From assembly GCA_001773215.1 (NCBI GenBank), contig MEWB01000001.1:806099-870098 (forward strand): DNA of 64,000 nucleotides, read 5' to 3'. The stretch's first letter is position 1. Each line of letters starts with the position of its first letter. The notes beneath the pieces are model-generated. The model had not been told where the DNA came from, made no database searches, and worked only from the letters and a program-made list of their open reading frames with translations. Shown here in pieces: positions 1 through 64,000 of this stretch. Both the position numbers and the translations under genes were made by a program. Origin of the DNA: a candidate division WWE3 bacterium RIFOXYC1_FULL_40_10 (GTDB taxonomy: Bacteria > Patescibacteriota > WWE3 > UBA101185 > UBA10185).

Positions 1-1710
1 ACTCAATCCATGGAAAAAGCATTACTGGAATTGCGGGAAAAACTGGTCAAGAGTGTTTCAGCCAAACAACAACTAAACAAAGGAAGCGTTAAGTTTGATA
101 TTGCAACTGCGGTTTTATGGGGCAATGTTTTGTATGTTGTAGTAATGGGGGATGCAGATACATTTTTGATGAGAGAAGGAAAAATCAGGCCAATAAACAC
201 CATGTCCGAAGGAAACTTCTCCGCGGCTTCGGGAGTAATAAAAAATGATGAGGTGATAGTACTAGCCACAAAACAATTTTCGGATTTTATTGATCCAATA
301 AAATTACTCACCCAAACTATAGCAACAGGAGAACTAAATTCCGGACAGGCCTGCTTAGTAGCCAAAGTGATAGAAGACACCAGCTTCACGGAAAGTGAAG
401 TGGTAGATTTTGGGATTGAAGAGAACACCCCCTTAAAACATTCTCTTAATACTTCCCGAAGAATAAAGGACTTTTTAAGCAAACTGGCTGGAATTTTTCC
501 GCAAAAAAAGGCCGTAGAAAATACGCCGGGGGGACCAGAAACCAAAAAGAGTACTAGCGAAGAGGTACCTTCTATCGTCAAAAGAACTCTGAGTATAAAG
601 CCGCTATTTTCTTCAATATCTAATTATGTTGAAAATTTAAAACCTGAAAAAACTACGCAACAGGATCTACCATATAGACCAACTATTAAAATACTAAGTA
701 AGCCCGTTACAAAAAAAAGAAAACGCATCCCAAGCATATATCTGTATTATGCAATCCCTGTGATTGGAACACTCATCATAATAGTTATTATCTCTTCCGT
801 AATAAGACACAAGAAAAATCCTGTTCCAGAAACAATACAAGATGCTGTTGAAACATCACCCACGATTCAGGAAGAAAGCAACTCCTTGGGAGAAGAAGAT
901 ATGCTGGAAGACACCTCGAAAGACGCGGAGGATAAAACTCAACGAGTGGGCACAGAAGCATTTTATGACATGTTAATCATAGATCCTGACGCTAAAACAA
1001 ATAGCCTTGTAGCTACTTTAAACGGGGTGGCAGTTGCAGACTCCGAAAAGGGCACCTTATATTATTCGGGAGATGCCCAGGCCGACTTTAAGAAAGCCGA
1101 AAAATCTTACCAAGGAATTAGGTCTATGGCATATTACGATAGTAAATTATCGTTTGCTGATAACTCCGGCTACATTACCCTTAATCCAACAACTTTCGCC
1201 GGTTTGGAAACGCTTTCTAAAGAAGGTCTTGGACTAGTTTCCCCCTATCTAAGCTTTGTATACGGTGTACAGGGAGATAAAATTATTAAATATTCGAAAA
1301 CCGGAACAACTCTTACCGAAACCCTTTGGGCACAAAACGCTGATTTTTATAACGCCAAAGACATGGAAGTAGCCTACAGTATATATCTAATAACTCAGAA
1401 TAATGCCGTGGTTAGTTATACCAGCGGAGAAAAGGATGAGTTTGTTATCAACGGGCTAAGCACACCATTAACAAATCCTACTCAACTAACAACAAGTTTG
1501 GATTTTAGTAACATTTATATAACTGATTACGATAATAGGCGTATAGTGGTAATAGACAAGAAAGGTAATTACATTAAGCAGTACAAAGCGGTAAAACCTT
1601 CAATATGGAAGGACATAAGAAGTATAGGGGTTAATCAGGATGAAGCAACTTTATGGGTGTTGGATGGGACGCGTATTTACAATGTTGACCTAAAGGCTTC
1701 TACACAGTAG
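1..1710 (+). CDS. Membrane protein with an N-terminal PP2C-like Ser/Thr phosphatase-like domain, one TM helix and a C-terminal NHL/beta-propeller-like repeat region; possibly 5'-truncated by the window edge
   Basis: ORF 10..1710; frame is open back to base 1; motif VANVGD-like 'VVMGDADTFLMREGK...T.DH' typical of PP2C; hydrophobic stretch YYAIPVIGTLIIIVIISSVI; C-terminal 'YITDYDNRRIVVIDKKGNY' NHL-like repeats. Confidence 0.45.
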   Translation, partial: TQSMEKALLELREKLVKSVSAKQQLNKGSVKFDIATAVLWGNVLYVVVMGDADTFLMREGKIRPINTMSEGNFSAASGVIKNDEVIVLATKQFSDFIDPIKLLTQTIATGELNSGQACLVAKVIEDTSFTESEVVDFGIEENTPLKHSLNTSRRIKDFLSKLAGIFPQKKAVENTPGGPETKKSTSEEVPSIVKRTLSIKPLFSSISNYVENLKPEKTTQQDLPYRPTIKILSKPVTKKRKRIPSIYLYYAIPVIGTLIIIVIISSVIRHKKNPVPETIQDAVETSPTIQEESNSLGEEDMLEDTSKDAEDKTQRVGTEAFYDMLIIDPDAKTNSLVATLNGVAVADSEKGTLYYSGDAQADFKKAEKSYQGIRSMAYYDSKLSFADNSGYITLNPTTFAGLETLSKEGLGLVSPYLSFVYGVQGDKIIKYSKTGTTLTETLWAQNADFYNAKDMEVAYSIYLITQNNAVVSYTSGEKDEFVINGLSTPLTNPTQLTTSLDFSNIYITDYDNRRIVVIDKKGNYIKQYKAVKPSIWKDIRSIGVNQDEATLWVLDGTRIYNVDLKASTQ

Positions 1711-1738
1711 AATAGCCGCTGTTCCTTAAGATATTATA

Positions 1739-2092
1739 ATGCTAGAAAAGAAATTTATAGCAGATAATCTGCAGAAAACATATTGTTACAAATGCGGAGC
1801 CAGCTTAGCCGGGGCTAAACTTGTAAAGATTACGGAAGCCACGGTTACACTAGTTGCACACGCTGTGTGCCCCGCCTGCAGTGCCGAGAGCATGGTAACT
1901 ATCACTCCTGCGGGAAGCGGGGTTACTCCGGTTATCTCGGATCTTACAGGAGAGGAATATGCTAAATTCATTGATGCAAACATCATTGGATACGATGACG
2001 TGTTAAATTTATATAAAGCTTTAAAGAAGGAGTCCCTATGGAACTTATTGCACACAAAAGAGAAAAAACAGGTAAAAAAACAAAAAATCTAA
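1739..2092 (+). CDS. Small zinc-ribbon protein (two CxxC pairs), hypothetical
   Basis: ORF with CYKCG...CPAC motifs; no clear SD; overlaps rplY start by 55 nt. Confidence 0.35.
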   Translation: MLEKKFIADNLQKTYCYKCGASLAGAKLVKITEATVTLVAHAVCPACSAESMVTITPAGSGVTPVISDLTGEEYAKFIDANIIGYDDVLNLYKALKKESLWNLLHTKEKKQVKKQKI

Positions 2093-2727
2093 GAACTCAA
2101 GGCATTATACCTGCAATTGTATACGGTAATGGTATTGATCCTACAAACATTGAAGTTGCTATTTTGGATTACACAAAGGCCTTTGACGTGTCAGGTGAAA
2201 CGGGACTAATAGACTTAAAAATAAACGGGGATAAGGACATTAAAGTGTTAATAAAAAATACCCAGTTTGATCCTTTAACAGACAGACCTATACACGCAGA
2301 ATTTTTCAAACCAAACTTAAAAGAGAAAACCGAAGCTGAGGTACCGGTATCAGTAGTTGGCGAAGACAGAAATGAGCTTATTAAGAGCGGCAAAGCCCTG
2401 GTTATTACTCTACTGGATGAAATTAGAGTTAGTGCTTTACCAATGGATCTTCCCAGCGAGTTTGAAGTGGATGTTTCCGGGCTAACCGAGATTGGCGATG
2501 GCATAAGCGTTTCCATGCTTAACTACGATAGAACTAAAGTTGAGATTGTAGATCTTGAAGAAGCTGACATAATTGCCAAGCTTGATCACGCTGAAATGCA
2601 AGAAGAGGAAGAAGCACTTGTAACCGAGGAAGAAGCCATTCAACAGATGGAAGCTGTGGCTGAAAAAACCCCTGAAGAAGGTGAAGAAGAATCACCTGAA
2701 AATGCAGGCAAAACCGGCAATAAGTAG
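2038..2727 (+). CDS. rplY: 50S ribosomal protein L25 / general stress protein Ctc form with acidic C-terminal tail
   Basis: N-terminus MELIAHKREKTGKKTKNLRTQGIIPAIVYG matches the L25 family signature; AAGGAG SD 8 nt upstream. Confidence 0.8.
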   Translation: MELIAHKREKTGKKTKNLRTQGIIPAIVYGNGIDPTNIEVAILDYTKAFDVSGETGLIDLKINGDKDIKVLIKNTQFDPLTDRPIHAEFFKPNLKEKTEAEVPVSVVGEDRNELIKSGKALVITLLDEIRVSALPMDLPSEFEVDVSGLTEIGDGISVSMLNYDRTKVEIVDLEEADIIAKLDHAEMQEEEEALVTEEEAIQQMEAVAEKTPEEGEEESPENAGKTGNK

Positions 2728-2890
2728 CTAATGCCGCAAATATCTCTATAGGTTGCTATTACTATCAATTTTTGATATACTCACGATGTAAAAATAACAG
2801 ATGGGAGAGGTGTATCTGTTACATTTTTTCATGATTTTTGCACTTTAAATATATAGTTCAAACAATAAAGTCAGCAGATCTGGAGGATCT

Positions 2891-3730
2891 ATGGATACTT
2901 TAGGTGTAATCTTAAGATTGCCATTCACTCTGATCAGAATCGCACTGTGGATGCTGGTCGGTTTCTTGTTCTTCTGTTTCCTGGCAGTTATACTGCCCTT
3001 CTTCGGAAATATGATGATGCTCTCCAATACAGCATGGGTTTCCATGATTGGAAATGGCGCAGTAAGTTTTGCAGAGTGGTTAAAAATCCAACCGGGCTTT
3101 GACGTCATTTTTCTCCACAAGTTCGATGTGAACGGTGTAATAAAGGCAGGAGAAGATTTGGTGGACGTCTTAAGACGCGGCTGGCCAACTTTCCTGATGC
3201 TTTTCCTGTTCGGATACGTTTCCTACATCCTTTGGAGCATCGCTTATAAGGGTGAAGCACCTGAGAGCGCATCAAATATGTGGGGGATCCTGTACGACCC
3301 GGAAAATATTCTGGGGTCGATCTTCAAAACAGGCTCTGTTTTCGCGTTGATTGGGCTGATTCTCGCTGTTTGGGAAACGGGGAAAGAAAACACAGGCACA
3401 AACTTGATGTATCTCGTGGGGCTCGTGGCATTCTTCCTGATAATCTATTCCAAAAGAAGAGAATTCGCCGGGTTAATTTCTATACCAGGATTAATAATTT
3501 TGGTGATAGGAGTGGGGGTGATGGTCTACGGTGTCGCCACAGGAAATGCGGTGAATGATATGCAAGTCACGCTACCTACTGCAAAGTTTTCTGCATGGGC
3601 GGTCGCTTTCTATCAAGGGTTGCCTACCACATTTAGGATGATCTTTAACTGGATCCTAACCCTGTGCATCGCGATGTGGGGCATGGGCATAACAGCTGGC
3701 AAGAGACATTCGAAAGCCAAGGAGGCTTAG
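2891..3730 (+). CDS. Polytopic membrane protein, hypothetical
   Basis: Multiple hydrophobic helices; GGAGG SD upstream; stop overlaps next start (TAGATG). Confidence 0.55.
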   Translation: MDTLGVILRLPFTLIRIALWMLVGFLFFCFLAVILPFFGNMMMLSNTAWVSMIGNGAVSFAEWLKIQPGFDVIFLHKFDVNGVIKAGEDLVDVLRRGWPTFLMLFLFGYVSYILWSIAYKGEAPESASNMWGILYDPENILGSIFKTGSVFALIGLILAVWETGKENTGTNLMYLVGLVAFFLIIYSKRREFAGLISIPGLIILVIGVGVMVYGVATGNAVNDMQVTLPTAKFSAWAVAFYQGLPTTFRMIFNWILTLCIAMWGMGITAGKRHSKAKEA

Positions 3731-4837
3731 ATGGCAAGACACAACAAGAAAGCCAGACCGGAAGAGGAAGAACCGGGGAATGATATCCCCTCGGAACCTC
3801 CGGAAATACTGGGAGAAAGTACCAAAAGGCGTATAGGCTTTGTTTCAATTGTAGTCTTAGTTTTGGTGACTACCACATTGCTTGGGGTTGGAGGTTTCTA
3901 CGCCCTCGCAGAAGCGGGCGATGCTGACTTCTTCAAGGTAACAACGTTGCTACCGGGAACGCCCTTGTACGAAATCGGGGCAGAAAACCCTTCCACAACG
4001 CTAACTACCGAAGATCAAGCAGGCATGACTATCGGCGCAGGTTCGAGCAGAGAAGCTTTCGGAACTGTGACTATCGGCGGAAAGAAATATGAGTACAAGC
4101 TGAGCGACTTGACCAAGGTCAAGAGCGAAGGCTGGCTCTCAAAAACTGCTGACAAAGCTCAGGAAACCAGAGACGCTCTGAAAACCGGTACTTATAAGCC
4201 TCTAAAGGGCTGGCCGCCAGTGCCTTACTTTGTACTCCTGGGGGTAGCACTATTGCTTGTACTTCCCCGAATCTATAGATATACAATTGAGTATAGCAAT
4301 TACTTCACTGAGGATGTTGTGCTGAAACTCAACGACTCCTCGGGTCTGGAACATACTTACAAGGGAAGCATCAAATACCGCCTAATCGCCCGCGCAGAAT
4401 CTCAATGGCGTCTGAAAAGAGCAGGAATTAGAGCAGTAATGGAGTGGGCAAAGGATATCCAGAGAGCTTACCTTGCAGAAATTGCCCAGGCCACAGCAAC
4501 GAATGATATGTTCGCGGCATGCAGCACCGCAGCGAAGAACATGCTCAAGGAAAGAGCCTTTAAAGCCCTTGAACGTGTTGGTATACAAGTTAGGGAACTG
4601 TACACCGAAGAAGTGGATCCTTCAAAAAGGGCTGAGATGCTCAAGGCCGCACCCCAGGTTAGCATGATAAGAGCTAAGAGTCTGGCTTCTTTCATCCGAG
4701 AACTCACGGGTCAGGCGGAGATGTCTCCAAGCGAGATCCAAAACTTCCTGGAACACAATCAACTGTTGGCAATCGCGCTGATGCAGGAAGGAGAAGGACC
4801 ATTACCTTCGGTAATTTTAGGAGGAGGTAAAGGATGA
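3731..4837 (+). CDS. Hypothetical membrane-anchored protein (charged N-terminus, 2 TM helices, soluble C-terminal domain)
   Basis: AAGGAGG SD; translationally coupled to flanking genes. Confidence 0.55.
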   Translation: MARHNKKARPEEEEPGNDIPSEPPEILGESTKRRIGFVSIVVLVLVTTTLLGVGGFYALAEAGDADFFKVTTLLPGTPLYEIGAENPSTTLTTEDQAGMTIGAGSSREAFGTVTIGGKKYEYKLSDLTKVKSEGWLSKTADKAQETRDALKTGTYKPLKGWPPVPYFVLLGVALLLVLPRIYRYTIEYSNYFTEDVVLKLNDSSGLEHTYKGSIKYRLIARAESQWRLKRAGIRAVMEWAKDIQRAYLAEIAQATATNDMFAACSTAAKNMLKERAFKALERVGIQVRELYTEEVDPSKRAEMLKAAPQVSMIRAKSLASFIRELTGQAEMSPSEIQNFLEHNQLLAIALMQEGEGPLPSVILGGGKG

Positions 4838-5328
4838 AAAGGGTTTTCAAGCAAAACTCAAGGGAAAAAGGCGCAAGAGCGAAACAGACCCCTAAAAAGG
4901 ATCTCCAGCATAACCTAATCCCCACGAAAGGAGGGTTCCAATTACGGGATGTTTTGGGAGGTATTCTCAACAACTCCTTGCTGGTCTGGAGACCCTCATT
5001 AATCCTTATACTGATCTTCCTCTCTGTCATTCCGGTTACCCAAAGAGTAGTCTTGTATGTCTTCACCGGGAATCCAAAGCCGTTGATCTGGTTTATTGGT
5101 TGGTTCAACTGCCCATATATCAGTAGTTTTCCCGGTTCCTGGAACATCTGGCTGGTTCTTTTGGTACTGGCTTTTGGGATAGGATTTTTGGCATATGGAT
5201 TGTTGTGGTCAGTAAGCAGAAAAGCACAAGATGGGGATCTTAGCGCGGATGCAATAACAGCATTCTACGCAGGATATATCATCTTGTTTCTCTTTTCGTT
5301 CACCGACTTTCTGAACATCATTCATTGA
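4834..5328 (+). CDS. Hypothetical small membrane protein
   Basis: GGAGGAGG SD; ATGA overlap with upstream gene; hydrophobic helices. Confidence 0.5.
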   Translation: MKRVFKQNSREKGARAKQTPKKDLQHNLIPTKGGFQLRDVLGGILNNSLLVWRPSLILILIFLSVIPVTQRVVLYVFTGNPKPLIWFIGWFNCPYISSFPGSWNIWLVLLVLAFGIGFLAYGLLWSVSRKAQDGDLSADAITAFYAGYIILFLFSFTDFLNIIH

Positions 5329-5346
5329 ACTATAGTTTCTAAAAAG

Positions 5347-5390
5347 CCCAGGCGTGTTATATACCACCTGGGTTTTCTTTTTTTTATTTG
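5347..5390. terminator. Bidirectional rho-independent terminator between convergent genes
   Basis: Hairpin CCCAGG-N14-CCTGGG followed by T-run TTTTCTTTTTTTTATTT on plus; A-run on the other side. Confidence 0.55.
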
Positions 5391-7642
5391 GGCCACTCGC
5401 TTAAAGCAAGGCAAACCTTATTGTCTTTGTCCAAATTCTCCCAAATGGCTTCCGTCACAAAAGGCATAAAAGGATGCAGCAGTTTTATGCAAGTTAACAT
5501 TACGTGCTTCAAAATCACCAAACCCTTGGTTTTCTCTTCCCCTTCTCTATTTTTCACCAGTTCAATGTACTTATCCGCCACGTCGTGCCAAACAAACTGG
5601 TATACCTCATCACCAGCGAGTTGAAACCTAAGCTTATCGATATGTTTTGTTACAGATTTCACAGTTTTCTCCAAATTTCCCATCATCAACTTATCTTCCT
5701 CAGTTAGATCTAATATATTGTTAATATCCGGTAAAGTACCTTCCAGGGAGTCAATCATCATTATTGTAAAACGGGCCATATTCCACAACTTATTAGCAAA
5801 ATTTCGATACCCTTTAACCTTTGCTTCACTTAATGAAGTGTTTTTAGCCGAAGTGTTTCCTCCTACCAATATCCCCATCCTTAAAGCATCTGCACCGTAT
5901 TTTGCAATATACTCCAAAGGATCTATCACATTTCCCAAACTTTTGCTCATCTTTCGCCCAAACTCATCATCTATTCGGCCATGAACATAAACCTGCTTAA
6001 ACGGGACCTGTTTGCCTAGATACATTCCAAACATTAGCATTCGCGCCAACCAAAAAAACAAGATATCCCACATTGAGTCCATAAATGAAGTCGGATAATA
6101 TTCTTTGAAATCTTCACCGTTTGGGTAATGTAAAGTAGTTAATGGCCACTGCCCAGAACTAAACCAGGTATCAAAGGTATCTGTATCTTGTATAAAATCT
6201 TCCCCCGGCGAAATCCTGCTTACAATGAATTTCGCATCCTTCGGGGCTATAAGTTTTTGTAAGCCTTCTATAACTTGACTCAAACTGAAACCCTGTTTAA
6301 TAAGTTCGGATAATTTCCCGTCATGGGAAATGCCCTTTTCATCAATGAATACTACATGCATGGAAGGGTTTTCTGTGTAGCTATACCAAACAGGAATACG
6401 AATGCCAAAAACTATTTGGCGTGAAACCGGCCAATCCCTTGTATTTTCCAGCCACGTGATCATCTGTTTCTTCCAAGTTGGCTTATTAAACTTCACTTTT
6501 CCTTCCCTAACTGCTTTCAAAGCCTCTTTAGATAGCCCATCCATTTTTATAAACCAGTTTGGCAGGAGCATTGGCTCGATAGGTTTATGATCTTTATAGT
6601 CGACCACGATATTGTGCGTATAGGTTTCATCAACTTTAACCAAAAGTCCTGCGTTTCTTAGATCTTCCGCAATAGCCTTTCTAGCTTCTAATACTTTCAT
6701 CCCTGCATATTTGCCACATAGTTGATTCAACCTTCCATCTAGGCCAATTACACTTATAGCTTCCAGTCCATGACGCAACCCGGCTTCGAAATCCGCGGGG
6801 TCATGTGCAGGTGTTACTTTAACAACACCTGTTCCAAATTCAGGATCAACATAGGAATCAGCAATTACCTTAAGTTTGAAGATCCCCACTAAGCCCTCCA
6901 CCTCAATTTCTTTTCCAATCCATTCCTTATATCTCTCGTCTTTGGGGTTTACTGCAACGGCAGTATCTCCGAATTTTGTCTCCGGTCGTACAGTTGCCAA
7001 TACAAAAGGCCCATACTTAATGTAATACAACGGGTCTTTCTGTTCGATATGTGTAGTTTCCAGATTGCTAAAGGTAGTGCCGTGAAAAGGTGAGTAATTC
7101 ACTAGGTAGTCACTCCTATAAACCAAACCCTCTTTGTACATCCTTTCGAAAGTGTCGTAAACAGTGTTAACCACACGATCATCAAGCATAAAAACCGTTC
7201 TGTCCCAATCGGCAGACATGCCTATTTTTCGTAACTGGTTAACTGCAACATCCGAATTTTGCTTTACGAATTCTAGGATATTGTTAAATAATGTCTGTCT
7301 ATCAAAATCAAATCTGCTTTTTCCTTCTTTTTTTAATTTTCTCTCATATACGACTTGCGTTTCGAATCCCGCATGATCTACACCCGGAAGGTACAAGGTT
7401 TTGAAACCACACATTCTCTTATACCTGGCCATAAGATCTTGGATCGCGTATGTTGCATGGCCACAATGTAAGGCGGCATTAGCATTTGGTGGGGGCATTA
7501 AGACACTAAAGTTTTCGTTTTTAACCTCTAAACCTGCCTTTTTCCTTATTTCAAAAGACTTTTCAGGCGAAAAAACACCGTCATTTTGCCATTTTTGATA
7601 AATTTCATCTTCTATTTTTGTATGATCAAATTTTGTATCCAT
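5384..7642 (-). CDS. valS: Valine--tRNA ligase, short form lacking the C-terminal coiled-coil
   Basis: PPPNANAALHCGHATYAIQDLMARYKRMCGFKTLYLPGVDHAGFETQ matches the ValRS HIGH region; KMSKS present (RKMSKSLGNVIDP); start refined to MDTKFDH with GGGAG SD. Confidence 0.85.
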   Translation of the reverse strand: MDTKFDHTKIEDEIYQKWQNDGVFSPEKSFEIRKKAGLEVKNENFSVLMPPPNANAALHCGHATYAIQDLMARYKRMCGFKTLYLPGVDHAGFETQVVYERKLKKEGKSRFDFDRQTLFNNILEFVKQNSDVAVNQLRKIGMSADWDRTVFMLDDRVVNTVYDTFERMYKEGLVYRSDYLVNYSPFHGTTFSNLETTHIEQKDPLYYIKYGPFVLATVRPETKFGDTAVAVNPKDERYKEWIGKEIEVEGLVGIFKLKVIADSYVDPEFGTGVVKVTPAHDPADFEAGLRHGLEAISVIGLDGRLNQLCGKYAGMKVLEARKAIAEDLRNAGLLVKVDETYTHNIVVDYKDHKPIEPMLLPNWFIKMDGLSKEALKAVREGKVKFNKPTWKKQMITWLENTRDWPVSRQIVFGIRIPVWYSYTENPSMHVVFIDEKGISHDGKLSELIKQGFSLSQVIEGLQKLIAPKDAKFIVSRISPGEDFIQDTDTFDTWFSSGQWPLTTLHYPNGEDFKEYYPTSFMDSMWDILFFWLARMLMFGMYLGKQVPFKQVYVHGRIDDEFGRKMSKSLGNVIDPLEYIAKYGADALRMGILVGGNTSAKNTSLSEAKVKGYRNFANKLWNMARFTIMMIDSLEGTLPDINNILDLTEEDKLMMGNLEKTVKSVTKHIDKLRFQLAGDEVYQFVWHDVADKYIELVKNREGEEKTKGLVILKHVMLTCIKLLHPFMPFVTEAIWENLDKDNKVCLALSEWPK

Positions 7643-7716
7643 AAAAAAACTCCCGCACCAGGCGAGAGACTGTTCATTCAAACACGAGTGCTTTTATAGT
7701 AGGATTATATCACAAC

Positions 7717-8739
7717 ATGATTAATGAACTTAAACACTACGATAAGGTACACATCGAAGATGTTTCTCTTCCGAAAACGGCAAACACGTTTCTAAAAGAA
7801 TCCGATGAAAGACCGGTAGTAAACGAAAATCCCAACACACTATTCGAGCATATTGGACTAGAGCTTAAAAAGCTTTATCTAAGAATCAACCCACCAGAAA
7901 GTGACCCTGTAAATAATGAGACTATGGGAAAAACAATAAATACCGGAATAAATCTTATCAAAGAGGTATTTATCCTAAAGGCATTAGAACTGGCAGGAGT
8001 TAAAGGGGTCCCAAGAGTAATTGATTCGCAAAGTGGTTATGTGGATCGGGGATTATTGCCGGGATATACTTTCGCGAGTGCGCAATTGGAAAAAATTGAG
8101 GGAAAATCACTGGCAGAGAGTCAACTTTTAGATGAGGAAACTGTTTTAAAAATAGGGATAGATACAGCAAAAATTCTGGGAAACATTTACAACAGACACA
8201 TCCTACACAATGACGTGAAACCGGGAAATATTATGCTAACCGAAAATAAAGAAGTCATCGTTGTCGACTTTAACAACGCGAAAATATTGGATTTTGAAAA
8301 CAAAACCCTTACTAATGTCGGAACTGTTACATACAGCCCACCCGAAAAAACGGCTCTGGACGGAGAAGATTCTCAAGGAGTTCGCTATTCGAAGGTTGAT
8401 GTTAGGTCTGATATTTACTCCTTAGCAGTTACTTTAGCCGAAAAAGCGGGAGTATATATATACGTATTAAGTGATAAGTCAATTTTAGATGAAAAAAAAT
8501 ACGAAACTTTTTTGTACATGCTGGAACAAGCAATAGAAGAGGGTAATATCACACAAAAATTTGCAGTTTTTCTACAATGGAATTCTCATCCCCAAAAACA
8601 ATGCAGGTATCCAGATTATGAGAGATTTATTGAAGGCTTACAAATTGTAGGTGATCCTGATAAATCTTCACAGGACCTGTTGAAACACTTAGAAACCTAC
8701 ACCGAACCCCCTGTTGCCAAAAAGGACAAATCAAGCTAA
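7717..8739 (+). CDS. Eukaryotic-like Ser/Thr protein kinase domain protein (atypical: DFN instead of DFG, weak glycine loop)
   Basis: Catalytic loop HNDVKPGNIML, activation segment GTVTYSPPE (APE-like). Confidence 0.55.
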   Translation: MINELKHYDKVHIEDVSLPKTANTFLKESDERPVVNENPNTLFEHIGLELKKLYLRINPPESDPVNNETMGKTINTGINLIKEVFILKALELAGVKGVPRVIDSQSGYVDRGLLPGYTFASAQLEKIEGKSLAESQLLDEETVLKIGIDTAKILGNIYNRHILHNDVKPGNIMLTENKEVIVVDFNNAKILDFENKTLTNVGTVTYSPPEKTALDGEDSQGVRYSKVDVRSDIYSLAVTLAEKAGVYIYVLSDKSILDEKKYETFLYMLEQAIEEGNITQKFAVFLQWNSHPQKQCRYPDYERFIEGLQIVGDPDKSSQDLLKHLETYTEPPVAKKDKSS

Positions 8740-8748
8740 ATTATCCAC

Positions 8749-10008
8749 ATGAGATACTCACAATTAATTGGCCGAACACAAAAAGAAGCTCCAAAAGATG
8801 AAGTTAGCAATAATGCAAGGCTGTTAACACGAGCCGGTTACATCCACAAAGAAATGGCAGGGGTTTACGCCTTTTTACCTTTGGGGTTTAGAGTTTTAAC
8901 CAAATTAATTCATATAATTAGAGAAGAAATGGTAGCTATAGGCGGGCAGGAGGTAAACTTAGGATCTCTTCAAATCCCTGAGTTATGGCAAAAAACCGGA
9001 AGGTGGGACGACAGCGTGATCGATGTTTGGTTCAAAACACACCTGCATAGCGGCACAGAAATAGGCTTGGCAACAACACACGAGGAGCCCCTATCTCAAA
9101 TAATGACTCAGTTCATAAGCTCCTACAAAGACTTACCTTTATACGCATTTCAATTTCAGCTGAAGTTTAGAAATGAGCTTAGATCAAAAAGCGGATTGCT
9201 AAGAACCCGCGAGTTTATCATGAAGGATTTATATTCCTTTTGTAAGAATGAAAAGGAATTAGATGAATTCTACGAAAAAGCACTGCATGCCTACCACAGA
9301 ATATTCGAGAGAGCCGGAATAGGAAAATCGACATATTTAACCTTCGCCAGCGGGGGAGCTTTTAGTAAATATAGCCATGAGTTTCAAACAGTATGCGATG
9401 CTGGGGAAGATACGGTCTATCTAAACGAAACTAAAAAAATAGCCATTAATAAAGAAGTATACAACGCTGAGGTGTTAAACGAGCTTGGAATGGCAAAGGA
9501 TGACTTTAAAGAATGCAAAGCTATTGAAGTAGGAAATATATTTAAACTAGGAACCAAGTATTCCATACCTCTTAATCTCTATTACTCCGATTCGGAAGGA
9601 AATAAACAGCCGGTAGTAATGGGAAGCTACGGCATAGGCCCCGGCAGATTGTTAGCAACTATCGTGGAAACCCACCACGATGAGAACGGAATAATTTGGC
9701 CGAAAAACCTGGCGCCGCATAAGATTCACCTGATAGGGCTAAATTTAGAAGACGAAAATACCAAAAAACGGGTGGCGTTTATCTACGAAAAGTTTGAAAC
9801 CTCGGGCTTCGACGTTTTGTTTGATGATAGAGAAGATATTACGGCAGGCCAAAAGTTTGCCGATGCAGATTTGATAGGGATTCCTTTTAGAGTCACCGTA
9901 TCAAAAAGAACAGGAGATAAACTGGAATTAAAGCTGAGAAACAGCGAGACTACGGAGCTTATGGATTTAGACACTTTGACTTCGAAAATGGTTTTGGAAC
10001 ACGTATAA
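8749..10008 (+). CDS. proS: Proline--tRNA ligase, short form without insertion/editing domain
   Basis: MRYSQLIGRTQKEAP...LLTRAGYIHKEMAGVYAFLPLG is the class II ProRS N-terminus; length 419 aa. Confidence 0.85.
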   Translation: MRYSQLIGRTQKEAPKDEVSNNARLLTRAGYIHKEMAGVYAFLPLGFRVLTKLIHIIREEMVAIGGQEVNLGSLQIPELWQKTGRWDDSVIDVWFKTHLHSGTEIGLATTHEEPLSQIMTQFISSYKDLPLYAFQFQLKFRNELRSKSGLLRTREFIMKDLYSFCKNEKELDEFYEKALHAYHRIFERAGIGKSTYLTFASGGAFSKYSHEFQTVCDAGEDTVYLNETKKIAINKEVYNAEVLNELGMAKDDFKECKAIEVGNIFKLGTKYSIPLNLYYSDSEGNKQPVVMGSYGIGPGRLLATIVETHHDENGIIWPKNLAPHKIHLIGLNLEDENTKKRVAFIYEKFETSGFDVLFDDREDITAGQKFADADLIGIPFRVTVSKRTGDKLELKLRNSETTELMDLDTLTSKMVLEHV

Positions 10009-10013
10009 AACGA

Positions 10014-10043
10014 GGCTCCGCCTTCGGCGGAGCCCTTTTCTTG
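10014..10043 (+). terminator. Rho-independent terminator after proS
   Basis: GGCTCCGCC-TTCG-GGCGGAGCC stem-loop followed by CTTTTCTT. Confidence 0.75.
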
Positions 10044-10069
10044 TGTCAACACAAAAACTCTAGAGAAAC

Positions 10070-10423
10070 TTAGCTTCCTTCTCCCCCACCATATTGTGAT
10101 AAAGGATCGACATTGCCGAAAATATTAACGAATATTCTTCGGATAGCGAATACCAAGAACAAGCCAACTCCGCCAATGGCGGCATAGGTAACCCACTGTT
10201 GTGCTTTATCTATTGCCTGCTTGTCTCCTCTAGAGACAACGTATTGCAAAAAACCGAGTGCCAACATAACTACCACAACACCAAGACCCGCAATCATTAT
10301 CAAGTTGGTAATCCAGGTAAATAATTGGTCTAAGTTTCCTATATCAGCAGCAGGATCAATAGGCTCTGAGGGTATAGTTTGAGCATACACCGGAGTCAAA
10401 ATTTTATTTAATAAGTCCATCAT
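10070..10423 (-). CDS. Pilin-like small two-helix membrane protein (TrbC/VirB2-like topology); paralog of 20506..20847
   Basis: Long leader, then two hydrophobic helices separated by SRGDKQAIDKAQ; shared pattern GL..A.AF.QY..S.GD..A.D.AQ..VT...IRRI with the 20.5-kb gene. Confidence 0.4.
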   Translation of the reverse strand: MMDLLNKILTPVYAQTIPSEPIDPAADIGNLDQLFTWITNLIMIAGLGVVVVMLALGFLQYVVSRGDKQAIDKAQQWVTYAAIGGVGLFLVFAIRRIFVNIFGNVDPLSQYGGGEGS

Positions 10424-10470
10424 AAATTATTTCTTACTTGCCACCTCCCTCGTAGAGTAACCAAATATAT

Positions 10471-10794
10471 CTAAAATCCAACACCACCAAATAACGAGTT
10501 AATTATAACTCTTAGAATAACAACCGACAACAGAATGAAAAGCAGGCCCAAAAGTGCCGATGTCAAATTCTCCGAAGCAGCCTTTGTACTGTTTGGCGAA
10601 CCCTGACTCACCATGAAATCGTATCCTGACTTTACAACCATAGCCACACCGATAAAAATGCCGGCAGGATACAGAATTTTTGCCACAGCACCTATTAAAC
10701 CCTCGATAGATATATCCCTAACCTCCGGAGCCTCTTGGGCAAAAACTAGGAGATTTAGAAGTAGTAGTTCGGTAACAAATATTAATCTCTTCAC
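10471..10794 (-). CDS. Pilin-like small two-helix membrane protein with signal peptide; paralog of 20849..21301
   Basis: Signal peptide MKRLIFVTELLLLNLLVFA, two hydrophobic helices separated by SQGSPNSTKAASE loop. Confidence 0.4.
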   Translation of the reverse strand: MKRLIFVTELLLLNLLVFAQEAPEVRDISIEGLIGAVAKILYPAGIFIGVAMVVKSGYDFMVSQGSPNSTKAASENLTSALLGLLFILLSVVILRVIINSLFGGVGF

Positions 10795-10862
10795 CGTATA
10801 ATATTCTCAAAAAAGTCCTGATATGGCAAACATAACATGATAAAATAAGAAATACACCTGCT

Positions 10863-12647
10863 ATGAAAATTCGTACAACACTAATTATCTCTCTCATGTT
10901 TCTTTTTGGTGCAATAACGCCAACTTACGTTTTGGCAGATGACGAATGTAAGAAAATCGAGGATTTAGATAAGCGCGCCGAGTGTTACGAAGCAAAAATA
11001 GACAAAAAGGAAAGTGAATACAATTCAACTACAAAACAACTGGACGAGATTAGAACGCAAAAAGATAGTATTAATCAAAAAATTCAGGCACTTTCGTCGG
11101 AGCTCAATGTAACTCAGGGACAAATAGACGAAATCGACTCCGAGGTAGATGCCGTTCAGGCCGAATTGGAGATTATCAACGGCAAGATTTTGGATCGCCA
11201 GCAAAAACTGGGAGATAAAATAAATTTAAGAAACCGTATCATAAGAAGCTATTTTATAAAAAGAGTCGAAAGTGAAATTACCCTGTTTTTAATGAATAAC
11301 GGTTTTGAAAATGCCTCGTTTAACTACGCTTTTAGCAAGGCCGCAAATAATGAGACAAAGAAACTAATAGAAGGTTTAAATTTTGAAATAAGCAATTTCG
11401 AAGCCGATAAGGCTGAATCTCTGGAACTTAAGAATGACTTGGAAAATAGTTTAGCAAGCCTGGCCAAGTTAAGAGCTGATTTAGCCACTAAAAAGAACCA
11501 ACAACAAGAAGAATTTAAGGAAACTGTAGCAGACGAGACTAAAACAATTAATAAATTATCAAATCTCCAAAATGAAATTGACGAATTATCGGCTAAACAA
11601 CAGGATATCTTGAAACAAAAGTATGGGGATGAGTATGGATCAGTGGGAGATTTTGAATCTCCAACAGCTTCAACACCAAGCCCACCCTTTAAACCTGCAT
11701 TTGCGGCATTCAGTTACGGTGCGTATACACACTACAAAGGCATGAGCCAATACGGAGCTAAAGGACGAGCTGACAAAGGAGATGACTACAAGGAAATTTT
11801 GAAATTCTACTATAAAGTGGATGCTAAGGAAAAAGACGACTTTCCCAGCAAATTGTGTGTTGAAGGATACGGTGACCTAAGCTTCTCCAAATACCTCTAC
11901 GGCATAGCCGAAATGCCAAGCGACTGGCCAGATGAGGCCTTAAAGGCCCAGGCTATAGCGGCTCGTTCTTATGCGTACCGTTACTACAAAGCCGGAAAGT
12001 GTATTTGTACAACTCAAAGCTGCCAAGTTTATTCCAAGAGCAAAAGCGACAACCCACCTTCAAAATGGAAAAGCGCTGTTGACGATACTGAAGGTATCAT
12101 TTTGGACAACGACATAGTTGCCTATTATTCATCAACAACCGGTGGCTACATTGATAATGTGGGATGGGATACGGAATGCGGTAGCTCTTCTTGTTGGCCA
12201 AGCAAAGCCTATGAAAAGAGTTCTCCCTGGTTTTACAAGGCATGGTATACAAAAAGCTATAACAACAGTGACTCCTGTGGAAGAGGGCACCCTTGGCTTT
12301 CGGAAAAAGAAATGGCGGATATTTTAAATGCGTATGTGGTTTGGAACAAAGGCAACAATAGTGATAGAGACCACATTTCTCCTGTAACAACAAATTGTTG
12401 GGGGGGAGATCCCTACTCACTTGATGAGATGGCCGATAAGGCTGGGGATTATGGAACCAAATACACTAAAGTAACTTCAATAGATGTTGAAGTAAGTAAC
12501 GGGGGATACACTTCAAATGTTACTTTAAGAACCGATAATGGAACTGTTTCAGTTAACGGCGAGACATTTAAAACTGTTTTTAACTTAAGAGCTCCCGGAT
12601 ATTTATCAATAAAAAGCAAGCTTTTCGACATGGAAAAACGCGAATAA
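10863..12647 (+). CDS. Secreted coiled-coil protein with C-terminal SpoIID/LytB-type peptidoglycan-remodelling domain
   Basis: Signal peptide; ~250-aa coiled-coil; KYLYGIAEMPSDWPDEALKAQAIAARSYAYRYY ... SSTTGGYIDNVGW matches the SpoIID/LytB domain signature. Confidence 0.65.
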   Translation: MKIRTTLIISLMFLFGAITPTYVLADDECKKIEDLDKRAECYEAKIDKKESEYNSTTKQLDEIRTQKDSINQKIQALSSELNVTQGQIDEIDSEVDAVQAELEIINGKILDRQQKLGDKINLRNRIIRSYFIKRVESEITLFLMNNGFENASFNYAFSKAANNETKKLIEGLNFEISNFEADKAESLELKNDLENSLASLAKLRADLATKKNQQQEEFKETVADETKTINKLSNLQNEIDELSAKQQDILKQKYGDEYGSVGDFESPTASTPSPPFKPAFAAFSYGAYTHYKGMSQYGAKGRADKGDDYKEILKFYYKVDAKEKDDFPSKLCVEGYGDLSFSKYLYGIAEMPSDWPDEALKAQAIAARSYAYRYYKAGKCICTTQSCQVYSKSKSDNPPSKWKSAVDDTEGIILDNDIVAYYSSTTGGYIDNVGWDTECGSSSCWPSKAYEKSSPWFYKAWYTKSYNNSDSCGRGHPWLSEKEMADILNAYVVWNKGNNSDRDHISPVTTNCWGGDPYSLDEMADKAGDYGTKYTKVTSIDVEVSNGGYTSNVTLRTDNGTVSVNGETFKTVFNLRAPGYLSIKSKLFDMEKRE

Positions 12648-12701
12648 TCCTGACAATACAAGTTAGAAGTTTTAATAACAAAACGCAAATTGCTTTATCA
12701 T

Positions 12702-12710
12702 TGTGGATAA
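12702..12710. promoter_or_regulatory. Perfect DnaA box (TGTGGATAA, reverse orientation) upstream of dnaA
   Basis: Exact 9-mer in the dnaA promoter region. Confidence 0.5.
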
Positions 12711-12759
12711 CTTAGTTACCATTTTAGCTACTGCCTAAAATTTTCTACCAAAACTAGCA

Positions 12760-14157
12760 ATGACCAACCAAACAGCTCAAAATTTAGAGGAACTGTGGGC
12801 TTCTATACTGGGGGAAGCTCAGCTTAATATTGCTCCTGCCATATTTAACTCCTTTGTGTCACGCACGAGCCTGGATTCAATTGTGGATAATAGAGCCATT
12901 GTTGCCTGTTCCGACTCAATGGTTAAAAGCAACGTAGAAAAAAAGGCAAAACAAGAGCTTCTTGCTGCTCTAAACAAACGCTCCCAGAAAAAACTTGACC
13001 TTGAGTTAATCATTAAAAAAGTTAAGGCTAAAACTCTCGATACAGGACCTGTTGGGCCTCTATTCACTCCACCCAGGGACGAGGAAATAGTAGTTAAAGA
13101 AAAGCAACTTCAAGCGGGGTTAACTCCAAAATATACTTTTGAAAATTACATTTTAGGAGGGCACAACAATTTGGCGCATGCTATTGCTGTGGCAGTGGCA
13201 ACCAGGCCGGGGGAGCAATACAATCCAGTATTCTTTCACTCGGGAGTAGGTCTGGGAAAAACCCATCTTTTACAAGCAATAGGGAATAATATTCTTAGAA
13301 ACCACCCTGCCACAAAGATTATTTATACAACAGGGGAAACTTTCACAAACGAGTTAATCGATGCAATACAAAGCGGAAAGGCAGGTAAAAAGTCGAAATA
13401 TACTACAAACGAGTTTCGAAACAGGTACCGTCACGCTGATGTTTTTTTAATAGACGATGTTCAATTTATTATTGGAAAAGACGCTACTCAAGAGGAACTG
13501 TTCCACACGTTTAACTCCTTATACATGTCGGGAAAGCAGATCGTTATAACTTCGGATCGTCCTCCAAGCGAGTTCAAAAATTTGGCGTCTCGCATAACTT
13601 CCCGCTTTGCCATGGGAATAATTGCCGATATCCAAAAACCCGGATTCGAGGAACGTGTTGCAATACTACGAGCGCGGCGAGATTTCTTAGGGGAAGACAT
13701 TTCCGACGAAATAATTAGTTATATTGCTCAAAACATTAGTTCAAACATTAGAGAACTCGAGGGTGCTTATATGCAAGTTTCTGTGAAGGCTCATTCCAAT
13801 AACATGCAACCAACTGTAACCATGGCTGCGGAAGCTTTGGGACAAAGTTATAGAGAGACAAAGAAACCTACAGTAAATATCAATGAGGTATTAAAGGCTG
13901 TGTGCAATTATTATTCGGTAAATATTCCGGATATCAAAGGCCCAAGAAGACATAAAGAAATAGTTATTCCCCGCCAAGTTGCGATGTATCTTATGAAAGA
14001 GTTTACAGAAACACCTTACATTGCAATCGGGGATTTACTAGGGGGAAGGGATCATACAACAATAATGCACGGCGCTGAAAAAATACATCAAAAAGTAACT
14101 GAAAAAGGAAAAATCTATACCGATGTTGCTAACATCAAACAAACTTTGGGCTATTAA
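12760..14157 (+). CDS. dnaA: Chromosomal replication initiator protein DnaA
   Basis: AAA+ Walker A GVGLGKTHLLQAIGN, YTFENYILGGHNNLAHAIA, C-terminal DNA-binding domain. Confidence 0.9.
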   Translation: MTNQTAQNLEELWASILGEAQLNIAPAIFNSFVSRTSLDSIVDNRAIVACSDSMVKSNVEKKAKQELLAALNKRSQKKLDLELIIKKVKAKTLDTGPVGPLFTPPRDEEIVVKEKQLQAGLTPKYTFENYILGGHNNLAHAIAVAVATRPGEQYNPVFFHSGVGLGKTHLLQAIGNNILRNHPATKIIYTTGETFTNELIDAIQSGKAGKKSKYTTNEFRNRYRHADVFLIDDVQFIIGKDATQEELFHTFNSLYMSGKQIVITSDRPPSEFKNLASRITSRFAMGIIADIQKPGFEERVAILRARRDFLGEDISDEIISYIAQNISSNIRELEGAYMQVSVKAHSNNMQPTVTMAAEALGQSYRETKKPTVNINEVLKAVCNYYSVNIPDIKGPRRHKEIVIPRQVAMYLMKEFTETPYIAIGDLLGGRDHTTIMHGAEKIHQKVTEKGKIYTDVANIKQTLGY

Positions 14158-14160
14158 AAA

Positions 14161-14189
14161 ACCCGGGTAGTTTTGAATTAACCACCCGG
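14161..14189. terminator. Hairpin terminator between dnaA and the convergent minus-strand gene
   Basis: CCCGGGT-N15-ACCCGGG flanked by an A-run on plus (T-run for the minus-strand gene). Confidence 0.45.
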
Positions 14190-14196
14190 GCATGCT

Positions 14197-14607
14197 TTAC
14201 AAATTCTTTATAACCACCGTGTGGTTATCCGGATCAAGCCCAATCACAAAGTATTTCTCAATACCAATGTTAACTGCCTCTCCAGTAGCGATACTCTGCC
14301 CTTTAAGATCAACGGAACCTTTAAAGGTACAATAAGCTCTGGGATTTCTCATGATAGTGCGAAGATCGCTGGCTGAGATACTCAGTCCTTCCTTGAGAAC
14401 AAAACACTCCCACTCCTTATTGTTCTCGTTCCCAATCACATTGACTTGAATAACTCGATAAGCACCAACTAAAAAAAGCGCCATCATAATTACCGCTACA
14501 ATAGCAACTAACCCTGAAAAAACCCACACCGGACTTAATAAATTAGTCATCAAAAGCCTCCTATCTATAGTTTTAGACATTATAGCAATAAACGAGAGAC
14601 TCATCAA
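14197..14607 (-). CDS. Hypothetical membrane-anchored protein
   Basis: N-terminal TM helix; no recognisable domain. Confidence 0.45.
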   Translation of the reverse strand: MMSLSFIAIMSKTIDRRLLMTNLLSPVWVFSGLVAIVAVIMMALFLVGAYRVIQVNVIGNENNKEWECFVLKEGLSISASDLRTIMRNPRAYCTFKGSVDLKGQSIATGEAVNIGIEKYFVIGLDPDNHTVVIKNL

Positions 14608-14946
14608 CTATAGGACAACCATACACTCCCTATAGCTAACCAATGTGCATAACAGAGAATTACTATACAGGTTAATGTGGGTAAGTAGGCATTTTTCTCC
14701 ACATAGATATCTACATGAAAAACAGCCTTGTACACACTAGAAAAATAAAGCGGGTAAAGGAAAAGAAACATTTGGGCATAAGAGGGACACTGGGAATCTC
14801 AAGTTGAAGTTATCTACAACAAACAATGTTATTATTAACCACAGTTACAAGATTATTTGAGAGTATCCACTTATAAACAGTATTAATACTAAGACTACGT
14901 ATTATATATACAAATTTATTATTACCTAATTTGTGGATACACAGGT
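14608..14946. promoter_or_regulatory. Candidate oriC: AT-rich 340-bp non-coding region with several DnaA-box-like 9-mers and an AT-rich unwinding-like tract
   Basis: TTATCTACA (14810-14818), TATCCACTT (14864-14872), TGTGGATAC (14932-14940), AT tract 14901-14931; adjacent to dnaA. Confidence 0.4.
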
Positions 14947-16146
14947 ATGTTTTATACAACACTCGCTTTAGCTAAATTAACAACACTGATAAGTAAACTA
15001 TTAAATATAGGGGCAGGATCCACATGGCCCGGACATGTTGCTCTTAGAGTTTATCCAAATCTATTTAGAGATAGCCATTTTAGGTTTAATAAAGGGTTAA
15101 TACTTATCACAGGTACCAACGGTAAAACCACTACAGCCAAGCTCTTATCTATGTCCTTAAGGAATTTGGGCAACTTTGTTGTCACAAACAGCAGTGGTGC
15201 AAATTTGCTAAACGGCATTGCCTCTGCTTTTTTATTGCAGTTTAGCTTAACAAAGAAATTTGATTATGGAGTGTTTGAGGTTGACGAGGCTGCGTTTCCA
15301 AAACTTTTAGAACAGACCAGCCCTAATGTGGTTTTTTTGCTTAATATCTCTAGGGATCAGCTGGATCGCCATTGGGAACCGGATTTAGTTTTTGAAAGGT
15401 GGGTAACTGCCTTAAAGAATACCACTCCCCTACCCTATATAATTGCTGATTCTGAGGAGCCAAAATTTGGTTTGATGGCAACTCTACTAGATGAAGATAA
15501 AATAACATTCTTTGATAAAGATTCCCCTCTTAAACTACGTTCTCATAAGGTGTTTTATAACGATAAAGATTTAGGCTCTAGCAATTTGGCCGGTGAATTT
15601 AACCGCAAAAATCTTAATGCCGCCGCAAAAGCGATGGCTTTGCTTGGTTTTAGTTATAAAGACGTTGTTGCTTCACTAAAAGACTTCAGTTTCGCTTATG
15701 GAAGAGGGGAAAAAATTGAGTTTAAGGGCAAGGATTTTAGGATTTTATTGGCCAAAAACCCAAAAAGCTTTAATACTAACCTGGATGATTTGCTAGATCC
15801 TTCGGGGGATGCGATCCAAGCCTTCCCTGAAGCATTACTGTTTATTTTAAACGATAACATCCCTGATGGGAGAGATATCTCATGGATTTACGATATAAAT
15901 CCTATAAAACTTAAAGAAGTATGTAAGGATAAGGCAGTTTTCGTTGCAGGCACTAGATGCTTTGACATGGCGGTAAGACTGCAATATGCCGGTGTTTTTA
16001 TTGACAAAGCCAATGTAGATAAAGAAATAGCCGAAGTATTAAAGCGACTAGCTTCAAAAACGGAACTAAAGAATGTTACGGTATTACCAAATTATTCTTC
16101 TATGCTTGCTTTTAGGAAGTTAGTTTTGGGACGAAGTATTTTATGA
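14947..16146 (+). CDS. murT: Lipid II isoglutaminyl synthase, Mur-ligase-like subunit MurT
   Basis: ITGTNGKTTTAKLL P-loop of the Mur ligase family; MurT-like N-terminus; ATGA overlap with the downstream GatD-like gene. Confidence 0.7.
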   Translation: MFYTTLALAKLTTLISKLLNIGAGSTWPGHVALRVYPNLFRDSHFRFNKGLILITGTNGKTTTAKLLSMSLRNLGNFVVTNSSGANLLNGIASAFLLQFSLTKKFDYGVFEVDEAAFPKLLEQTSPNVVFLLNISRDQLDRHWEPDLVFERWVTALKNTTPLPYIIADSEEPKFGLMATLLDEDKITFFDKDSPLKLRSHKVFYNDKDLGSSNLAGEFNRKNLNAAAKAMALLGFSYKDVVASLKDFSFAYGRGEKIEFKGKDFRILLAKNPKSFNTNLDDLLDPSGDAIQAFPEALLFILNDNIPDGRDISWIYDINPIKLKEVCKDKAVFVAGTRCFDMAVRLQYAGVFIDKANVDKEIAEVLKRLASKTELKNVTVLPNYSSMLAFRKLVLGRSIL

Positions 16147-16892
16147 GTACTACTAAATTAACAATTGGATACTTATACAAGGAAGAAATGAATTTGTACG
16201 GAGATAATGGAAATATAGAAGTAATGCTAGACAGAGCTCGGAGAAGAGGGATTCAAACCGAGGTTATTGTGATTGATACAACAACAAATCCAAATGACCC
16301 TAGCTTGAAAGGAGTGAATTTTATGTTTATGGGGGGAGGTTCTGATTATTCTCAACGGGAAACTTACCAGGACTTTATAACTAACAAAAAGCAATTGTTA
16401 CAAAGCTATGTGGAAGAAGGAAAGACAGGATTATATATTTGCGGCGCTTATCAACTAATGGGCAATTATTACAAATCTGCAGACGGCTCTGTGTTAAAAG
16501 GATTGGAAATTTTTGATATTTACACTCAGCATTTTGGGTATTCTAAACAAAGGTGTACAGGGAACGTTTTAGCCGAACTTACAAATAGTGCTATTAAGGG
16601 TCCCACTTCTGTTGTAGGTTTTGAGAATCATGGTGGTAGAACTTACCTTGGTACCGGTTGTAAGCCTTTTGCCACATTAAAGTTTGGGTTTGGCAACAAT
16701 GGCGAAGATAATACTGAGGGCTTGCTATACAAAAACAGCTTGTGCACTTATCTTCATGGACCTCTTGTAGCCCGTAATCCACACATAGCCGATTATTTAT
16801 TAGCCAAAGCCCTAAATGTTGATAAACTGGAACAATTGGATGACTCTCTTATATACGATGCCCACACTGCCTCAACAAAATTGAAGCAATGA
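16143..16892 (+). CDS. gatD: Lipid II isoglutaminyl synthase glutaminase subunit GatD (CobQ-type glutamine amidotransferase)
   Basis: CobB/CobQ-like GATase motifs (GGGSDYSQ, ICGAYQLMG, HGG); always paired with murT. Confidence 0.7.
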   Translation: MSTTKLTIGYLYKEEMNLYGDNGNIEVMLDRARRRGIQTEVIVIDTTTNPNDPSLKGVNFMFMGGGSDYSQRETYQDFITNKKQLLQSYVEEGKTGLYICGAYQLMGNYYKSADGSVLKGLEIFDIYTQHFGYSKQRCTGNVLAELTNSAIKGPTSVVGFENHGGRTYLGTGCKPFATLKFGFGNNGEDNTEGLLYKNSLCTYLHGPLVARNPHIADYLLAKALNVDKLEQLDDSLIYDAHTASTKLKQ

Positions 16893-18106
16893 AAGCAAAA
16901 AAACTATTTTTTTTATTAATACTGTTGCTCCCGCTAAATTTGGGAAAACACTTTGTAATAAAAGATTCCTATGTTTTGGGTTTATTAATAGATTATTTGA
17001 TTCCCACGATATTCGTTCAAGACATCTTGGTTTTTTTGATAATTCTTTTTTGGGTAAGCGATCTTGTAAAAAAAGGCTCCTTGACCCAAACTGCACTAAG
17101 CCTGATAAGTAAGAACTCTGTAAAACTTCTGGTGTTCTTTATTTTTAGTGTATTTTTATCTGTATTAGATTCACAAAGAATTTGGCCATCACTGTATTCA
17201 TTTTTACGCCTCACCCTCTATTCAATCTTGGCTTTGTATATAGCTAAAGAATATAATTTTGAGCAAGATGCCAGAAAGACGATTGCGTTGTTCCTGGTGT
17301 CTGTCTTTTTAGTGGCAGTACTTGGTTTAGCTCAGTTTGTAAATAAAGGGTCTGTTTTTGATAATTACTTGTTTTTTGGTGAACAGCCTTACTCGCTGTC
17401 TACTCCTTTAGTTGCTAAAGACAGCTTTTTTGGAAGGCCTGTTTTGCCTCCGTATGGGCTTTTTAGGCATCCTAATATTCTTAGTGTGTTCTTGGTTTTT
17501 GCTATTTACTTGTGCATCAGGTTTGCCACAAGAACCAAACTAAAATTTTTAGCTCTATTTGTTATGTTTTCGGTGTTTCTTGCTACGCTAAGTTACTTTT
17601 CCTGGCTGTCTTTAGTAGTTATTTTTTCTCTGGAATTATTTAGCAAAGAGCAGACGGCCAAGATCCCACTGTATGTTTGTTTACTCATATTTCCTTTTAT
17701 TTTCTTATTTTTTCCAAAGCTGCTGCCTTTTCAACAGAACATATCTTATTTAAGAAGAGAAGAGTTTTTAAAGTCGGCATATTATCTTTTTTTGGAAAAA
17801 CCATTGTATGGGGTGGGACATAACAATATAACTCTAGTTGTAGAAAAATATATGAATGTACCCCATGATTTACGTTTTACCCAGCCTGTGCACAATGTTT
17901 CTGCTTTAATTGCCGCTGAATCAGGGTTGTTTAGTTTTATATTTTATATCTTGTTTGTGGGGAATTTATTTGTAAGAAAAAAGAACCCAACTATTCAATT
18001 ATTGCTTGTTGCTGTAGTGTTTCTTAGTGGGTTCGATCATTACTTTTTTACTATTCATCAAACTCAATTGCTTTTCTGGATAGTTGCAGGACTGTCATTA
18101 GTCTGA
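16889..18106 (+). CDS. O-antigen ligase (WaaL/Wzy_C)-like polytopic membrane protein
   Basis: About 10 TM helices; GVGHNNITLV...PVHNVSALIAAESGL resembles the Wzy_C conserved loop. Confidence 0.5.
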   Translation: MKAKKLFFLLILLLPLNLGKHFVIKDSYVLGLLIDYLIPTIFVQDILVFLIILFWVSDLVKKGSLTQTALSLISKNSVKLLVFFIFSVFLSVLDSQRIWPSLYSFLRLTLYSILALYIAKEYNFEQDARKTIALFLVSVFLVAVLGLAQFVNKGSVFDNYLFFGEQPYSLSTPLVAKDSFFGRPVLPPYGLFRHPNILSVFLVFAIYLCIRFATRTKLKFLALFVMFSVFLATLSYFSWLSLVVIFSLELFSKEQTAKIPLYVCLLIFPFIFLFFPKLLPFQQNISYLRREEFLKSAYYLFLEKPLYGVGHNNITLVVEKYMNVPHDLRFTQPVHNVSALIAAESGLFSFIFYILFVGNLFVRKKNPTIQLLLVAVVFLSGFDHYFFTIHQTQLLFWIVAGLSLV

Positions 18107-18113
18107 AATAATA

Positions 18114-19460
18114 GTGAAGATGAAATTAAATAGAAAACTGCTCACTATTTTATTGTTGCTAGTTCTTCCTGTTTTTCTTACAGCCTGTACCTTAAAAGAT
18201 ATCCCCCTAATAGGCGGACTTTTTGGCGGAGGAACCGGTCCTGCTAAGAAACCTACTACAATAACAATGTGGGGCCTTTGGGAGCAGGGTGACGTAATGG
18301 ATGCCGCCATAGCTAAATACAAAGAAAAGAATCCCCAAATTAACGTGGTCTACGATGACAGAACAATCACGGATCTTGGCAGCTATAAAGAGACTGTTGC
18401 AAGCAGAACGTCCCAACCAGATTTTACTGATGTTGTTTTGGTCCACAATTCCTGGGTAGGGCAACTTTCCTCTGGTTTAGATCCGGTCCCGCCCGAAGTT
18501 TTTACTTCGGAGCAGTACTCGAATGCCTTTTACCCTTCTGCAGTTCAAAGTGCTAAGGTTGGGGAGCAATTATTCGCAGTACCCCTATTTTATGATGGGA
18601 TTGCTTTGGTTTATAACAAAGACCATTTTGATTCAATTGGGCAGAAAAACCCTCCTACTTCCTGGGAGGAATTCCGAAGAATAGCCGAAAGACTCACTGA
18701 TGTTGAAGATGATCGTTCTGGAAATGCCGTGAAGGTAAATAGATATGGGGCAGCTATAGGGACCGCAGATAATATAGATTTCTTTCCCGATATTTTAAGT
18801 GCCTTATTTCACCAAGCGGGGGCTTTAATTCCTAATGACTTTGAGAAACAGAAATCTCAGGATGCGTTGTCGTTTTATGTTAAATTTGCCAAGGATTATA
18901 GAGTGTGGAGTAGCGATATGCCCGAAGCCTCAAAAGCTTTTGCAGCGGGTAAGGTTTCCATGATTTTCGTACCTTCCTGGAATTTGGCGGACATCTTAAT
19001 GGCCCGTCCTGATATGAATATAGGAGTAGCTCCTCTTCCGCAAATTTCTACCAATCCCGAGGATCATGTTAGTAATGCTAGCTTTTGGATGTTGGCCGTA
19101 CCAGCTGGTAGCAAAAATAAAAGTACAGCTTGGGATTTCATCAAATTCTTGGCTAGTGAAGATGCCCAGTTAACAATTCATAGCGAAGCTTTAAACTATC
19201 GAATTTATGGAGCTCCTTATAGTTTGAAATCGCTAAAAACGCAGTTGATCTCAAGTGAATATCTTGAACCCATACTTAGACAAGCAGATTCGTGCGGAGG
19301 AGTGTGCAATACCACATCAGCTATCAGTTTGTTGTCGGGTAGATCAGGTAATGTTAAGCAAGTAGGTTTACTGAGGGATGCGGTTAATAAACTGCTAACC
19401 GATCCTAAAGTAACTCCTTTAGATGCCCTAAAAGAAGCCAAAGCTGCATTTTTCAAATAA
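18114..19460 (+). CDS. Extracellular solute-binding lipoprotein (ABC transporter SBP family 1, sugar-type), orphan
   Basis: Lipoprotein signal LTACTL; TITMWGLWEQGD... typical SBP_bac_1 N-terminus; no permease or ATPase adjacent. Confidence 0.6.
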   Translation: MKMKLNRKLLTILLLLVLPVFLTACTLKDIPLIGGLFGGGTGPAKKPTTITMWGLWEQGDVMDAAIAKYKEKNPQINVVYDDRTITDLGSYKETVASRTSQPDFTDVVLVHNSWVGQLSSGLDPVPPEVFTSEQYSNAFYPSAVQSAKVGEQLFAVPLFYDGIALVYNKDHFDSIGQKNPPTSWEEFRRIAERLTDVEDDRSGNAVKVNRYGAAIGTADNIDFFPDILSALFHQAGALIPNDFEKQKSQDALSFYVKFAKDYRVWSSDMPEASKAFAAGKVSMIFVPSWNLADILMARPDMNIGVAPLPQISTNPEDHVSNASFWMLAVPAGSKNKSTAWDFIKFLASEDAQLTIHSEALNYRIYGAPYSLKSLKTQLISSEYLEPILRQADSCGGVCNTTSAISLLSGRSGNVKQVGLLRDAVNKLLTDPKVTPLDALKEAKAAFFK

Positions 19461-19477
19461 TTTGTTAAACTTCCGTT

Positions 19478-20473
19478 ATGATTATATTAGGAATCGAAAC
19501 ATCATGCGATGAAACTGCCGCCGCTTTAGTTGAAAACGGCGTAAAGGAATTATCAAGCGAAATAGCTTCATCCAAGGATTTTCACGAAAAAACAGGAGGT
19601 ATAGTGCCTGAAATTGCCGCCAGAAAGCAATTAGAATGCATCGTTCCGGTCATTGAGTCGACCCTAAAAAAGGGGAATGTTAAGCCTGCTCAACTAGATG
19701 CCATTGCAGTAACCGTTGGTCCGGGTTTAATTGGGTCATTAATTGTTGGAGTTGAGTCAGCGAAGGCTTTATCTTTGGCGTGGCATAAACCTGTTGTTCC
19801 CGTTAATCACTTGGTAGCACACATATATGCTAATTTTATCGGAGGAGGAGTTATTGAATTTCCCTTTGTGGCTTTGTTAGTAAGTGGCGGCCACACCGAC
19901 CTAATCTTATTACGAGCTCATGATGATTTTGACTATTTAGGGGGAACGTTGGATGATGCCGCCGGAGAAGCTTTTGATAAAACCGCCCGCCTGATAGGAA
20001 TTTCTCGATATCTGGGAGGTGCTAAATTGTCGAAACTTGCTTCAACCTGTGAAAAAAATACTTTGTCTGGAAGGTTACCGCGACCGCTACTTCACGACAA
20101 CAGCCTGGATTTTTCATTTTCGGGGCTTAAAACAGCAGTAAAAAGACTTTATGAAACAGAACACCCCGATGTATCCTGTATCTCAAAGGAATTTGAAACA
20201 GCTGTTGTGGATGTGTTAGTTGAAAAAACTACTAAGGCTGTAAAAAGGTGTGGGGTTAAAAGCGTGTTGTTAGGGGGCGGTGTTGCTGCAAATATGTTTC
20301 TGAGGGAGGCTTTAAAAGGCAAATTGAGTGAAATAGGGGTGTCTCTGCATGTTCCTTCTTTAGACCTGTGTACGGATAATGCTGTGACCGTGGCATCCCG
20401 AGCATTTTTCGCCCACACTCCCCTGCCGTTATCGAGTATAGTGGCAAACCCCTCGTTAGGTTTTATGGACTAG
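19478..20473 (+). CDS. tsaD: tRNA N6-adenosine threonylcarbamoyltransferase TsaD
   Basis: MIILGIETSCDETAAALVENG... and the Kae1/TsaD family His motifs (HLVAHIYA). Confidence 0.85.
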   Translation: MIILGIETSCDETAAALVENGVKELSSEIASSKDFHEKTGGIVPEIAARKQLECIVPVIESTLKKGNVKPAQLDAIAVTVGPGLIGSLIVGVESAKALSLAWHKPVVPVNHLVAHIYANFIGGGVIEFPFVALLVSGGHTDLILLRAHDDFDYLGGTLDDAAGEAFDKTARLIGISRYLGGAKLSKLASTCEKNTLSGRLPRPLLHDNSLDFSFSGLKTAVKRLYETEHPDVSCISKEFETAVVDVLVEKTTKAVKRCGVKSVLLGGGVAANMFLREALKGKLSEIGVSLHVPSLDLCTDNAVTVASRAFFAHTPLPLSSIVANPSLGFMD

Positions 20474-20505
20474 TATTAAAGCTAGCTTTTATGTAAAATT
20501 TACAT

Positions 20506-20847
20506 ATGAACCAACCTTCTGGTCCTTTTGATATGCTTAAAGACGTTGTCGGAGAATCGGAAATACCCGCGCCCGGTCATATTACTTCAGTTTGGGATAT
20601 CGCCGCGGCAATCGCAAATTTTATGACTCTTATGGCTGCCGGATTGGCAATCGCCGGATTGGCTTATGCCTTTGTACAGTATGCGACCAGTCAGGGAGAT
20701 CCTAAAGCTGTGGATAGGGCTCAAAAGGCTGTTACAGGGTCTGTGGTGGCCTTCGTTGTCACTTTTTTGCTGTGGTCTATCCGAAGAATAATAATTGGTA
20801 CCTTAACGCAAGAAGGAGTATATATCGGAAATGATCCGGGGATTTAA
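20506..20847 (+). CDS. Pilin-like small two-helix membrane protein (TrbC/VirB2-like topology) with ~35-aa leader
   Basis: Two hydrophobic helices separated by ATSQGDPKAVDRAQKAVTG; paralog of 10070..10423. Confidence 0.4.
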   Translation: MNQPSGPFDMLKDVVGESEIPAPGHITSVWDIAAAIANFMTLMAAGLAIAGLAYAFVQYATSQGDPKAVDRAQKAVTGSVVAFVVTFLLWSIRRIIIGTLTQEGVYIGNDPGI

Positions 20848-20848
20848 T

Positions 20849-21301
20849 ATGAAGAACATAATAACTTTTTTAGTAACCATAGCTTTTATTTCAACCCTAA
20901 CGGGTTCGTATGCTCAGGCAACTTGGAGAGATTATTGTGAGTTGGAAGCAACTTCCCAAGACCCTCCTCCAGAGGCTATTATATGCCCGATAGGTAAACT
21001 TCTTACTATTGGAGTATATGCTGTGGGGGCAGTTTTTGTAGCTGTTATGGCTTTTGGCGCTTGGAAAATGTCGATGGCTTTGGGAGATGCCCGTGCTTTG
21101 GAGGGGGCTAAGATGACCTGGACTTATGCAGTAATGGGCCTTTTTATTGTATTGGCCTTTTTTGGGTCTTTTTCTATGATATCAGGCATGCTTGGAATTC
21201 GAAGTGATACCTTTATTGCCACTCCGGAAGCTTTGGTAGATAAAATGGCAGAAGGCTTGTCTAATCTTCTGGAAGTAGCTCAAGTAACAACCACTCCGTA
21301 A
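20849..21301 (+). CDS. Pilin-like two-helix membrane protein with signal peptide; paralog of 10471..10794
   Basis: Start refined to MKNIITFLVTIAFISTL (signal peptide) directly after the upstream stop; two helices separated by ALGDARALEGAK. Confidence 0.4.
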   Translation: MKNIITFLVTIAFISTLTGSYAQATWRDYCELEATSQDPPPEAIICPIGKLLTIGVYAVGAVFVAVMAFGAWKMSMALGDARALEGAKMTWTYAVMGLFIVLAFFGSFSMISGMLGIRSDTFIATPEALVDKMAEGLSNLLEVAQVTTTP

Positions 21302-21309
21302 GTCTAAAT

Positions 21310-21765
21310 TTATTTATAAAGTCCTCCCTCAAGAAATTCGGTTTCAATCGTGGGCATAATATCGATTTTATTTACACTAATTTCGTAGCTTTTAGTTTTG
21401 GTTAAGGTCACTTTATATGTGTTTTTTCCTACAGGCACGTATTCGGGAGCCACATAAACTACAATTGTTGAGTTTCTATCGATCCTACTGCTAAATTTTA
21501 GAGGGGGCTCTATTGAGACACTTATGTCCTCGTCTTCGATATCTCTGTCTAAATAAAATTTCAAAATGAGAGCGGCTCCCCTATCAAGTTCTATATCTTC
21601 TAATATTTCAGGAGAGGTCTTTAGTACAACAGGGTCTCTTATATTTACCTGTTTATAATTTGGTGTGATGTTTTCTCCTCCAGGGTTTATAAGATTCCAA
21701 AAGTACCAAAATCCCCCGATGATTGCTGTCAATATTATTAGTCTTAATATATTTTTTTTATCCAT
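21310..21765 (-). CDS. Bitopic membrane protein: N-terminal TM helix plus ~110-aa beta-rich extracytoplasmic domain (VirB8-like topology, speculative)
   Basis: Start refined to MDKKNILRLIILTAIIGGFWYFW with AGGTAGGAAG SD; 5 nt downstream of the giant gene stop. Confidence 0.45.
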   Translation of the reverse strand: MDKKNILRLIILTAIIGGFWYFWNLINPGGENITPNYKQVNIRDPVVLKTSPEILEDIELDRGAALILKFYLDRDIEDEDISVSIEPPLKFSSRIDRNSTIVVYVAPEYVPVGKNTYKVTLTKTKSYEISVNKIDIMPTIETEFLEGGLYK

Positions 21766-21770
21766 ACTTC

Positions 21771-24700
21771 CTACCTTGATGGAGCGATGCAAACGTGTGA
21801 TTCAGGAACCACTTGATCTCCGTCTATTGTTAATTCTACATGAACATGGTCGTATATGGCGCCTGTGGGGTAGGGTGAAAGTACTGTACCTATTTGGTCC
21901 CCAGGTGAAAATGATCCTGATGGACATGAAACCAAATGGGATACCCCCATCTCATATTTTCCTTCATCACCGTCTCCTATAAAACCCGCCATAACACCGG
22001 CAGAGGCGCCTTTATACGTTAAATTCCAACATCTTGACGAATCCCATGTTGTTACGCCCCCAATAGAAGGCGCAATTGCTGTGTAGTCGGATGTGTTAGG
22101 GTGTACATCTACAGCATATCCCCAACCATCTCCAAGAGGGCTTTGATCAGAGCACCAGTTATTAGAGTTATAAGGGCCTTTAATTTTATCCGGCCACTGT
22201 GGTATAGAGTAGGAGCATTCGTAATTACATGAATCCCTGTCAACATGACCGCACCAATAATCATTTGATCCATGGGCGTACATATCTGCCTCATTTCCGG
22301 CATAGGAGTGTCCCCATCCGGCTCTAGTGTAATGCTCTAAAACGCAGGGGTAATCTCCGGTTTCTTCTTCCGCAGGGCAAACCGGATTTCCTGAATCATC
22401 TTGATCACATGCATCTCCTTTTTCAGTGTTCGGGCAACATTGGTCATTGCAGCAAATGCCTTCGCAGTCCTCTTCGCAGGAACCTTCCTCCGGAGGCTCA
22501 GCCACCTTACAGACCTTGTCAGGTGCACATGTGGCCTCCTCATCGCAGCATATTGGGTTGCTGGCACAGCTTTGTCCCGTTGGAATACACTTTTCTTTCA
22601 TTGGAGGATAAATGCTAAAAGTAGCGTGAGCTTCTCCTTGTACACTCGGTATTGGGGGGTCTTCCGATGTTCCCGGAATATCTATTGTGGCAGTCGCTAC
22701 TATTCTGGAATTCATTTTTCCTAGCGCTTTTTTTCCATTGTTTGCCGGCATTTTAATTGGCGTCTCCGAATTGGTTGCAAATGCCGACGTGCTAATGCCT
22801 CCTCCGTCTGTATACACAACGCTTACATCGCCATTCAGATCTATCTGTTCTACAACCAAAGTGTATCCTGCGGAACCCTTTATTCGGGTTAAATCGATTT
22901 TTGGTTCAACGACTAACTCATACCTAGCCTCAGTTCCCTCACTTGTATATGGTTCGGGGGGGTTAGTAATATCCACGCCGTTATGGGTTACTATCACGTC
23001 TAGTCGAACATCAGCTACTTGTGTGATTGAGCCGGTAGCTGCATCGAGTACGGAAGAGTCGGAGTTTGAGGCTAGTTGTTTGTTTGCATCCGCATACCGT
23101 ATTTCGTTAATTAAGACACCTTCTTGGTCTTCCGCTAAATTAGAAAACCATTTAGTAGGATCAAGCGGTGACAGTGCTGACCCTATAATAGTTTGAAGAA
23201 GAATCACAAACAACGCCATTGGAGCCATAATTAAAAGAGTTATATACGAAAGGGTTTTAATTATTTGTTGAATTTGTTTATCTACTGCTCTGAAAGCTTT
23301 TGTGAGGTCGCCTGTAGCGATACCCGAAATCAAATCCTTGCCAAACACAAGAGTTTTCTTAAAAAGTATTCGCAGGATCGGAACTAAAAATTTTTCTACC
23401 AGCGGAGCTAAAAAGGCCCCAATACCCCCGGTTAAAGCCCCCAATCCAAACTTTAACCCAAGCTTAAGCAAAAGCTTACTCAGCATGTTCTTAATTGCAG
23501 TTGATAATCCTCTAAATGCGGCACCGAAAACCTTGGTTAGACCCTCGAAACCCAATTCCTGTAAGCGGTCCTGCCACCCGGGGATCATCATTAGCCACTT
23601 TCCTATCGCGTACCTTTTCCCCCCAATTACTACGCCAAAATTTTTTATAGCCGTTTGAACCTGGTTAAGTTTTGACCAAACTCTCTGAAGGTGTCCTATA
23701 TATTTTGTTGTTATTTTGAAGGTATCCGGATTGGCATTCTCCCTTTTTAAGGCATAATAGAGAGCAAGCATAAAACCTTCGCTATCTAAATCCGCACCAT
23801 TAAACTTATTTAAGCCCCGTAAATAATCCTTAAATTCTTTCAGTTGCTTGTCAAAATATGCGCCGTCTTCAGCTGATAGTTTTATTCCCAAAGCTTGAAA
23901 TATAGCCAAGCGGGTAGCATTGTCTGAAAACTTGGCTTTTTCTGCCAACAAAGACGCCAAAAGCTTTGGATCCAAGTGCATCAAGTCCCCCATTAAGTGT
24001 GTAGCATTAGATGTTCTCGCAGCATCTCCGCTTCCGACGACAAATTCGAAAATTTTATCTCCAAGCATTCCGTTCGCGGTGATATTTACGCCATTTACAA
24101 GCCTTAAAGCTTCTTGCCTATTCTTTTCAAGTTTTGCATAAATTGTAGAGTTTAATCTTTTTAGGTAATCTTCTTCCGATTCGTTTTTTAGCTTTTCTAA
24201 TACCAACTTTGATCTTACGCGTTTATAATATTCGGCATCCTCTTCCCATCGCCACTCTTTTGTCAACGGATCCTTTACCCTGACCTTAGCCAAGGTTCCC
24301 TTTGCGGCCTTATTTCGGTAACTTAAATTTATTCCATGCGATAAATCCGCGTTTCCCAGCTTAACATCGAATTTGTACTGGTGCCCAGAGCCCAAATTAT
24401 CAGTGTTTTCCCTTTCGTCTACTATCAGGCCAAAATAGTGAGTTCTTTTAAGGGTTCTATCAATTATTGTTCCTGTAGTGACCTTGTCGACCCATGGTTT
24501 AAGAACTTTATTGTATAGATGTCTCTGTACCAGTTTTCCCTCGGCCAAATCGTCTATTAACTGTTCACAATCGCGCTGTATACGCTCTGTTTGCTCTCCC
24601 CTAAGTAAAGCCATAACCTTTTTGGATCTGGTTCCATCGGCTTCTTGCAAAATATCCGCCATTCCTCTCGCACCCCTTTTTGAGTAAATTAGGCCGTTTT

Positions 24701-26348
24701 CTATTCTTAAGTCAAACTCTCTTTTTAGATTAGGCCCCAAGAATTCATCCCCGCCTTCAAGTTTTCTTCCGCGGTAGGTTACGTTATCGATCAAAGCGTG
24801 TTGAACTCTCGCTGCGCTTCTTACATCGGCGCCTTTTATGGAAGCCCCAATGTCTTGGTATACTCCTGTTACTTTCTTTTTGTTGTCCGAAACTATACTT
24901 CCGGCAGAATCCCTCTCTACAAACCGGGTTAAGTTACTTCTTACACCATCTACTTTTTTGTCTAGTTTCTCAACATATCCTTCCAGATTTGACAAGTAAC
25001 CATTATGCTTATTGGTTACAGCCCTTAGTTCGGCTATTCTGGCTCTCACATCGGCTGTTCTTTCTTGGACTTGTTCCAGAGTTCCCGATCCGCATCTCAA
25101 AATCTTATCCCCCTCTATCTTGACGCCAATTTCCTGATCGGTGACAGTTGCCCACTTTGTAGGATCGGGTGCTCTCCCCTCAGCTTTAGCTTTATTAAGT
25201 TCTGCTTTTTGTTTCTCCCCTAATACTCGTATTCTGATGTTTTCAATATTCTGCAGTGTTTTGTCTCTAAGCTCATCCGACATTACTTCATCAGGATTCA
25301 CAATCCAGTCGTTTTTGGTTTTTAGTAAGTTTGCGATGGGAGCGGAGGCGTCTGCTTGGCTATAGATACCCAAAAATCCCTTTTGTAGTCCATGTTCCCC
25401 TCTTGCCTCTTCAAGAGCGGCCAGGGATTTTGATAGTGCCAATTCTTTTTGAAATACGGCAAATTGAGTTTGATCATGGGCACTTGAACCTGCTAATACA
25501 CTCGAGAGTTCTTGTTCTATAGCGTCAAAAGAAGCTACTCTAACTTTGTCCTGTGCCATTCCTCTGGTAAATTTTACTTTCTCAAAGGCTTCAAGATTTA
25601 TCATCTTGGCGGCCACATCTCCAAAGGCGGCATCCAGTTCCAAATCCCTGCTTCTTTGGATCGGATCACTGGACTTTCCCAAATACAAAGGGTTAGCTGT
25701 TCCGGCAGGTTCTCCAAGAGCCCTGCCTCCCTTCGAGCGGGCTTCCGCGATTGCTCTTTCAATTCCAGACATCGAGTGCTCTTTGCCTTCGTCATCTACC
25801 CAAGAAACGTATTCGTTTTTTAGTAGGGTTTCTTCCCACGCATCCTTGCTGTATTTGGTGGCAAAATCTCCAAAGTTGCTTTTAGCTAAATCTTTCACAT
25901 CCACACCTGTTCCTGCTTTCACCCAGTCGTTAAGGGTGTTCTTTACCTGAGTCTTGAAATTTTCACTAACAGTTCCTTTGCCGGAAACCCAGTCCAGTGG
26001 ATTTAACGAAAGGTTCACACCAAATGCTCCCGGAAGTTCACCGTAGTCATAATCGTAGAATTCACCAATATCCGAATTTACAGGTTTAATAGTTGCTTTG
26101 AGTTTGTTTTTAAAGTCATTAATTATTTCATCCCTAATCTGCCCGGGAAGTCCCTCTATGTCAAAAGCCATATCATCTATTGCTTGTGTAAAATCTGCAA
26201 AAGGGTACTCGATAGGTTTTACATAATCTCTGGGTTGAAACGGTTTTGGTTCTTTTTCTCCTTGGTAATAACCGGGGTAAAAGGGACTCATACCGGTTTT
26301 ATCGGCGGGTTCCGGTATATATCCTGCATAAAAGGGGTTTACTGCCAT
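21771..26348 (-). CDS. Giant 1,525-aa membrane protein: ~1,000-aa N-terminal coiled-coil-rich cytoplasmic region, TM cluster, extracellular Cys-rich module and C-terminal M23/LytM-like peptidase domain
   Basis: No signal peptide; hydrophobic helices about 1,000-1,100 aa in; Cys-rich CCDEEATC...SCEEDCEGICCNDQCC; C-terminal GYAVDV...GVSHL...GDQIGTVLSPYPTGAIYDHVHVEL resembles the M23 HxxxD/HxH region. Confidence 0.55.
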   Translation of the reverse strand: MAVNPFYAGYIPEPADKTGMSPFYPGYYQGEKEPKPFQPRDYVKPIEYPFADFTQAIDDMAFDIEGLPGQIRDEIINDFKNKLKATIKPVNSDIGEFYDYDYGELPGAFGVNLSLNPLDWVSGKGTVSENFKTQVKNTLNDWVKAGTGVDVKDLAKSNFGDFATKYSKDAWEETLLKNEYVSWVDDEGKEHSMSGIERAIAEARSKGGRALGEPAGTANPLYLGKSSDPIQRSRDLELDAAFGDVAAKMINLEAFEKVKFTRGMAQDKVRVASFDAIEQELSSVLAGSSAHDQTQFAVFQKELALSKSLAALEEARGEHGLQKGFLGIYSQADASAPIANLLKTKNDWIVNPDEVMSDELRDKTLQNIENIRIRVLGEKQKAELNKAKAEGRAPDPTKWATVTDQEIGVKIEGDKILRCGSGTLEQVQERTADVRARIAELRAVTNKHNGYLSNLEGYVEKLDKKVDGVRSNLTRFVERDSAGSIVSDNKKKVTGVYQDIGASIKGADVRSAARVQHALIDNVTYRGRKLEGGDEFLGPNLKREFDLRIENGLIYSKRGARGMADILQEADGTRSKKVMALLRGEQTERIQRDCEQLIDDLAEGKLVQRHLYNKVLKPWVDKVTTGTIIDRTLKRTHYFGLIVDERENTDNLGSGHQYKFDVKLGNADLSHGINLSYRNKAAKGTLAKVRVKDPLTKEWRWEEDAEYYKRVRSKLVLEKLKNESEEDYLKRLNSTIYAKLEKNRQEALRLVNGVNITANGMLGDKIFEFVVGSGDAARTSNATHLMGDLMHLDPKLLASLLAEKAKFSDNATRLAIFQALGIKLSAEDGAYFDKQLKEFKDYLRGLNKFNGADLDSEGFMLALYYALKRENANPDTFKITTKYIGHLQRVWSKLNQVQTAIKNFGVVIGGKRYAIGKWLMMIPGWQDRLQELGFEGLTKVFGAAFRGLSTAIKNMLSKLLLKLGLKFGLGALTGGIGAFLAPLVEKFLVPILRILFKKTLVFGKDLISGIATGDLTKAFRAVDKQIQQIIKTLSYITLLIMAPMALFVILLQTIIGSALSPLDPTKWFSNLAEDQEGVLINEIRYADANKQLASNSDSSVLDAATGSITQVADVRLDVIVTHNGVDITNPPEPYTSEGTEARYELVVEPKIDLTRIKGSAGYTLVVEQIDLNGDVSVVYTDGGGISTSAFATNSETPIKMPANNGKKALGKMNSRIVATATIDIPGTSEDPPIPSVQGEAHATFSIYPPMKEKCIPTGQSCASNPICCDEEATCAPDKVCKVAEPPEEGSCEEDCEGICCNDQCCPNTEKGDACDQDDSGNPVCPAEEETGDYPCVLEHYTRAGWGHSYAGNEADMYAHGSNDYWCGHVDRDSCNYECSYSIPQWPDKIKGPYNSNNWCSDQSPLGDGWGYAVDVHPNTSDYTAIAPSIGGVTTWDSSRCWNLTYKGASAGVMAGFIGDGDEGKYEMGVSHLVSCPSGSFSPGDQIGTVLSPYPTGAIYDHVHVELTIDGDQVVPESHVCIAPSR

Positions 26349-26405
26349 ACTTAGTTATTCTATAATAATTATGTTGTAATTGTACCTCATTTTAAGGGTT
26401 AATTT

Positions 26406-27734
26406 ATGAGTTTTTTTAGAAGACTGCCTTACATTTTTAGCTTGTTATTAATACTAGCTCCTGTGTTGTCGACCCCGGTACTCGCTGCAAAATGCGACTT
26501 GCCTCAATGCGAACTAGAAAAAAAATCATCAAGATTTAGAATTTCCAAGTTTGGTATTAACCTACCAAACATGATAGGACAGGCAATCGAATCAATTCCC
26601 GAGGTACTTTTCGATGCTATATCCGGCAGGACTCTTACCGAGGTTGTTCAGTGTGAGGATAAACTCAGGGCCAAGGTAGGACTAACTGGAGATGTAGGGT
26701 GGGATCCTGCCTTTGGTTCTTCAGAGGAGGTTTGTAAAGCAGTGGCAGGAGAGATAGCGTTTTTCGGTGGTTTTGGGACAAGCCCTATTCCCGGAAGTGC
26801 CCTAGGCATGGCATATGGTTTAGAGCATGGTTTAAAATCCACTCCCCCTCCGGTTAACCTTGCTTATTTTTGGAATCGCACCATAGAGGACCTTCCGATA
26901 GCTAACAAGGCATTAGCGGCCGATGTGCAGTACAATTCACCTCTCCTAGATGTTTTTTACTCGTTATGGCAATTATCCCGAAATGTATCCCTGGCTCTTA
27001 TGTCGGTAATATTGCTTGTAATAGGCATAATGATCATTTTACGAAAAAAAGTGAACCAGCAGGCTGTTGTTACAATTCAGTATGCCATTCCAAGGATAGT
27101 AGTGTCATTTATATTAATACTGTTTAGCTATCCCATAGGTGGTATTATGGCAAGTTTAGGGTGGAATTTGTTTTCCAATGCATGGAGGATAGTATTCGAG
27201 TTTATGGGGGATAATATCTCCGCCCCTGTTGATGCGACAGGGAAAATTATGGGTTTTTCGGGGGCTTTTTCCCTCCTTGCCATTGTGGTATCTGGCGTTT
27301 TGTTCTTTAGCGGAGCAGGAGTGGTCTTGCTTACGTTTGCTATAGGATTACTAATAGTTCTTATTCTGATGTTTGTGTATCTTAGCGTTAAAGCATTTCT
27401 AATCTATTTAAAACTCATCATGTCGATAATGTCTGCACCTATAGAGTTTGTTATAGCCGCAATACCAGGCAGTGAAACCAGAATATCCGCTTGGTTCAAA
27501 CGTATGGCCATCTATGTACTTACTCTGTTTGGGATGGGGGCAATGGTTCCTATAGGAATTCTGGTTAGTTTCAAACTGCTGGAAGGTTCTGTAAACGCCA
27601 ATCAGCTGGGGTGGGGCTACCTAATAGGCATGTTCGGCCCTGTGTTTGCTATTCTTTACTGCTTTGGTGCTGCAATTAGAATGGAAACAACAATAACTAA
27701 GTTTATCGATCCTGACTCACTAAAGAAGAGATAG
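26406..27734 (+). CDS. Polytopic membrane protein with signal peptide, ~180-aa extracytoplasmic N-domain and at least 6 TM helices (VirB6/TrbL-like topology, inferred)
   Basis: Signal peptide ending VLAAKC; Cys-containing N-domain; dense TM helices in the C-terminal 250 aa. Confidence 0.4.
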   Translation: MSFFRRLPYIFSLLLILAPVLSTPVLAAKCDLPQCELEKKSSRFRISKFGINLPNMIGQAIESIPEVLFDAISGRTLTEVVQCEDKLRAKVGLTGDVGWDPAFGSSEEVCKAVAGEIAFFGGFGTSPIPGSALGMAYGLEHGLKSTPPPVNLAYFWNRTIEDLPIANKALAADVQYNSPLLDVFYSLWQLSRNVSLALMSVILLVIGIMIILRKKVNQQAVVTIQYAIPRIVVSFILILFSYPIGGIMASLGWNLFSNAWRIVFEFMGDNISAPVDATGKIMGFSGAFSLLAIVVSGVLFFSGAGVVLLTFAIGLLIVLILMFVYLSVKAFLIYLKLIMSIMSAPIEFVIAAIPGSETRISAWFKRMAIYVLTLFGMGAMVPIGILVSFKLLEGSVNANQLGWGYLIGMFGPVFAILYCFGAAIRMETTITKFIDPDSLKKR

Positions 27735-27737
27735 AGC

Positions 27738-30700
27738 TTATTTACAAGCGTTTAGTATCTCGCTTATTTTGCCCCCTGCTGCGTAAACAGCATAATCCGG
27801 GTTGCCGCTATTGTATTCACCCTCAAGGTATACCGGCCAATAATTAAGTGATTTCATGGCTCCTGCCGTTATTTCCCAAGAACCGGGACCCATTCCCATC
27901 CAACTATCGTAATTGCAGGTGTTAGGTGCATCTCCCATCACCTGCTCACTAGCGTATCTTTCTGCAAAGTTTCTGATACCTGCCGCTGTAACATATGCAG
28001 AGTCTAGGAAGTTGCATCTGTGTGCCGTTTCTCCTCTTCCCATAGAAACCGTGTTTAATGCATCATAGGCTGTTCCGAAGGTATTTCCGGGGTCATTGCG
28101 CGTTTTAATATTTTCAAAGGCAGGCCCTGTTAGATAAAAAGGACCTTGTTCATTATAGTTTAGATCGTTACAGTAATAAGTTTTTCCGTTGCGTGTTTTC
28201 ACGTATTTGTCTAAGCTCGACCACCAGGGAGTTGTTCCAACCTGAATCGAGCTTAAACTCCAAATCAGATTTTGCTCTTCTCTACTGATATTGCTGGCAA
28301 GGCTGATACGGCTTTCCGGTTTTGATATGTCTCCCTGTTTCCAGTAGTCCGCAAAGTCGTTCAACCCTCCGGTTATCTTCATCTGTGCCAATAACAGCGA
28401 TGCAGGAACCTGGAAAGCGTTTGCTGCCCCTTGAAGAACTTTTACAAAAGTTGGGGAAAACGTGTAGGTAGCAGGATCTACACCTAATGCCGTTTTGCAG
28501 GCTGCTGTGTTTAAAGCTGAAAGTCCACATCCCGGAACGAGTTTGTCCAGATCAGCCTCTGCAGGATTAGGGACATCTTTAAGTGAGCAATCCCATCCAT
28601 AATCAAGAGTGTTGGTAGAACAAACATTTGGAGTAGGATATTCGATATCAGGTGCGTATCTTCCGTCTGTCGCGTATTCCTGCATTTCCTGGTATTTAAC
28701 TCCTGATCCGGGGGCCTTATCCTTTTCAACACCAATTGGTGTAGTTCTCTGCTCTGTTCCTGCTACATCTTCCGCGGTAGACATTGCAGGTATATTAAAT
28801 CCCCCTGCAACCATAGTTACGTCGATGGGCATACAATAACTTGGGTCGTCACTCACCGGGCAGTACTCACCTACTTCTCCAATAGATCTCGGGTTTTTCA
28901 ATGCCAGGTACTCGGCTCCAAGCATGGACTCTGTGTAAGGGTAGTCATCCGGTTCTTCTTCTGTCTCTGTAGCGTCCGATGCCTGCTCATTTTCTGCATT
29001 TTGTCTTTGTGGCACAATATCCATAGTAGCCATCATTTCGGCCGAGCCATCACACTCTTTAAATTTGCCCTGTGCCCCAAACGGCCCTGCTACTTGAACG
29101 GTGCAATAAACTTCATCTGATACATACCAGGCGTTAGGACACTGATACTGTTTCCCGGGTTCCGAGTTACCGTTCTTATCTTCGCACTCGCCTGTTGCAC
29201 AGCATTCATTTGTCCCTGCCAAGCAGTTTTGCGGCGAGGGGGTATCACCTTTACAGGTGCTGGCGCATATATTGCCGGGATCTCCACTTCCGCAGCCACT
29301 TTCACAGCAAACACTCACGTTTTCGTTACCCTCACCATTTACCGGACAACACGTGTGATCACATTCCTTATCGCAACTTTTTCCCTCCGGAGCTTTATCT
29401 ATTAGAGTTGTTTTTTGTTTCCAGGCACAATACACCCATTCGAATTTATTGCAGCTGCTTTCGTTTACACCGTCCCCTGGCTTTTTACAGTCAACCGGTC
29501 TGCAAGTCCTGCTTATAGGTACATTGGGTCCCATTTTCTCTCCATTGATTGTAACTTCTCTTCCTATGTTTATGTCCTCCGTGAAAGGCAGTTTTTTATC
29601 ATCCTCATCAGAGCCCGCGTCCTCATCCCCGCAGTATTCATTCATTGGTATTACCGTCCCAAACTTTTCTGCCACTTTTGAGCTATGGTCTTCTCCTCTA
29701 GGTTTGTTGCTGTTATCTCCGAGCCCATTTCCCCAAGGATAACAGTAATTTTCTCCCCAAGGGGATACGACCCTATCATCTTTAATTTGTGTTTTAAAGG
29801 TAGAGTCATTGGCGGGTAACGGAAAGAATTTAGCAAAACTTTCCTCAGTTACAGCTTCATAAACACTTCCCCCATCCTCAGTTTCTATGTGATTGTAGTT
29901 GACAATAAAGTTATCCATTGGTTCAGGACGTAACTCAGCAATTGTCCCGCCTCTGTCGAAGAAGTTCTTGTATTTGGCTGTTTTACCTTGTAACAAAAGG
30001 AGAAACTGTTCAATAACGGTAAATCCGCTTACCTTTATTTCTCCACTACCTGCAGAAGCATTCATTACTGCATCATACAGATGCGTTCCTGCGCTTTTAG
30101 CCTTTTCTAGTAAGTCCCCATCCAGTTCAAGAAGCTTTTCAGATCTATTAATTGCTGCGGTGGTGTATCTGATATCCGAGGTTCCCATCGAGGCGGGGTC
30201 AGTTGGAGGTGCAGGGGTATTCGCTTGAGGATTTTGCAAATAGTGATGTTCGTCCAGTTGTACTACACCTGTTTCATCATCTATATATTCATTTGATCTA
30301 TAAAATTCCAATTCGTTATCCTTACTTATAATTATCGAATTAATCTTATCCTTTAAATTGTTAGCATTAGAAAGCATGCAGTAGGTTTGAATTTCGCCTC
30401 CAAACTTAACCAGGGGATAATCTTCTCTATATAGTAAGTCTGTGAATGCGGGGTCGTCTTTTACACCAAAGCCCATGGTGGTGGTGTCGGTAAACTTGGG
30501 ATCTATCGGATAGCTTTCCTGGGATACAGTAAGCCCTTCTGCGTCGGAGATATCTTTTATATTTGATGAAATTTGTGCCCCAAAAGTTACCGAGCCCTTT
30601 CCTTCTTCTGGGTTTGAAGCGGGGTCGTTTTTGTAGCCACCAAAAACAATAGCATTGCCGCTTTTTAAGGGATCTTGGCTTTCCATTAGGGCACCTAGCG

Positions 30701-32300
30701 GATCGCTCTTTGATGGATCTGCGGGGTTTGCTTGATAAGAAGACCCTACAATGCCGTAGGTGCTGGATGAAAGTGCGGTGCCTGCCTTGGCGCTGTAATA
30801 CATTAGCATTTCAGGGCTCCAATAGTCGCTTCCCAAAGAGCACTCGCCGCCGCCGCAATCCGGATCCCACGGTTTTTTAATTTGGCTAATTTTCACTTCT
30901 TCGTCAGTATCAGGCTTAACGCAAATCACAGGGTCATACCCGGTTTCAACGTAATATTTATCCCAAATATCTTCAAAAGTGTTATAGCTGCTTAAGGACA
31001 CCCCGGGTCCTGTTGTAGTCATTTCGCTTCGATATTCTTCAGTGTCCTTTGTGGGGTCAGGAAGGTCCTCCGGATTAACTCCGTAATTTATTCCAAAAGG
31101 ATCAGTGCACTTTTTGTATGTTTCACAACTTATTCTTGGGAAAGTGTCGGGATCTAGGAACTTTCTTATCTTTATTCCCAAGCCCTCATTTTCCTGTAAA
31201 CACATTCCAAAATGTGTTTGATTAAAGGCATAAGTAGCATTTGGATTTTGGGCATATCCAACCAATTCTAATCTAAAAGTCATTTCCCGTGGAAATAGCA
31301 TAACCGCCTTAGCAGGTAATGCCGGGTAGAATGACTCAATTACATAAGGTTTCGCCTTATTTTCACCTTCTATGCCTCTAGTGTAAGTGTCCAGCTCGTA
31401 TTTATCAGGGTCGCCGGTATCACACATGTTTTTCCACCAAATATCTTGACTTCGCCTGTCATATGTTAATGTTTTGCAGTCTTTTGACCAAAAGGAACCC
31501 TGATGGACAGATCCGGAGTTTGCTGCCCCCGCTATTACACTTGGCACTTTAGCAAAAATGTCCTCATAGTTATTTGGCGTAAACCTTTGGTCAGCCCTTT
31601 TTACGCCGCCTACAAAAGTGGTCTCTATTACTGTTTGATTCTTTTTAGCTTCTGATATTTCAACTGTAGACGGCACCTTTCCGGTTCCTTGGTTTCCCAT
31701 GTCGCAGTTAATATGAACGTTACCCTTTAGGTCCATTATGCGAAATATTGATGGGGCAGGAGGAGGTGTGGCTGGGTCCCGGACAGCTATATCATTCGGG
31801 CATCTGGAGTAAATACTAAGATACGGATAGCTTTGAGTGGAATCCAAGCGGATGATGTCATCTAAATCATAAGTGCCGTCTTCCCGCTCGCAAGCCGTAA
31901 CTAAGTATCTAATTTGCTGGCCGCCGACTACTCTCATTGGGCAGTAAAAATAACCGTCTTCGTTCGAATAAGTAGAACAATAAGGGTGAATGATGTTGCC
32001 GTCTAGCTTACATGTAGGCGAGGAAGGATCACATTCGTATATAAACACAGATACGTTTGGGACACCCTTATGTGACATTTGCATATTCCCTGACGCGGCA
32101 GACATAGCCTCGTCTTCTTCAAAAGCTTCTTCAGGATCGTGGCTTCGAATAATCCCGCATACAGAATTTTCATTTCCATTTGCCGGTTTAGGGCACCTTG
32201 AGCCTTCAATAAATTGGGAATCGTACATATTTTCGGCTAGGGTTTGTGTTCCAAACGCAAACAACAGGAATAATGTAACTAAAACCGCTTTATATTTCAT
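27738..32300 (-). CDS. Giant 1,520-aa secreted Cys-rich protein (signal peptide, no TM) with a C-terminal globular domain of uncertain type, possibly lysozyme/transglycosylase-like
   Basis: Signal peptide MKYKAVLVTLFLLFAFGTQTLA; central module SCDKECDHTCCPVNGEGNENVSVCCESGCG homologous to the module in the 1,525-aa neighbour; C-terminal 'VPASLLLAQMKITGGLN' weakly SLT-like but lacks the catalytic Glu. Confidence 0.5.
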   Translation of the reverse strand: MKYKAVLVTLFLLFAFGTQTLAENMYDSQFIEGSRCPKPANGNENSVCGIIRSHDPEEAFEEDEAMSAASGNMQMSHKGVPNVSVFIYECDPSSPTCKLDGNIIHPYCSTYSNEDGYFYCPMRVVGGQQIRYLVTACEREDGTYDLDDIIRLDSTQSYPYLSIYSRCPNDIAVRDPATPPPAPSIFRIMDLKGNVHINCDMGNQGTGKVPSTVEISEAKKNQTVIETTFVGGVKRADQRFTPNNYEDIFAKVPSVIAGAANSGSVHQGSFWSKDCKTLTYDRRSQDIWWKNMCDTGDPDKYELDTYTRGIEGENKAKPYVIESFYPALPAKAVMLFPREMTFRLELVGYAQNPNATYAFNQTHFGMCLQENEGLGIKIRKFLDPDTFPRISCETYKKCTDPFGINYGVNPEDLPDPTKDTEEYRSEMTTTGPGVSLSSYNTFEDIWDKYYVETGYDPVICVKPDTDEEVKISQIKKPWDPDCGGGECSLGSDYWSPEMLMYYSAKAGTALSSSTYGIVGSSYQANPADPSKSDPLGALMESQDPLKSGNAIVFGGYKNDPASNPEEGKGSVTFGAQISSNIKDISDAEGLTVSQESYPIDPKFTDTTTMGFGVKDDPAFTDLLYREDYPLVKFGGEIQTYCMLSNANNLKDKINSIIISKDNELEFYRSNEYIDDETGVVQLDEHHYLQNPQANTPAPPTDPASMGTSDIRYTTAAINRSEKLLELDGDLLEKAKSAGTHLYDAVMNASAGSGEIKVSGFTVIEQFLLLLQGKTAKYKNFFDRGGTIAELRPEPMDNFIVNYNHIETEDGGSVYEAVTEESFAKFFPLPANDSTFKTQIKDDRVVSPWGENYCYPWGNGLGDNSNKPRGEDHSSKVAEKFGTVIPMNEYCGDEDAGSDEDDKKLPFTEDINIGREVTINGEKMGPNVPISRTCRPVDCKKPGDGVNESSCNKFEWVYCAWKQKTTLIDKAPEGKSCDKECDHTCCPVNGEGNENVSVCCESGCGSGDPGNICASTCKGDTPSPQNCLAGTNECCATGECEDKNGNSEPGKQYQCPNAWYVSDEVYCTVQVAGPFGAQGKFKECDGSAEMMATMDIVPQRQNAENEQASDATETEEEPDDYPYTESMLGAEYLALKNPRSIGEVGEYCPVSDDPSYCMPIDVTMVAGGFNIPAMSTAEDVAGTEQRTTPIGVEKDKAPGSGVKYQEMQEYATDGRYAPDIEYPTPNVCSTNTLDYGWDCSLKDVPNPAEADLDKLVPGCGLSALNTAACKTALGVDPATYTFSPTFVKVLQGAANAFQVPASLLLAQMKITGGLNDFADYWKQGDISKPESRISLASNISREEQNLIWSLSSIQVGTTPWWSSLDKYVKTRNGKTYYCNDLNYNEQGPFYLTGPAFENIKTRNDPGNTFGTAYDALNTVSMGRGETAHRCNFLDSAYVTAAGIRNFAERYASEQVMGDAPNTCNYDSWMGMGPGSWEITAGAMKSLNYWPVYLEGEYNSGNPDYAVYAAGGKISEILNACK

Positions 32301-32368
32301 AAATCAGTCTAAATTATAACCTACGGCTATTCGATACCAAAGGCCTTTTAACCTGATAGAATAACGGT

Positions 32369-32836
32369 ATGGCATTACTATTAGTAAAAAATAGAAAAGC
32401 ACTGTTCGACCACAGCCTTGTTGAAAAATACACGGCCGGTATTGTATTGGAAGGATACGAGGTTAAAGCGATAAAAGAAGGGAAAGCCAACTTCGAAGGA
32501 TCTTATGTGAGGATACTCGACGGAGAGCCTTTCGTTGTGAATATGTACATAGGAAAATACTCAGCCCAAAGCCAGCCTTTTGAGGAATTGAGAGCCAGGG
32601 AGAGTCGCAAATTGCTATTAAACGGCAAAGAAATTGAGGAAATATATAAAGAGTTAGATCAAAAAGGGAAAACCGCAGTTCCACTAGCCTTAATTTTAGA
32701 CAACAATCGAATTAAGCTTGAGTTTGCTATCGTTAAAGGGCGCAAGGACTATGAGAAAAAAGCAGTAGCTAAGGAAAAGCAGGTTTTAAAAGATTTAGAA
32801 AGAGAATCGAAAGAGGTACGCAAGCTGGTTTTTTGA
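32369..32836 (+). CDS. smpB: SsrA-binding protein SmpB
   Basis: KALFDHSLVEKYTAGIVLEGYEVKAIKEGKANFEGSYV conserved SmpB core. Confidence 0.85.
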   Translation: MALLLVKNRKALFDHSLVEKYTAGIVLEGYEVKAIKEGKANFEGSYVRILDGEPFVVNMYIGKYSAQSQPFEELRARESRKLLLNGKEIEEIYKELDQKGKTAVPLALILDNNRIKLEFAIVKGRKDYEKKAVAKEKQVLKDLERESKEVRKLVF

Positions 32837-32848
32837 TAATATTAATTA

Positions 32849-33901
32849 ATGCCTAATGAAACATTTGAATCTCCAAGACACGAAATTGATCTAAGCTCTT
32901 ACTCGGAGAAAGAATTAATAGATCCTTTTAGATATTCACATAGAAAGCTAGCTCCCCAGGAGGAGGATCACCTTAAGAGGGAAATGCTCTCGCGTATCAG
33001 TGACCCAAAGAAACTGGATGCTTTGTTGGATGAACTCACTCTTAGTTCTGCTGGTTCAGACGGTATTGGGAGAAAATATCCGTTTAATGTTAATAAAGAA
33101 AAACTCGAAGGCTTGAGAAAGATGATAGATCAGGAATTGGACAAGCGTTATGGTATCGACGCAAAAACAGGTGCTCCTTTGGGGACTGAGAATAAGGAGG
33201 AAGATACAATGTACCAATGGTGGCCTAGTAGTGAAGATTTAGCTGCGGCGGATGAAGATGAGAGAGAGCGGTTTATGGATGCTAGAAGGGCAGCTATGCC
33301 GAAAGGTATTGCCCAGCGACAGAAATTTATTAAAAAACAGGGGTTAGAACCAGGGGATGAGAGGCTTGACGGGAATAAAAGAAAACCGGCAAGAGTTACA
33401 CTAAAAAAACATAAACAACCCTTTGATGATGGTGATCACTACGATCCTACTGCTGTTAAGCAGAAAGTAATAAAGCAGGCTCACGGGGAGGAAGTTGTGG
33501 AGTCACTAGCTGATTCCAGGGAAAAAGAATCGCAAATGAGTCAGGAGGACATGTATGCAGAGGATGAAACAGAGCCCTCTTATAATCTTAGGAGAGATTT
33601 TATTTCAGGGATGAAGGAGGCGGATAAAGATAGCTGGTTGAAGCCGTGGAGGGATGGTAACCTGGAGGGCCCACTGAGTTGGAAAGCTGCTACGGAAGAC
33701 AGCATGCAGGAGCCTCAAGCCGAAACGGATAGTTTTGATGCAAGTGATGAAGACTATATGAAGGGGACGAAAATGTCCAAAACCGGAGATCCAGAAGAAT
33801 TTGACCTGTACCGCACAATAGGAAAAAGGGGTTTGGAGCCTGAGATGCGGGCTCGTAAGGGCAGAAGGGTGCCTCAAGGTGAAATAACCACCCTCGTGTA
33901 A
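32849..33901 (+). CDS. Highly charged, likely disordered hypothetical protein
   Basis: 350-aa ORF rich in E/D/K/R, no hydrophobic segments. Confidence 0.45.
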   Translation: MPNETFESPRHEIDLSSYSEKELIDPFRYSHRKLAPQEEDHLKREMLSRISDPKKLDALLDELTLSSAGSDGIGRKYPFNVNKEKLEGLRKMIDQELDKRYGIDAKTGAPLGTENKEEDTMYQWWPSSEDLAAADEDERERFMDARRAAMPKGIAQRQKFIKKQGLEPGDERLDGNKRKPARVTLKKHKQPFDDGDHYDPTAVKQKVIKQAHGEEVVESLADSREKESQMSQEDMYAEDETEPSYNLRRDFISGMKEADKDSWLKPWRDGNLEGPLSWKAATEDSMQEPQAETDSFDASDEDYMKGTKMSKTGDPEEFDLYRTIGKRGLEPEMRARKGRRVPQGEITTLV

Positions 33902-33941
33902 AAAAAGATCCATAGGATATGTATATAAATCCTATGGATCT
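33899..33941 (-). terminator. Terminator: perfect 13-bp inverted repeat with 10-nt loop, T-run on the minus strand
   Basis: AGATCCATAGGAT-N10-ATCCTATGGATCT at 33906-33941; A6 on plus (T-run for the minus-strand gene 33951..35573). Confidence 0.6.
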
Positions 33942-33950
33942 AGAGTCTGG

Positions 33951-35573
33951 CTACTTACCGGTGCTCACATCGACATTAATGTTTCCCTGTGTACACACGC
34001 TTGCGGGAACGGCCGTCCAATCTATAGTGATCAATCCGGCGGAGGCTAAAAGAATCAGCTCCTCGCAGGATACCCCGTCTTCCAAGTTCACCAAGGCTTT
34101 GATCATATTCAGGGTTTGCTCAAACTCCGCAGCTTGAGCCATTACCATCTGAAGTCTGGCTTCGGATGCAGCTTTTTCAGCCTCGGCAATCTTAATAGCG
34201 TCCTGCTGTTTTTGCAGGGCTAATTCAGATTCTGCCGCCGCAGTACGCAAAGCATCGTCATTAAAATTGCGGCTTCTGATGTTAACGTAGGTGATGATCA
34301 ACGGAATACCTTTTCCGTCGATACCCTCTTGGATTTTTTTCTGAGTCCTACTTTCACACTCAGCCTTTCCTTCGGGGCTTTCCAGTTGCTCCTGGTTCAT
34401 ACCAGAGCACACGGAACGCAGATTGTCGCGTGTTGGGCCCTCGACGTTGTCGATAACGGCTTTAATGAGATCTCCAAAATTTCTGAACATCTCAAGTTTC
34501 GCCGGACTGCCTTTTGGATCCAATACCCGCACTCCAACATCCACGTTGAATTCTGCTTGCCGATCACTGTCTGCAAAATTAATGCGGGTGATAACAGTTC
34601 CGCATTGAATAGGTGCCGATTGACATGCCGTATCGTAGTTTTCGTCGAACACTTTTGTATCAAGCGTTCTGTAACGAAGCTCCTCTAGGGTATAAATCTT
34701 TGTGAGGATAGGCACGGTATTAAAATGAGTGCCCGGGGATAGATACACCACGGTTCCGTCACTCTCGACGAAGATGCCGAATTGGCTAGACCCGACTTGT
34801 ACCGCTTTGTCCAGATTCCACCGGGATTTCATTTCCTCCATGTATACCCCAGGATTGGGAATCCGGAACTCATACTTGCCGTCATTGGTCATTCTCCAGG
34901 CGAGTTCATCGACTCCGACGACCAGGTAAGGTTCTACTTGCCAGTTCTTCATGAACTGATCAGGGTAGATGCCCGGAGCGTTAAGTATTTGAATAGTACC
35001 ATCGGTTTTCTGATTCCATGCCAGTTGTCCCTGCTCAATTTTTAATGCATGCTCTATTTCCCATCCTTCAATGGGAACTCGATAGCACTCTGTTTGGGCA
35101 ATTCGAACAATCATTTTGCCGGGTTCATTTTCTTTCGCCAAATACTCATATTGGTATGCGATTTGACCCGGTCTTAGGCACAAAGCATCTTTGATCAGTA
35201 ATTCGTCGTCCCCCTGGGGGATATTTTTGTATACCCTTGGGGGCAAATTGACAGGCTTGCCTTGGTAATGAATGACACCAATTTGGAAGGTGCCGACTTT
35301 AAGTCGATTCACCTGCTGGTATCCGGCAGTTTGCTTTGAGGAGGAAATATACTTAGCATCTCCCCAGATCTCAACAAATTTTGCCAGATCAGCATCATCC
35401 AAGGTTACTGGATCCCTGCCGTTCAAGAAAGTTTTCAGAGCCGCTACGCTTTCAATAGACTCGTAGCTATCCTGCACCTTCACGTAGAAGGTTTCCACTT
35501 TAGCGGTACAGGCCGCTAAAAGCATGTTAATCAATATCACAACCACAATAAAAAACCGTGCTTTGTTTTTCAT
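33951..35573 (-). CDS. Secreted lipoprotein, hypothetical (C-terminal Ala/Glu-rich helical segment)
   Basis: Start refined to MKNKARFFIVVVILINMLLAAC (lipobox) with AAGGAG SD 7 nt upstream. Confidence 0.5.
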   Translation of the reverse strand: MKNKARFFIVVVILINMLLAACTAKVETFYVKVQDSYESIESVAALKTFLNGRDPVTLDDADLAKFVEIWGDAKYISSSKQTAGYQQVNRLKVGTFQIGVIHYQGKPVNLPPRVYKNIPQGDDELLIKDALCLRPGQIAYQYEYLAKENEPGKMIVRIAQTECYRVPIEGWEIEHALKIEQGQLAWNQKTDGTIQILNAPGIYPDQFMKNWQVEPYLVVGVDELAWRMTNDGKYEFRIPNPGVYMEEMKSRWNLDKAVQVGSSQFGIFVESDGTVVYLSPGTHFNTVPILTKIYTLEELRYRTLDTKVFDENYDTACQSAPIQCGTVITRINFADSDRQAEFNVDVGVRVLDPKGSPAKLEMFRNFGDLIKAVIDNVEGPTRDNLRSVCSGMNQEQLESPEGKAECESRTQKKIQEGIDGKGIPLIITYVNIRSRNFNDDALRTAAAESELALQKQQDAIKIAEAEKAASEARLQMVMAQAAEFEQTLNMIKALVNLEDGVSCEELILLASAGLITIDWTAVPASVCTQGNINVDVSTGK

Positions 35574-35719
35574 TCGACTCTCCTTGTCGTAATAAAAGGA
35601 TAATCCTCTAAACAGAGGAATTTGGGCTATTTTACAGCATTCTGTGAGCCCAGTCAACCTATAGGGTTGAACTACCGCCTGATAAATGCTAGAATTCGAT
35701 CACTTTACAAAGGAGAGTT

Positions 35720-36052
35720 GTGATGAAAAATTACACAAAGTCGTTGTTGATTCTAGTACTAGTAGGCATTCTTGTGTCGTGTGTCCCGGGTCCTATCGAT
35801 TCGATATCTCAGGCTACGCGCGTTCCAAAGGAAGATGTTAGGACTTATGAGCCGTTTATGGCAGGATATACTGCCTACAACGTTCCTGTGACGGATCTCT
35901 CGGGGTTTTCAAGTTCTTATAATTCGTTGCTCATGGTCGTATTTGTTCCGAACTTCAGCACAACAGGCCCGACATTGCAGTGTGTGTTTATGAAAGTATA
36001 CTCTGGCGGCGGTCCTTCCTGTGTAGTTCTGCAAGCAACATCAGACCGATAA
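35720..36052 (+). CDS. Small secreted/lipoprotein, hypothetical
   Basis: AAGGAG SD; signal peptide LVGILVSC. Confidence 0.5.
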   Translation: MMKNYTKSLLILVLVGILVSCVPGPIDSISQATRVPKEDVRTYEPFMAGYTAYNVPVTDLSGFSSSYNSLLMVVFVPNFSTTGPTLQCVFMKVYSGGGPSCVVLQATSDR

Positions 36053-36074
36053 TTTTAAATCCCCAAGCGGATAT

Positions 36075-37145
36075 CTAGTTTTCTGCTTGGGGTATTTTTG
36101 CGGCCAATTGCCCGCAACCCCCTTCTATTCCAACTCCGAAGCTTTGTCTTAAAGTGTTTTGAATGCCAAGTTTATCCAGAGTTTTCGTAAATATTTCTAC
36201 TCTTTTTGTGGAAGGGGTATTAAAGTGCTTTTCCGTTTGGCCAGGGTGAAATCTTATTAAATTAACATGATACAAGTAACTTTTTTCGCCTTGCTTTTTA
36301 ATTAGTCTAGCAAGTTCTTCGGCATGCCCAATAGAATCATTCACATTTTCAAGCAAAATATATGCAATAAACACCCGTTTGTTAGTTTTCTCGACGAATT
36401 CTTTTAGAGATAACATAACATCATTTATAGGATACATTTTTGTGATTGGCATCAGCTCCAACCTTTGTTCATCGAAAGGGGAGTGTAGGCTAAATGCCAG
36501 TTTTACCTCGGGAAATTCTTGTTGCAGTCTTTTTATGCCCGGAATAATCCCCACAGTTGAAACACTAACGTGTCTTTTTCCAAATCCCAAGCCTTCTTTG
36601 CTCGTAATTATCTTTAAAGCATCAAAAACGTTTGGATTGGCAAATGGCTCCCCCATGCCCATAAATAGAATATTGTTAATTTCCTGGCCATTACCCAAGA
36701 AGAACAGTATTTGGTCGGTTATTTCATCTACAGATAAGTTTCGCGTAAAACCAAGTTTCCCTGTGGTACAAAAAGTACATCCTAAAGCGCATCCCACCTG
36801 TGAGGATATGCACAAGGAATTATGAACGTAATCTCGGGAATCATTTGGTTGAAATGACATTAAAACTGCTTCAATTTTACAACCGTCTGTTGTTTGGAAT
36901 AGCACTTTGGTTGCCTGCTCCTCTTTTGATTCTGTAACTTTTGTGAGTGTTAGCGCCGAATCTCCCATTTCCGACACCAAGTTATTACGCAGTTCCAAGG
37001 GAAGCGATGTCATGGCCGAATAGGAAAACTTGTAGTTTTTATATATTTCTCCCAATATCTGCTTACCCCGATAAGAGGGGGAATTTGTTTTGGTCAATAT
37101 TTCTGCTATTTTGGTAGCTCTTGTGCGTAACAATTCAATTTCCAT
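36075..37145 (-). CDS. rlmN: 23S rRNA/tRNA (adenine-C2)-methyltransferase RlmN (radical SAM)
   Basis: CxxxCxxC radical-SAM motif CALGCTFC within GCALGCTFCTTGKLGFTRNLSVDEI; RlmN/Cfr family layout. Confidence 0.8.
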   Translation of the reverse strand: MEIELLRTRATKIAEILTKTNSPSYRGKQILGEIYKNYKFSYSAMTSLPLELRNNLVSEMGDSALTLTKVTESKEEQATKVLFQTTDGCKIEAVLMSFQPNDSRDYVHNSLCISSQVGCALGCTFCTTGKLGFTRNLSVDEITDQILFFLGNGQEINNILFMGMGEPFANPNVFDALKIITSKEGLGFGKRHVSVSTVGIIPGIKRLQQEFPEVKLAFSLHSPFDEQRLELMPITKMYPINDVMLSLKEFVEKTNKRVFIAYILLENVNDSIGHAEELARLIKKQGEKSYLYHVNLIRFHPGQTEKHFNTPSTKRVEIFTKTLDKLGIQNTLRQSFGVGIEGGCGQLAAKIPQAEN

Positions 37146-37212
37146 TGGGGAGATTATACCAGTAAATATAAAAAAACCGCTGGAGTAATAAGTTCCAGCG
37201 GTTAGAACACTA

Positions 37213-37638
37213 TCAATATACTTTTTCTATCCGTAAGGTGCGTATTTCCCCCTCAACTTGGATATGAGTGTGATATTCCCATTCACTTTCCTCGAACATA
37301 GTCTGTCTGAAGCGGAGCAAAGCAATGCATAACACGCCCCCGCCATGGCCATCTGAATCATCCAAAACAATCTCAACAGGCTTTCCGTTTTCATCGAATC
37401 TAATGGCTATCTTTGCTTGTTGGTTAAAAACGTTTTCGAATAAATTAGCTTGCTTCTCGACGGGTGTTGTAAGCAGAAACCTTCTTACTGCGGCCCGATT
37501 GTCCACCAGTTCGATCCCGGTTGTCTTGTCCCCCACATAACATCTAAGTGGTCTTCCCGCGCATTCTCCGGGTGACACTACCTGCAACACATCTTTACCG
37601 AACAGAAACATTCTTGCAACAAAGGGTTTTAATTTCAT
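37213..37638 (-). CDS. Hypothetical protein
   Basis: Start refined to MKLKPFVARMF with GGAGG SD. Confidence 0.45.
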   Translation of the reverse strand: MKLKPFVARMFLFGKDVLQVVSPGECAGRPLRCYVGDKTTGIELVDNRAAVRRFLLTTPVEKQANLFENVFNQQAKIAIRFDENGKPVEIVLDDSDGHGGGVLCIALLRFRQTMFEESEWEYHTHIQVEGEIRTLRIEKVY

Positions 37639-37754
37639 GCTACCTCCAGAGTTATATGTATTATAGGTTATTATTACAGAAAAAACAACCACGCTTTGAC
37701 GAGCCGATAGTATTTGTAGTATAATCCATCTAATTCAAATAAAGGAGGTCTATT

Positions 37755-38174
37755 ATGACAGATCAGAAAAATGATGAGGGAAAGGAACTTCTTCATAACC
37801 TGTTCGTAGTTACGCTTTTCGCAGTGAGGCAACCGGAGATACGATGTAATTTGTCTCGCTTTCGGCACATGCTGTCAGGTCCCTTAAATGAGGTTTGGCG
37901 CAATGAGTGGGCACCCCTACATGTTCCCGAGTGGTACTATTCCGGGGAAGCAATGAAAGAGAAATTGGTTGATGTTCTTGTTGCTCACTATGTTGAGCTT
38001 ACCATCCTGCCTGGTTATTGCGGAGACTTTGGTAGTGAGGTAAGAATGATTGAATCCCTCGCGGTTCAATTGCAACCTCTTCCGGAACACCTGTCCGAGT
38101 GGGATGCTCAGTGGGAGAGCGTGATCATACCTAAGATAATTTCTATGGCCAAGGAACGTGGTATTGATCTGTAA
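37755..38174 (+). CDS. Hypothetical protein
   Basis: AAGGAGG SD; followed by a strong terminator. Confidence 0.5.
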   Translation: MTDQKNDEGKELLHNLFVVTLFAVRQPEIRCNLSRFRHMLSGPLNEVWRNEWAPLHVPEWYYSGEAMKEKLVDVLVAHYVELTILPGYCGDFGSEVRMIESLAVQLQPLPEHLSEWDAQWESVIIPKIISMAKERGIDL

Positions 38175-38185
38175 ATAAGTTTCGC

Positions 38186-38219
38186 AAAGCCCGGATACTT
38201 TAACTCCGGGCTTTTTTTG
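38186..38219 (+). terminator. Rho-independent terminator
   Basis: AGCCCGGA-N9-TCCGGGCT followed by TTTTTTT. Confidence 0.7.
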
Positions 38220-38268
38220 TGGAAAAAATACCTCTCCCGATAAATAGAGAGAGGTTTAAAGCCGTCCA

Positions 38269-38742
38269 TTAAGGAGTCAAGATCATTCCTTCGTTGGCCA
38301 AATCGTTTAACACTTCAAGAAATATTTCCGTACTTTCAAACTTCAAGGCTTTTTGAAGAAAACCTACTTTTTTTGGATTAATATAGGCGGGTTTGCCTTT
38401 CAGCACCTTTTCTATAATTGTCTGCTTTAGAGCACTCTTTAAAGCCTTTTCCGGATCCAGGTGTTCAACCAAACAGTCATTACCCAAGCCCATCCGCAGA
38501 TACTTAACTAGTTCCTTTGTCTCAACGAGATCAGAGGAGAATATTAGGTTCTTACCATGCTTTCCGCCGCATGGAAAACCAAGATTTTCTAAAGCCTTTT
38601 GGTTTGAGGGATGAGCCACCAAATGCATTCCGATAATACCTAAACAGGCCTCGGACTCGTGAGTGGCAACAACAATCTGCTCAGGCGAAACAACAATCTG
38701 CTCCGGCGGAAGATCGTTTTGGAGTAAAATTTTGTAAGGCAT
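38269..38742 (-). CDS. Hypothetical protein containing an in-frame 21-bp tandem duplication (PEQIVVS/PEQIVVA)
   Basis: Start refined to ATG at 38742 with AAGGAGG SD; direct repeat 38668-38709. Confidence 0.45.
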   Translation of the reverse strand: MPYKILLQNDLPPEQIVVSPEQIVVATHESEACLGIIGMHLVAHPSNQKALENLGFPCGGKHGKNLIFSSDLVETKELVKYLRMGLGNDCLVEHLDPEKALKSALKQTIIEKVLKGKPAYINPKKVGFLQKALKFESTEIFLEVLNDLANEGMILTP

Positions 38743-38866
38743 AAACACCTCCTTTGGGTGCTGAATTGTAGATTTTGCTTATTATATCAAAAAGTCTGAA
38801 CCCAATCAAACTATAGGGTGTGAAGCGGTACTTGGAGGTTAGACGTATACTTATCATCAGGAGTAT

Positions 38867-39661
38867 ATGAAAAAATACTGGGTTTTGTTTAAATCCTATC
38901 TATCTGCAAGCTTAGAATATCGTGGGGCCCTTTTTACTTGGCTGCTCGTAGAACTAGTTTCTTTATCCTCTGCCACTTTTTTATGGTTGGCCGTTTTTCG
39001 AACCAATCAAACTGTTGGAGATTACGACTTTGGGCGAATTGTATCTTACTATCTTTTAGTACCGGTAATTGGGGGATTTACCTCTATTTTTGTTAGTGAG
39101 CATTTGCCCCGAAAAATAAAAGACGGTGCCATCTCAATCGACTTGCTAAAACCTTATAGCATTTCGGCAATAAATTTGCTTAACCAGTTTGGTATTAAGC
39201 TTACGCAGTTAACAATAAAACTACCCGCTTATTTGTTTGCAGGTATATTTTTCACCCATTTTTTTAATATTCATCTCCAACTAATTTACCTGCCCTTAGC
39301 ATTATTTATTTGTATATTTTCCTATCTTTTGCACTTTTATTTGGATTTAGCTTTAAGTTATTTGGCTTTTTGGGTTGATGATACATGGTCATTTGGGCTA
39401 ATAAAAACGGTAGCCTTGATGGTTTTCGGAGGTTTGTCCTTTCCTTTAGACCTGGTTCCCCAAAATTTCCGTTTATTGTTTGATTTGTTGCCCTTTAAAT
39501 ACATATATTTCTATCCTGTAAAAGTGGCCCAAGGCGGTATGCCTGCGAACCAGCTTGTTAGCCAGCTCGTAGTTTTGTTAACGTGGTTAGTGTTTTTCTT
39601 TATCCTTGGAAAATTGCTTTGGTTCAAAGGAATTAGAAAGTACGGTGCGTATGGCAACTAA
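38867..39661 (+). CDS. ABC-2 family transporter permease-like membrane protein (ABC2_membrane_6-like)
   Basis: N-terminus LFKSYLSASLEYRGALFTWLL typical of this permease family; 6 TM helices. Confidence 0.5.
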   Translation: MKKYWVLFKSYLSASLEYRGALFTWLLVELVSLSSATFLWLAVFRTNQTVGDYDFGRIVSYYLLVPVIGGFTSIFVSEHLPRKIKDGAISIDLLKPYSISAINLLNQFGIKLTQLTIKLPAYLFAGIFFTHFFNIHLQLIYLPLALFICIFSYLLHFYLDLALSYLAFWVDDTWSFGLIKTVALMVFGGLSFPLDLVPQNFRLLFDLLPFKYIYFYPVKVAQGGMPANQLVSQLVVLLTWLVFFFILGKLLWFKGIRKYGAYGN

Positions 39662-40454
39662 ATTAAGAAAATATCTAAAGTTATACCTAAAGCTAGCCAA
39701 GTTTTCAGCATCTCTCGAAATGGAGTATCGATTTTCATTTATCCTGGAAGTTTTTGTTGAGGTGGCTTTCTTTTTTGTAACGTTATTTGGTATGCGAGTG
39801 GTTTATTGGAACGTTTCGGAAATTGCGGGATGGCATTTTAATGAGCTTTTGGTGTTGCTTGGAGTGAATATGGTTTTTACCGAGTTAGTTTTAGGCTTTG
39901 TCTTTATTTATAATTTGAGGGAACTGCCTTTCAAAATTGCAAAAGGGGATTTGGACATGATTTTACTAAAGCCCATCAATTCTCAGTTTTCAGTGTCTTT
40001 GTGGAGACCTTATTTCGCGTTGTTCCCTAGTGCGCTGGCCGGAATAGTTGTGGCTGTTGTAGGTTTTACAAGAGGTGGTTTTGCTTTCAATCCTATTATG
40101 TTTTTGCCTTTTTTACTTATTTTTAGCTGTGGCTTAGTTATTGCCTATTCCATAGGGATGCTAATTTCAACGCTTTCGATGTGGTTTATTAACGCCACGC
40201 CTTTACCCATGTTGGCACAGCAACTTTTGTTTGTAGCAAGAAATCCGTACAGTGTGTTTTCAGGTGCTTGGAGAATTATATTTTTAACTTTTTTACCGAT
40301 AGCTTTTATGGCTAGTTTTCCCGCTTCTACATTGCTTGGGAAGTTGGAGCTTTGGTGGTTACCGGCGAGTGTGGCATTAGCCGTAGTTTTTTTATGGGGC
40401 TCTAATGTGTTTTGGAAATTTGCATTGAAAAAATACTCGGGTGCTAGTTCGTAA
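39651..40454 (+). CDS. ABC-2 family transporter permease-like membrane protein (paired with upstream gene)
   Basis: MATKLRKYLKLYLKLAKFSASLEMEYR same N-terminal signature; overlaps the upstream gene end. Confidence 0.5.
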   Translation: MATKLRKYLKLYLKLAKFSASLEMEYRFSFILEVFVEVAFFFVTLFGMRVVYWNVSEIAGWHFNELLVLLGVNMVFTELVLGFVFIYNLRELPFKIAKGDLDMILLKPINSQFSVSLWRPYFALFPSALAGIVVAVVGFTRGGFAFNPIMFLPFLLIFSCGLVIAYSIGMLISTLSMWFINATPLPMLAQQLLFVARNPYSVFSGAWRIIFLTFLPIAFMASFPASTLLGKLELWWLPASVALAVVFLWGSNVFWKFALKKYSGASS

Positions 40455-40457
40455 TAT

Positions 40458-40848
40458 TGGTGGAGATGGCGGGAATCGAACCCGCGTCTTGGTACCGTTC
40501 TCAGTATAAACACTACAAGCTTAGCCAAAAATTATCTTAATACAGGCAAGGTTTTTGGCGACCTAATCCTGTAAGCAGGCAAAATTTGTGTGGTTATTCC
40601 ACTTAAAAACAAAAGCTATGCCACAACTTATGTTTCGCACCCCGGTTTTATAAGACCTAGCAACCCCTCCGGGTAGAAGCGGTTAGATCTTGCACCCTAA
40701 TATTAGGCTGCAACACTTGCGAAGGCTGGAACGCCTACGAAAGCATCTGCCATTTGATCGGCATTTATAGTTTTGTACCTTTTATAGAAGTGGTACGCTT
40801 CTGCTTGCATTCATAAGGAAAAGTATCAATCAAAGCCTGTACATCCCC
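40458..40848 (-). ncRNA. ssrA: tmRNA (SsrA), ~391 nt, predicted tag ADAFVGVPAFASVAA
   Basis: 3' end ACGCGGGUUCGAUUCCCGCCAUCUCCACCA nearly identical to E. coli tmRNA; 5' end GGGGAUG pairs with it to give G3:U70; internal frame ends GUU GCA GCC UAA; 480-bp ORF-free region. Confidence 0.75.
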
Positions 40849-40938
40849 AGAGCTGTTTCCTACAATTTGTATTATAACATGGAAAGTGACTTGCACCTTA
40901 TAGTGTGATAAAATTCATGCAAATCCAAGGAGGATGAG

Positions 40939-41241
40939 ATGAAAAGTAAAATCAAATTGTCTGCTATCTTGATTTTGTCTGCGCTTATCGGAGCAACTAT
41001 CCCAATGTTTACGCTTTGGGGAGACTTTGGGAATGCAACTAACCTCAATATATTTGCAGGTGGCTTTGTTTCGCTATTGTTTTCAGTGCTTCTATATTGG
41101 GGTTACAGCCGAACTTGGGTTACCCGCCCGTCGTTTGACACACTTATGAACACTCCCGCAGGAAATTGGGTTGTTGGCGCTAACGTGATCTTTTATATGA
41201 TAGGGACGATCATCTGCTTCGTGGCGATTCTATTAGCCTGA
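40939..41241 (+). CDS. Small membrane protein, hypothetical
   Basis: AAGGAGG SD; three hydrophobic helices. Confidence 0.5.
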   Translation: MKSKIKLSAILILSALIGATIPMFTLWGDFGNATNLNIFAGGFVSLLFSVLLYWGYSRTWVTRPSFDTLMNTPAGNWVVGANVIFYMIGTIICFVAILLA

Positions 41242-41417
41242 TGTTCCTTGGCCTGCAAATTTTCTTGCAGGCCTTTTAGTTTCCATTTTTATTAGAATTT
41301 CCCTACTTGATGAAGTATCCAGCGTTAGTATACTAGAGGATGTTAGCGATCTATTACTATAAGGCTTGGTCTTGATTTGTATGATAACTATGCGGTGCGT
41401 GGGTTTGTGGATAACAT

Positions 41418-42065
41418 ATGGAAAACTTATTAAATCTCATATTTCCCCCAAAATGTTTATTTTGCTCCTCTACCGGTGCTATATTTTGCGAAGTTTGTTT
41501 AGGAAAATGTGTGGTATTAAATCAGATAGAAACTCTTAAGAACCAGGGATTTAATTTTGAACTTAAGTTGCTCTCGATATTTTCTTATGAAGGCTTGGTT
41601 AGATTGTGCATCAAAAAATCTAAATATCAGGCCAAGCAGTTTGCAGCTCTCAAAGTGTTGGCTTCTAGGGGTGTTACCTACTTAAAGCCATATTCCAGTT
41701 TCTTTGGAAATTTCTATGTTATGGCTGTTCCGCCATCGGAAAACAATTTAAGTAAAAGGGGGTTTAATCAGGCCGATGTAATTGTTCATGTTCTAGCAAA
41801 AAACTTGCCTATAAGAACTTTCAGTAAAAACCCATTACATAGGTTAAAAGCTACAGTTTCTCAACACTCAAAATCCAGAGTAGAGAGATTCAACACACTT
41901 AAAGATGCTTTTTGGGCGGATGCCTCACTTGTTGCGGGGAAAAACATATTGTTGGTTGATGATATTTGCACATCAGGTGCAACTTTTTTTGAATGTGCTA
42001 AGGCATTGAAGCGTGCGGGAGTGAAATCTATTGGCTGTTTTGCTTTATCTAGGAGGCTTTTATAG
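41418..42065 (+). CDS. comFC: ComF family phosphoribosyltransferase-domain protein (ComFC-like)
   Basis: N-terminal Cys-cluster PPKCLFCSS...CEVC and C-terminal PRTase motif ILLVDDICTSGAT. Confidence 0.7.
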   Translation: MENLLNLIFPPKCLFCSSTGAIFCEVCLGKCVVLNQIETLKNQGFNFELKLLSIFSYEGLVRLCIKKSKYQAKQFAALKVLASRGVTYLKPYSSFFGNFYVMAVPPSENNLSKRGFNQADVIVHVLAKNLPIRTFSKNPLHRLKATVSQHSKSRVERFNTLKDAFWADASLVAGKNILLVDDICTSGATFFECAKALKRAGVKSIGCFALSRRLL

Positions 42066-42080
42066 TATAATGGCGAATGT

Positions 42081-42170
42081 GGAGGGATGGCAGAGTGGCC
42101 AAATGCGACGGTTTGCTAAACCGTGCCCGGTTTACTGGGCCCGTGGGTTCGAATCCCACTCCCTCCGCCA
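42081..42170 (+). tRNA. tRNA-Ser (anticodon GCU), type II with long variable arm, CCA encoded
   Basis: Acceptor GGAGGGA/TCCCTCC, G73, anticodon loop TTGCTAA, T-loop GGTTCGAATCC; TATAGTATAAT -10 element upstream. Confidence 0.85.
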
Positions 42171-42296
42171 GTAATTTGCGATAGGCCTTTAGCGTCTTGG
42201 GCAAATTGCTTGATGAAGCAAGTGGATTCGAATGCCGCAGCCGCGACGGCGGCGAGGCGGGGTCGACGGGATCGCCAGTAGGCGAGAACCGGTGAC

Positions 42297-42317
42297 CGAA
42301 TCCCACTCCCTCCGCCA
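42297..42317 (+). repeat. Exact 21-nt direct copy of the tRNA-Ser(GCU) 3' end (att-like)
   Basis: CGAATCCCACTCCCTCCGCCA identical to 42150-42170. Confidence 0.8.
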
Positions 42318-42333
42318 CATGTGCCCTATAGTA

Positions 42334-42362
42334 TTGACTTTTTCTAGGTTTTACCCTATAAT
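42334..42362 (+). promoter_or_regulatory. Consensus sigma70-like promoter (TTGACT-17-TATAAT) for the 42442 ORF
   Basis: -35 42334-42339, -10 42357-42362. Confidence 0.6.
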
Positions 42363-42441
42363 TACGGTATAAATGTTTTCCAACTAACCTTGCTTCTCTT
42401 GCCACTAGAGAAACATTGTATTGCCCAGATAGGAGGAATAA

Positions 42442-42798
42442 ATGGCGAAAATTAGTATTACTGCCACGTATGGTCACGCGCGAAATGGCGAGAACACTGT
42501 GCAAATGGCTGATGTTTCACTGCCGTTTGTAACTTGTGATGAGGCATTCTCGCATCCGTCTCTCGAGAATAAGTACAAGGGCGAACTTGTACAAATAGAT
42601 ACCCCAGCGGGTTTAATTTATGTGGATGGTTCAGGAGAGGTGGTTTTACCAAGGGCAATGGAAGTTACTTTGTGGGATCCCAAGCTACAAGTGGGCTTGG
42701 CCACTTTTGTAACTACTTATTTTAAGATCCACCGGTTGCTTATGCTTACGATTAAAATAGATGGGGACAATCAAGCACTGGTATTTAGAATTAAGTAG
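42442..42798 (+). CDS. Hypothetical small protein (cassette ORF 1)
   Basis: AGGAGG SD; no recognisable domain. Confidence 0.45.
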   Translation: MAKISITATYGHARNGENTVQMADVSLPFVTCDEAFSHPSLENKYKGELVQIDTPAGLIYVDGSGEVVLPRAMEVTLWDPKLQVGLATFVTTYFKIHRLLMLTIKIDGDNQALVFRIK

Positions 42799-43036
42799 GT
42801 AGGACACTACCTCAGAGAAAAAGAAAAATTCTTAAATACAGGGTTTACCAGTGAAGTTTATTGGCGAGTTACCAAGATTCTATGAATCAATAACTCAAAC
42901 GACCCAACATTAGATATACTCTAAAAAGGAGAATCAAATGTTGGGGCCTAAACAGAGTCTTTCATTTATGGAAGATTGCGATTAGGTTATAACTACTAAA
43001 TTTTTTTACTGACCAATAGATATTTTCCAATATCAC

Positions 43037-43053
43037 CCCACATTCTCCGCCAT
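43037..43053 (+). repeat. Degenerate copy (13/17) of the tRNA-Ser 3'-end repeat
   Basis: CCCCACATTCTCCGCCA with shared upstream TTCCAA flank. Confidence 0.5.
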
Positions 43054-43146
43054 TCATCAAAATCAGTACTTCTTGAAGTATTCGTAAGTTCTAACATTTT
43101 ACTAGTTCATATTATTTTGGAACTATGTAAATGCTATACTAATCTT

Positions 43147-43284
43147 ATGTTAGGTAGTTTAGGATTAATTCCTTTTATAAAACGGGATAAACCAGGGGGA
43201 AACACTCCTTTGCACAAATTTTTGGCTGTAGCTTTGGTTGTTGGTGCTGGTTTGTTAGTGATTTACTTCATATCAAAGATATAG
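43147..43284 (+). CDS. Possible 45-aa small membrane peptide (cassette ORF 2), not in the ORF track
   Basis: ATG..TAG with hydrophobic LAVALVVGAGLLVIYFI; low confidence. Confidence 0.25.
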   Translation: MLGSLGLIPFIKRDKPGGNTPLHKFLAVALVVGAGLLVIYFISKI

Positions 43285-43297
43285 GTCTTGGAGAAAA

Positions 43298-43333
43298 AAG
43301 TTCCAAGTGCGTCCCACTCCCTCCGCCATGTAT
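43298..43333 (+). repeat. ~36-nt repeat unit containing an exact 17-nt tRNA-Ser 3'-end copy (43312-43328)
   Basis: AAAGTTCCAAGTGCGTCCCACTCCCTCCGCCATGTA. Confidence 0.75.
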
Positions 43334-43448
43334 CAATATCATTGCTACGGCAATCTTTCTTTAGTTCCAATATCACGGGTTTTTTTCGTAATTCCCTTCT
43401 TGTGAAAAATATATTAATATGTTTTTACATACACCCAAAGGAGAAAAT

Positions 43449-43661
43449 ATGGTTACTTTTAATCCCTACGATTTGAGCCACATTGCTTGTTTAACCGAAT
43501 GGTTTAATGATAGGAGAAGCTCTGGGCATCGTCCGTTTCCATTCTTAAGCCTTGCTACAGTTAATTCTACCACCAAGCCCACAATAGCTAGGGGTTTGTT
43601 GAAGGCAGATACTCCCTCAGAAGGCGATGTTAAGAAGAGTGAAGGCGAGGGTTTAGGTTAA
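43449..43661 (+). CDS. Hypothetical small protein (cassette ORF 3)
   Basis: GGAG SD before ATGGTTACT; ORF-track 43419 start shortened. Confidence 0.35.
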   Translation: MVTFNPYDLSHIACLTEWFNDRRSSGHRPFPFLSLATVNSTTKPTIARGLLKADTPSEGDVKKSEGEGLG

Positions 43662-43751
43662 TGACTTACATGCCCCTTTATTTGCTAAAATATTAGCTTA
43701 TTAAAGGGGTTTTGTATTGTTTTGATTAAAATAGTTCCCAGTGCGTTCCAT

Positions 43752-43787
43752 GCTCTTCACCATGTAAAAGTACAGGGTCCTTTAGCG
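43752..43787 (+). repeat. Degenerate copy of the 36-nt repeat unit
   Basis: ATAGTTCCCAGTGCGTTCCATGCTCTTCACCATGTA, ~27/36 identical to 43298-43333. Confidence 0.6.
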
Positions 43788-43807
43788 GCAACCGGAGGAA
43801 GGCTAAG

Positions 43808-43836
43808 TTGACAATATGCAAAACCTATAGTATAAT
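43808..43836 (+). promoter_or_regulatory. Consensus sigma70-like promoter (TTGACA-17-TATAAT) for the 43882 ORF
   Basis: -35 43808-43813, -10 43831-43836. Confidence 0.65.
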
Positions 43837-43881
43837 TAACTAGCATTCCTTCGAACACCTATAAAAATACGGAGAGATTGT

Positions 43882-44133
43882 ATGAATGAGAATAAGAGAG
43901 CAATTTCGGATTTTTGCACGGCGGTTGTGCTCACAATCGCAGTGGTGCTTCTGTTCCTGGGAAAGTTTATTCCCACCCCGGCGGAAGTTGTACTACGCAT
44001 CGTTGAAGTAATATGCGCCGGTATTGGCTCAATTCTTCTTTTTCAGCTGAAGAAAAACAGCCAGGCCATGTTCTTAGCTATGGTAGTAGCCATATCGTTC
44101 ACTACCATGTTGCTGACGCTTACTATCCAGTAG
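43882..44133 (+). CDS. Small two-helix membrane protein (cassette ORF 4)
   Basis: GGAGAG SD; hydrophobic helices. Confidence 0.45.
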   Translation: MNENKRAISDFCTAVVLTIAVVLLFLGKFIPTPAEVVLRIVEVICAGIGSILLFQLKKNSQAMFLAMVVAISFTTMLLTLTIQ

Positions 44134-44251
44134 ACAGCCTTTGTTTCAGAAGTAGCCCCCAAGTGGTTTTGCCATCTGGGGGTTTTTTGCTTTTAATGCT
44201 ATTATCCACTAATAAATCAATTGTGAATAAACCAGAGAGAGAGGAGAAACC

Positions 44252-44866
44252 ATGGCAAGAATTGTTAATCCTACACCCGGAGATCCTTTTGGAGAAGGAC
44301 ACCTATGCGATTATTTGCGAGAATCTATTTGGCTGAATACAAATTCAGGCATACATTATCTGTTACCAAAACCTTACGAGTACGCAGATTTTGAAATACT
44401 AAGCTTGGACCCGGCAAAACTGGTTCCCTTGGCGAAATACGTATTAAGAGGAAATCTGGCTATCTTAGAGTCCCTAGAAAAAGAATTGTTGCCTGAGGGC
44501 TTCGACATTTTTAACCTGCGGGGTATGGTGCAAATAGATGAAAACAACCTAATTTGCCCGCCCATTATAGAGGTTTGGCACCAAGATCCTCACAAGTACG
44601 ATGGTCGCAAGGTAATAGTTGACGGTTTACACCGCTGTTATATTGCACACAAAAGGGGAATTGCAATAACATGCGTTTTGATTTCGGGGAAAATATCCAG
44701 CGATTTACCGGTGTTGCCCTTAACGTGGAATGATGTTTTGGAACAAGACTCTGTTCCCAAAGACAAGCGTAACTACCATCCCGGGATACCACCACCATGG
44801 AAACCTCATGAGGTTTATAGACAGACGTTTCCGGGGTCTACAGGACCAAGAATGCCAAAAATCTAG
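44252..44866 (+). CDS. ParB-like N-terminal (ParB/Srx nuclease-fold) domain protein
   Basis: IIEVWHQDPHKYDGRKVIVDGLHRCYIAHKRGIAITCV resembles the ParB N-domain DGxHR...A motif. Confidence 0.45.
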   Translation: MARIVNPTPGDPFGEGHLCDYLRESIWLNTNSGIHYLLPKPYEYADFEILSLDPAKLVPLAKYVLRGNLAILESLEKELLPEGFDIFNLRGMVQIDENNLICPPIIEVWHQDPHKYDGRKVIVDGLHRCYIAHKRGIAITCVLISGKISSDLPVLPLTWNDVLEQDSVPKDKRNYHPGIPPPWKPHEVYRQTFPGSTGPRMPKI

Positions 44867-45018
44867 TTTTGGAAAAATTACCCAGTAGTTAGCTAGAGAT
44901 CTAATTGCTGGGTTTTTCGTTATTAGAGTGAACTTACTAGGATATCCAAGATCTTTGACTTATGTGATAAAATCAGGCATATCAGAAAGACATACCAATA
45001 CAAATAGGAGAGTGTCTT

Positions 45019-45351
45019 ATGTACTTCGGAAAAGATTTTTGGATGATACCCTACTATGACAAAACCGGGGTGGACGTTCGTGGCAAGCTGAAGGAAATGG
45101 GGTTCAAAATCGGGCGACTGTATAACGATATCCTTTGTATGGTAAACCCACCGGCTGGGTGGAAGGCAGAACAAGCGGACAGAGAAAAGCCGGTAATAGT
45201 GCCCCAAGCGTATCCTTCAACCAGTGTGGAGTGGACTGACGGGTACATTCTTTTCGATCAGGAGGGCAATCCTCGAATTCAGGCGACTCACTATCATAGT
45301 GATGAGGAAGATTTGGAGGACGAGGACACCGGCTGGTTAGTGTTTGTTTAA
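45019..45351 (+). CDS. Hypothetical protein with acidic C-terminus
   Basis: ORF with upstream GGAGAG. Confidence 0.4.
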   Translation: MYFGKDFWMIPYYDKTGVDVRGKLKEMGFKIGRLYNDILCMVNPPAGWKAEQADREKPVIVPQAYPSTSVEWTDGYILFDQEGNPRIQATHYHSDEEDLEDEDTGWLVFV

Positions 45352-45418
45352 AGTAAGGGAGGATGTTGAGATAACTTCAAAGCATCCTTTTTCATTTCTT
45401 TAGTGATACTATTAGTTT

Positions 45419-46264
45419 ATGGTTGCTCTCGATGGTGAAAAACAATTACAGGAATACCTTAGTGGAGAGGATGTAATGGCACTCTTGGAGGTGGCAAGCA
45501 AATCTTTGGCAGACAAATCGCCGGAAGATAGATCTGCGGAAGTTCAACACAACTGTCGTTACACACTTCCCGGTTTAGAGTACTTTGGTGCTGACCATGC
45601 TTATAATAGCGACCACCCGCAATTTGCTTTAATGAAGAAAAGTTTTCAAGAATTCGTCGATAAATATCCTAATCCCGTCGTTTTAGTGGAGTCATCCTTG
45701 CCCAGGCAATCACCTGATAGTGAATCAGCTATAGCAAGAGACGGAGAACGAGGGTTTGTAGCATTCCTCGCAAGAGAAAGAGGAATTGCCGTCGAATGCC
45801 TGGAGCCTAGCCGTAAAGACGAAATTGAATATCTCCAGAAATATTTTAGCGAAGAACAAATTGAATGCTACTACTTCTTGCGGGCTATAAGGGGTTACCA
45901 GCTACCTCGGGCCGAAGGATCCTCGAAGGTAGAATTTGACGTATTAGCAAGAAGTATCCTGGCTCACCACGAGACTATGTATGGGAAGTTGGCAGGGTGG
46001 GAACATTTTGGGTTTAACTTGGAACATCTTAGGCGTATATATAACGAACTAACAGGAGAACCCTTGGATTTTTATAAAGGTGTTGATGTTGACCCTAGAG
46101 GAGATGCAAGCGTTATTAACCAAGTAGCCAATAAATGCTCACTCTACCGAGATTTTTGCCACTTAAGAACCATTAAGGAGCAACTTGAGGCGGGAAACCA
46201 GGTTTTTGTAGTAAATGGCAAAGAGCATGCTGTAATCCAAAAGGCGGTATTAGAAAGACTCTAA
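45419..46264 (+). CDS. Hypothetical protein (281 aa)
   Basis: Clean ORF, no recognisable motif. Confidence 0.45.
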   Translation: MVALDGEKQLQEYLSGEDVMALLEVASKSLADKSPEDRSAEVQHNCRYTLPGLEYFGADHAYNSDHPQFALMKKSFQEFVDKYPNPVVLVESSLPRQSPDSESAIARDGERGFVAFLARERGIAVECLEPSRKDEIEYLQKYFSEEQIECYYFLRAIRGYQLPRAEGSSKVEFDVLARSILAHHETMYGKLAGWEHFGFNLEHLRRIYNELTGEPLDFYKGVDVDPRGDASVINQVANKCSLYRDFCHLRTIKEQLEAGNQVFVVNGKEHAVIQKAVLERL

Positions 46265-46296
46265 GTTTTTTTCGCTCCAAATGGTACTATATACTC

Positions 46297-46875
46297 ATGA
46301 GGTTAAGTAATATAACTGATTTTTTTAGTATCACTCAGAAAGATTCGAGAAAGCAGGCAGAAAAGGAACAGGTTTTAGAGAAAAAAACTTTAGGCCCAAA
46401 AGAAATTTTCATGGAGTGGACTGCAGCTTCCCGGCCACACAAAGATTTTATAAATATAAAGCTGTCCAGATCCCTCACCATCATCGCGCTTTTTGTAGGT
46501 TTCTTGCTTGTATTAATGAAAGAATTCGTTCTTATTTTTTTTGTGGCAAGCATTTACTTTATTCTGTATGTATTATCAAAATTCAGCCCCGAACAAGTTC
46601 ATTACGAAATAAGTAATCACGGAGTTTCTTATGGGGATGATATGTATTATTGGGAAGAGTTAAAGCAATTCTTCTTTATGAGCAACTCAGGATTCGATAT
46701 TTTGGCTATTGATACCTTTGTAGGTCTTCCAGGCAGACTTTTCCTTACAATTGATGCTCGCCAAAAAGAAGCTTTACACAAGTTCTTAGTGGAGAAAATA
46801 CATTATATCGAGGTTGAGCCCAAAAACGTTTTTGATAACCTTTATTCAAAAATATCCTCTAAAATAAAATTCTAA
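46297..46875 (+). CDS. Hypothetical membrane protein (N-in, two TM helices, C-terminal domain)
   Basis: Hydrophobic LTIIALFVGFLLVLM / LIFFVASIYFILYVL. Confidence 0.45.
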   Translation: MRLSNITDFFSITQKDSRKQAEKEQVLEKKTLGPKEIFMEWTAASRPHKDFINIKLSRSLTIIALFVGFLLVLMKEFVLIFFVASIYFILYVLSKFSPEQVHYEISNHGVSYGDDMYYWEELKQFFFMSNSGFDILAIDTFVGLPGRLFLTIDARQKEALHKFLVEKIHYIEVEPKNVFDNLYSKISSKIKF

Positions 46876-46936
46876 AAAAACCGCGACAGCTTTGTTAATT
46901 GCAATCGCGGGGTCTCTGCTATAATGGGCTAGTTGT

Positions 46937-47012
46937 GCACCCGTAGTTCAGAGGATAGAACGCAAGGTTGCGGACCTTGAAGTCGGGGGTTCGAATCCCT
47001 CCGGGTGCACCA
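46937..47012 (+). tRNA. tRNA-Arg with anticodon GCG (unusual; ACG expected)
   Basis: Cloverleaf: acceptor GCACCCG/CGGGTGC, A73, anticodon loop TTGCGGA, T-loop TTCGAAT, CCA encoded. Confidence 0.7.
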
Positions 47013-47026
47013 GAAAAGTGGTGTTG

Positions 47027-47359
47027 CTAATCCCAAATTACGAATCTCTTTTCGTGGGGGTCTTCAGTTAGAGGTCTTAACCTTCCACTTATGATCGCTT
47101 TGTTACTATCTATAATGGAGGCGAAAAACCCGGACCAAAGAGACAGATGTTGGTTTATTTCCAGGCAATCCCAAGTATCTGGAATTACCATATAATAACC
47201 ACCCTGCTCTATCACTACTTGAGTCAACTTTTCTCCCACTTCCCCGGGTTTATTTAAAAGGTTTTCAAAATAAAATCTGTCGGTTTCGTTTGGAAAAACC
47301 TGAACCTTTTTCACACCAGCAAGTATTTTACCTAGAGACTGAATGTGCAACCGTAACAT
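47027..47359 (-). CDS. Hypothetical protein
   Basis: ORF between two tRNAs. Confidence 0.4.
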   Translation of the reverse strand: MLRLHIQSLGKILAGVKKVQVFPNETDRFYFENLLNKPGEVGEKLTQVVIEQGGYYMVIPDTWDCLEINQHLSLWSGFFASIIDSNKAIISGRLRPLTEDPHEKRFVIWD

Positions 47360-47468
47360 GCTTTCTCTCCTTTAGTTCCATGATTGGCTTTCTTATCTCA
47401 TATTCACATTAATATATCAAACCTGTCTAAGTATAGATTATATTGTATAATTCAGCCGAAAAGGTTTT

Positions 47469-47545
47469 TGGGCCGTTAGCTCAGTTGGTAGAGCGCTGCA
47501 TTCGCATTGCAGAGATCGCCGGTTCGATTCCGGCACGGTCCACCA
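47469..47545 (+). tRNA. tRNA-Ala (anticodon CGC) with G3:U70
   Basis: Acceptor GGGCCGT/ACGGTCC (G3:T70), anticodon loop TTCGCAT, T-loop TTCGATT, CCA encoded. Confidence 0.85.
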
Positions 47546-47629
47546 GGGGTCTAATAAAATTAGACTTCAATTGCTTTTTACCTATTAACGCTATAAGATC
47601 AATACAATTCCAACGAAAGGATGGTAATA

Positions 47630-47944
47630 ATGGCTCAAACTTGGGAACCTATTCTTGTGTATACAGCAGAAGTTAAGTGCAGAATCACACTTGTACGAGC
47701 ATGGAAGCCTGACAATATGCAAAACGGATTACATCTAACTTTTGAGGTTTTTCCTAACCTGGGTTTCACGGAAACTGGTGTGGACCAATCTGTGTGGAAA
47801 CGCAAAGTACAGGAATACGTCTTTTCACTTGGGGCCCAATTAACCGGCCTAAGTGCAAAAGATTTCTGTGAAATTGGATGGAGTGTAGGTCCTTGTATTA
47901 CGATTTGCACAAGCAAGGCTCCGAAAAAACAAGTAGTGTTGTAA
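47630..47944 (+). CDS. Hypothetical protein
   Basis: AAAGGA SD 9 nt upstream of ATGGCT. Confidence 0.4.
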   Translation: MAQTWEPILVYTAEVKCRITLVRAWKPDNMQNGLHLTFEVFPNLGFTETGVDQSVWKRKVQEYVFSLGAQLTGLSAKDFCEIGWSVGPCITICTSKAPKKQVVL

Positions 47945-48131
47945 CAGTCGCGCAAACAGGCTCTAGGACTTATATTTCCCAGGCCTGTTTTTTTATATAA
48001 AGGTGCTGGAGCTGCTCCGGAGGGTTATCGCTATTCGAGTTGTGGTTGTTATCACAGGGAAATTCCTTGGGGTTTTGTTGTGTAAGAGCTGCTCTAGCGT
48101 TAGAGCTGCTCTCCGGTGATACACTTATCAT

Positions 48132-48848
48132 ATGGCTAAAAGTGAACTACCCACCGACATAAATACCCTTGCGGAAAAAGTTATTAATTACAACGAGAAT
48201 ATACTGGGGGCACCTTGGAAAGCTTCCCCTGAGGAGCCTTACGCTCTTAGGAATTTAAACCCCGACAGGTCACAAGATACTCAAAAAATTAGGGATATGG
48301 ATCGACACCCGGAAACACTTAAGTGGATGGATCCGGGAAAGCCGGCTTCTGTGGAGGAATTGAGGTATTTTATGGAATTAAACCCGAGCGCAGAAGTGGA
48401 TCCAAGAATAATGTGGGCAGTAGTAAATAAGAAAAACGAAATTCTGGGTTGGGTCCAGTTCTACCCCGACGAACACGTGGAGCGATTTAAGGGAATATAT
48501 GACTTGCCCGAAAACGCTTTGGTGTTAGAAGTTAGTTATTGCAAAAACCTAGTCACATGGCCGAAATACAAACACTTCATAAGGGAGAGGGACAACCTTA
48601 ACGGGGAAGCCTATCAGGGAGTGGCTGTCAACGGTCTCAAACAATCAATTATCCGAATAAGTCAAATTGAGAAGGGGATGACCGCTGATGGAAAACCTGC
48701 AAGGCCAATATTTTTGACGGCTTATATGGATCCTACTAACATGCCTTCGGAAAAGGTTGTCGAAAAAAATGGGTTTGAGAACTTGGGAGAAATGCCCTAC
48801 GACGAAGATGGTTTTATGGTAAATGTCTGGATCAAGAAATTGGATTAG
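48132..48848 (+). CDS. GNAT-family N-acetyltransferase-like protein (tentative)
   Basis: C-terminal 'SEKVVEKNGFENLGEM' resembles the GNAT motif-B/coenzyme-A-binding region. Confidence 0.4.
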   Translation: MAKSELPTDINTLAEKVINYNENILGAPWKASPEEPYALRNLNPDRSQDTQKIRDMDRHPETLKWMDPGKPASVEELRYFMELNPSAEVDPRIMWAVVNKKNEILGWVQFYPDEHVERFKGIYDLPENALVLEVSYCKNLVTWPKYKHFIRERDNLNGEAYQGVAVNGLKQSIIRISQIEKGMTADGKPARPIFLTAYMDPTNMPSEKVVEKNGFENLGEMPYDEDGFMVNVWIKKLD

Positions 48849-50277
48849 GTTTGACTTCCTGGCAACTGTAAACAAACACAACCGGAATACCTTTTGGTCC
48901 AAAGGTCTTTTCCAGCTTGTTGCAATAGGTCCCCACACTGATGGGTCTATCAAAATCCACGCTTTCTACCACATAATTCACCTGGGGTGAAAATTCCCGC
49001 GTTCGCTTGCCTTTGTGAAAATAAGAAAACGCCTCGTAATTATTTGGAATAAACACTACCTCATCCCTTGGCTTAGTGTTTAAATACATCGCTGCTTGGG
49101 CAAAATACTCGCCACTGTTTTCATAAAACCCGGTTTTTAGGGCAATTTGTTCAGAACCTGATATTGGAGAGTAGAACGCTGAATACACCGGTGAGTATTT
49201 GTAAATCCCGAACACTAATATAAAAAAGTGTGTGACAAGCAGTAGCGCTATTAACTTAGTATTAAGCTGGTTTAGTGCGAATACAGCTAACAATACAATA
49301 GATGGAAACAAGATTATTGAGTATCTATCAATTTTCTTGTCGGCTAAAGTCAAAACCACGAGTAATAACGAAAAGAACACTTTAAGCCACAGTGGGCTCT
49401 TTTTATTCGTCAGGCTCATGATGGCTAAAAATAGTGTGACGGCGCTCAGCTTAAAAAATAATATTATTGGGTAGTAGAATAACGATTTGAAACCTGTGAA
49501 ATACTGTCCCCGAATATCTTCTCCGACCGCTTTTGTAACAGCGATAAGCAAATTGGTTCCAACTTCCAAAGGTGCCGCTCCAAAAGCAGGGAAAAGTAAA
49601 ACGAAAACGAGTATAAAAGTTGTAAAAATGGTGAGTAGTGGTTTTATTGCACGTTTCCTTAAGATAACAACACAGGTAATGATAATAAACACCGCGAAAA
49701 TTAACGAAGTTAGCTTTGATAACACAGCTAGTGCTAATAGCCCTCCCGATAGGATAGCTAGGAGTGGATTCTTTTTGTTTATATATACAAAAAAAGCTAA
49801 CATAGCTGTAAATCCAAAGTAGGTCTCTAGCGAAGTGAGATGCACCCAACGATCGATTCCTAAAAGATAGGGTTCAGTTGCAATAAAAAATGAGTACAAC
49901 AGTGATATGCGCTTTCCGTACATAATCCTCAGTAATTGCGTTTGGAGCAAGAGTAGTGCAAAAAGTGTAAAAGTGATTAATTGCTGGGTCTGCCGGTTAA
50001 TTTTTACATACTCATCTGAATTTTCCAGGTATGGCCAGCTTTTATTCAGTTGGAAATTTATCGCATCCAGCCACATCAGGGTTACTCCAGGTTGGTAGTG
50101 TTGATAGGTTTCTTTGTAATTTGCAGTCTTAATTGCCTCCAAAAACTTGATGGATCTTCGATGCCATCTAGCTGCGTCGGAGTTGGAAATATCATTTCCC
50201 AAGCTATGAAGCCGTAGTCCTAAAAAAAGTGCAAATGTGAAGGCTAATAATAGCCAATATTTGTTGGAGATAGTCAT
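48832..50277 (-). CDS. GT-C fold membrane glycosyltransferase (PMT/ArnT family 39/83-like), paralog 1
   Basis: ~12 TM helices, N-terminal loop with DxD-like acidic residues. Confidence 0.5.
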   Translation of the reverse strand: MTISNKYWLLLAFTFALFLGLRLHSLGNDISNSDAARWHRRSIKFLEAIKTANYKETYQHYQPGVTLMWLDAINFQLNKSWPYLENSDEYVKINRQTQQLITFTLFALLLLQTQLLRIMYGKRISLLYSFFIATEPYLLGIDRWVHLTSLETYFGFTAMLAFFVYINKKNPLLAILSGGLLALAVLSKLTSLIFAVFIIITCVVILRKRAIKPLLTIFTTFILVFVLLFPAFGAAPLEVGTNLLIAVTKAVGEDIRGQYFTGFKSLFYYPIILFFKLSAVTLFLAIMSLTNKKSPLWLKVFFSLLLVVLTLADKKIDRYSIILFPSIVLLAVFALNQLNTKLIALLLVTHFFILVFGIYKYSPVYSAFYSPISGSEQIALKTGFYENSGEYFAQAAMYLNTKPRDEVVFIPNNYEAFSYFHKGKRTREFSPQVNYVVESVDFDRPISVGTYCNKLEKTFGPKGIPVVFVYSCQEVKPNPIS

Positions 50278-50328
50278 CTAGCAAATTATACTTGATGTTG
50301 TCACGTACATGGTAAAATTGCCGTGCGC

Positions 50329-50419
50329 GGAGGGATACCGAAGTGGCCATACCGGGCTGGTCTCGAAAACCAAGCGTGGGGCAACCCACACGAGAGTTCG
50401 AATCTCTCTCCCTCCGCCA
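50329..50419 (+). tRNA. tRNA-Ser (anticodon CGA), type II
   Basis: Acceptor GGAGGGA/TCCCTCC, G73, anticodon loop CTCGAAA, long variable arm, T-loop GTTCGAATC. Confidence 0.8.
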
Positions 50420-50429
50420 GCAAAAGTGC

Positions 50430-50807
50430 TTATTTTTCCAGAATTTTACTTACGTATTCGTCATCTAGTCCCAGCTTTTTTAGTGCTTTGATGCTGGGTT
50501 TGTAACGATAGTGCTCGATGTCTATATTCAGATTAGGTTTAACAGCCACGCCTTCTTTTTCAAGTAAACTCTTTTGTAATAGTGGGGCATCCGGACTTAA
50601 GCCCTTGATACTTATCCTTCCCGCGTTGTTGATTACTCTCCACCAGGGTACGTTTACCTCACTTTCGCCCAGGCTGTGCAATATCCACCCGATTTGCCGA
50701 GCAGCTTGGGGAACGCCGACCATTAGCGCGATTTGCCCATAACTGGCAACCGTGCCCTTTGGGATTAATTTTATGGCCGCCAAAACATTGCTTTTAAACG
50801 GGGACAT
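50430..50807 (-). CDS. Alkyltransferase-like (ATL) protein of the Ogt/MGMT DNA-binding family lacking the catalytic Cys (PWWRV instead of PCHRV)
   Basis: GTVASYGQIALMVGVPQAARQIG...VPWWRVIN. Confidence 0.65.
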   Translation of the reverse strand: MSPFKSNVLAAIKLIPKGTVASYGQIALMVGVPQAARQIGWILHSLGESEVNVPWWRVINNAGRISIKGLSPDAPLLQKSLLEKEGVAVKPNLNIDIEHYRYKPSIKALKKLGLDDEYVSKILEK

Positions 50808-50854
50808 AGTATTATTCTACACACCAAATCCGAAACAGCGATAGGAGTGAAAAC

Positions 50855-51106
50855 ATGTCGGACACTTTAGATAAGTTTAAAAAATCTGTGCAAACGTTGG
50901 TATCTGAGTTGGAAGTTAAATCCCCTCAGGCGGCAAAAGTGATTAAGGAATGGATTGAACTGCTTGCCGACGAAACCAAGTCTGATCAAGCCGAGGCAAA
51001 AATTAAGGAGCTTCCTAAAATGAGTGAGTTGTCATATGAGGCCATGGATATTCTTGCCGAGATTATTTCCCAAGCAAGTATGTATCAAATGAGTTTGTCC
51101 CGGTAA
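50855..51106 (+). CDS. Hypothetical small helical protein
   Basis: GGAG SD. Confidence 0.4.
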   Translation: MSDTLDKFKKSVQTLVSELEVKSPQAAKVIKEWIELLADETKSDQAEAKIKELPKMSELSYEAMDILAEIISQASMYQMSLSR

Positions 51107-51155
51107 AAAGAAAAGCCCCCGAAAATCTTTACAGAAATTCGAGGGCGATTTTTGT

Positions 51156-52019
51156 CTAGAAGAGCAGGAATGAAGCGATCGAAATTACCAGGACAGATAA
51201 AAGGGTGATCACAACCTTCCCCTTCACCGTTATAATTCCATCGGGCCAGCTGATTTCGATTGGGCCATTGTGATCAACCACCAGGCTTGAGCGGTTATTT
51301 GTATGAGTGGTTTCCTGCTTTGGGCTCACAACAGGTACCTTTGGCGCTGTAGGCTTTTTAACAGCCGCTTTTCCTCTGGGCTTGCGCTCAGGTCCGTGTC
51401 CAAAACCTTCCAGCCAGTAGTAGGTCGCTCGGTTATACTGCTGCTTCCGAATCCCTTTCGCGGTGCTTTCCTTAAGTGCCCTGCTTACAATTACCATCCG
51501 CTGCGACTTTGTTAACTCGGTGCCTAGTGCCTTGCCAATTTCTTCAAAAATCTGTGAACCGGTGATGTTGGGAGAGACGTTGCTTACTCTTTTGATAAAA
51601 TACTCAACAGAGTCGAACTTTTCTTCGGGATTTGGTTGATTTTCCATCGATTTCTCCTTGTCTTGATCTGCACACCCTTTACAGGTGTACGTAGAGTGTC
51701 CGTTGACTATTCCCGCCCGTGCAATAACAAAATTGCCCCCCGTTGTCGTTAGCTCGTAACCGTTAAGGCTCTCCCACAGAGCTTTCCAGATATCCCTAGG
51801 GACATTCTCGTCGATGCCAAGACGCAAAGATTTGACCTTAACCCTACTGGAATAATCTGAGTAAAAGGTGTTGTAGGAAAGAGTTTTTTCTCTTCCGCCT
51901 CTTTGGGTTCGGGGTCTGACCATGTTGCAGTGATCCACAATGATCACTGCTATCTGCTTTTGTGCATCCTCCAGAAACGATTCCTGGATGCTGCTTCCTG
52001 GCGCTTGTGTAGGTGCCAT
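51156..52019 (-). CDS. Hypothetical protein with C-terminal TM anchor
   Basis: GGAGGAG SD; C-terminal ITLLSVLVISIASFLLF. Confidence 0.45.
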   Translation of the reverse strand: MAPTQAPGSSIQESFLEDAQKQIAVIIVDHCNMVRPRTQRGGREKTLSYNTFYSDYSSRVKVKSLRLGIDENVPRDIWKALWESLNGYELTTTGGNFVIARAGIVNGHSTYTCKGCADQDKEKSMENQPNPEEKFDSVEYFIKRVSNVSPNITGSQIFEEIGKALGTELTKSQRMVIVSRALKESTAKGIRKQQYNRATYYWLEGFGHGPERKPRGKAAVKKPTAPKVPVVSPKQETTHTNNRSSLVVDHNGPIEISWPDGIITVKGKVVITLLSVLVISIASFLLF

Positions 52020-52095
52020 CTTCTCCTCCTATCTTAGAATGACTTTATTGTTTTTGGATTATAACTGGAAGTGGTGTACTTTGTAAAGCTCTAGG

Positions 52096-53586
52096 TTATT
52101 GTGCGTTGCAGTTATCGAATACTAAAATAAACCTATCTTTGAAGTATTGTAAGTTTTTCTTTTCGCAAACGGATTCTAAACCCTGGAGTGTGAGTAGATT
52201 TGTATCGTAAAGACCGTCACCGGAACCCCACTGGATTGTGTCCACTGCCAGATAGACAAATTTTTTCAATCCTGTGTTTCTTAGACTTGTCACAACATCA
52301 GTTAGTGTAGCCTTCAGATAATCGGTATTACCTTCAATAGCCAGGATAGTAGAAGTGATCGTTTTATCGGTATTTTGAGTTTTGATAAATGGGTTAATTG
52401 GGATTGCGTTAGTGTTGTTAGGATAAAACCCTATTTTCCTAACATAACCTGATACTGAACTTCTATACAACACACCGGTAGGTTCAGGGCCCGCTAATTG
52501 GCTGACGAACTGGCTCTCCTTTGCGTAGTTGAGATGTGCCTTGTTACTAGTTATATGAGCCAAAATTCCATTTAATGATGCTACAACCAATATTATAGGT
52601 ATCAGGTATTTGGATTTAATATTAAAGTGGTGTATTAAGGATTCCATACCTTGTCCACACAACAAAATAAACATGAATGAAAAAGGAGCGAAATATCTGT
52701 TTCTCACAATCACATTGTCTATAATACCTGCTAGAAAACCGAATAATAGAAAGAGTAGCATTGTCTTTTGGTATACGGTCTTTTTTTCCAATAGTAATAG
52801 TGCCGAGAAAGCAAATCCCATGAGTATAAAACAGATATCAGAAAAGTGATCAGTTCCTATGGTCGTCCAACTAACGGCTGAATACACAAGCGAGACAATA
52901 GTGGGTTCTCTATAATTTTGCCAGTCTAACCTATGGTTGTTATTGATGTACTGTCTTGCTCCAAATAAAAGTACGTAAGCCATGAAAATAATGCCTGCAA
53001 AAAAGAGAGGCAAGAATCTTTTGAAGGTAATTTTTTGTATAGTAGCTATACAAAGCAGAATTGCAATATATACGAAATTAAGATAGCCAAAAAACAGTGC
53101 AATAATCGCGAATAAAGTTAATGCAATTAAGTACTTGTATTCGAGATTTTCTTGAAATTTAAGCAAAACAAAAAAGGCTATTATAAACAAAGGTAACGTG
53201 ACAGCATCCTGTTTTACATTTGGGGCAATGCTCGTCCACAGAGGGCTTACAGCGAACAATGCTAATCCAAAATACAGGTTGTACTTTTCCAGTACTTTAT
53301 TTTTGTCTGCCCAGGCAATTGCCAGGGCGAGGGCTATTGTACTCATAGAAATAAACAATATCCTTGTAAGAAGTGGGTATTCGACAGGGAAGAGTTTTAG
53401 AAACAGATAAATGCCTGGAGGGTGCGGTTCTGTAGAAATTGTATCCATCAATTGGGTAATTGGCTGTTTGCTTATGTCGGTGAGAATAATTTCGTCATGC
53501 CAATAACTAGTTCCCATGATCAATGTAGTCAGTAGTACCCCAACCAAACCCACTATTATCATAATTTGGAGCGTTTTCTTGGTCAC
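52096..53586 (-). CDS. GT-C fold membrane glycosyltransferase (PMT/ArnT-like), paralog 2
   Basis: Polytopic; HDEIILTDI / WHDE N-loop motif. Confidence 0.5.
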   Translation of the reverse strand: MTKKTLQIMIIVGLVGVLLTTLIMGTSYWHDEIILTDISKQPITQLMDTISTEPHPPGIYLFLKLFPVEYPLLTRILFISMSTIALALAIAWADKNKVLEKYNLYFGLALFAVSPLWTSIAPNVKQDAVTLPLFIIAFFVLLKFQENLEYKYLIALTLFAIIALFFGYLNFVYIAILLCIATIQKITFKRFLPLFFAGIIFMAYVLLFGARQYINNNHRLDWQNYREPTIVSLVYSAVSWTTIGTDHFSDICFILMGFAFSALLLLEKKTVYQKTMLLFLLFGFLAGIIDNVIVRNRYFAPFSFMFILLCGQGMESLIHHFNIKSKYLIPIILVVASLNGILAHITSNKAHLNYAKESQFVSQLAGPEPTGVLYRSSVSGYVRKIGFYPNNTNAIPINPFIKTQNTDKTITSTILAIEGNTDYLKATLTDVVTSLRNTGLKKFVYLAVDTIQWGSGDGLYDTNLLTLQGLESVCEKKNLQYFKDRFILVFDNCNAQ

Positions 53587-53640
53587 AGCTTAATATTATA
53601 CATAAATACACTCCAACTATGTTAAAATTCACTGGATCGT

Positions 53641-53730
53641 GGAGGGATCGCATAGTGGCCTAGTGCGCAGTCCTGGAAAGACTGTATGGGGGTGACCTCA
53701 TCGCGGGTTCAAATCCCGCTCCCTCCGCCA
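53641..53730 (+). tRNA. tRNA-Ser (anticodon GGA), type II
   Basis: Acceptor GGAGGGA/TCCCTCC, G73, anticodon loop CTGGAAA, T-loop GGTTCAAATCC. Confidence 0.85.
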
Positions 53731-53760
53731 GACTACGCTTCGCTTCGTCTGGCAGGCAAG

Positions 53761-55440
53761 CTATTTGGGACACCATCCGACGACTTTGATTTCGGTTCCA
53801 TCCAAGGAATATAGGGGCGAGGAAACGGTATATTCAGCTACTACATTCCTGTTTTCACTAGCTACTACCGGGATTGATAATTTCTTTCTTTGTTCCTGTA
53901 TCTTTGGTGGAAGTCCAAAACTTTTAAGTAAAAATAAGTCGGTATTTTCCAGTAGTTTGGAGAGTGCGGTAGGGTTTTTTTCTGTTGGTTCTATTTCTGT
54001 ATAGCAGAGAAAATTTGCAAGCGAATCAATATAAGTAAGCCCTGTGAAATCGCCGGTTTTCTTGGTCACAACATGTTTTGTAAAAGTTCCGTTAACGTAA
54101 ATTTTAGTTTTTACACCGGTTTTTGATGTAATATCGCTTGCGGTCTGCCACTTGGCTTTTATTGTGTTAAAGTAGTCGTAGTTTAATATTACCGATATCC
54201 CAGCTAACAAAAGTAAAAATCCCCCTGCTTTCCATGTATTTAGAGGGGTTTTACCTATGTTGTAGGCTAGATATAACAGAGTAGCAATGAACAATGGCAA
54301 AAAGTATCGGTCATATAAATCATTTGGAAAAAGCAAAATGCTCAATGAACCTAGAACTGTTAAGCCAAGGAAGAAATTAGTCGTGTCCGGTTTATATTTA
54401 AGCAAGAGAACAAGAAACTTAGCTGAAGCAACTCCAATAATTAACGACAACAATACTTTTGTGGTTTGGTGGCTCAAGATATTCAACACGAAAACCGGTT
54501 CGTGTTTAGCGTACAAACCTTCGGTGTATAAGATATTGCCTACAAAAAAAACATTTAATTTGTAAGTTAGGTATACCAAAGGTATTGCGAGTAACAAAGT
54601 GAGGAGTGAGTTTTTCTTGGATAGTGGTTTAACTGCGTATACCAAAGGGGATAAAAAGAAGCCAAAGTAAATTACAAAAGTTAACAATTCCATAATTCGC
54701 GAAGGAATATCCCGAATTCTGATCAAATCCGAGGTTAATTTTACAAGTATTCCGGTACTATCAGCCGAGTATCTCGGATAAAGCAAGGATAGTGAAAAGA
54801 ATAGCGCGAATACCACTACACCTGCCCAGAAGTTCATGTTCAGGCGTTCTTTTTCGGTAAAGTGCTTGTATGCTTTAACTGTCACATATGCAATAAAAGG
54901 AACTACCCCCGCCTGGCGAATTAATACAGAAAAAGAACTAAATATTATTCCAAAGAACTCGTCTCTTTTGTTTGAAGTGGCTATACCTCGTGAAAAAAAG
55001 AATAAAGACCAAGTAAACAGTGCCAAAAAAGGAATGTCAGTCATAAAAATTGCGCTCAAGTGAAAAATTAGTGGATTAAACGCTGTCATCAGCAGTACAA
55101 AATACATAAGCTTTTTGGGTAGTTCAAAGAACCGGATAATCATGTAGACCCCTGTTAATAGAAAAATCGCCGAGGCAACTGAGGTAAGTTTGAGAAGTGT
55201 GTGAGAAAAGCCGAATAGTAAAGATGCAAAGTAACCGATAAAGGCTTGTAGTATAAGAACAGCATCGGTGTTTGCCTGTATCCTCCAGACATGGTTAATA
55301 AAAGCTTCAACCTGCCTGCTGTGAGCCCATTCATCGTTTACGACAAATTCGCCGAAGGGATTGATGGCCAATAGAGTAATAATGTACAAGGAAATTACAT
55401 AAAAAAGTGGGTTTGAGAACAGAGTTGCTAGTTTTTTCAT
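53761..55440 (-). CDS. GT-C fold membrane glycosyltransferase-like polytopic protein, paralog 3
   Basis: About 13 TM helices plus C-terminal soluble domain. Confidence 0.45.
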   Translation of the reverse strand: MKKLATLFSNPLFYVISLYIITLLAINPFGEFVVNDEWAHSRQVEAFINHVWRIQANTDAVLILQAFIGYFASLLFGFSHTLLKLTSVASAIFLLTGVYMIIRFFELPKKLMYFVLLMTAFNPLIFHLSAIFMTDIPFLALFTWSLFFFSRGIATSNKRDEFFGIIFSSFSVLIRQAGVVPFIAYVTVKAYKHFTEKERLNMNFWAGVVVFALFFSLSLLYPRYSADSTGILVKLTSDLIRIRDIPSRIMELLTFVIYFGFFLSPLVYAVKPLSKKNSLLTLLLAIPLVYLTYKLNVFFVGNILYTEGLYAKHEPVFVLNILSHQTTKVLLSLIIGVASAKFLVLLLKYKPDTTNFFLGLTVLGSLSILLFPNDLYDRYFLPLFIATLLYLAYNIGKTPLNTWKAGGFLLLLAGISVILNYDYFNTIKAKWQTASDITSKTGVKTKIYVNGTFTKHVVTKKTGDFTGLTYIDSLANFLCYTEIEPTEKNPTALSKLLENTDLFLLKSFGLPPKIQEQRKKLSIPVVASENRNVVAEYTVSSPLYSLDGTEIKVVGWCPK

Positions 55441-55484
55441 TAACCCCAGAATACTACGCAGCGTATGTTTTGTATAATCACACT

Positions 55485-56039
55485 ATGCTGGTTTTTACTA
55501 ATGTCTTTTTTATACTACTGCTGCTAGGACTATGTGCTTGGATGCTGGATCAGTTCCAAACGTTGGTCACTATGGAGGCACCTTGGGTTAAAACTCCAAA
55601 TGAAGTTCTTGACCAAATTGCCGAGAAAATAACGATTAAGCCAGGTGATATCGTTTACGACTTGGGTTGTGGGGACGCCCAGGTTTTAATTCAACTGGCC
55701 AAAAAAAATCCTAACGCCACTTTTATTGGCGTAGAGAAGCTCAATTATGTTTGTGCCTTGGCATGGCTAAAAATAAAGAAAGCCGGGTTACACAACGTAA
55801 TTATCAAAAAAGGAGATCTATATAAGTTATCTATCAAAGATGCAACACACATCTATTTATGGATTTATCCCCAAATGGTGAATAAAATACTCCCCAAATT
55901 AGAGCGCGAACTTACCCAGGGAGTGACGGTCTATTCGATGGACTTTCCTTTTCATGGCAAGGATCCGGTAGCTGTATACGACTTGAGTGGAGTTAAGAAC
56001 AAAAGTTACGCCAGAAAGCTGTTTGAGTATCGATTTTAG
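55485..56039 (+). CDS. Membrane-anchored class I SAM-dependent methyltransferase
   Basis: Motif I VYDLGCGDAQVLIQLA; N-terminal TM helix; start refined to ATG 55485 just downstream of a TATAAT element. Confidence 0.6.
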   Translation: MLVFTNVFFILLLLGLCAWMLDQFQTLVTMEAPWVKTPNEVLDQIAEKITIKPGDIVYDLGCGDAQVLIQLAKKNPNATFIGVEKLNYVCALAWLKIKKAGLHNVIIKKGDLYKLSIKDATHIYLWIYPQMVNKILPKLERELTQGVTVYSMDFPFHGKDPVAVYDLSGVKNKSYARKLFEYRF

Positions 56040-56102
56040 TGGTGTTATCACATCATACTTTAGCACATTGACTATTACAATATACATTGGTATATATTAG
56101 TA

Positions 56103-56426
56103 ATGCTTTCCAAAATTGATTTAACAAAAATCGAGGAAATTTCAGCCAGAGTCTTTGATCAGAAGTTTGATCAGAAGTTTGATCAAAGATTTGACAAGAA
56201 GTTTGATGAAAAGTTTGGCCCTGCATTTTATAAGCATATGGACTTTTATGTTGAAACAAAGCTCAGAGGATTAATTTCCGACGAAATAAAAAAACAAGTT
56301 GGAAATTTGCCAACGAGAGACGAATTTTACGAACGAATGGACAAACTAATTTCTGAAGTGGCTTTTTTCAGGCAAGAGTATCCGCTTATTATGGCCAGAC
56401 TAGATCAAATCGCCCGAGTAGAGTAG
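56103..56426 (+). CDS. Hypothetical protein with (FDxK)5 repeat encoded by five 12-nt tandem repeats
   Basis: Repeat 56154-56213. Confidence 0.45.
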   Translation: MLSKIDLTKIEEISARVFDQKFDQKFDQRFDKKFDEKFGPAFYKHMDFYVETKLRGLISDEIKKQVGNLPTRDEFYERMDKLISEVAFFRQEYPLIMARLDQIARVE

Positions 56427-56439
56427 CTCTGGTTCTTTT

Positions 56440-58227
56440 TTGCCCGATGTGGTATACCAAAACTCAATGGATGCAGTAGCTCAAATAAAACAAAGCCTTG
56501 ATATTGTTGATGTTGTTGGGGGATATGTAAGTCTCAAAAAGTCAGGGCGAAATTACAAGGGCGTTTGTCCCTTTCATAGTGAAAAAACTCCTTCTTTTAT
56601 GGTAAATCAGGAGCTGCAGATATTCAAATGCTTCGGCTGTGGCCAAGGTGGGGATATTTTCACCTTTGTGGAACAAATGGAGGGTTTGGATTTTGGTCGA
56701 ACACTAGAATTGTTGGCAGATAAGGCAAATATCAAACTTGAAAAAAAAGATTTTGATGTTCATTCCCAGCTCAAAAACAAAATATATAAAATCAACGAAA
56801 CAGCAGCGAGGTTTTTTAATTACTTGCTAACTAAACATTCATTGGGGAAAAAAGGGCTTTTGTACCTAAAGGACAAAAGACGATTAGAGGATGGAACTAT
56901 TGAAACTTTTTTACTAGGTTATGCCCCTGATTCTTGGGATACATTGCTGAAATTCCTGATAAAAAAAGGCTTCTCCGCAGCCGAGGTTATGCAAGCGGGG
57001 TTAGTGGTTCCCCGAAAAGGCGACGGTTCCGGTTATTACGACAAGTTTAGGGGAAGGATAATATTCCCATTCTTCGAGAGTGACGGAAAAATCGTGGGTT
57101 TTACAGGCAGAACAGTGATAGATCAGGAACCGAAGTATCTAAACTCTCCTGAGACGCCTGTATTTAATAAAAGTAATTATCTTTATGGTTTAGATAAGGC
57201 CAGAACAGCAATAAAAAAGCAAGGGGCAGTATTCGTAGAAGGGCAGGTTGATGTTATTTCAGCTCATCAAGCCGGAATCAAGAATGTTATTGCCACAACA
57301 GGCACTGCTTTGACTACCGGCCAATTAAACTTGCTAGCCCGATATACTAAAGACGTTACTTTATGCTTCGACTCAGATGAAGCGGGAATTTCGGCCACAA
57401 AAAGAGCTGTAGATTTGGCCGAGAAGCAAGGATTCAATATAAAGGTTGTGTCTATTCCTGCACCCTATAAAGACATTGATGAAATGTTGGGTAAAGATGT
57501 ACTTGGGGTTAAAAGAGGGCTGGAGAGCGGGGTGCCTGCCTATGATTTCTTTTTGGCCGATGCTCTAAAACGTTTTGATAAAAGCTCGGGGACAGGTAAA
57601 AAGAAGATAGTAGAAGCTCTTGCGCCAATTTTCGGGAAAATTTCCAGCCCTGTTCTCGCTGACCACTATCAAAAGAAAATAGCTGAAGAATTGGATATTT
57701 CTCCTGAAAATCTGGAAAAAGCTATGAGATTTGACAAAAAAGGTTATCTTACCGAAGAAACAGTATCCGGTTCGGAACCTTTTGTAGCCTTAGAAAACAC
57801 ACCGGAGCGGTATCTTATAACGCTTTTGATGGCTTCGGGTATTGACACTATAGGTGATTTTGTGTATAAGCTATCTTCAGAAGATTTCGTTGACCCGGTT
57901 GCAAGAGCCGTACATATACACATCCAAAAGCTATTTAAACCTGATTCCACTAAGTTTAATATCGAGGATGTTATAAATTCAGTCGAGGAAGAATATAAGG
58001 ACCCGGTGTTGGAAATGTATGTACTGTCTGGGGACTATGCCCAAAGCGATAAAACTTTAATAGCTATGCTTAAGTCTGCGTATCAACGGGTAAAAGGAAT
58101 TTCTGTAAAACGAAAACTTAAGTCGTTAACTGAGAAAATTAAGCTAGCCGAGCTTAGTGGTTCCGAAAAAGACGTAAAAAGACTAACGGAAGAGTTCTCT
58201 GAGTTGTCTAGAGAGCTAATTATTTAA
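56440..58227 (+). CDS. dnaG: DNA primase DnaG
   Basis: CHC2 zinc finger CPFHSEKTPSFMV...CFGCGQGGD; TOPRIM region EGQVDVISAHQAG. Confidence 0.85.
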   Translation: MPDVVYQNSMDAVAQIKQSLDIVDVVGGYVSLKKSGRNYKGVCPFHSEKTPSFMVNQELQIFKCFGCGQGGDIFTFVEQMEGLDFGRTLELLADKANIKLEKKDFDVHSQLKNKIYKINETAARFFNYLLTKHSLGKKGLLYLKDKRRLEDGTIETFLLGYAPDSWDTLLKFLIKKGFSAAEVMQAGLVVPRKGDGSGYYDKFRGRIIFPFFESDGKIVGFTGRTVIDQEPKYLNSPETPVFNKSNYLYGLDKARTAIKKQGAVFVEGQVDVISAHQAGIKNVIATTGTALTTGQLNLLARYTKDVTLCFDSDEAGISATKRAVDLAEKQGFNIKVVSIPAPYKDIDEMLGKDVLGVKRGLESGVPAYDFFLADALKRFDKSSGTGKKKIVEALAPIFGKISSPVLADHYQKKIAEELDISPENLEKAMRFDKKGYLTEETVSGSEPFVALENTPERYLITLLMASGIDTIGDFVYKLSSEDFVDPVARAVHIHIQKLFKPDSTKFNIEDVINSVEEEYKDPVLEMYVLSGDYAQSDKTLIAMLKSAYQRVKGISVKRKLKSLTEKIKLAELSGSEKDVKRLTEEFSELSRELII

Positions 58228-58266
58228 TAAATTCTGATACAATTTACATACTAAATTTAAAAACTT

Positions 58267-59379
58267 ATGCCAAGAAAAAAGAAAATCGATAAAACAGAAG
58301 CAGGGAACATGAACCTTAGTGAAAAGGACATGCAAAAGATTGTTACAAGAGGTAAAAAGCAAGGTTACCTATCTCTTGATGATGTGTTGGAATTATTTCC
58401 AAAAGCTGAGGAAGATATAGAATTGTTGGATTCCCTTTACGAGAAGCTGGCAGAAGCTGGTGTTAGTGTGTTTGACATCCAATCAGAAAAGGATGCCGCG
58501 AAGATCTCATCCATAGAAGATATCGACTTTTCAAAAATTAAACTGGACAAAACAACTTCTTCGGATCCGGTAAGAATGTATTTAAAGGAAATAGGAAACC
58601 ATGATTTACTAAATGCAGAAGAGGAAGTGGTATTAGCCAAAAAGGCTGAAAAAGGAGACGAAATTGCAGCAGCTCATTTGGCAAGAGCCAATCTGAGGCT
58701 GGTTGTATCTATCGCAAAAAAATACATGGGAAGGGGCTTGCAGTTTTTAGACCTCATCCAGGAGGGGAATATAGGTTTAATGAGGGCCGTTGATAAATTC
58801 GACTGGAGAAGAGGTTTTAAATTTTCTACATATGCAACTTGGTGGATTCGCCAAGCTATTACCCGTGCCATTGCTGATCAAGCCAAAACTATCCGTATAC
58901 CTGTTCACATGGTTGAAACGATAAATAAATACAAAAAGATTGAGCGCCAGCTTGAGCAAAAATACGAGCGCCCTCCCACTCCCGAAGAAGTTGCCAAGGT
59001 AATGGGAATTGAGCCCGAAAAAGCACATGAGATAGTGAAAATTTCTCAAGAAACCGCTTCCTTGGAGACTCCTGTTGGGAAAGAGGAAGATACCAGACTT
59101 AAAGAATTTATAGAAGATGAAACCTCGTTGTCACCTTTTGAGGCGGCGAGCAGGGATTTGTTAAAAGGCCATATCGGAGAGGTTTTGCACACACTAAACC
59201 CACGAGAACAGCGTGTGTTGGAATTGAGGTTTGGATTAAAAGACGGTAGAACCAGAACTTTAGAAGAAGTAGGCAAGGAGTTTGGAGTTACGAGAGAACG
59301 TATCAGGCAAATAGAAGCAAAAGCTTTGCGAAAACTCCGCCATCCCTCAAGAAGCAAGCGTTTAAGAGATTATCTATAA
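58267..59379 (+). CDS. rpoD: RNA polymerase sigma-70 factor RpoD
   Basis: Region 2 [44 protein letters not shown]; region 4 [13 protein letters not shown]...TLEEVG. Confidence 0.9.
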
Positions 59380-59387
59380 AATAGAAA

Positions 59388-59418
59388 AGGTCTCCGTGTA
59401 GTTATGCCACGAAGACCT
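59388..59418. terminator. Bidirectional hairpin terminator between rpoD and the convergent small-ORF operon
   Basis: GGTCTCCGTG-N9-CACGAAGACC imperfect hairpin; T-run on the minus strand. Confidence 0.5.
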
Positions 59419-59431
59419 GTGTACTAGCTTC

Positions 59432-59716
59432 CTATTTTTTTTCCACATCTATCACAAGTAAGCTTTGCAGTTCCCCTTTCCGTTGTTCTAACCAGGGAGC
59501 CTCGGATACAACCACGGTTCTTTTCTCATGGTTCCATCCATGTACTTCAAAGGGACTCTTATATCCCCTAAATGACCGCAGACAAACGTATATGCGACTT
59601 TGTAACTTGATTTGTTCCCAAACGTATTCCCAGTCCGCAAGGCGGGTTTCGGCCAGAGGTATTTCGAAACCTAGCTTGTCGTACAAAAGAACTATTAGCA
59701 CCTTTTCAACTGTCAC
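59432..59716 (-). CDS. Small hypothetical protein, tandem paralog C
   Basis: Shares G..VV.E.P.L....G...SL.I..EK pattern with 59737..60021. Confidence 0.45.
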   Translation of the reverse strand: MTVEKVLIVLLYDKLGFEIPLAETRLADWEYVWEQIKLQSRIYVCLRSFRGYKSPFEVHGWNHEKRTVVVSEAPWLEQRKGELQSLLVIDVEKK

Positions 59717-59736
59717 ACTGCACCTCCTTTAGCATG

Positions 59737-60021
59737 TTATAACTGGATTGGTTTCTCGATTCCGATGACTAGCGAGAATCCACGAAGGTCAAGATTTAAG
59801 TGTGGGGACTCTACCACCAGAAGCGTTCCATTTTTCTCGTTGTAATCCAAAACTTGGAATTTTTCAAAAAACAGGCCCTGGGCTGTGCGAAGACCGATAT
59901 GAGCAATATGTGGACATTCTTCAGTTAGTTCTAGCCAGGCCTTCTTACTGATGTGCCCCAAAACGGGAGTTGATCCCAACGGTCCCACCATATGAACAGT
60001 AATCATTTTGTCTGTAGGCAT
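59737..60021 (-). CDS. Small hypothetical protein, tandem paralog B
   Basis: Paralog of 59432..59716. Confidence 0.45.
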   Translation of the reverse strand: MPTDKMITVHMVGPLGSTPVLGHISKKAWLELTEECPHIAHIGLRTAQGLFFEKFQVLDYNEKNGTLLVVESPHLNLDLRGFSLVIGIEKPIQL

Positions 60022-60037
60022 GCCGCGCTCCTTATTG

Positions 60038-60334
60038 CTATACCTCGAACTGACAGTTTACTTTGATGTCAATCACCGGATCTTCGGACTGCACTTGGTT
60101 GTTAGGCTCTTTCGCTAAGCGGACCACAACCTTTTCTTCCCCCATGAATTGGGCATATTTAATGTAGAATCTTTTCTCGGGGTGAGGTCTGTGCGCGTTT
60201 GATTTGTTCGGTTTTAAGACAATGTACCCGGTAGAATACTTGATTTGTTCTAAGAATGCTTTCCTTCCGATTGTTCCTAGCAGTATCGGAAGGCCATCGA
60301 AGACGGCATCTACATACACCTTAACTCTTGCCAT
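60038..60334 (-). CDS. Small hypothetical protein, tandem paralog A (more divergent)
   Basis: Similar size and C-terminal EEKVVVRLAKEP.. pattern. Confidence 0.4.
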   Translation of the reverse strand: MARVKVYVDAVFDGLPILLGTIGRKAFLEQIKYSTGYIVLKPNKSNAHRPHPEKRFYIKYAQFMGEEKVVVRLAKEPNNQVQSEDPVIDIKVNCQFEV

Positions 60335-60375
60335 ATCTGCTCCTTATAATATAGGTTATGCTGATTTTACAAGGT

Positions 60376-61932
60376 TTAAAGTCTTTTGTAAATGTACACG
60401 TCTGATAAAGGTATAAGGTTTGGTTTTGGCAAAACAAAGCTATTTATAAGGGAAAATTTACTTGGATCACTAACTAGCAACTCAAAGTTCTTCCAGGCCT
60501 TTGCGTATTCTGGGTAAGTTGTCGCCACAATGCTTTTCCTAAAGTTTTCCAGTGGGCGAGACGAAAGGATTACGTAATCATATCTTTCGGGATTTTCGGG
60601 GTAAAAAAGGGACGCGCCCTTTGATTCGTAAACCTGGAACTGTTTTACATCCCCGCCTTTTAATTTGTTCATGGGATCCAAGCCTTCCTCGGTATAAACA
60701 AGAACCGGTGCCAGCTCAGGGAGGTTATCCTTAGCCCAGATGTAAGCCTCTGATTTTGGTGTATTTCTTTGAAATTGAGCTAGAAGCAAAATTGTATTTT
60801 GAAGGTAATACCCTGCCGTCAAAACAACTGCGATCACCCCAAAGTTTCTTACAGCCTTTTTGGAATCTTGGATCAAGTGTACTATACCGTATGCTGCATA
60901 CATGATTACGATCGGAAGTATGGGGAGCAGCCACCTGTCCACTCTTCGGGACTGGATCGAGTAGAAAGCGAAATAAACTAAGATATTTAGCGTCATAAAG
61001 ATATGAATTACTCTTGTAGTCTTGTCAGTCGCTTTCAAGGTTTTGAGTTTCCCGTAAAGAGAAAATACTAGTATTGGTAAAGTCGTCATAAATGAAAGTC
61101 CGACTAGATATTTATAAGGGCTGTGATCCACTGAATCAAAAACCAGTCCGCCTTCTACCCATAACATCTTGGCTATTCTAAATGCAAAATCTTGTATAAA
61201 AACAATTGAAAAAGGGTTGGTGGCCATGAAAGCGGCAATCGAAGTAAAAAGAAAACCCAACAAGCTTGTAACACTATTCTTTTTGAAATATACGTAAAAG
61301 AACAAAGGCAATGATATTAAGGCAGTAATTTTTGTGCCCACTGCTAAGCCAAAAAATACGCCTGCAAAAGAAGTGAGAAGGTTGTCGTTTTTGTTAGTGT
61401 AGCCCTCGTTAAGAAAAACAAATGAGATGCCTAGTAATAGGGTTAAAAAAATATCCTGATTTACATAATGGGCATGAACTATCAATTTCCAATTTAATGC
61501 CAACAGCGCGAATGTTAATAAACTAACTCCAAATGGTTGTTTGGAACCTTTAAATACTCGATGAGCTAAGATAGCGTAAACAATACAGACACCGAACGAA
61601 ATAAGCGCGTTTATGCTTCTCATAAACACGTAAAGGTCCATTTTTTGGGTTATGTCGCTAACCTTGTTATAAACCATTACGAGTGCTGTTAAAAAGTAGG
61701 TAGGAACAGTTCCGTAAACGTAGGAAATGGGAATGAATTCCTGGTAATTTTTGTTGGCAATAATCGATTTAAAGTCGTAGGTGTACTTTATTGCCAGTTC
61801 GGCAACTTCTGGTTCATCAGCGTAAAAGCTGTGAGGAAGCCCAAATTCTATGTGGTAAAATCGCCACCATAGTCCAAGTCCCCCGAAAAGCAGGATCGTA
61901 GCTACTGATGCAAGTTTTCTTAACGATAGCAT
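60376..61932 (-). CDS. GT-C fold membrane glycosyltransferase (PMT/ArnT-like), paralog 4
   Basis: Polytopic; N-loop FYADEP motif. Confidence 0.5.
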   Translation of the reverse strand: MLSLRKLASVATILLFGGLGLWWRFYHIEFGLPHSFYADEPEVAELAIKYTYDFKSIIANKNYQEFIPISYVYGTVPTYFLTALVMVYNKVSDITQKMDLYVFMRSINALISFGVCIVYAILAHRVFKGSKQPFGVSLLTFALLALNWKLIVHAHYVNQDIFLTLLLGISFVFLNEGYTNKNDNLLTSFAGVFFGLAVGTKITALISLPLFFYVYFKKNSVTSLLGFLFTSIAAFMATNPFSIVFIQDFAFRIAKMLWVEGGLVFDSVDHSPYKYLVGLSFMTTLPILVFSLYGKLKTLKATDKTTRVIHIFMTLNILVYFAFYSIQSRRVDRWLLPILPIVIMYAAYGIVHLIQDSKKAVRNFGVIAVVLTAGYYLQNTILLLAQFQRNTPKSEAYIWAKDNLPELAPVLVYTEEGLDPMNKLKGGDVKQFQVYESKGASLFYPENPERYDYVILSSRPLENFRKSIVATTYPEYAKAWKNFELLVSDPSKFSLINSFVLPKPNLIPLSDVYIYKRL

Positions 61933-62018
61933 AAGGCAAATTATACTATCTGTGCGTAATTACTGCCTGGGTTATTTTGAGCTATACTTGTTCAATGTCC
62001 AATAACTATGAGACACCA

Positions 62019-64000
62019 ATGATGGTTCAATACAATGAGTTAAAATCCCATTATTCGGATTGTATTCTGTTTTACAGATTAGGTGATTTTTACGAAATGT
62101 TTAACGAAGATGCGAAAATCGGCGCTGAAATTTTGGATATTACACTTACAAAAAAAGCACTGGGAAAAGACGGAAATATTCCAATGGCAGGAGTTCCGTA
62201 CCACGCGGTAGATTCTTATATTTCAAAGTTAGTTAAGGCGGGATACAAGATTGCACTTTGCGAGCAGTTAACGGAGCCAAAAGCGGGGGAGTTAGTAGAA
62301 AGAGGCGTAGTGCGTATTATTACTCCGGGAACTTTGTTGGACGATGTATCTCTTCAAAAAAAAGAAAATAATTATATCTGCTCCTTTTATTTTGAAAAGA
62401 ATTTGCTGGGGGTTGCAATTGCCGATATTTCAACGGGGGTATTTTATTCATCTCAATATTCGGCTGATAATTTTGGTAATTTTGTGTTAAACGATTTGTT
62501 TAAATATTCTCCGGCCGAGTGCGTTTTACCGGAAGTTTTATATAACAACCCACAGATACTTAAAGTGTTAAAAGTTCATAAAAATATGAATATCTTTCGA
62601 TATTCCCAATGGGACGATTCGATTTCGATTGTTAGAAATCACTTTTCTGATGTATACCTGCGCAGTGCCGGTTTTACGGATTTATCGGCGGCTCAAAAAG
62701 TTTCGAGCGGTTTACTCTCGTATTTAAAATACACTCAAAACGGAAATATAGATCACATTAGAGATCTGAAAATGCTGGTGAGCGATGAAATTTTGGATTT
62801 AGACAGGTCTACGATTGCAAATTTAGAACTGATAAAAAATTTAAGTGATGAGTCAAAAAGAGGAACATTGGTAAGTTTTTTGGATAAAACTAAAACTCCT
62901 ATGGGAGGAAGATTATTAAGAAACTGGGTGATCAAGCCAAGTTGTAACAAAAAGGAGATTACTAACAGATTATCGGCGGTTGAAGAACTGGCTAAAAGTA
63001 AAAAGGCAAAAAATCTTGAGGATTTGCTGGCAGGCATTTGTGATATAGAAAGACTAATTGCACGATTATCCGTTGGAAGAGGAAATCCAAAAGACCTTGT
63101 AATGTTGAAACAGGCTTTGTGGTTGGCAAAAAAGCTTACAACTGGGGTAAACGCCTATAAGGCAACAAAGCTTAAGACTCTGTCGGTGGGAATCGGCAGA
63201 AAACTTGAAACATTAGCTTTATACATTGATAAAACAATATCCGATGACCCTCCTTTTGATCCTAAATCCTTGGGTGTAATAACAAAAGGAGTAAATGCTG
63301 ATTTAGACAAACTTAGAACTACAGTGGAAAAAAGCAAATATTTTATTTCGGATTTGGAAGCAAAAGAAAGAAAAAAAAGCGGAATTAATTCACTAAAAGT
63401 TAAATTTAATCAGGTTTTTGGCTATTATATCGAGATTACTAAATCCAATTTAGACTCAGTACCGGAAAATTATATTCGTAAGCAAACTCTTGTTAATGCA
63501 GAAAGGTACATAACTCCTGAATTAAAAGAGCATGAGGAAATAATACTAACCGCTCAGGAAATAATGCAAAAATTGGAGACCGCCATTTTTCTAGATGCAG
63601 TCGAAAAGGTTTTAGCTAATACTTCGGATATTCAACATCTGTCTACAAAAATCGCAGAATTCGACTGCTTGTATTCGTTTGCACGGCTGGCTAAGGAAAA
63701 AGATTTGGTTAAACCAAAAATAACTCTTGATAATGAGATAGAAATAGTAGACGGCAGGCATCCAATGGTTGAAGAAAATATGGAAGAAATACTGTTTGTT
63801 CCAAACGATACTTTATTGAATTCTTCCGATCATCAGTTGTTATTAATAACAGGCCCCAATATGGCGGGAAAGTCTGTTTATATAAGACAAACGGCATTAA
63901 TTGTTTTGATGGCTCATATAGGGTGTTTTGTCCCTTGCAAAAGAGCAAAAATAGGGCCTACGGATAAAATATTTGTTCGAAGTGGGGCTTATGACGCGAT
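62019..64000 (+). CDS. mutS: DNA mismatch repair protein MutS (5' part; continues beyond the window)
   Basis: N-terminal mismatch-binding domain MMVQYNELKSHYSDCILFYRLGDFYEMFNEDA; Walker A ITGPNMAGKS near the window end; open frame to base 64000. Confidence 0.85.
   Translation, partial: MMVQYNELKSHYSDCILFYRLGDFYEMFNEDAKIGAEILDITLTKKALGKDGNIPMAGVPYHAVDSYISKLVKAGYKIALCEQLTEPKAGELVERGVVRIITPGTLLDDVSLQKKENNYICSFYFEKNLLGVAIADISTGVFYSSQYSADNFGNFVLNDLFKYSPAECVLPEVLYNNPQILKVLKVHKNMNIFRYSQWDDSISIVRNHFSDVYLRSAGFTDLSAAQKVSSGLLSYLKYTQNGNIDHIRDLKMLVSDEILDLDRSTIANLELIKNLSDESKRGTLVSFLDKTKTPMGGRLLRNWVIKPSCNKKEITNRLSAVEELAKSKKAKNLEDLLAGICDIERLIARLSVGRGNPKDLVMLKQALWLAKKLTTGVNAYKATKLKTLSVGIGRKLETLALYIDKTISDDPPFDPKSLGVITKGVNADLDKLRTTVEKSKYFISDLEAKERKKSGINSLKVKFNQVFGYYIEITKSNLDSVPENYIRKQTLVNAERYITPELKEHEEIILTAQEIMQKLETAIFLDAVEKVLANTSDIQHLSTKIAEFDCLYSFARLAKEKDLVKPKITLDNEIEIVDGRHPMVEENMEEILFVPNDTLLNSSDHQLLLITGPNMAGKSVYIRQTALIVLMAHIGCFVPCKRAKIGPTDKIFVRSGAYDA

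Follow-up and report, generated by a model that had tools for sequence, protein, structure and literature searches.

A candidate insertion hotspot and a covarying non-coding element family behind tRNA genes of candidate phyla radiation bacteria

Copies of the 3′ end of a tRNA-Ser(GCU) gene lie among small genes downstream of that gene in an uncultured bacterium of the WWE3/Katanobacteria, raising the question of how these repeats arose and whether they mark DNA that was inserted there. The genomes of candidate phyla radiation (CPR) bacteria, or Patescibacteria, are tiny, and their mobile elements and non-coding RNAs are for the most part uncharacterised. The window analysed here is a 64-kb stretch of a MAG of such a bacterium. 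The original prediction had read the locus either as the result of repeated site-specific integration at a tRNA gene or as an array of duplicated units of repeat, promoter and small gene. Our analysis indicates that the site behind tRNA-Ser(GCU) took up extra DNA, probably by repeated insertion, and, in the best reading, that it holds a new miniature, non-coding and probably mobile structured element. The wider explanation, in which the 3′ end of tRNA-Ser(GCU) acts as a hotspot of insertion and each repeat marks a boundary of inserted DNA, is the best one available and is given about even confidence. The element could be a new miniature mobile element, showing how CPR genomes gain DNA at tRNA genes, or a new tRNA-linked structured RNA. 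Existing metagenomes and metatranscriptomes allow either reading to be tested directly.

A structured element ending in the tRNA 3′ end

The tRNA-Ser(GCU) gene occupies positions 42081–42170 of the forward strand (+) and has an encoded CCA (ARAGORN; Rfam tRNA model, 57.4 bits). The repeated sequence consists of its last 21 nt (42150–42170), from the T-loop CGAAT through the CCA, and the exact copy predicted at 42297–42317 (u1, +) matched it at 21/21 positions (CGAATCCCACTCCCTCCGCCA), lying 147 nt from the original, start to start. The 126-nt interior between the two copies is non-coding, flanked by the repeat on both sides and without recombination genes of its own, an arrangement like that of cis-mobilizable elements (CIMEs). 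Directly abutting the tRNA 3′ end is a trailer hairpin, H0 (GTAATTTGC ... GCAAATTGC; 42171–42209, +), recognised as an inverted repeat and by its fold. The exact copy is not a plain att scar; it proved to be the terminal part of a conserved family of structured elements of 112–147 nt, which had gone unrecognised.

The element in the window spans 42206–42317 (+), has 65% G+C in a genome of ~40%, and was detected by covariance model R1 with 120.4 bits. It is non-coding and belongs to a family here called family A; at the position of H0, 6/7 members have a hairpin of unrelated sequence. The five-helix fold consists of P1, in which 42224–42227 pairs with 42300–42303, helices 2 and 3 (42234–42258, with a GACG loop) and helices 4 and 5 (42261–42297, with an AGTA loop), and the element ends in a 3′ tail made of the acceptor 3′ strand plus GCCA. 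P1 is a 4–7-bp inverted pair around the core, and the flanking repeat, of 8–32 nt, is tied to the tRNA end. In an alignment of seven sequences that had itself been fitted to the covariance model, double changes were present in 20 of the 26 pairs, which was matched by 0/500 shuffles. The covariation score was 0.54 vs. 0.18 in shuffles (0/500 reached 0.54) and at most 0.08 in slid controls, and the proportion of paired cells was 92% vs. 73% in shuffles and 21–36% in slid controls. An initial MAFFT/RNAalifold analysis of four sequences already showed double changes in 17 of 26 pairs.

Searches of the window region and of the copies at L120 against Rfam 15, run with the gathering score and again with E up to 10, matched tRNAs only and nothing within 42171–42317, and no description of the structured element was found in the literature searched. 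Considered by eye, likenesses to a hammerhead, to P1 of group I, to domain V of group II and to SRP did not fit all members consistently. A long (20–30 nt) inverted copy of the tRNA end, of a primer-binding-site- or guide-like kind, was insignificant in every single instance, and the short P1 pairing alone was supported.

Family A comprises seven members (37–125 bits), every one directly after a co-oriented tRNA gene, and at four further CPR loci homologues of the window element come after genes for tRNA-Ser and tRNA-Arg; comparison with L006 (19893–19997) gave 81% identity over 105 nt. In intact copies, the 3′ end exactly reproduces the T-loop-to-3′ end of the element's own tRNA, with the repeat always starting in the T-loop, and two tRNA-Arg elements with a truncated repeat of only 8 nt keep P1 and the fold. 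Across the CPR loci, an exact copy of the last 17 nt was found 80–175 nt downstream for 11 of ~40 tRNAs. Other kinds of tail-copying insert follow tRNA-Ala, for which three sequences yielded no convincing consensus fold. The repeat behind the tRNA-Arg of L005 takes in 11 nt of host trailer, and that behind the tRNA-Ser(UGA) of L011 lacks CCA, as does the gene as called. Because trailer is included in one case and CCA is absent in the other, the repeat must be copied from DNA or a primary transcript, and a retro origin from mature tRNA is disfavoured.

The distribution of the family is patchy. Orthologous tRNAs of other genomes lack the element, and of the related L007 and L073, the first is empty and the second filled. 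Core identity was 79–82% between elements at different tRNAs of different genomes and only 44–62% among three tRNA-Arg elements, and the protein encoded by the flanking gene ORF192 was 39–52% identical. The similarity of the cores tracks neither tRNA identity nor host relatedness. The core had no match in IMG/VR.

It is possible, if fairly unlikely in our view, that 42206–42317 is a structured RNA, either an sRNA or a cis-acting processing element co-transcribed in the tRNA 3′ trailer, and not an insertion scar. The tRNA-end copy may in that case be a functional mimic of T-arm and acceptor that closes P1 and leaves a single-stranded, acceptor-like CCA tail; tRNA-processing enzymes might take the RNA as a substrate or be drawn to it as a decoy, or it might offer the tRNA 5′ strand a second pairing partner. 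The strong covariation argues for such a function, as does the retention of P1 and fold where the repeat is truncated, and the tRNA-sense strand pairs slightly better (7 G·U vs. 2 A·C). The element is always co-oriented with and directly downstream of its tRNA, no promoter-like site was found between the two in the window, and in a tRNA-plus-element transcript the tRNA 5′ strand is predicted to pair with the distal copy (z = −4.9). However, patchiness across orthologous tRNAs together with an incongruent core phylogeny would be unusual for a host RNA gene, no Rfam family matches, and at the tRNA-Ser(GGA) of L005 an H0 that looks like an intrinsic terminator separates the tRNA from the element. 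Moreover, the structure fails to explain the exact identity of the 14-nt tail to the neighbouring tRNA, because this tail is unpaired in the consensus. A role as RNA and mobility are compatible, for instance with an RNA as mobile intermediate. Conversely, a plain att scar would have no need of a covarying five-helix fold, which counts against the insertion reading, as do the two tRNA-Arg elements that retain the fold with just 8 nt of repeat.

Among known structured RNAs, tmRNA, GOLLD and ROOL often lie beside tRNA genes or end tRNA-like. Family A resembles them in its location at tRNA genes, its strong covariation and a 3′ end like a tRNA T-arm and acceptor, but the element is far smaller (~110 nt), has no match in Rfam 15 and copies the neighbouring tRNA exactly at its 3′ end.

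The insertion site in relatives

On the far side of the insertion site lies the conserved flanking gene ORF192 (46297–46875, +), recognised by tblastn to L005, L006 and L007, by its homologues and by synteny; a tRNA-Arg(GCG) gene follows at 46937. In L005, only 79 nt separate tRNA-Ser(GCU) from the ORF192 homologue. In L120, the tRNA is followed by the structured element and, after a further 21 nt, by the ORF192 homologue, giving a gap of 115 nt, and the same site holds unrelated inserts of 2.7 kb in L006 and 4.7 kb in L118. Since relatives have the ORF192 homologue directly after tRNA-Ser(GCU), 42171–46296 is a lineage-specific insertion relative to these empty or differently filled sites, all of which belong to distant relatives (ComFC 41–47% identical) with flanks unalignable at the nucleotide level. 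ComFC scans of genomes and metagenomes found no relative above 47% identity. Within the species, the indel polymorphism that the original prediction led one to expect at the repeat boundaries was absent: at least 23 conspecific contigs, gathered by exact-protein look-ups of ORF118, ComFC and ORF192, were all identical at the array and showed neither presence/absence nor indel polymorphism, indicating that the array is fixed in the species.

As had been predicted, the Pfam listings for the insert ORFs and for window ORFs of at least 110 aa showed no integrase, recombinase or transposase family (Phage_integrase, Resolvase, Recombinase); for eight window ORFs, two of ~1,500 aa included, the families listed were 25 of 54. 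PHROGs gave no matches among the insert ORFs, and no autonomous relative sharing the att site was found in the window, in ~130 loci adjoining family members or in IMG/VR.

In the hotspot reading, which we prefer, the youngest layer would be 42171–42317, a ~147-bp non-coding, GC-rich and tightly folded miniature element, and the older layers would be three junction units of ~45 nt, each with a left arm like a T-loop, then the tRNA 3′ end and a right arm, between independent small genes. Successive site-specific insertions into the tRNA T-loop region would leave such a layout: each incoming element would restore the tRNA 3′ end, and the displaced tRNA-end copies would stay downstream as attR- or attP-like junctions and then decay. 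The recombinase would presumably be supplied in trans from outside the window, and the fold, as RNA or single-stranded DNA, may be required for mobility. Against this reading stand the absence of integrases and autonomous relatives from the searches above and the uniformity of the conspecific contigs. The insertions may have followed the order of these layers, and the best reading of the older att-like junctions is that they flank ORFan genes that would have come in as cargo. Of the repeated integration originally proposed, the lineage-specific insertion and the T-loop-to-end repeats hold, but a decayed island with the exact first copy as its attR does not.

Direct repeats of a tRNA 3′ segment from the T-loop are likewise found in tRNA-targeted integrative elements (prophages and islands with tyrosine integrases of T-loop sublocation, tycheposon islands of Prochlorococcus and ssrA-targeted islands of Dehalococcoides), as are serial copies downstream of one tRNA, with the older ones more degenerate, and variable, often ORFan cargo. 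In the Prochlorococcus tycheposon islands, older elements are described as being displaced inward by successive tandem integrations, with partial tRNAs left scattered (bioRxiv 10.1101/2020.12.28.424599). Unlike in tRNA-targeted integrative elements, no integrase or hallmark gene was seen at the present locus, the "elements" measure only 0.15–0.7 kb, the youngest of them is non-coding with a covarying fold, and no strain-level polymorphism was seen. With CIMEs and MITEs, the element shares its small size, non-coding nature, multiple copies, bounding target repeats and an enzyme presumably acting in trans. CIMEs derive by deletion from known ICEs or IMEs and have recognisable partners, whereas the element here has no known ICE or IME partner. 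MITEs have terminal inverted repeats and 2–10-bp target duplications; in family A, by contrast, the repeat measures 8–32 nt and invariably corresponds to the T-loop-to-3′ end of the tRNA, and several helices form a conserved fold in the interior.

Repeat units and small genes downstream

Degenerate copies of the tRNA end had been predicted at 43037, 43312 and 43766. A 17-nt core identical to the tRNA end (TCCCACTCCCTCCGCCA) is present at 43312–43328, against a chance expectation of 0.06 matches, and elsewhere in the window this core exists in variant form only, in two other tRNA-Ser genes. It lies within a longer unit, unit B, of which this copy is u3 (AGTTCCAAGTGCG-TCCCACTCCCTCCGCCA-TGTATCAATATCATT; 43299–43343, +). 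By itself, 43032–43052 agrees with the tRNA end at 14/21 positions, which is at chance level, but the surrounding u2 (TTTTCCAATATCAC-CCCACATTCTCCGCCA-TTCATCAAAATCAGT; 43023–43067, +) matches u3 at 31/45 positions (nhmmer E = 3.6e-5), and the most degenerate copy, u4 (AGTTCCCAGTGCGT-TCCATGCTCTTCACCA-TGTAAAAGTACAGGG; 43733–43777, +), matches it at 30/45. Because both values exceed the maximum of 27 obtained with shuffled sequence (mean 22), u2, u3 and u4 are homologous copies of one ~45-nt unit. The predicted copies are thus real as units, with the correction that the fourth starts at 43733 and that 43766 is where its core ends. The repeats of the tRNA 3′ segment (42297, 43312 and the degenerate 43023 and 43733) all begin within the T-loop or close to it, and integrases of the T-loop class would be expected to have an identity block running from there to the 3′ end. 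A filter-off covariance-model search of 42000–47100 found no decayed element cores beside u2–u4; it gave weak matches driven by the 3′ tail, of 13.3 and 9 bits. The unit B arm had no match in IMG/VR, where the bare 21-mer matched solely ordinary tRNA-Ser genes or prophage ends of other organisms. The sequence after u4 (GTCCTTTAGCGGC) resembles the loop of H0 (GGCCTTTAGCGTC).

The four predicted small ORFs, at 42442, 43147, 43449 and 43882, are mutually unrelated, co-oriented and interspersed with the repeats. Their codon usage is gene-like, at 0.18–0.26 bits per codon where real genes average 0.29 and spurious ORFs 0.06, and the distance from repeat to ORF, predicted as 110–140, measured 95–125 nt. 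Both predicted promoters were confirmed by motif match: TTGACT-17-TATAAT (42334–42362, +) upstream of ORF118 and the perfect TTGACA-17-TATAAT (43808–43836, +) upstream of ORF83. These near-perfect sigma-70 sites are two of all six matches of at least 11/12 in the 64 kb; shuffles of the array region contained 0.12 on average. ORF118 (42442–42798, +; codon score 0.25) is preceded by the RBS AGGAGG and is an ORFan that matched only itself among 5.8 billion proteins and had no match in Pfam, PHROGs, NCBIfam or PADLOC. ORF45 (43147–43284, +), called in the NCBI annotation only, encodes a small protein with a C-terminal hydrophobic helix. On reading of the sequence, ORF70 (43449–43661, +) has the RBS AAAGGAG in front and a hairpin (CCCCTTTA...TAAAGGGG) with a T-rich run behind. 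ORF83 (43882–44133, +; codon score 0.26), a small hydrophobic protein as read directly from its translation, is an ORFan with a self-match only among 1.84 billion representative proteins; an intrinsic-terminator-like hairpin (GCCCCCAAGTGG...CCATCTGGGGG) followed by TTTTTT was read after it (44155–44189, +). At least two of the small genes have their own promoter and terminator.

Such a layout recalls integron attC/cassette arrays (CALINs too), in which co-oriented, small and unrelated ORFs are likewise separated by a short recurring site, and the attC site, like the structured element, is conserved more in structure than in sequence. The attC sites are recombined as folded single strands and have R''/R' cores (RYYYAAC ... 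GTTRRRY) in an imperfect palindromic fold of 57–141 nt. Direct reading of unit B found no attC R''/R' core pair, GTTCCAA having C at a purine position, and an inverted-repeat scan found no arms spanning the units. In contrast to integrons, whose cassettes mostly lack promoters, at least two cassettes here have strong promoters of their own, there is no IntI, and the anchor is a tRNA gene instead of attI. A bolder and, in our view, unlikely reading is that 42206–42317 represents a new class of tRNA-gene-homing, non-coding CPR mobile elements, whose fold (RNA or single-stranded DNA) would be active or recognised and which would carry or regenerate the T-loop-to-3′ end and so could sit in an essential gene without harming it; in that case the downstream 45-nt junctions and their single ORFs with promoters would form an integron-like gene-capture array docking at the tRNA T-loop, not at attI.

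More doubtful still is that the three 45-nt units are a lineage-specific intergenic signal, found in small-gene arrays after one terminator and ahead of the following promoter. Such a signal, containing GTTCYRA, might serve regulation or recombination, the tRNA likeness being secondary and one unit having captured or converged on tRNA sequence. The related genome L130 has 11 co-oriented small ORFs arranged as terminator, repeated unit (RGTTCYRAC ... TTCCARTRCNGGGAGC), consensus promoter and ORF, and the left arm of unit B resembles this intergenic motif, although the likeness is limited to ~10 nt. In the window, u3 and u4 each follow the end of an ORF and precede the next promoter, and a half-unit (AGTTCCAATATCAC; 43362–43375, +), a direct repeat of the u2 left arm, exists without the tRNA-like core. 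On the other hand, an unbroken run of 17 nt in u3 is the same as in the end of the adjacent tRNA, and it is through this core that u2 and u4 align to u3. No further copies of the units were found in the 64-kb window or in the other loci compared; given the resemblance of the arm to the L130 motif, a common intergenic motif, the alternative named in the original prediction, keeps some probability. It is hardly credible that a single ancestral cassette of repeat, promoter and gene was duplicated locally in tandem and then diverged, or that the similarity is due to chance, since despite regular repeat-to-ORF spacing and two similar promoters, the ORFs, promoters and spacers have no detectable similarity outside the ~45 nt that are all the supposedly duplicated units have in common, and the repeats exceed every shuffle.

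The array downstream of the proposed hotspot shows species-specific small genes accumulating at a tRNA site. The remaining lineage-specific insert (44252–46264, +) contains ORF204, ORF110 and ORF281, described by Pfam and homologue searches; ParB-CE for ORF204 was the sole match of the insert ORFs to Pfam, PHROGs, NCBIfam, PADLOC and PDB sequences. Because ORF204 is a conserved gene of Patescibacteria, with homologues 43–71% identical, and the small ORFs have native-looking codon usage, the putative cargo is not obviously foreign. In L128, an ORF204 homologue lies in a 1.3-kb segment with tRNA-Gly(CCC) on one side and a degenerate copy of its 3′ end on the other.

Insertion at the tRNA-Ser(GCU) gene

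The locus holds both an insertion hotspot with ORFan genes and a member of a new, probably mobile, tRNA-associated element family. The region was 100% identical to contigs of GCA_035290405.1 and JGI Ga0208375_1000001 (each ~0.9 Mb) from uncultured candidate division WWE3 (Katanobacteria, CPR), and one source assigns ORF118, as a hypothetical protein, to WWE3 bacterium RIFOXYC2_FULL_40_11. Gene order runs from SmpB via tmRNA (minus strand) to ComFC and tRNA-Ser(GCU) (42081–42170), and resumes past the insert with ORF192 (46297–46875), tRNA-Arg(GCG), tRNA-Ala(CGC), tRNA-Ser(CGA), and tRNA-Ser(GGA). ORF192 is conserved and adjoins tRNA-Arg(GCG) in relatives too. Its homologue begins 79 nt past tRNA-Ser(GCU) in the CPR relative L005; in L120, the tRNA is followed by a 94-nt element, 21 nt, and then the homologue. 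Since these two sites are short and unrelated inserts occupy the same place in L006 (2.7 kb) and L118 (4.7 kb), 42171–46296 is, judged from the compared loci, a lineage-specific insertion. The related genomes bore out the original prediction of insertion at this tRNA. No integrase, recombinase, or transposase family was found among the Pfam matches listed for window ORFs of at least 110 aa. The arrangement was the same in all of at least 23 contigs with identical ComFC, ORF118, or ORF192; in ComFC, the closest other genomes retrieved reached only 47% identity. The T-loop/3′ end of this tRNA is a hotspot of insertion whose junctions are fixed and decayed and which holds ORFan genes; the mechanism of insertion is presumptive.

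In L007 (3221–6555), the five tRNAs follow the window order but lie on the strand opposite ComFC and the ORF192 homologue, an arrangement that suggests in-place flipping of every tRNA or of every protein gene. L123 (5483–7052), on a contig with an ORF192 homologue, carries a large serine recombinase gene (Resolvase, Recombinase, and Zn_ribbon_recom; 511 aa) overlapping the 3′ end of tRNA-Glu(CUC) on the opposite strand.

Repeat units and small ORFs

The repeats of the tRNA-Ser(GCU) 3′ end claimed in the original prediction are real. The last 21 nt (T-loop CGAAT through CCA) recur exactly at 42297–42317, and a 17-nt core recurs exactly at 43312–43328 (chance expectation 0.06). Compared with the tRNA alone, the copies at 43032 and 43750 scored weakly (14/21, no better than several random matches), but both belong to a 45-nt unit in which the tRNA end is flanked by a left (AGTTCCAAGTGCG) and a right arm (TGTATCAATATCATT). 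This unit occurs in three copies (43023, 43299, and 43733; u2, u3, and u4) that share both arms and match at 31/45 and 30/45 positions vs. a shuffle maximum of 27. The intervals between repeats showed no similarity outside this unit. Units with shared arms are what would be expected at internal P-core-P′ junctions between related elements integrated in tandem, and the left arm (GTTCCAA with GTGCG inserted ahead of TCCCAC) is readable as a T-loop carrying a 5–6-nt insertion. The sequence after u4 (GTCCTTTAGCGGC) resembles the loop of the present tRNA trailer hairpin (GGCCTTTAGCGTC), which fits u4 as the oldest displaced tRNA end, keeping its original trailer.

Four ORFs (118, 45, 70, and 83 aa) with gene-like codon usage start 95–125 nt past the repeats. 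Two of them have promoter matches of 11/12 and 12/12, among only six such matches in 64 kb, and terminator-like hairpins lie 3′ of ORF70 and ORF83. Protein searches returned no homologues of ORF118 and ORF83 outside this species. The spacer between ORF118 and u2 contains a hairpin with 13-nt arms (CCCAACATTAGAT / ATCAAATGTTGGG; 42903–42986), inside which lie a ribosome-binding site (AAGGAG) and the beginning of an ORF of 15 codons (42938–42985).

ORF204 (44252–44866; Pfam ParB-CE, E = 1e-10) was more conserved across Patescibacteria (43–71% identity, 29 clusters) than the flanking "core" ComFC (≤47%) and ORF192 (≤52%). Its genomic contexts differ, twice beside tRNA genes. In L128 (GCA_022868165.1, JALHYA010000001.1, 9923–11342), a 66%-identical homologue starts 7 nt after tRNA-Gly(CCC), and 1.33 kb downstream is a degenerate copy of the T-loop-to-3′ end of this tRNA (GGTTCTACTCCCATATCCCGCTC, matching 13/15 of the tail), suggesting that ORF204-family genes sit in tRNA-bounded mini-islands elsewhere too. 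A 68%-identical homologue is among 11 co-oriented small ORFs (44–205 aa) of the related contig L130 (ena:ERZ27293400:k141_1190847, 2000–9500). Between one ORF and the next lie a terminator hairpin, an intergenic unit that recurs, and a consensus promoter, the same layout as in 42318–44250. The L130 units (239 nt, two copies; 45 nt, three copies, CTTTCTTTTTACAAACAGGTTCTGACCTCTTCCAGTGCGGGGAGC) share a recurring RGTTCYRAC motif with the arm of the window's 45-nt unit and have no tRNA-like core, so that this arm may be a more general site.

A structured element following tRNA genes

When the insert was compared by local BLAST with the fetched loci, 42214–42317 was 81% identical to L006 19893–19997, directly past that genome's tRNA-Ser(CGA). 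As read from this locus and two others, the tRNA is followed by, usually, a trailer hairpin, and then by a short stretch complementary to the T-loop and the 3′ strand of the T-stem. Two GC-rich hairpins come next, with GACG/GAAG and AGYA loops and with conserved unpaired linkers (GAAUG, CGAG, GGGGUCGACGG, GAACCGGUGACC), and the element ends by repeating exactly the 21 3′-terminal nt of the very tRNA it follows. In the L005 tRNA-Arg element, the repeat is 32 nt long and includes 11 nt of tRNA trailer.

RNAalifold of four sequences gave 26 pairs, with compensatory changes in 17. A covariance model recovered seven full members (37–125 bits), each immediately 3′ of a tRNA-Ser or tRNA-Arg gene and in the same orientation, and one truncated by a contig end. 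In the seven-member alignment, 92% of cells were paired vs. 73% in shuffles, double changes affected 20/26 pairs, and the covariation score was 0.54 vs. 0.18, reached by 0/500 shuffles; sliding partners one to three columns lowered pairing to 21–36%. The tRNA-sense strand paired slightly better (7 G.U vs. 2 A.C). In the closing helix P1, the 5′ strand reads as the reverse complement of the T-loop plus the 3′ strand of the T-stem and does not repeat the 5′ half of the T-arm; complementarity is exact in L120 (CAGGATTTGAA vs. TTCAAATCCTG) and in the L005 tRNA-Arg element (GACTCGAA). A test for a long inverted copy of the tRNA end within the element, which would resemble a primer-binding site or guide, gave no significant result. 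Rfam 15 gave no match, the core was not found in IMG/VR, no description of such a structured mini-element was found in Rfam or the literature searched, and no enzyme candidate was found in the window and fetched loci.

The region 42206–42317 is one member of a new, strongly structured, tRNA-associated element family, probably mobile, in which the fold presumably has a role. A simple scar reading is argued against by two tRNA-Arg elements that keep the fold with a repeat reduced to the 8 nt forming P1. The original interpretation, repeated integration at a tRNA or duplicated cassettes, held in part, for the insertion hotspot; the first repeat is part of the conserved structured element rather than a plain att scar.

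Probable mobility and comparison with known systems

Of the ~40 tRNAs in the CPR loci compared, 11 had an exact duplicate of their final 17 nt 80–175 nt downstream; among them are tRNA-Ala(CGC) of three genomes, where the interior differs, and tRNA-Ser genes on two CPR contigs that are more distant. The tRNA-Ala(CGC) inserts (L005 11862–12015, L006 16695–16850, L118 7934–8056; 100–135 nt, exact 19-nt end copy) have interiors related to one another and unrelated to the structured family; their three sequences gave no convincing consensus fold. The tRNA-Ser inserts of other CPR lineages (L007 6312–6465, minus strand; L080 860–1050; L011 4205–4395; 136–173 nt, exact 17–18-nt end copy) differ in interior sequence. 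The L011 tRNA-Ser(UGA) gene, as called by ARAGORN, lacks CCA, as does its repeat; together with the trailer included in the L005 tRNA-Arg repeat, this shows that the repeat is copied from the gene or from its primary transcript and that the mature tRNA is not what it copies.

The element is present at tRNA-Ser(GCU) in the window, L120, and L073 and absent in L005, L006, L007, and L118; at tRNA-Arg(GCG) it is present in L005, L120, and L118 and absent in the window, L006, and L007. Elements that differ in both tRNA and genome had core identities of 79–82%, but the three tRNA-Arg elements shared 44–62%, and host ORF192 proteins were 39–52% identical. This incongruence with tRNA and host speaks for movement of the element among tRNA genes and among genomes.

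Integrase-built islands have been described with partial tRNA ends in series past one tRNA and variable cargo, as here; however, their defining integrase is missing among the Pfam matches listed, so membership is not established and the locus is best said to work like such an island. The closest concepts for the element are non-autonomous att-flanked elements, MITEs, and folded recombination sites (attC), and on the defining features tested it does not appear to fit any of them.

Elsewhere in the window, two ORFs matched Pfam T4SS_pilin (best E = 6e-6), probably 1739–2092 and 20506–20847, which encode small proteins 57% identical to each other in alignment. Directly past tRNA-Ser(CGA) in L120, ARAGORN called a tRNA-Ser with anticodon ACU (16244–16331); in bacteria, an anticodon with A34 left unmodified is unusual.
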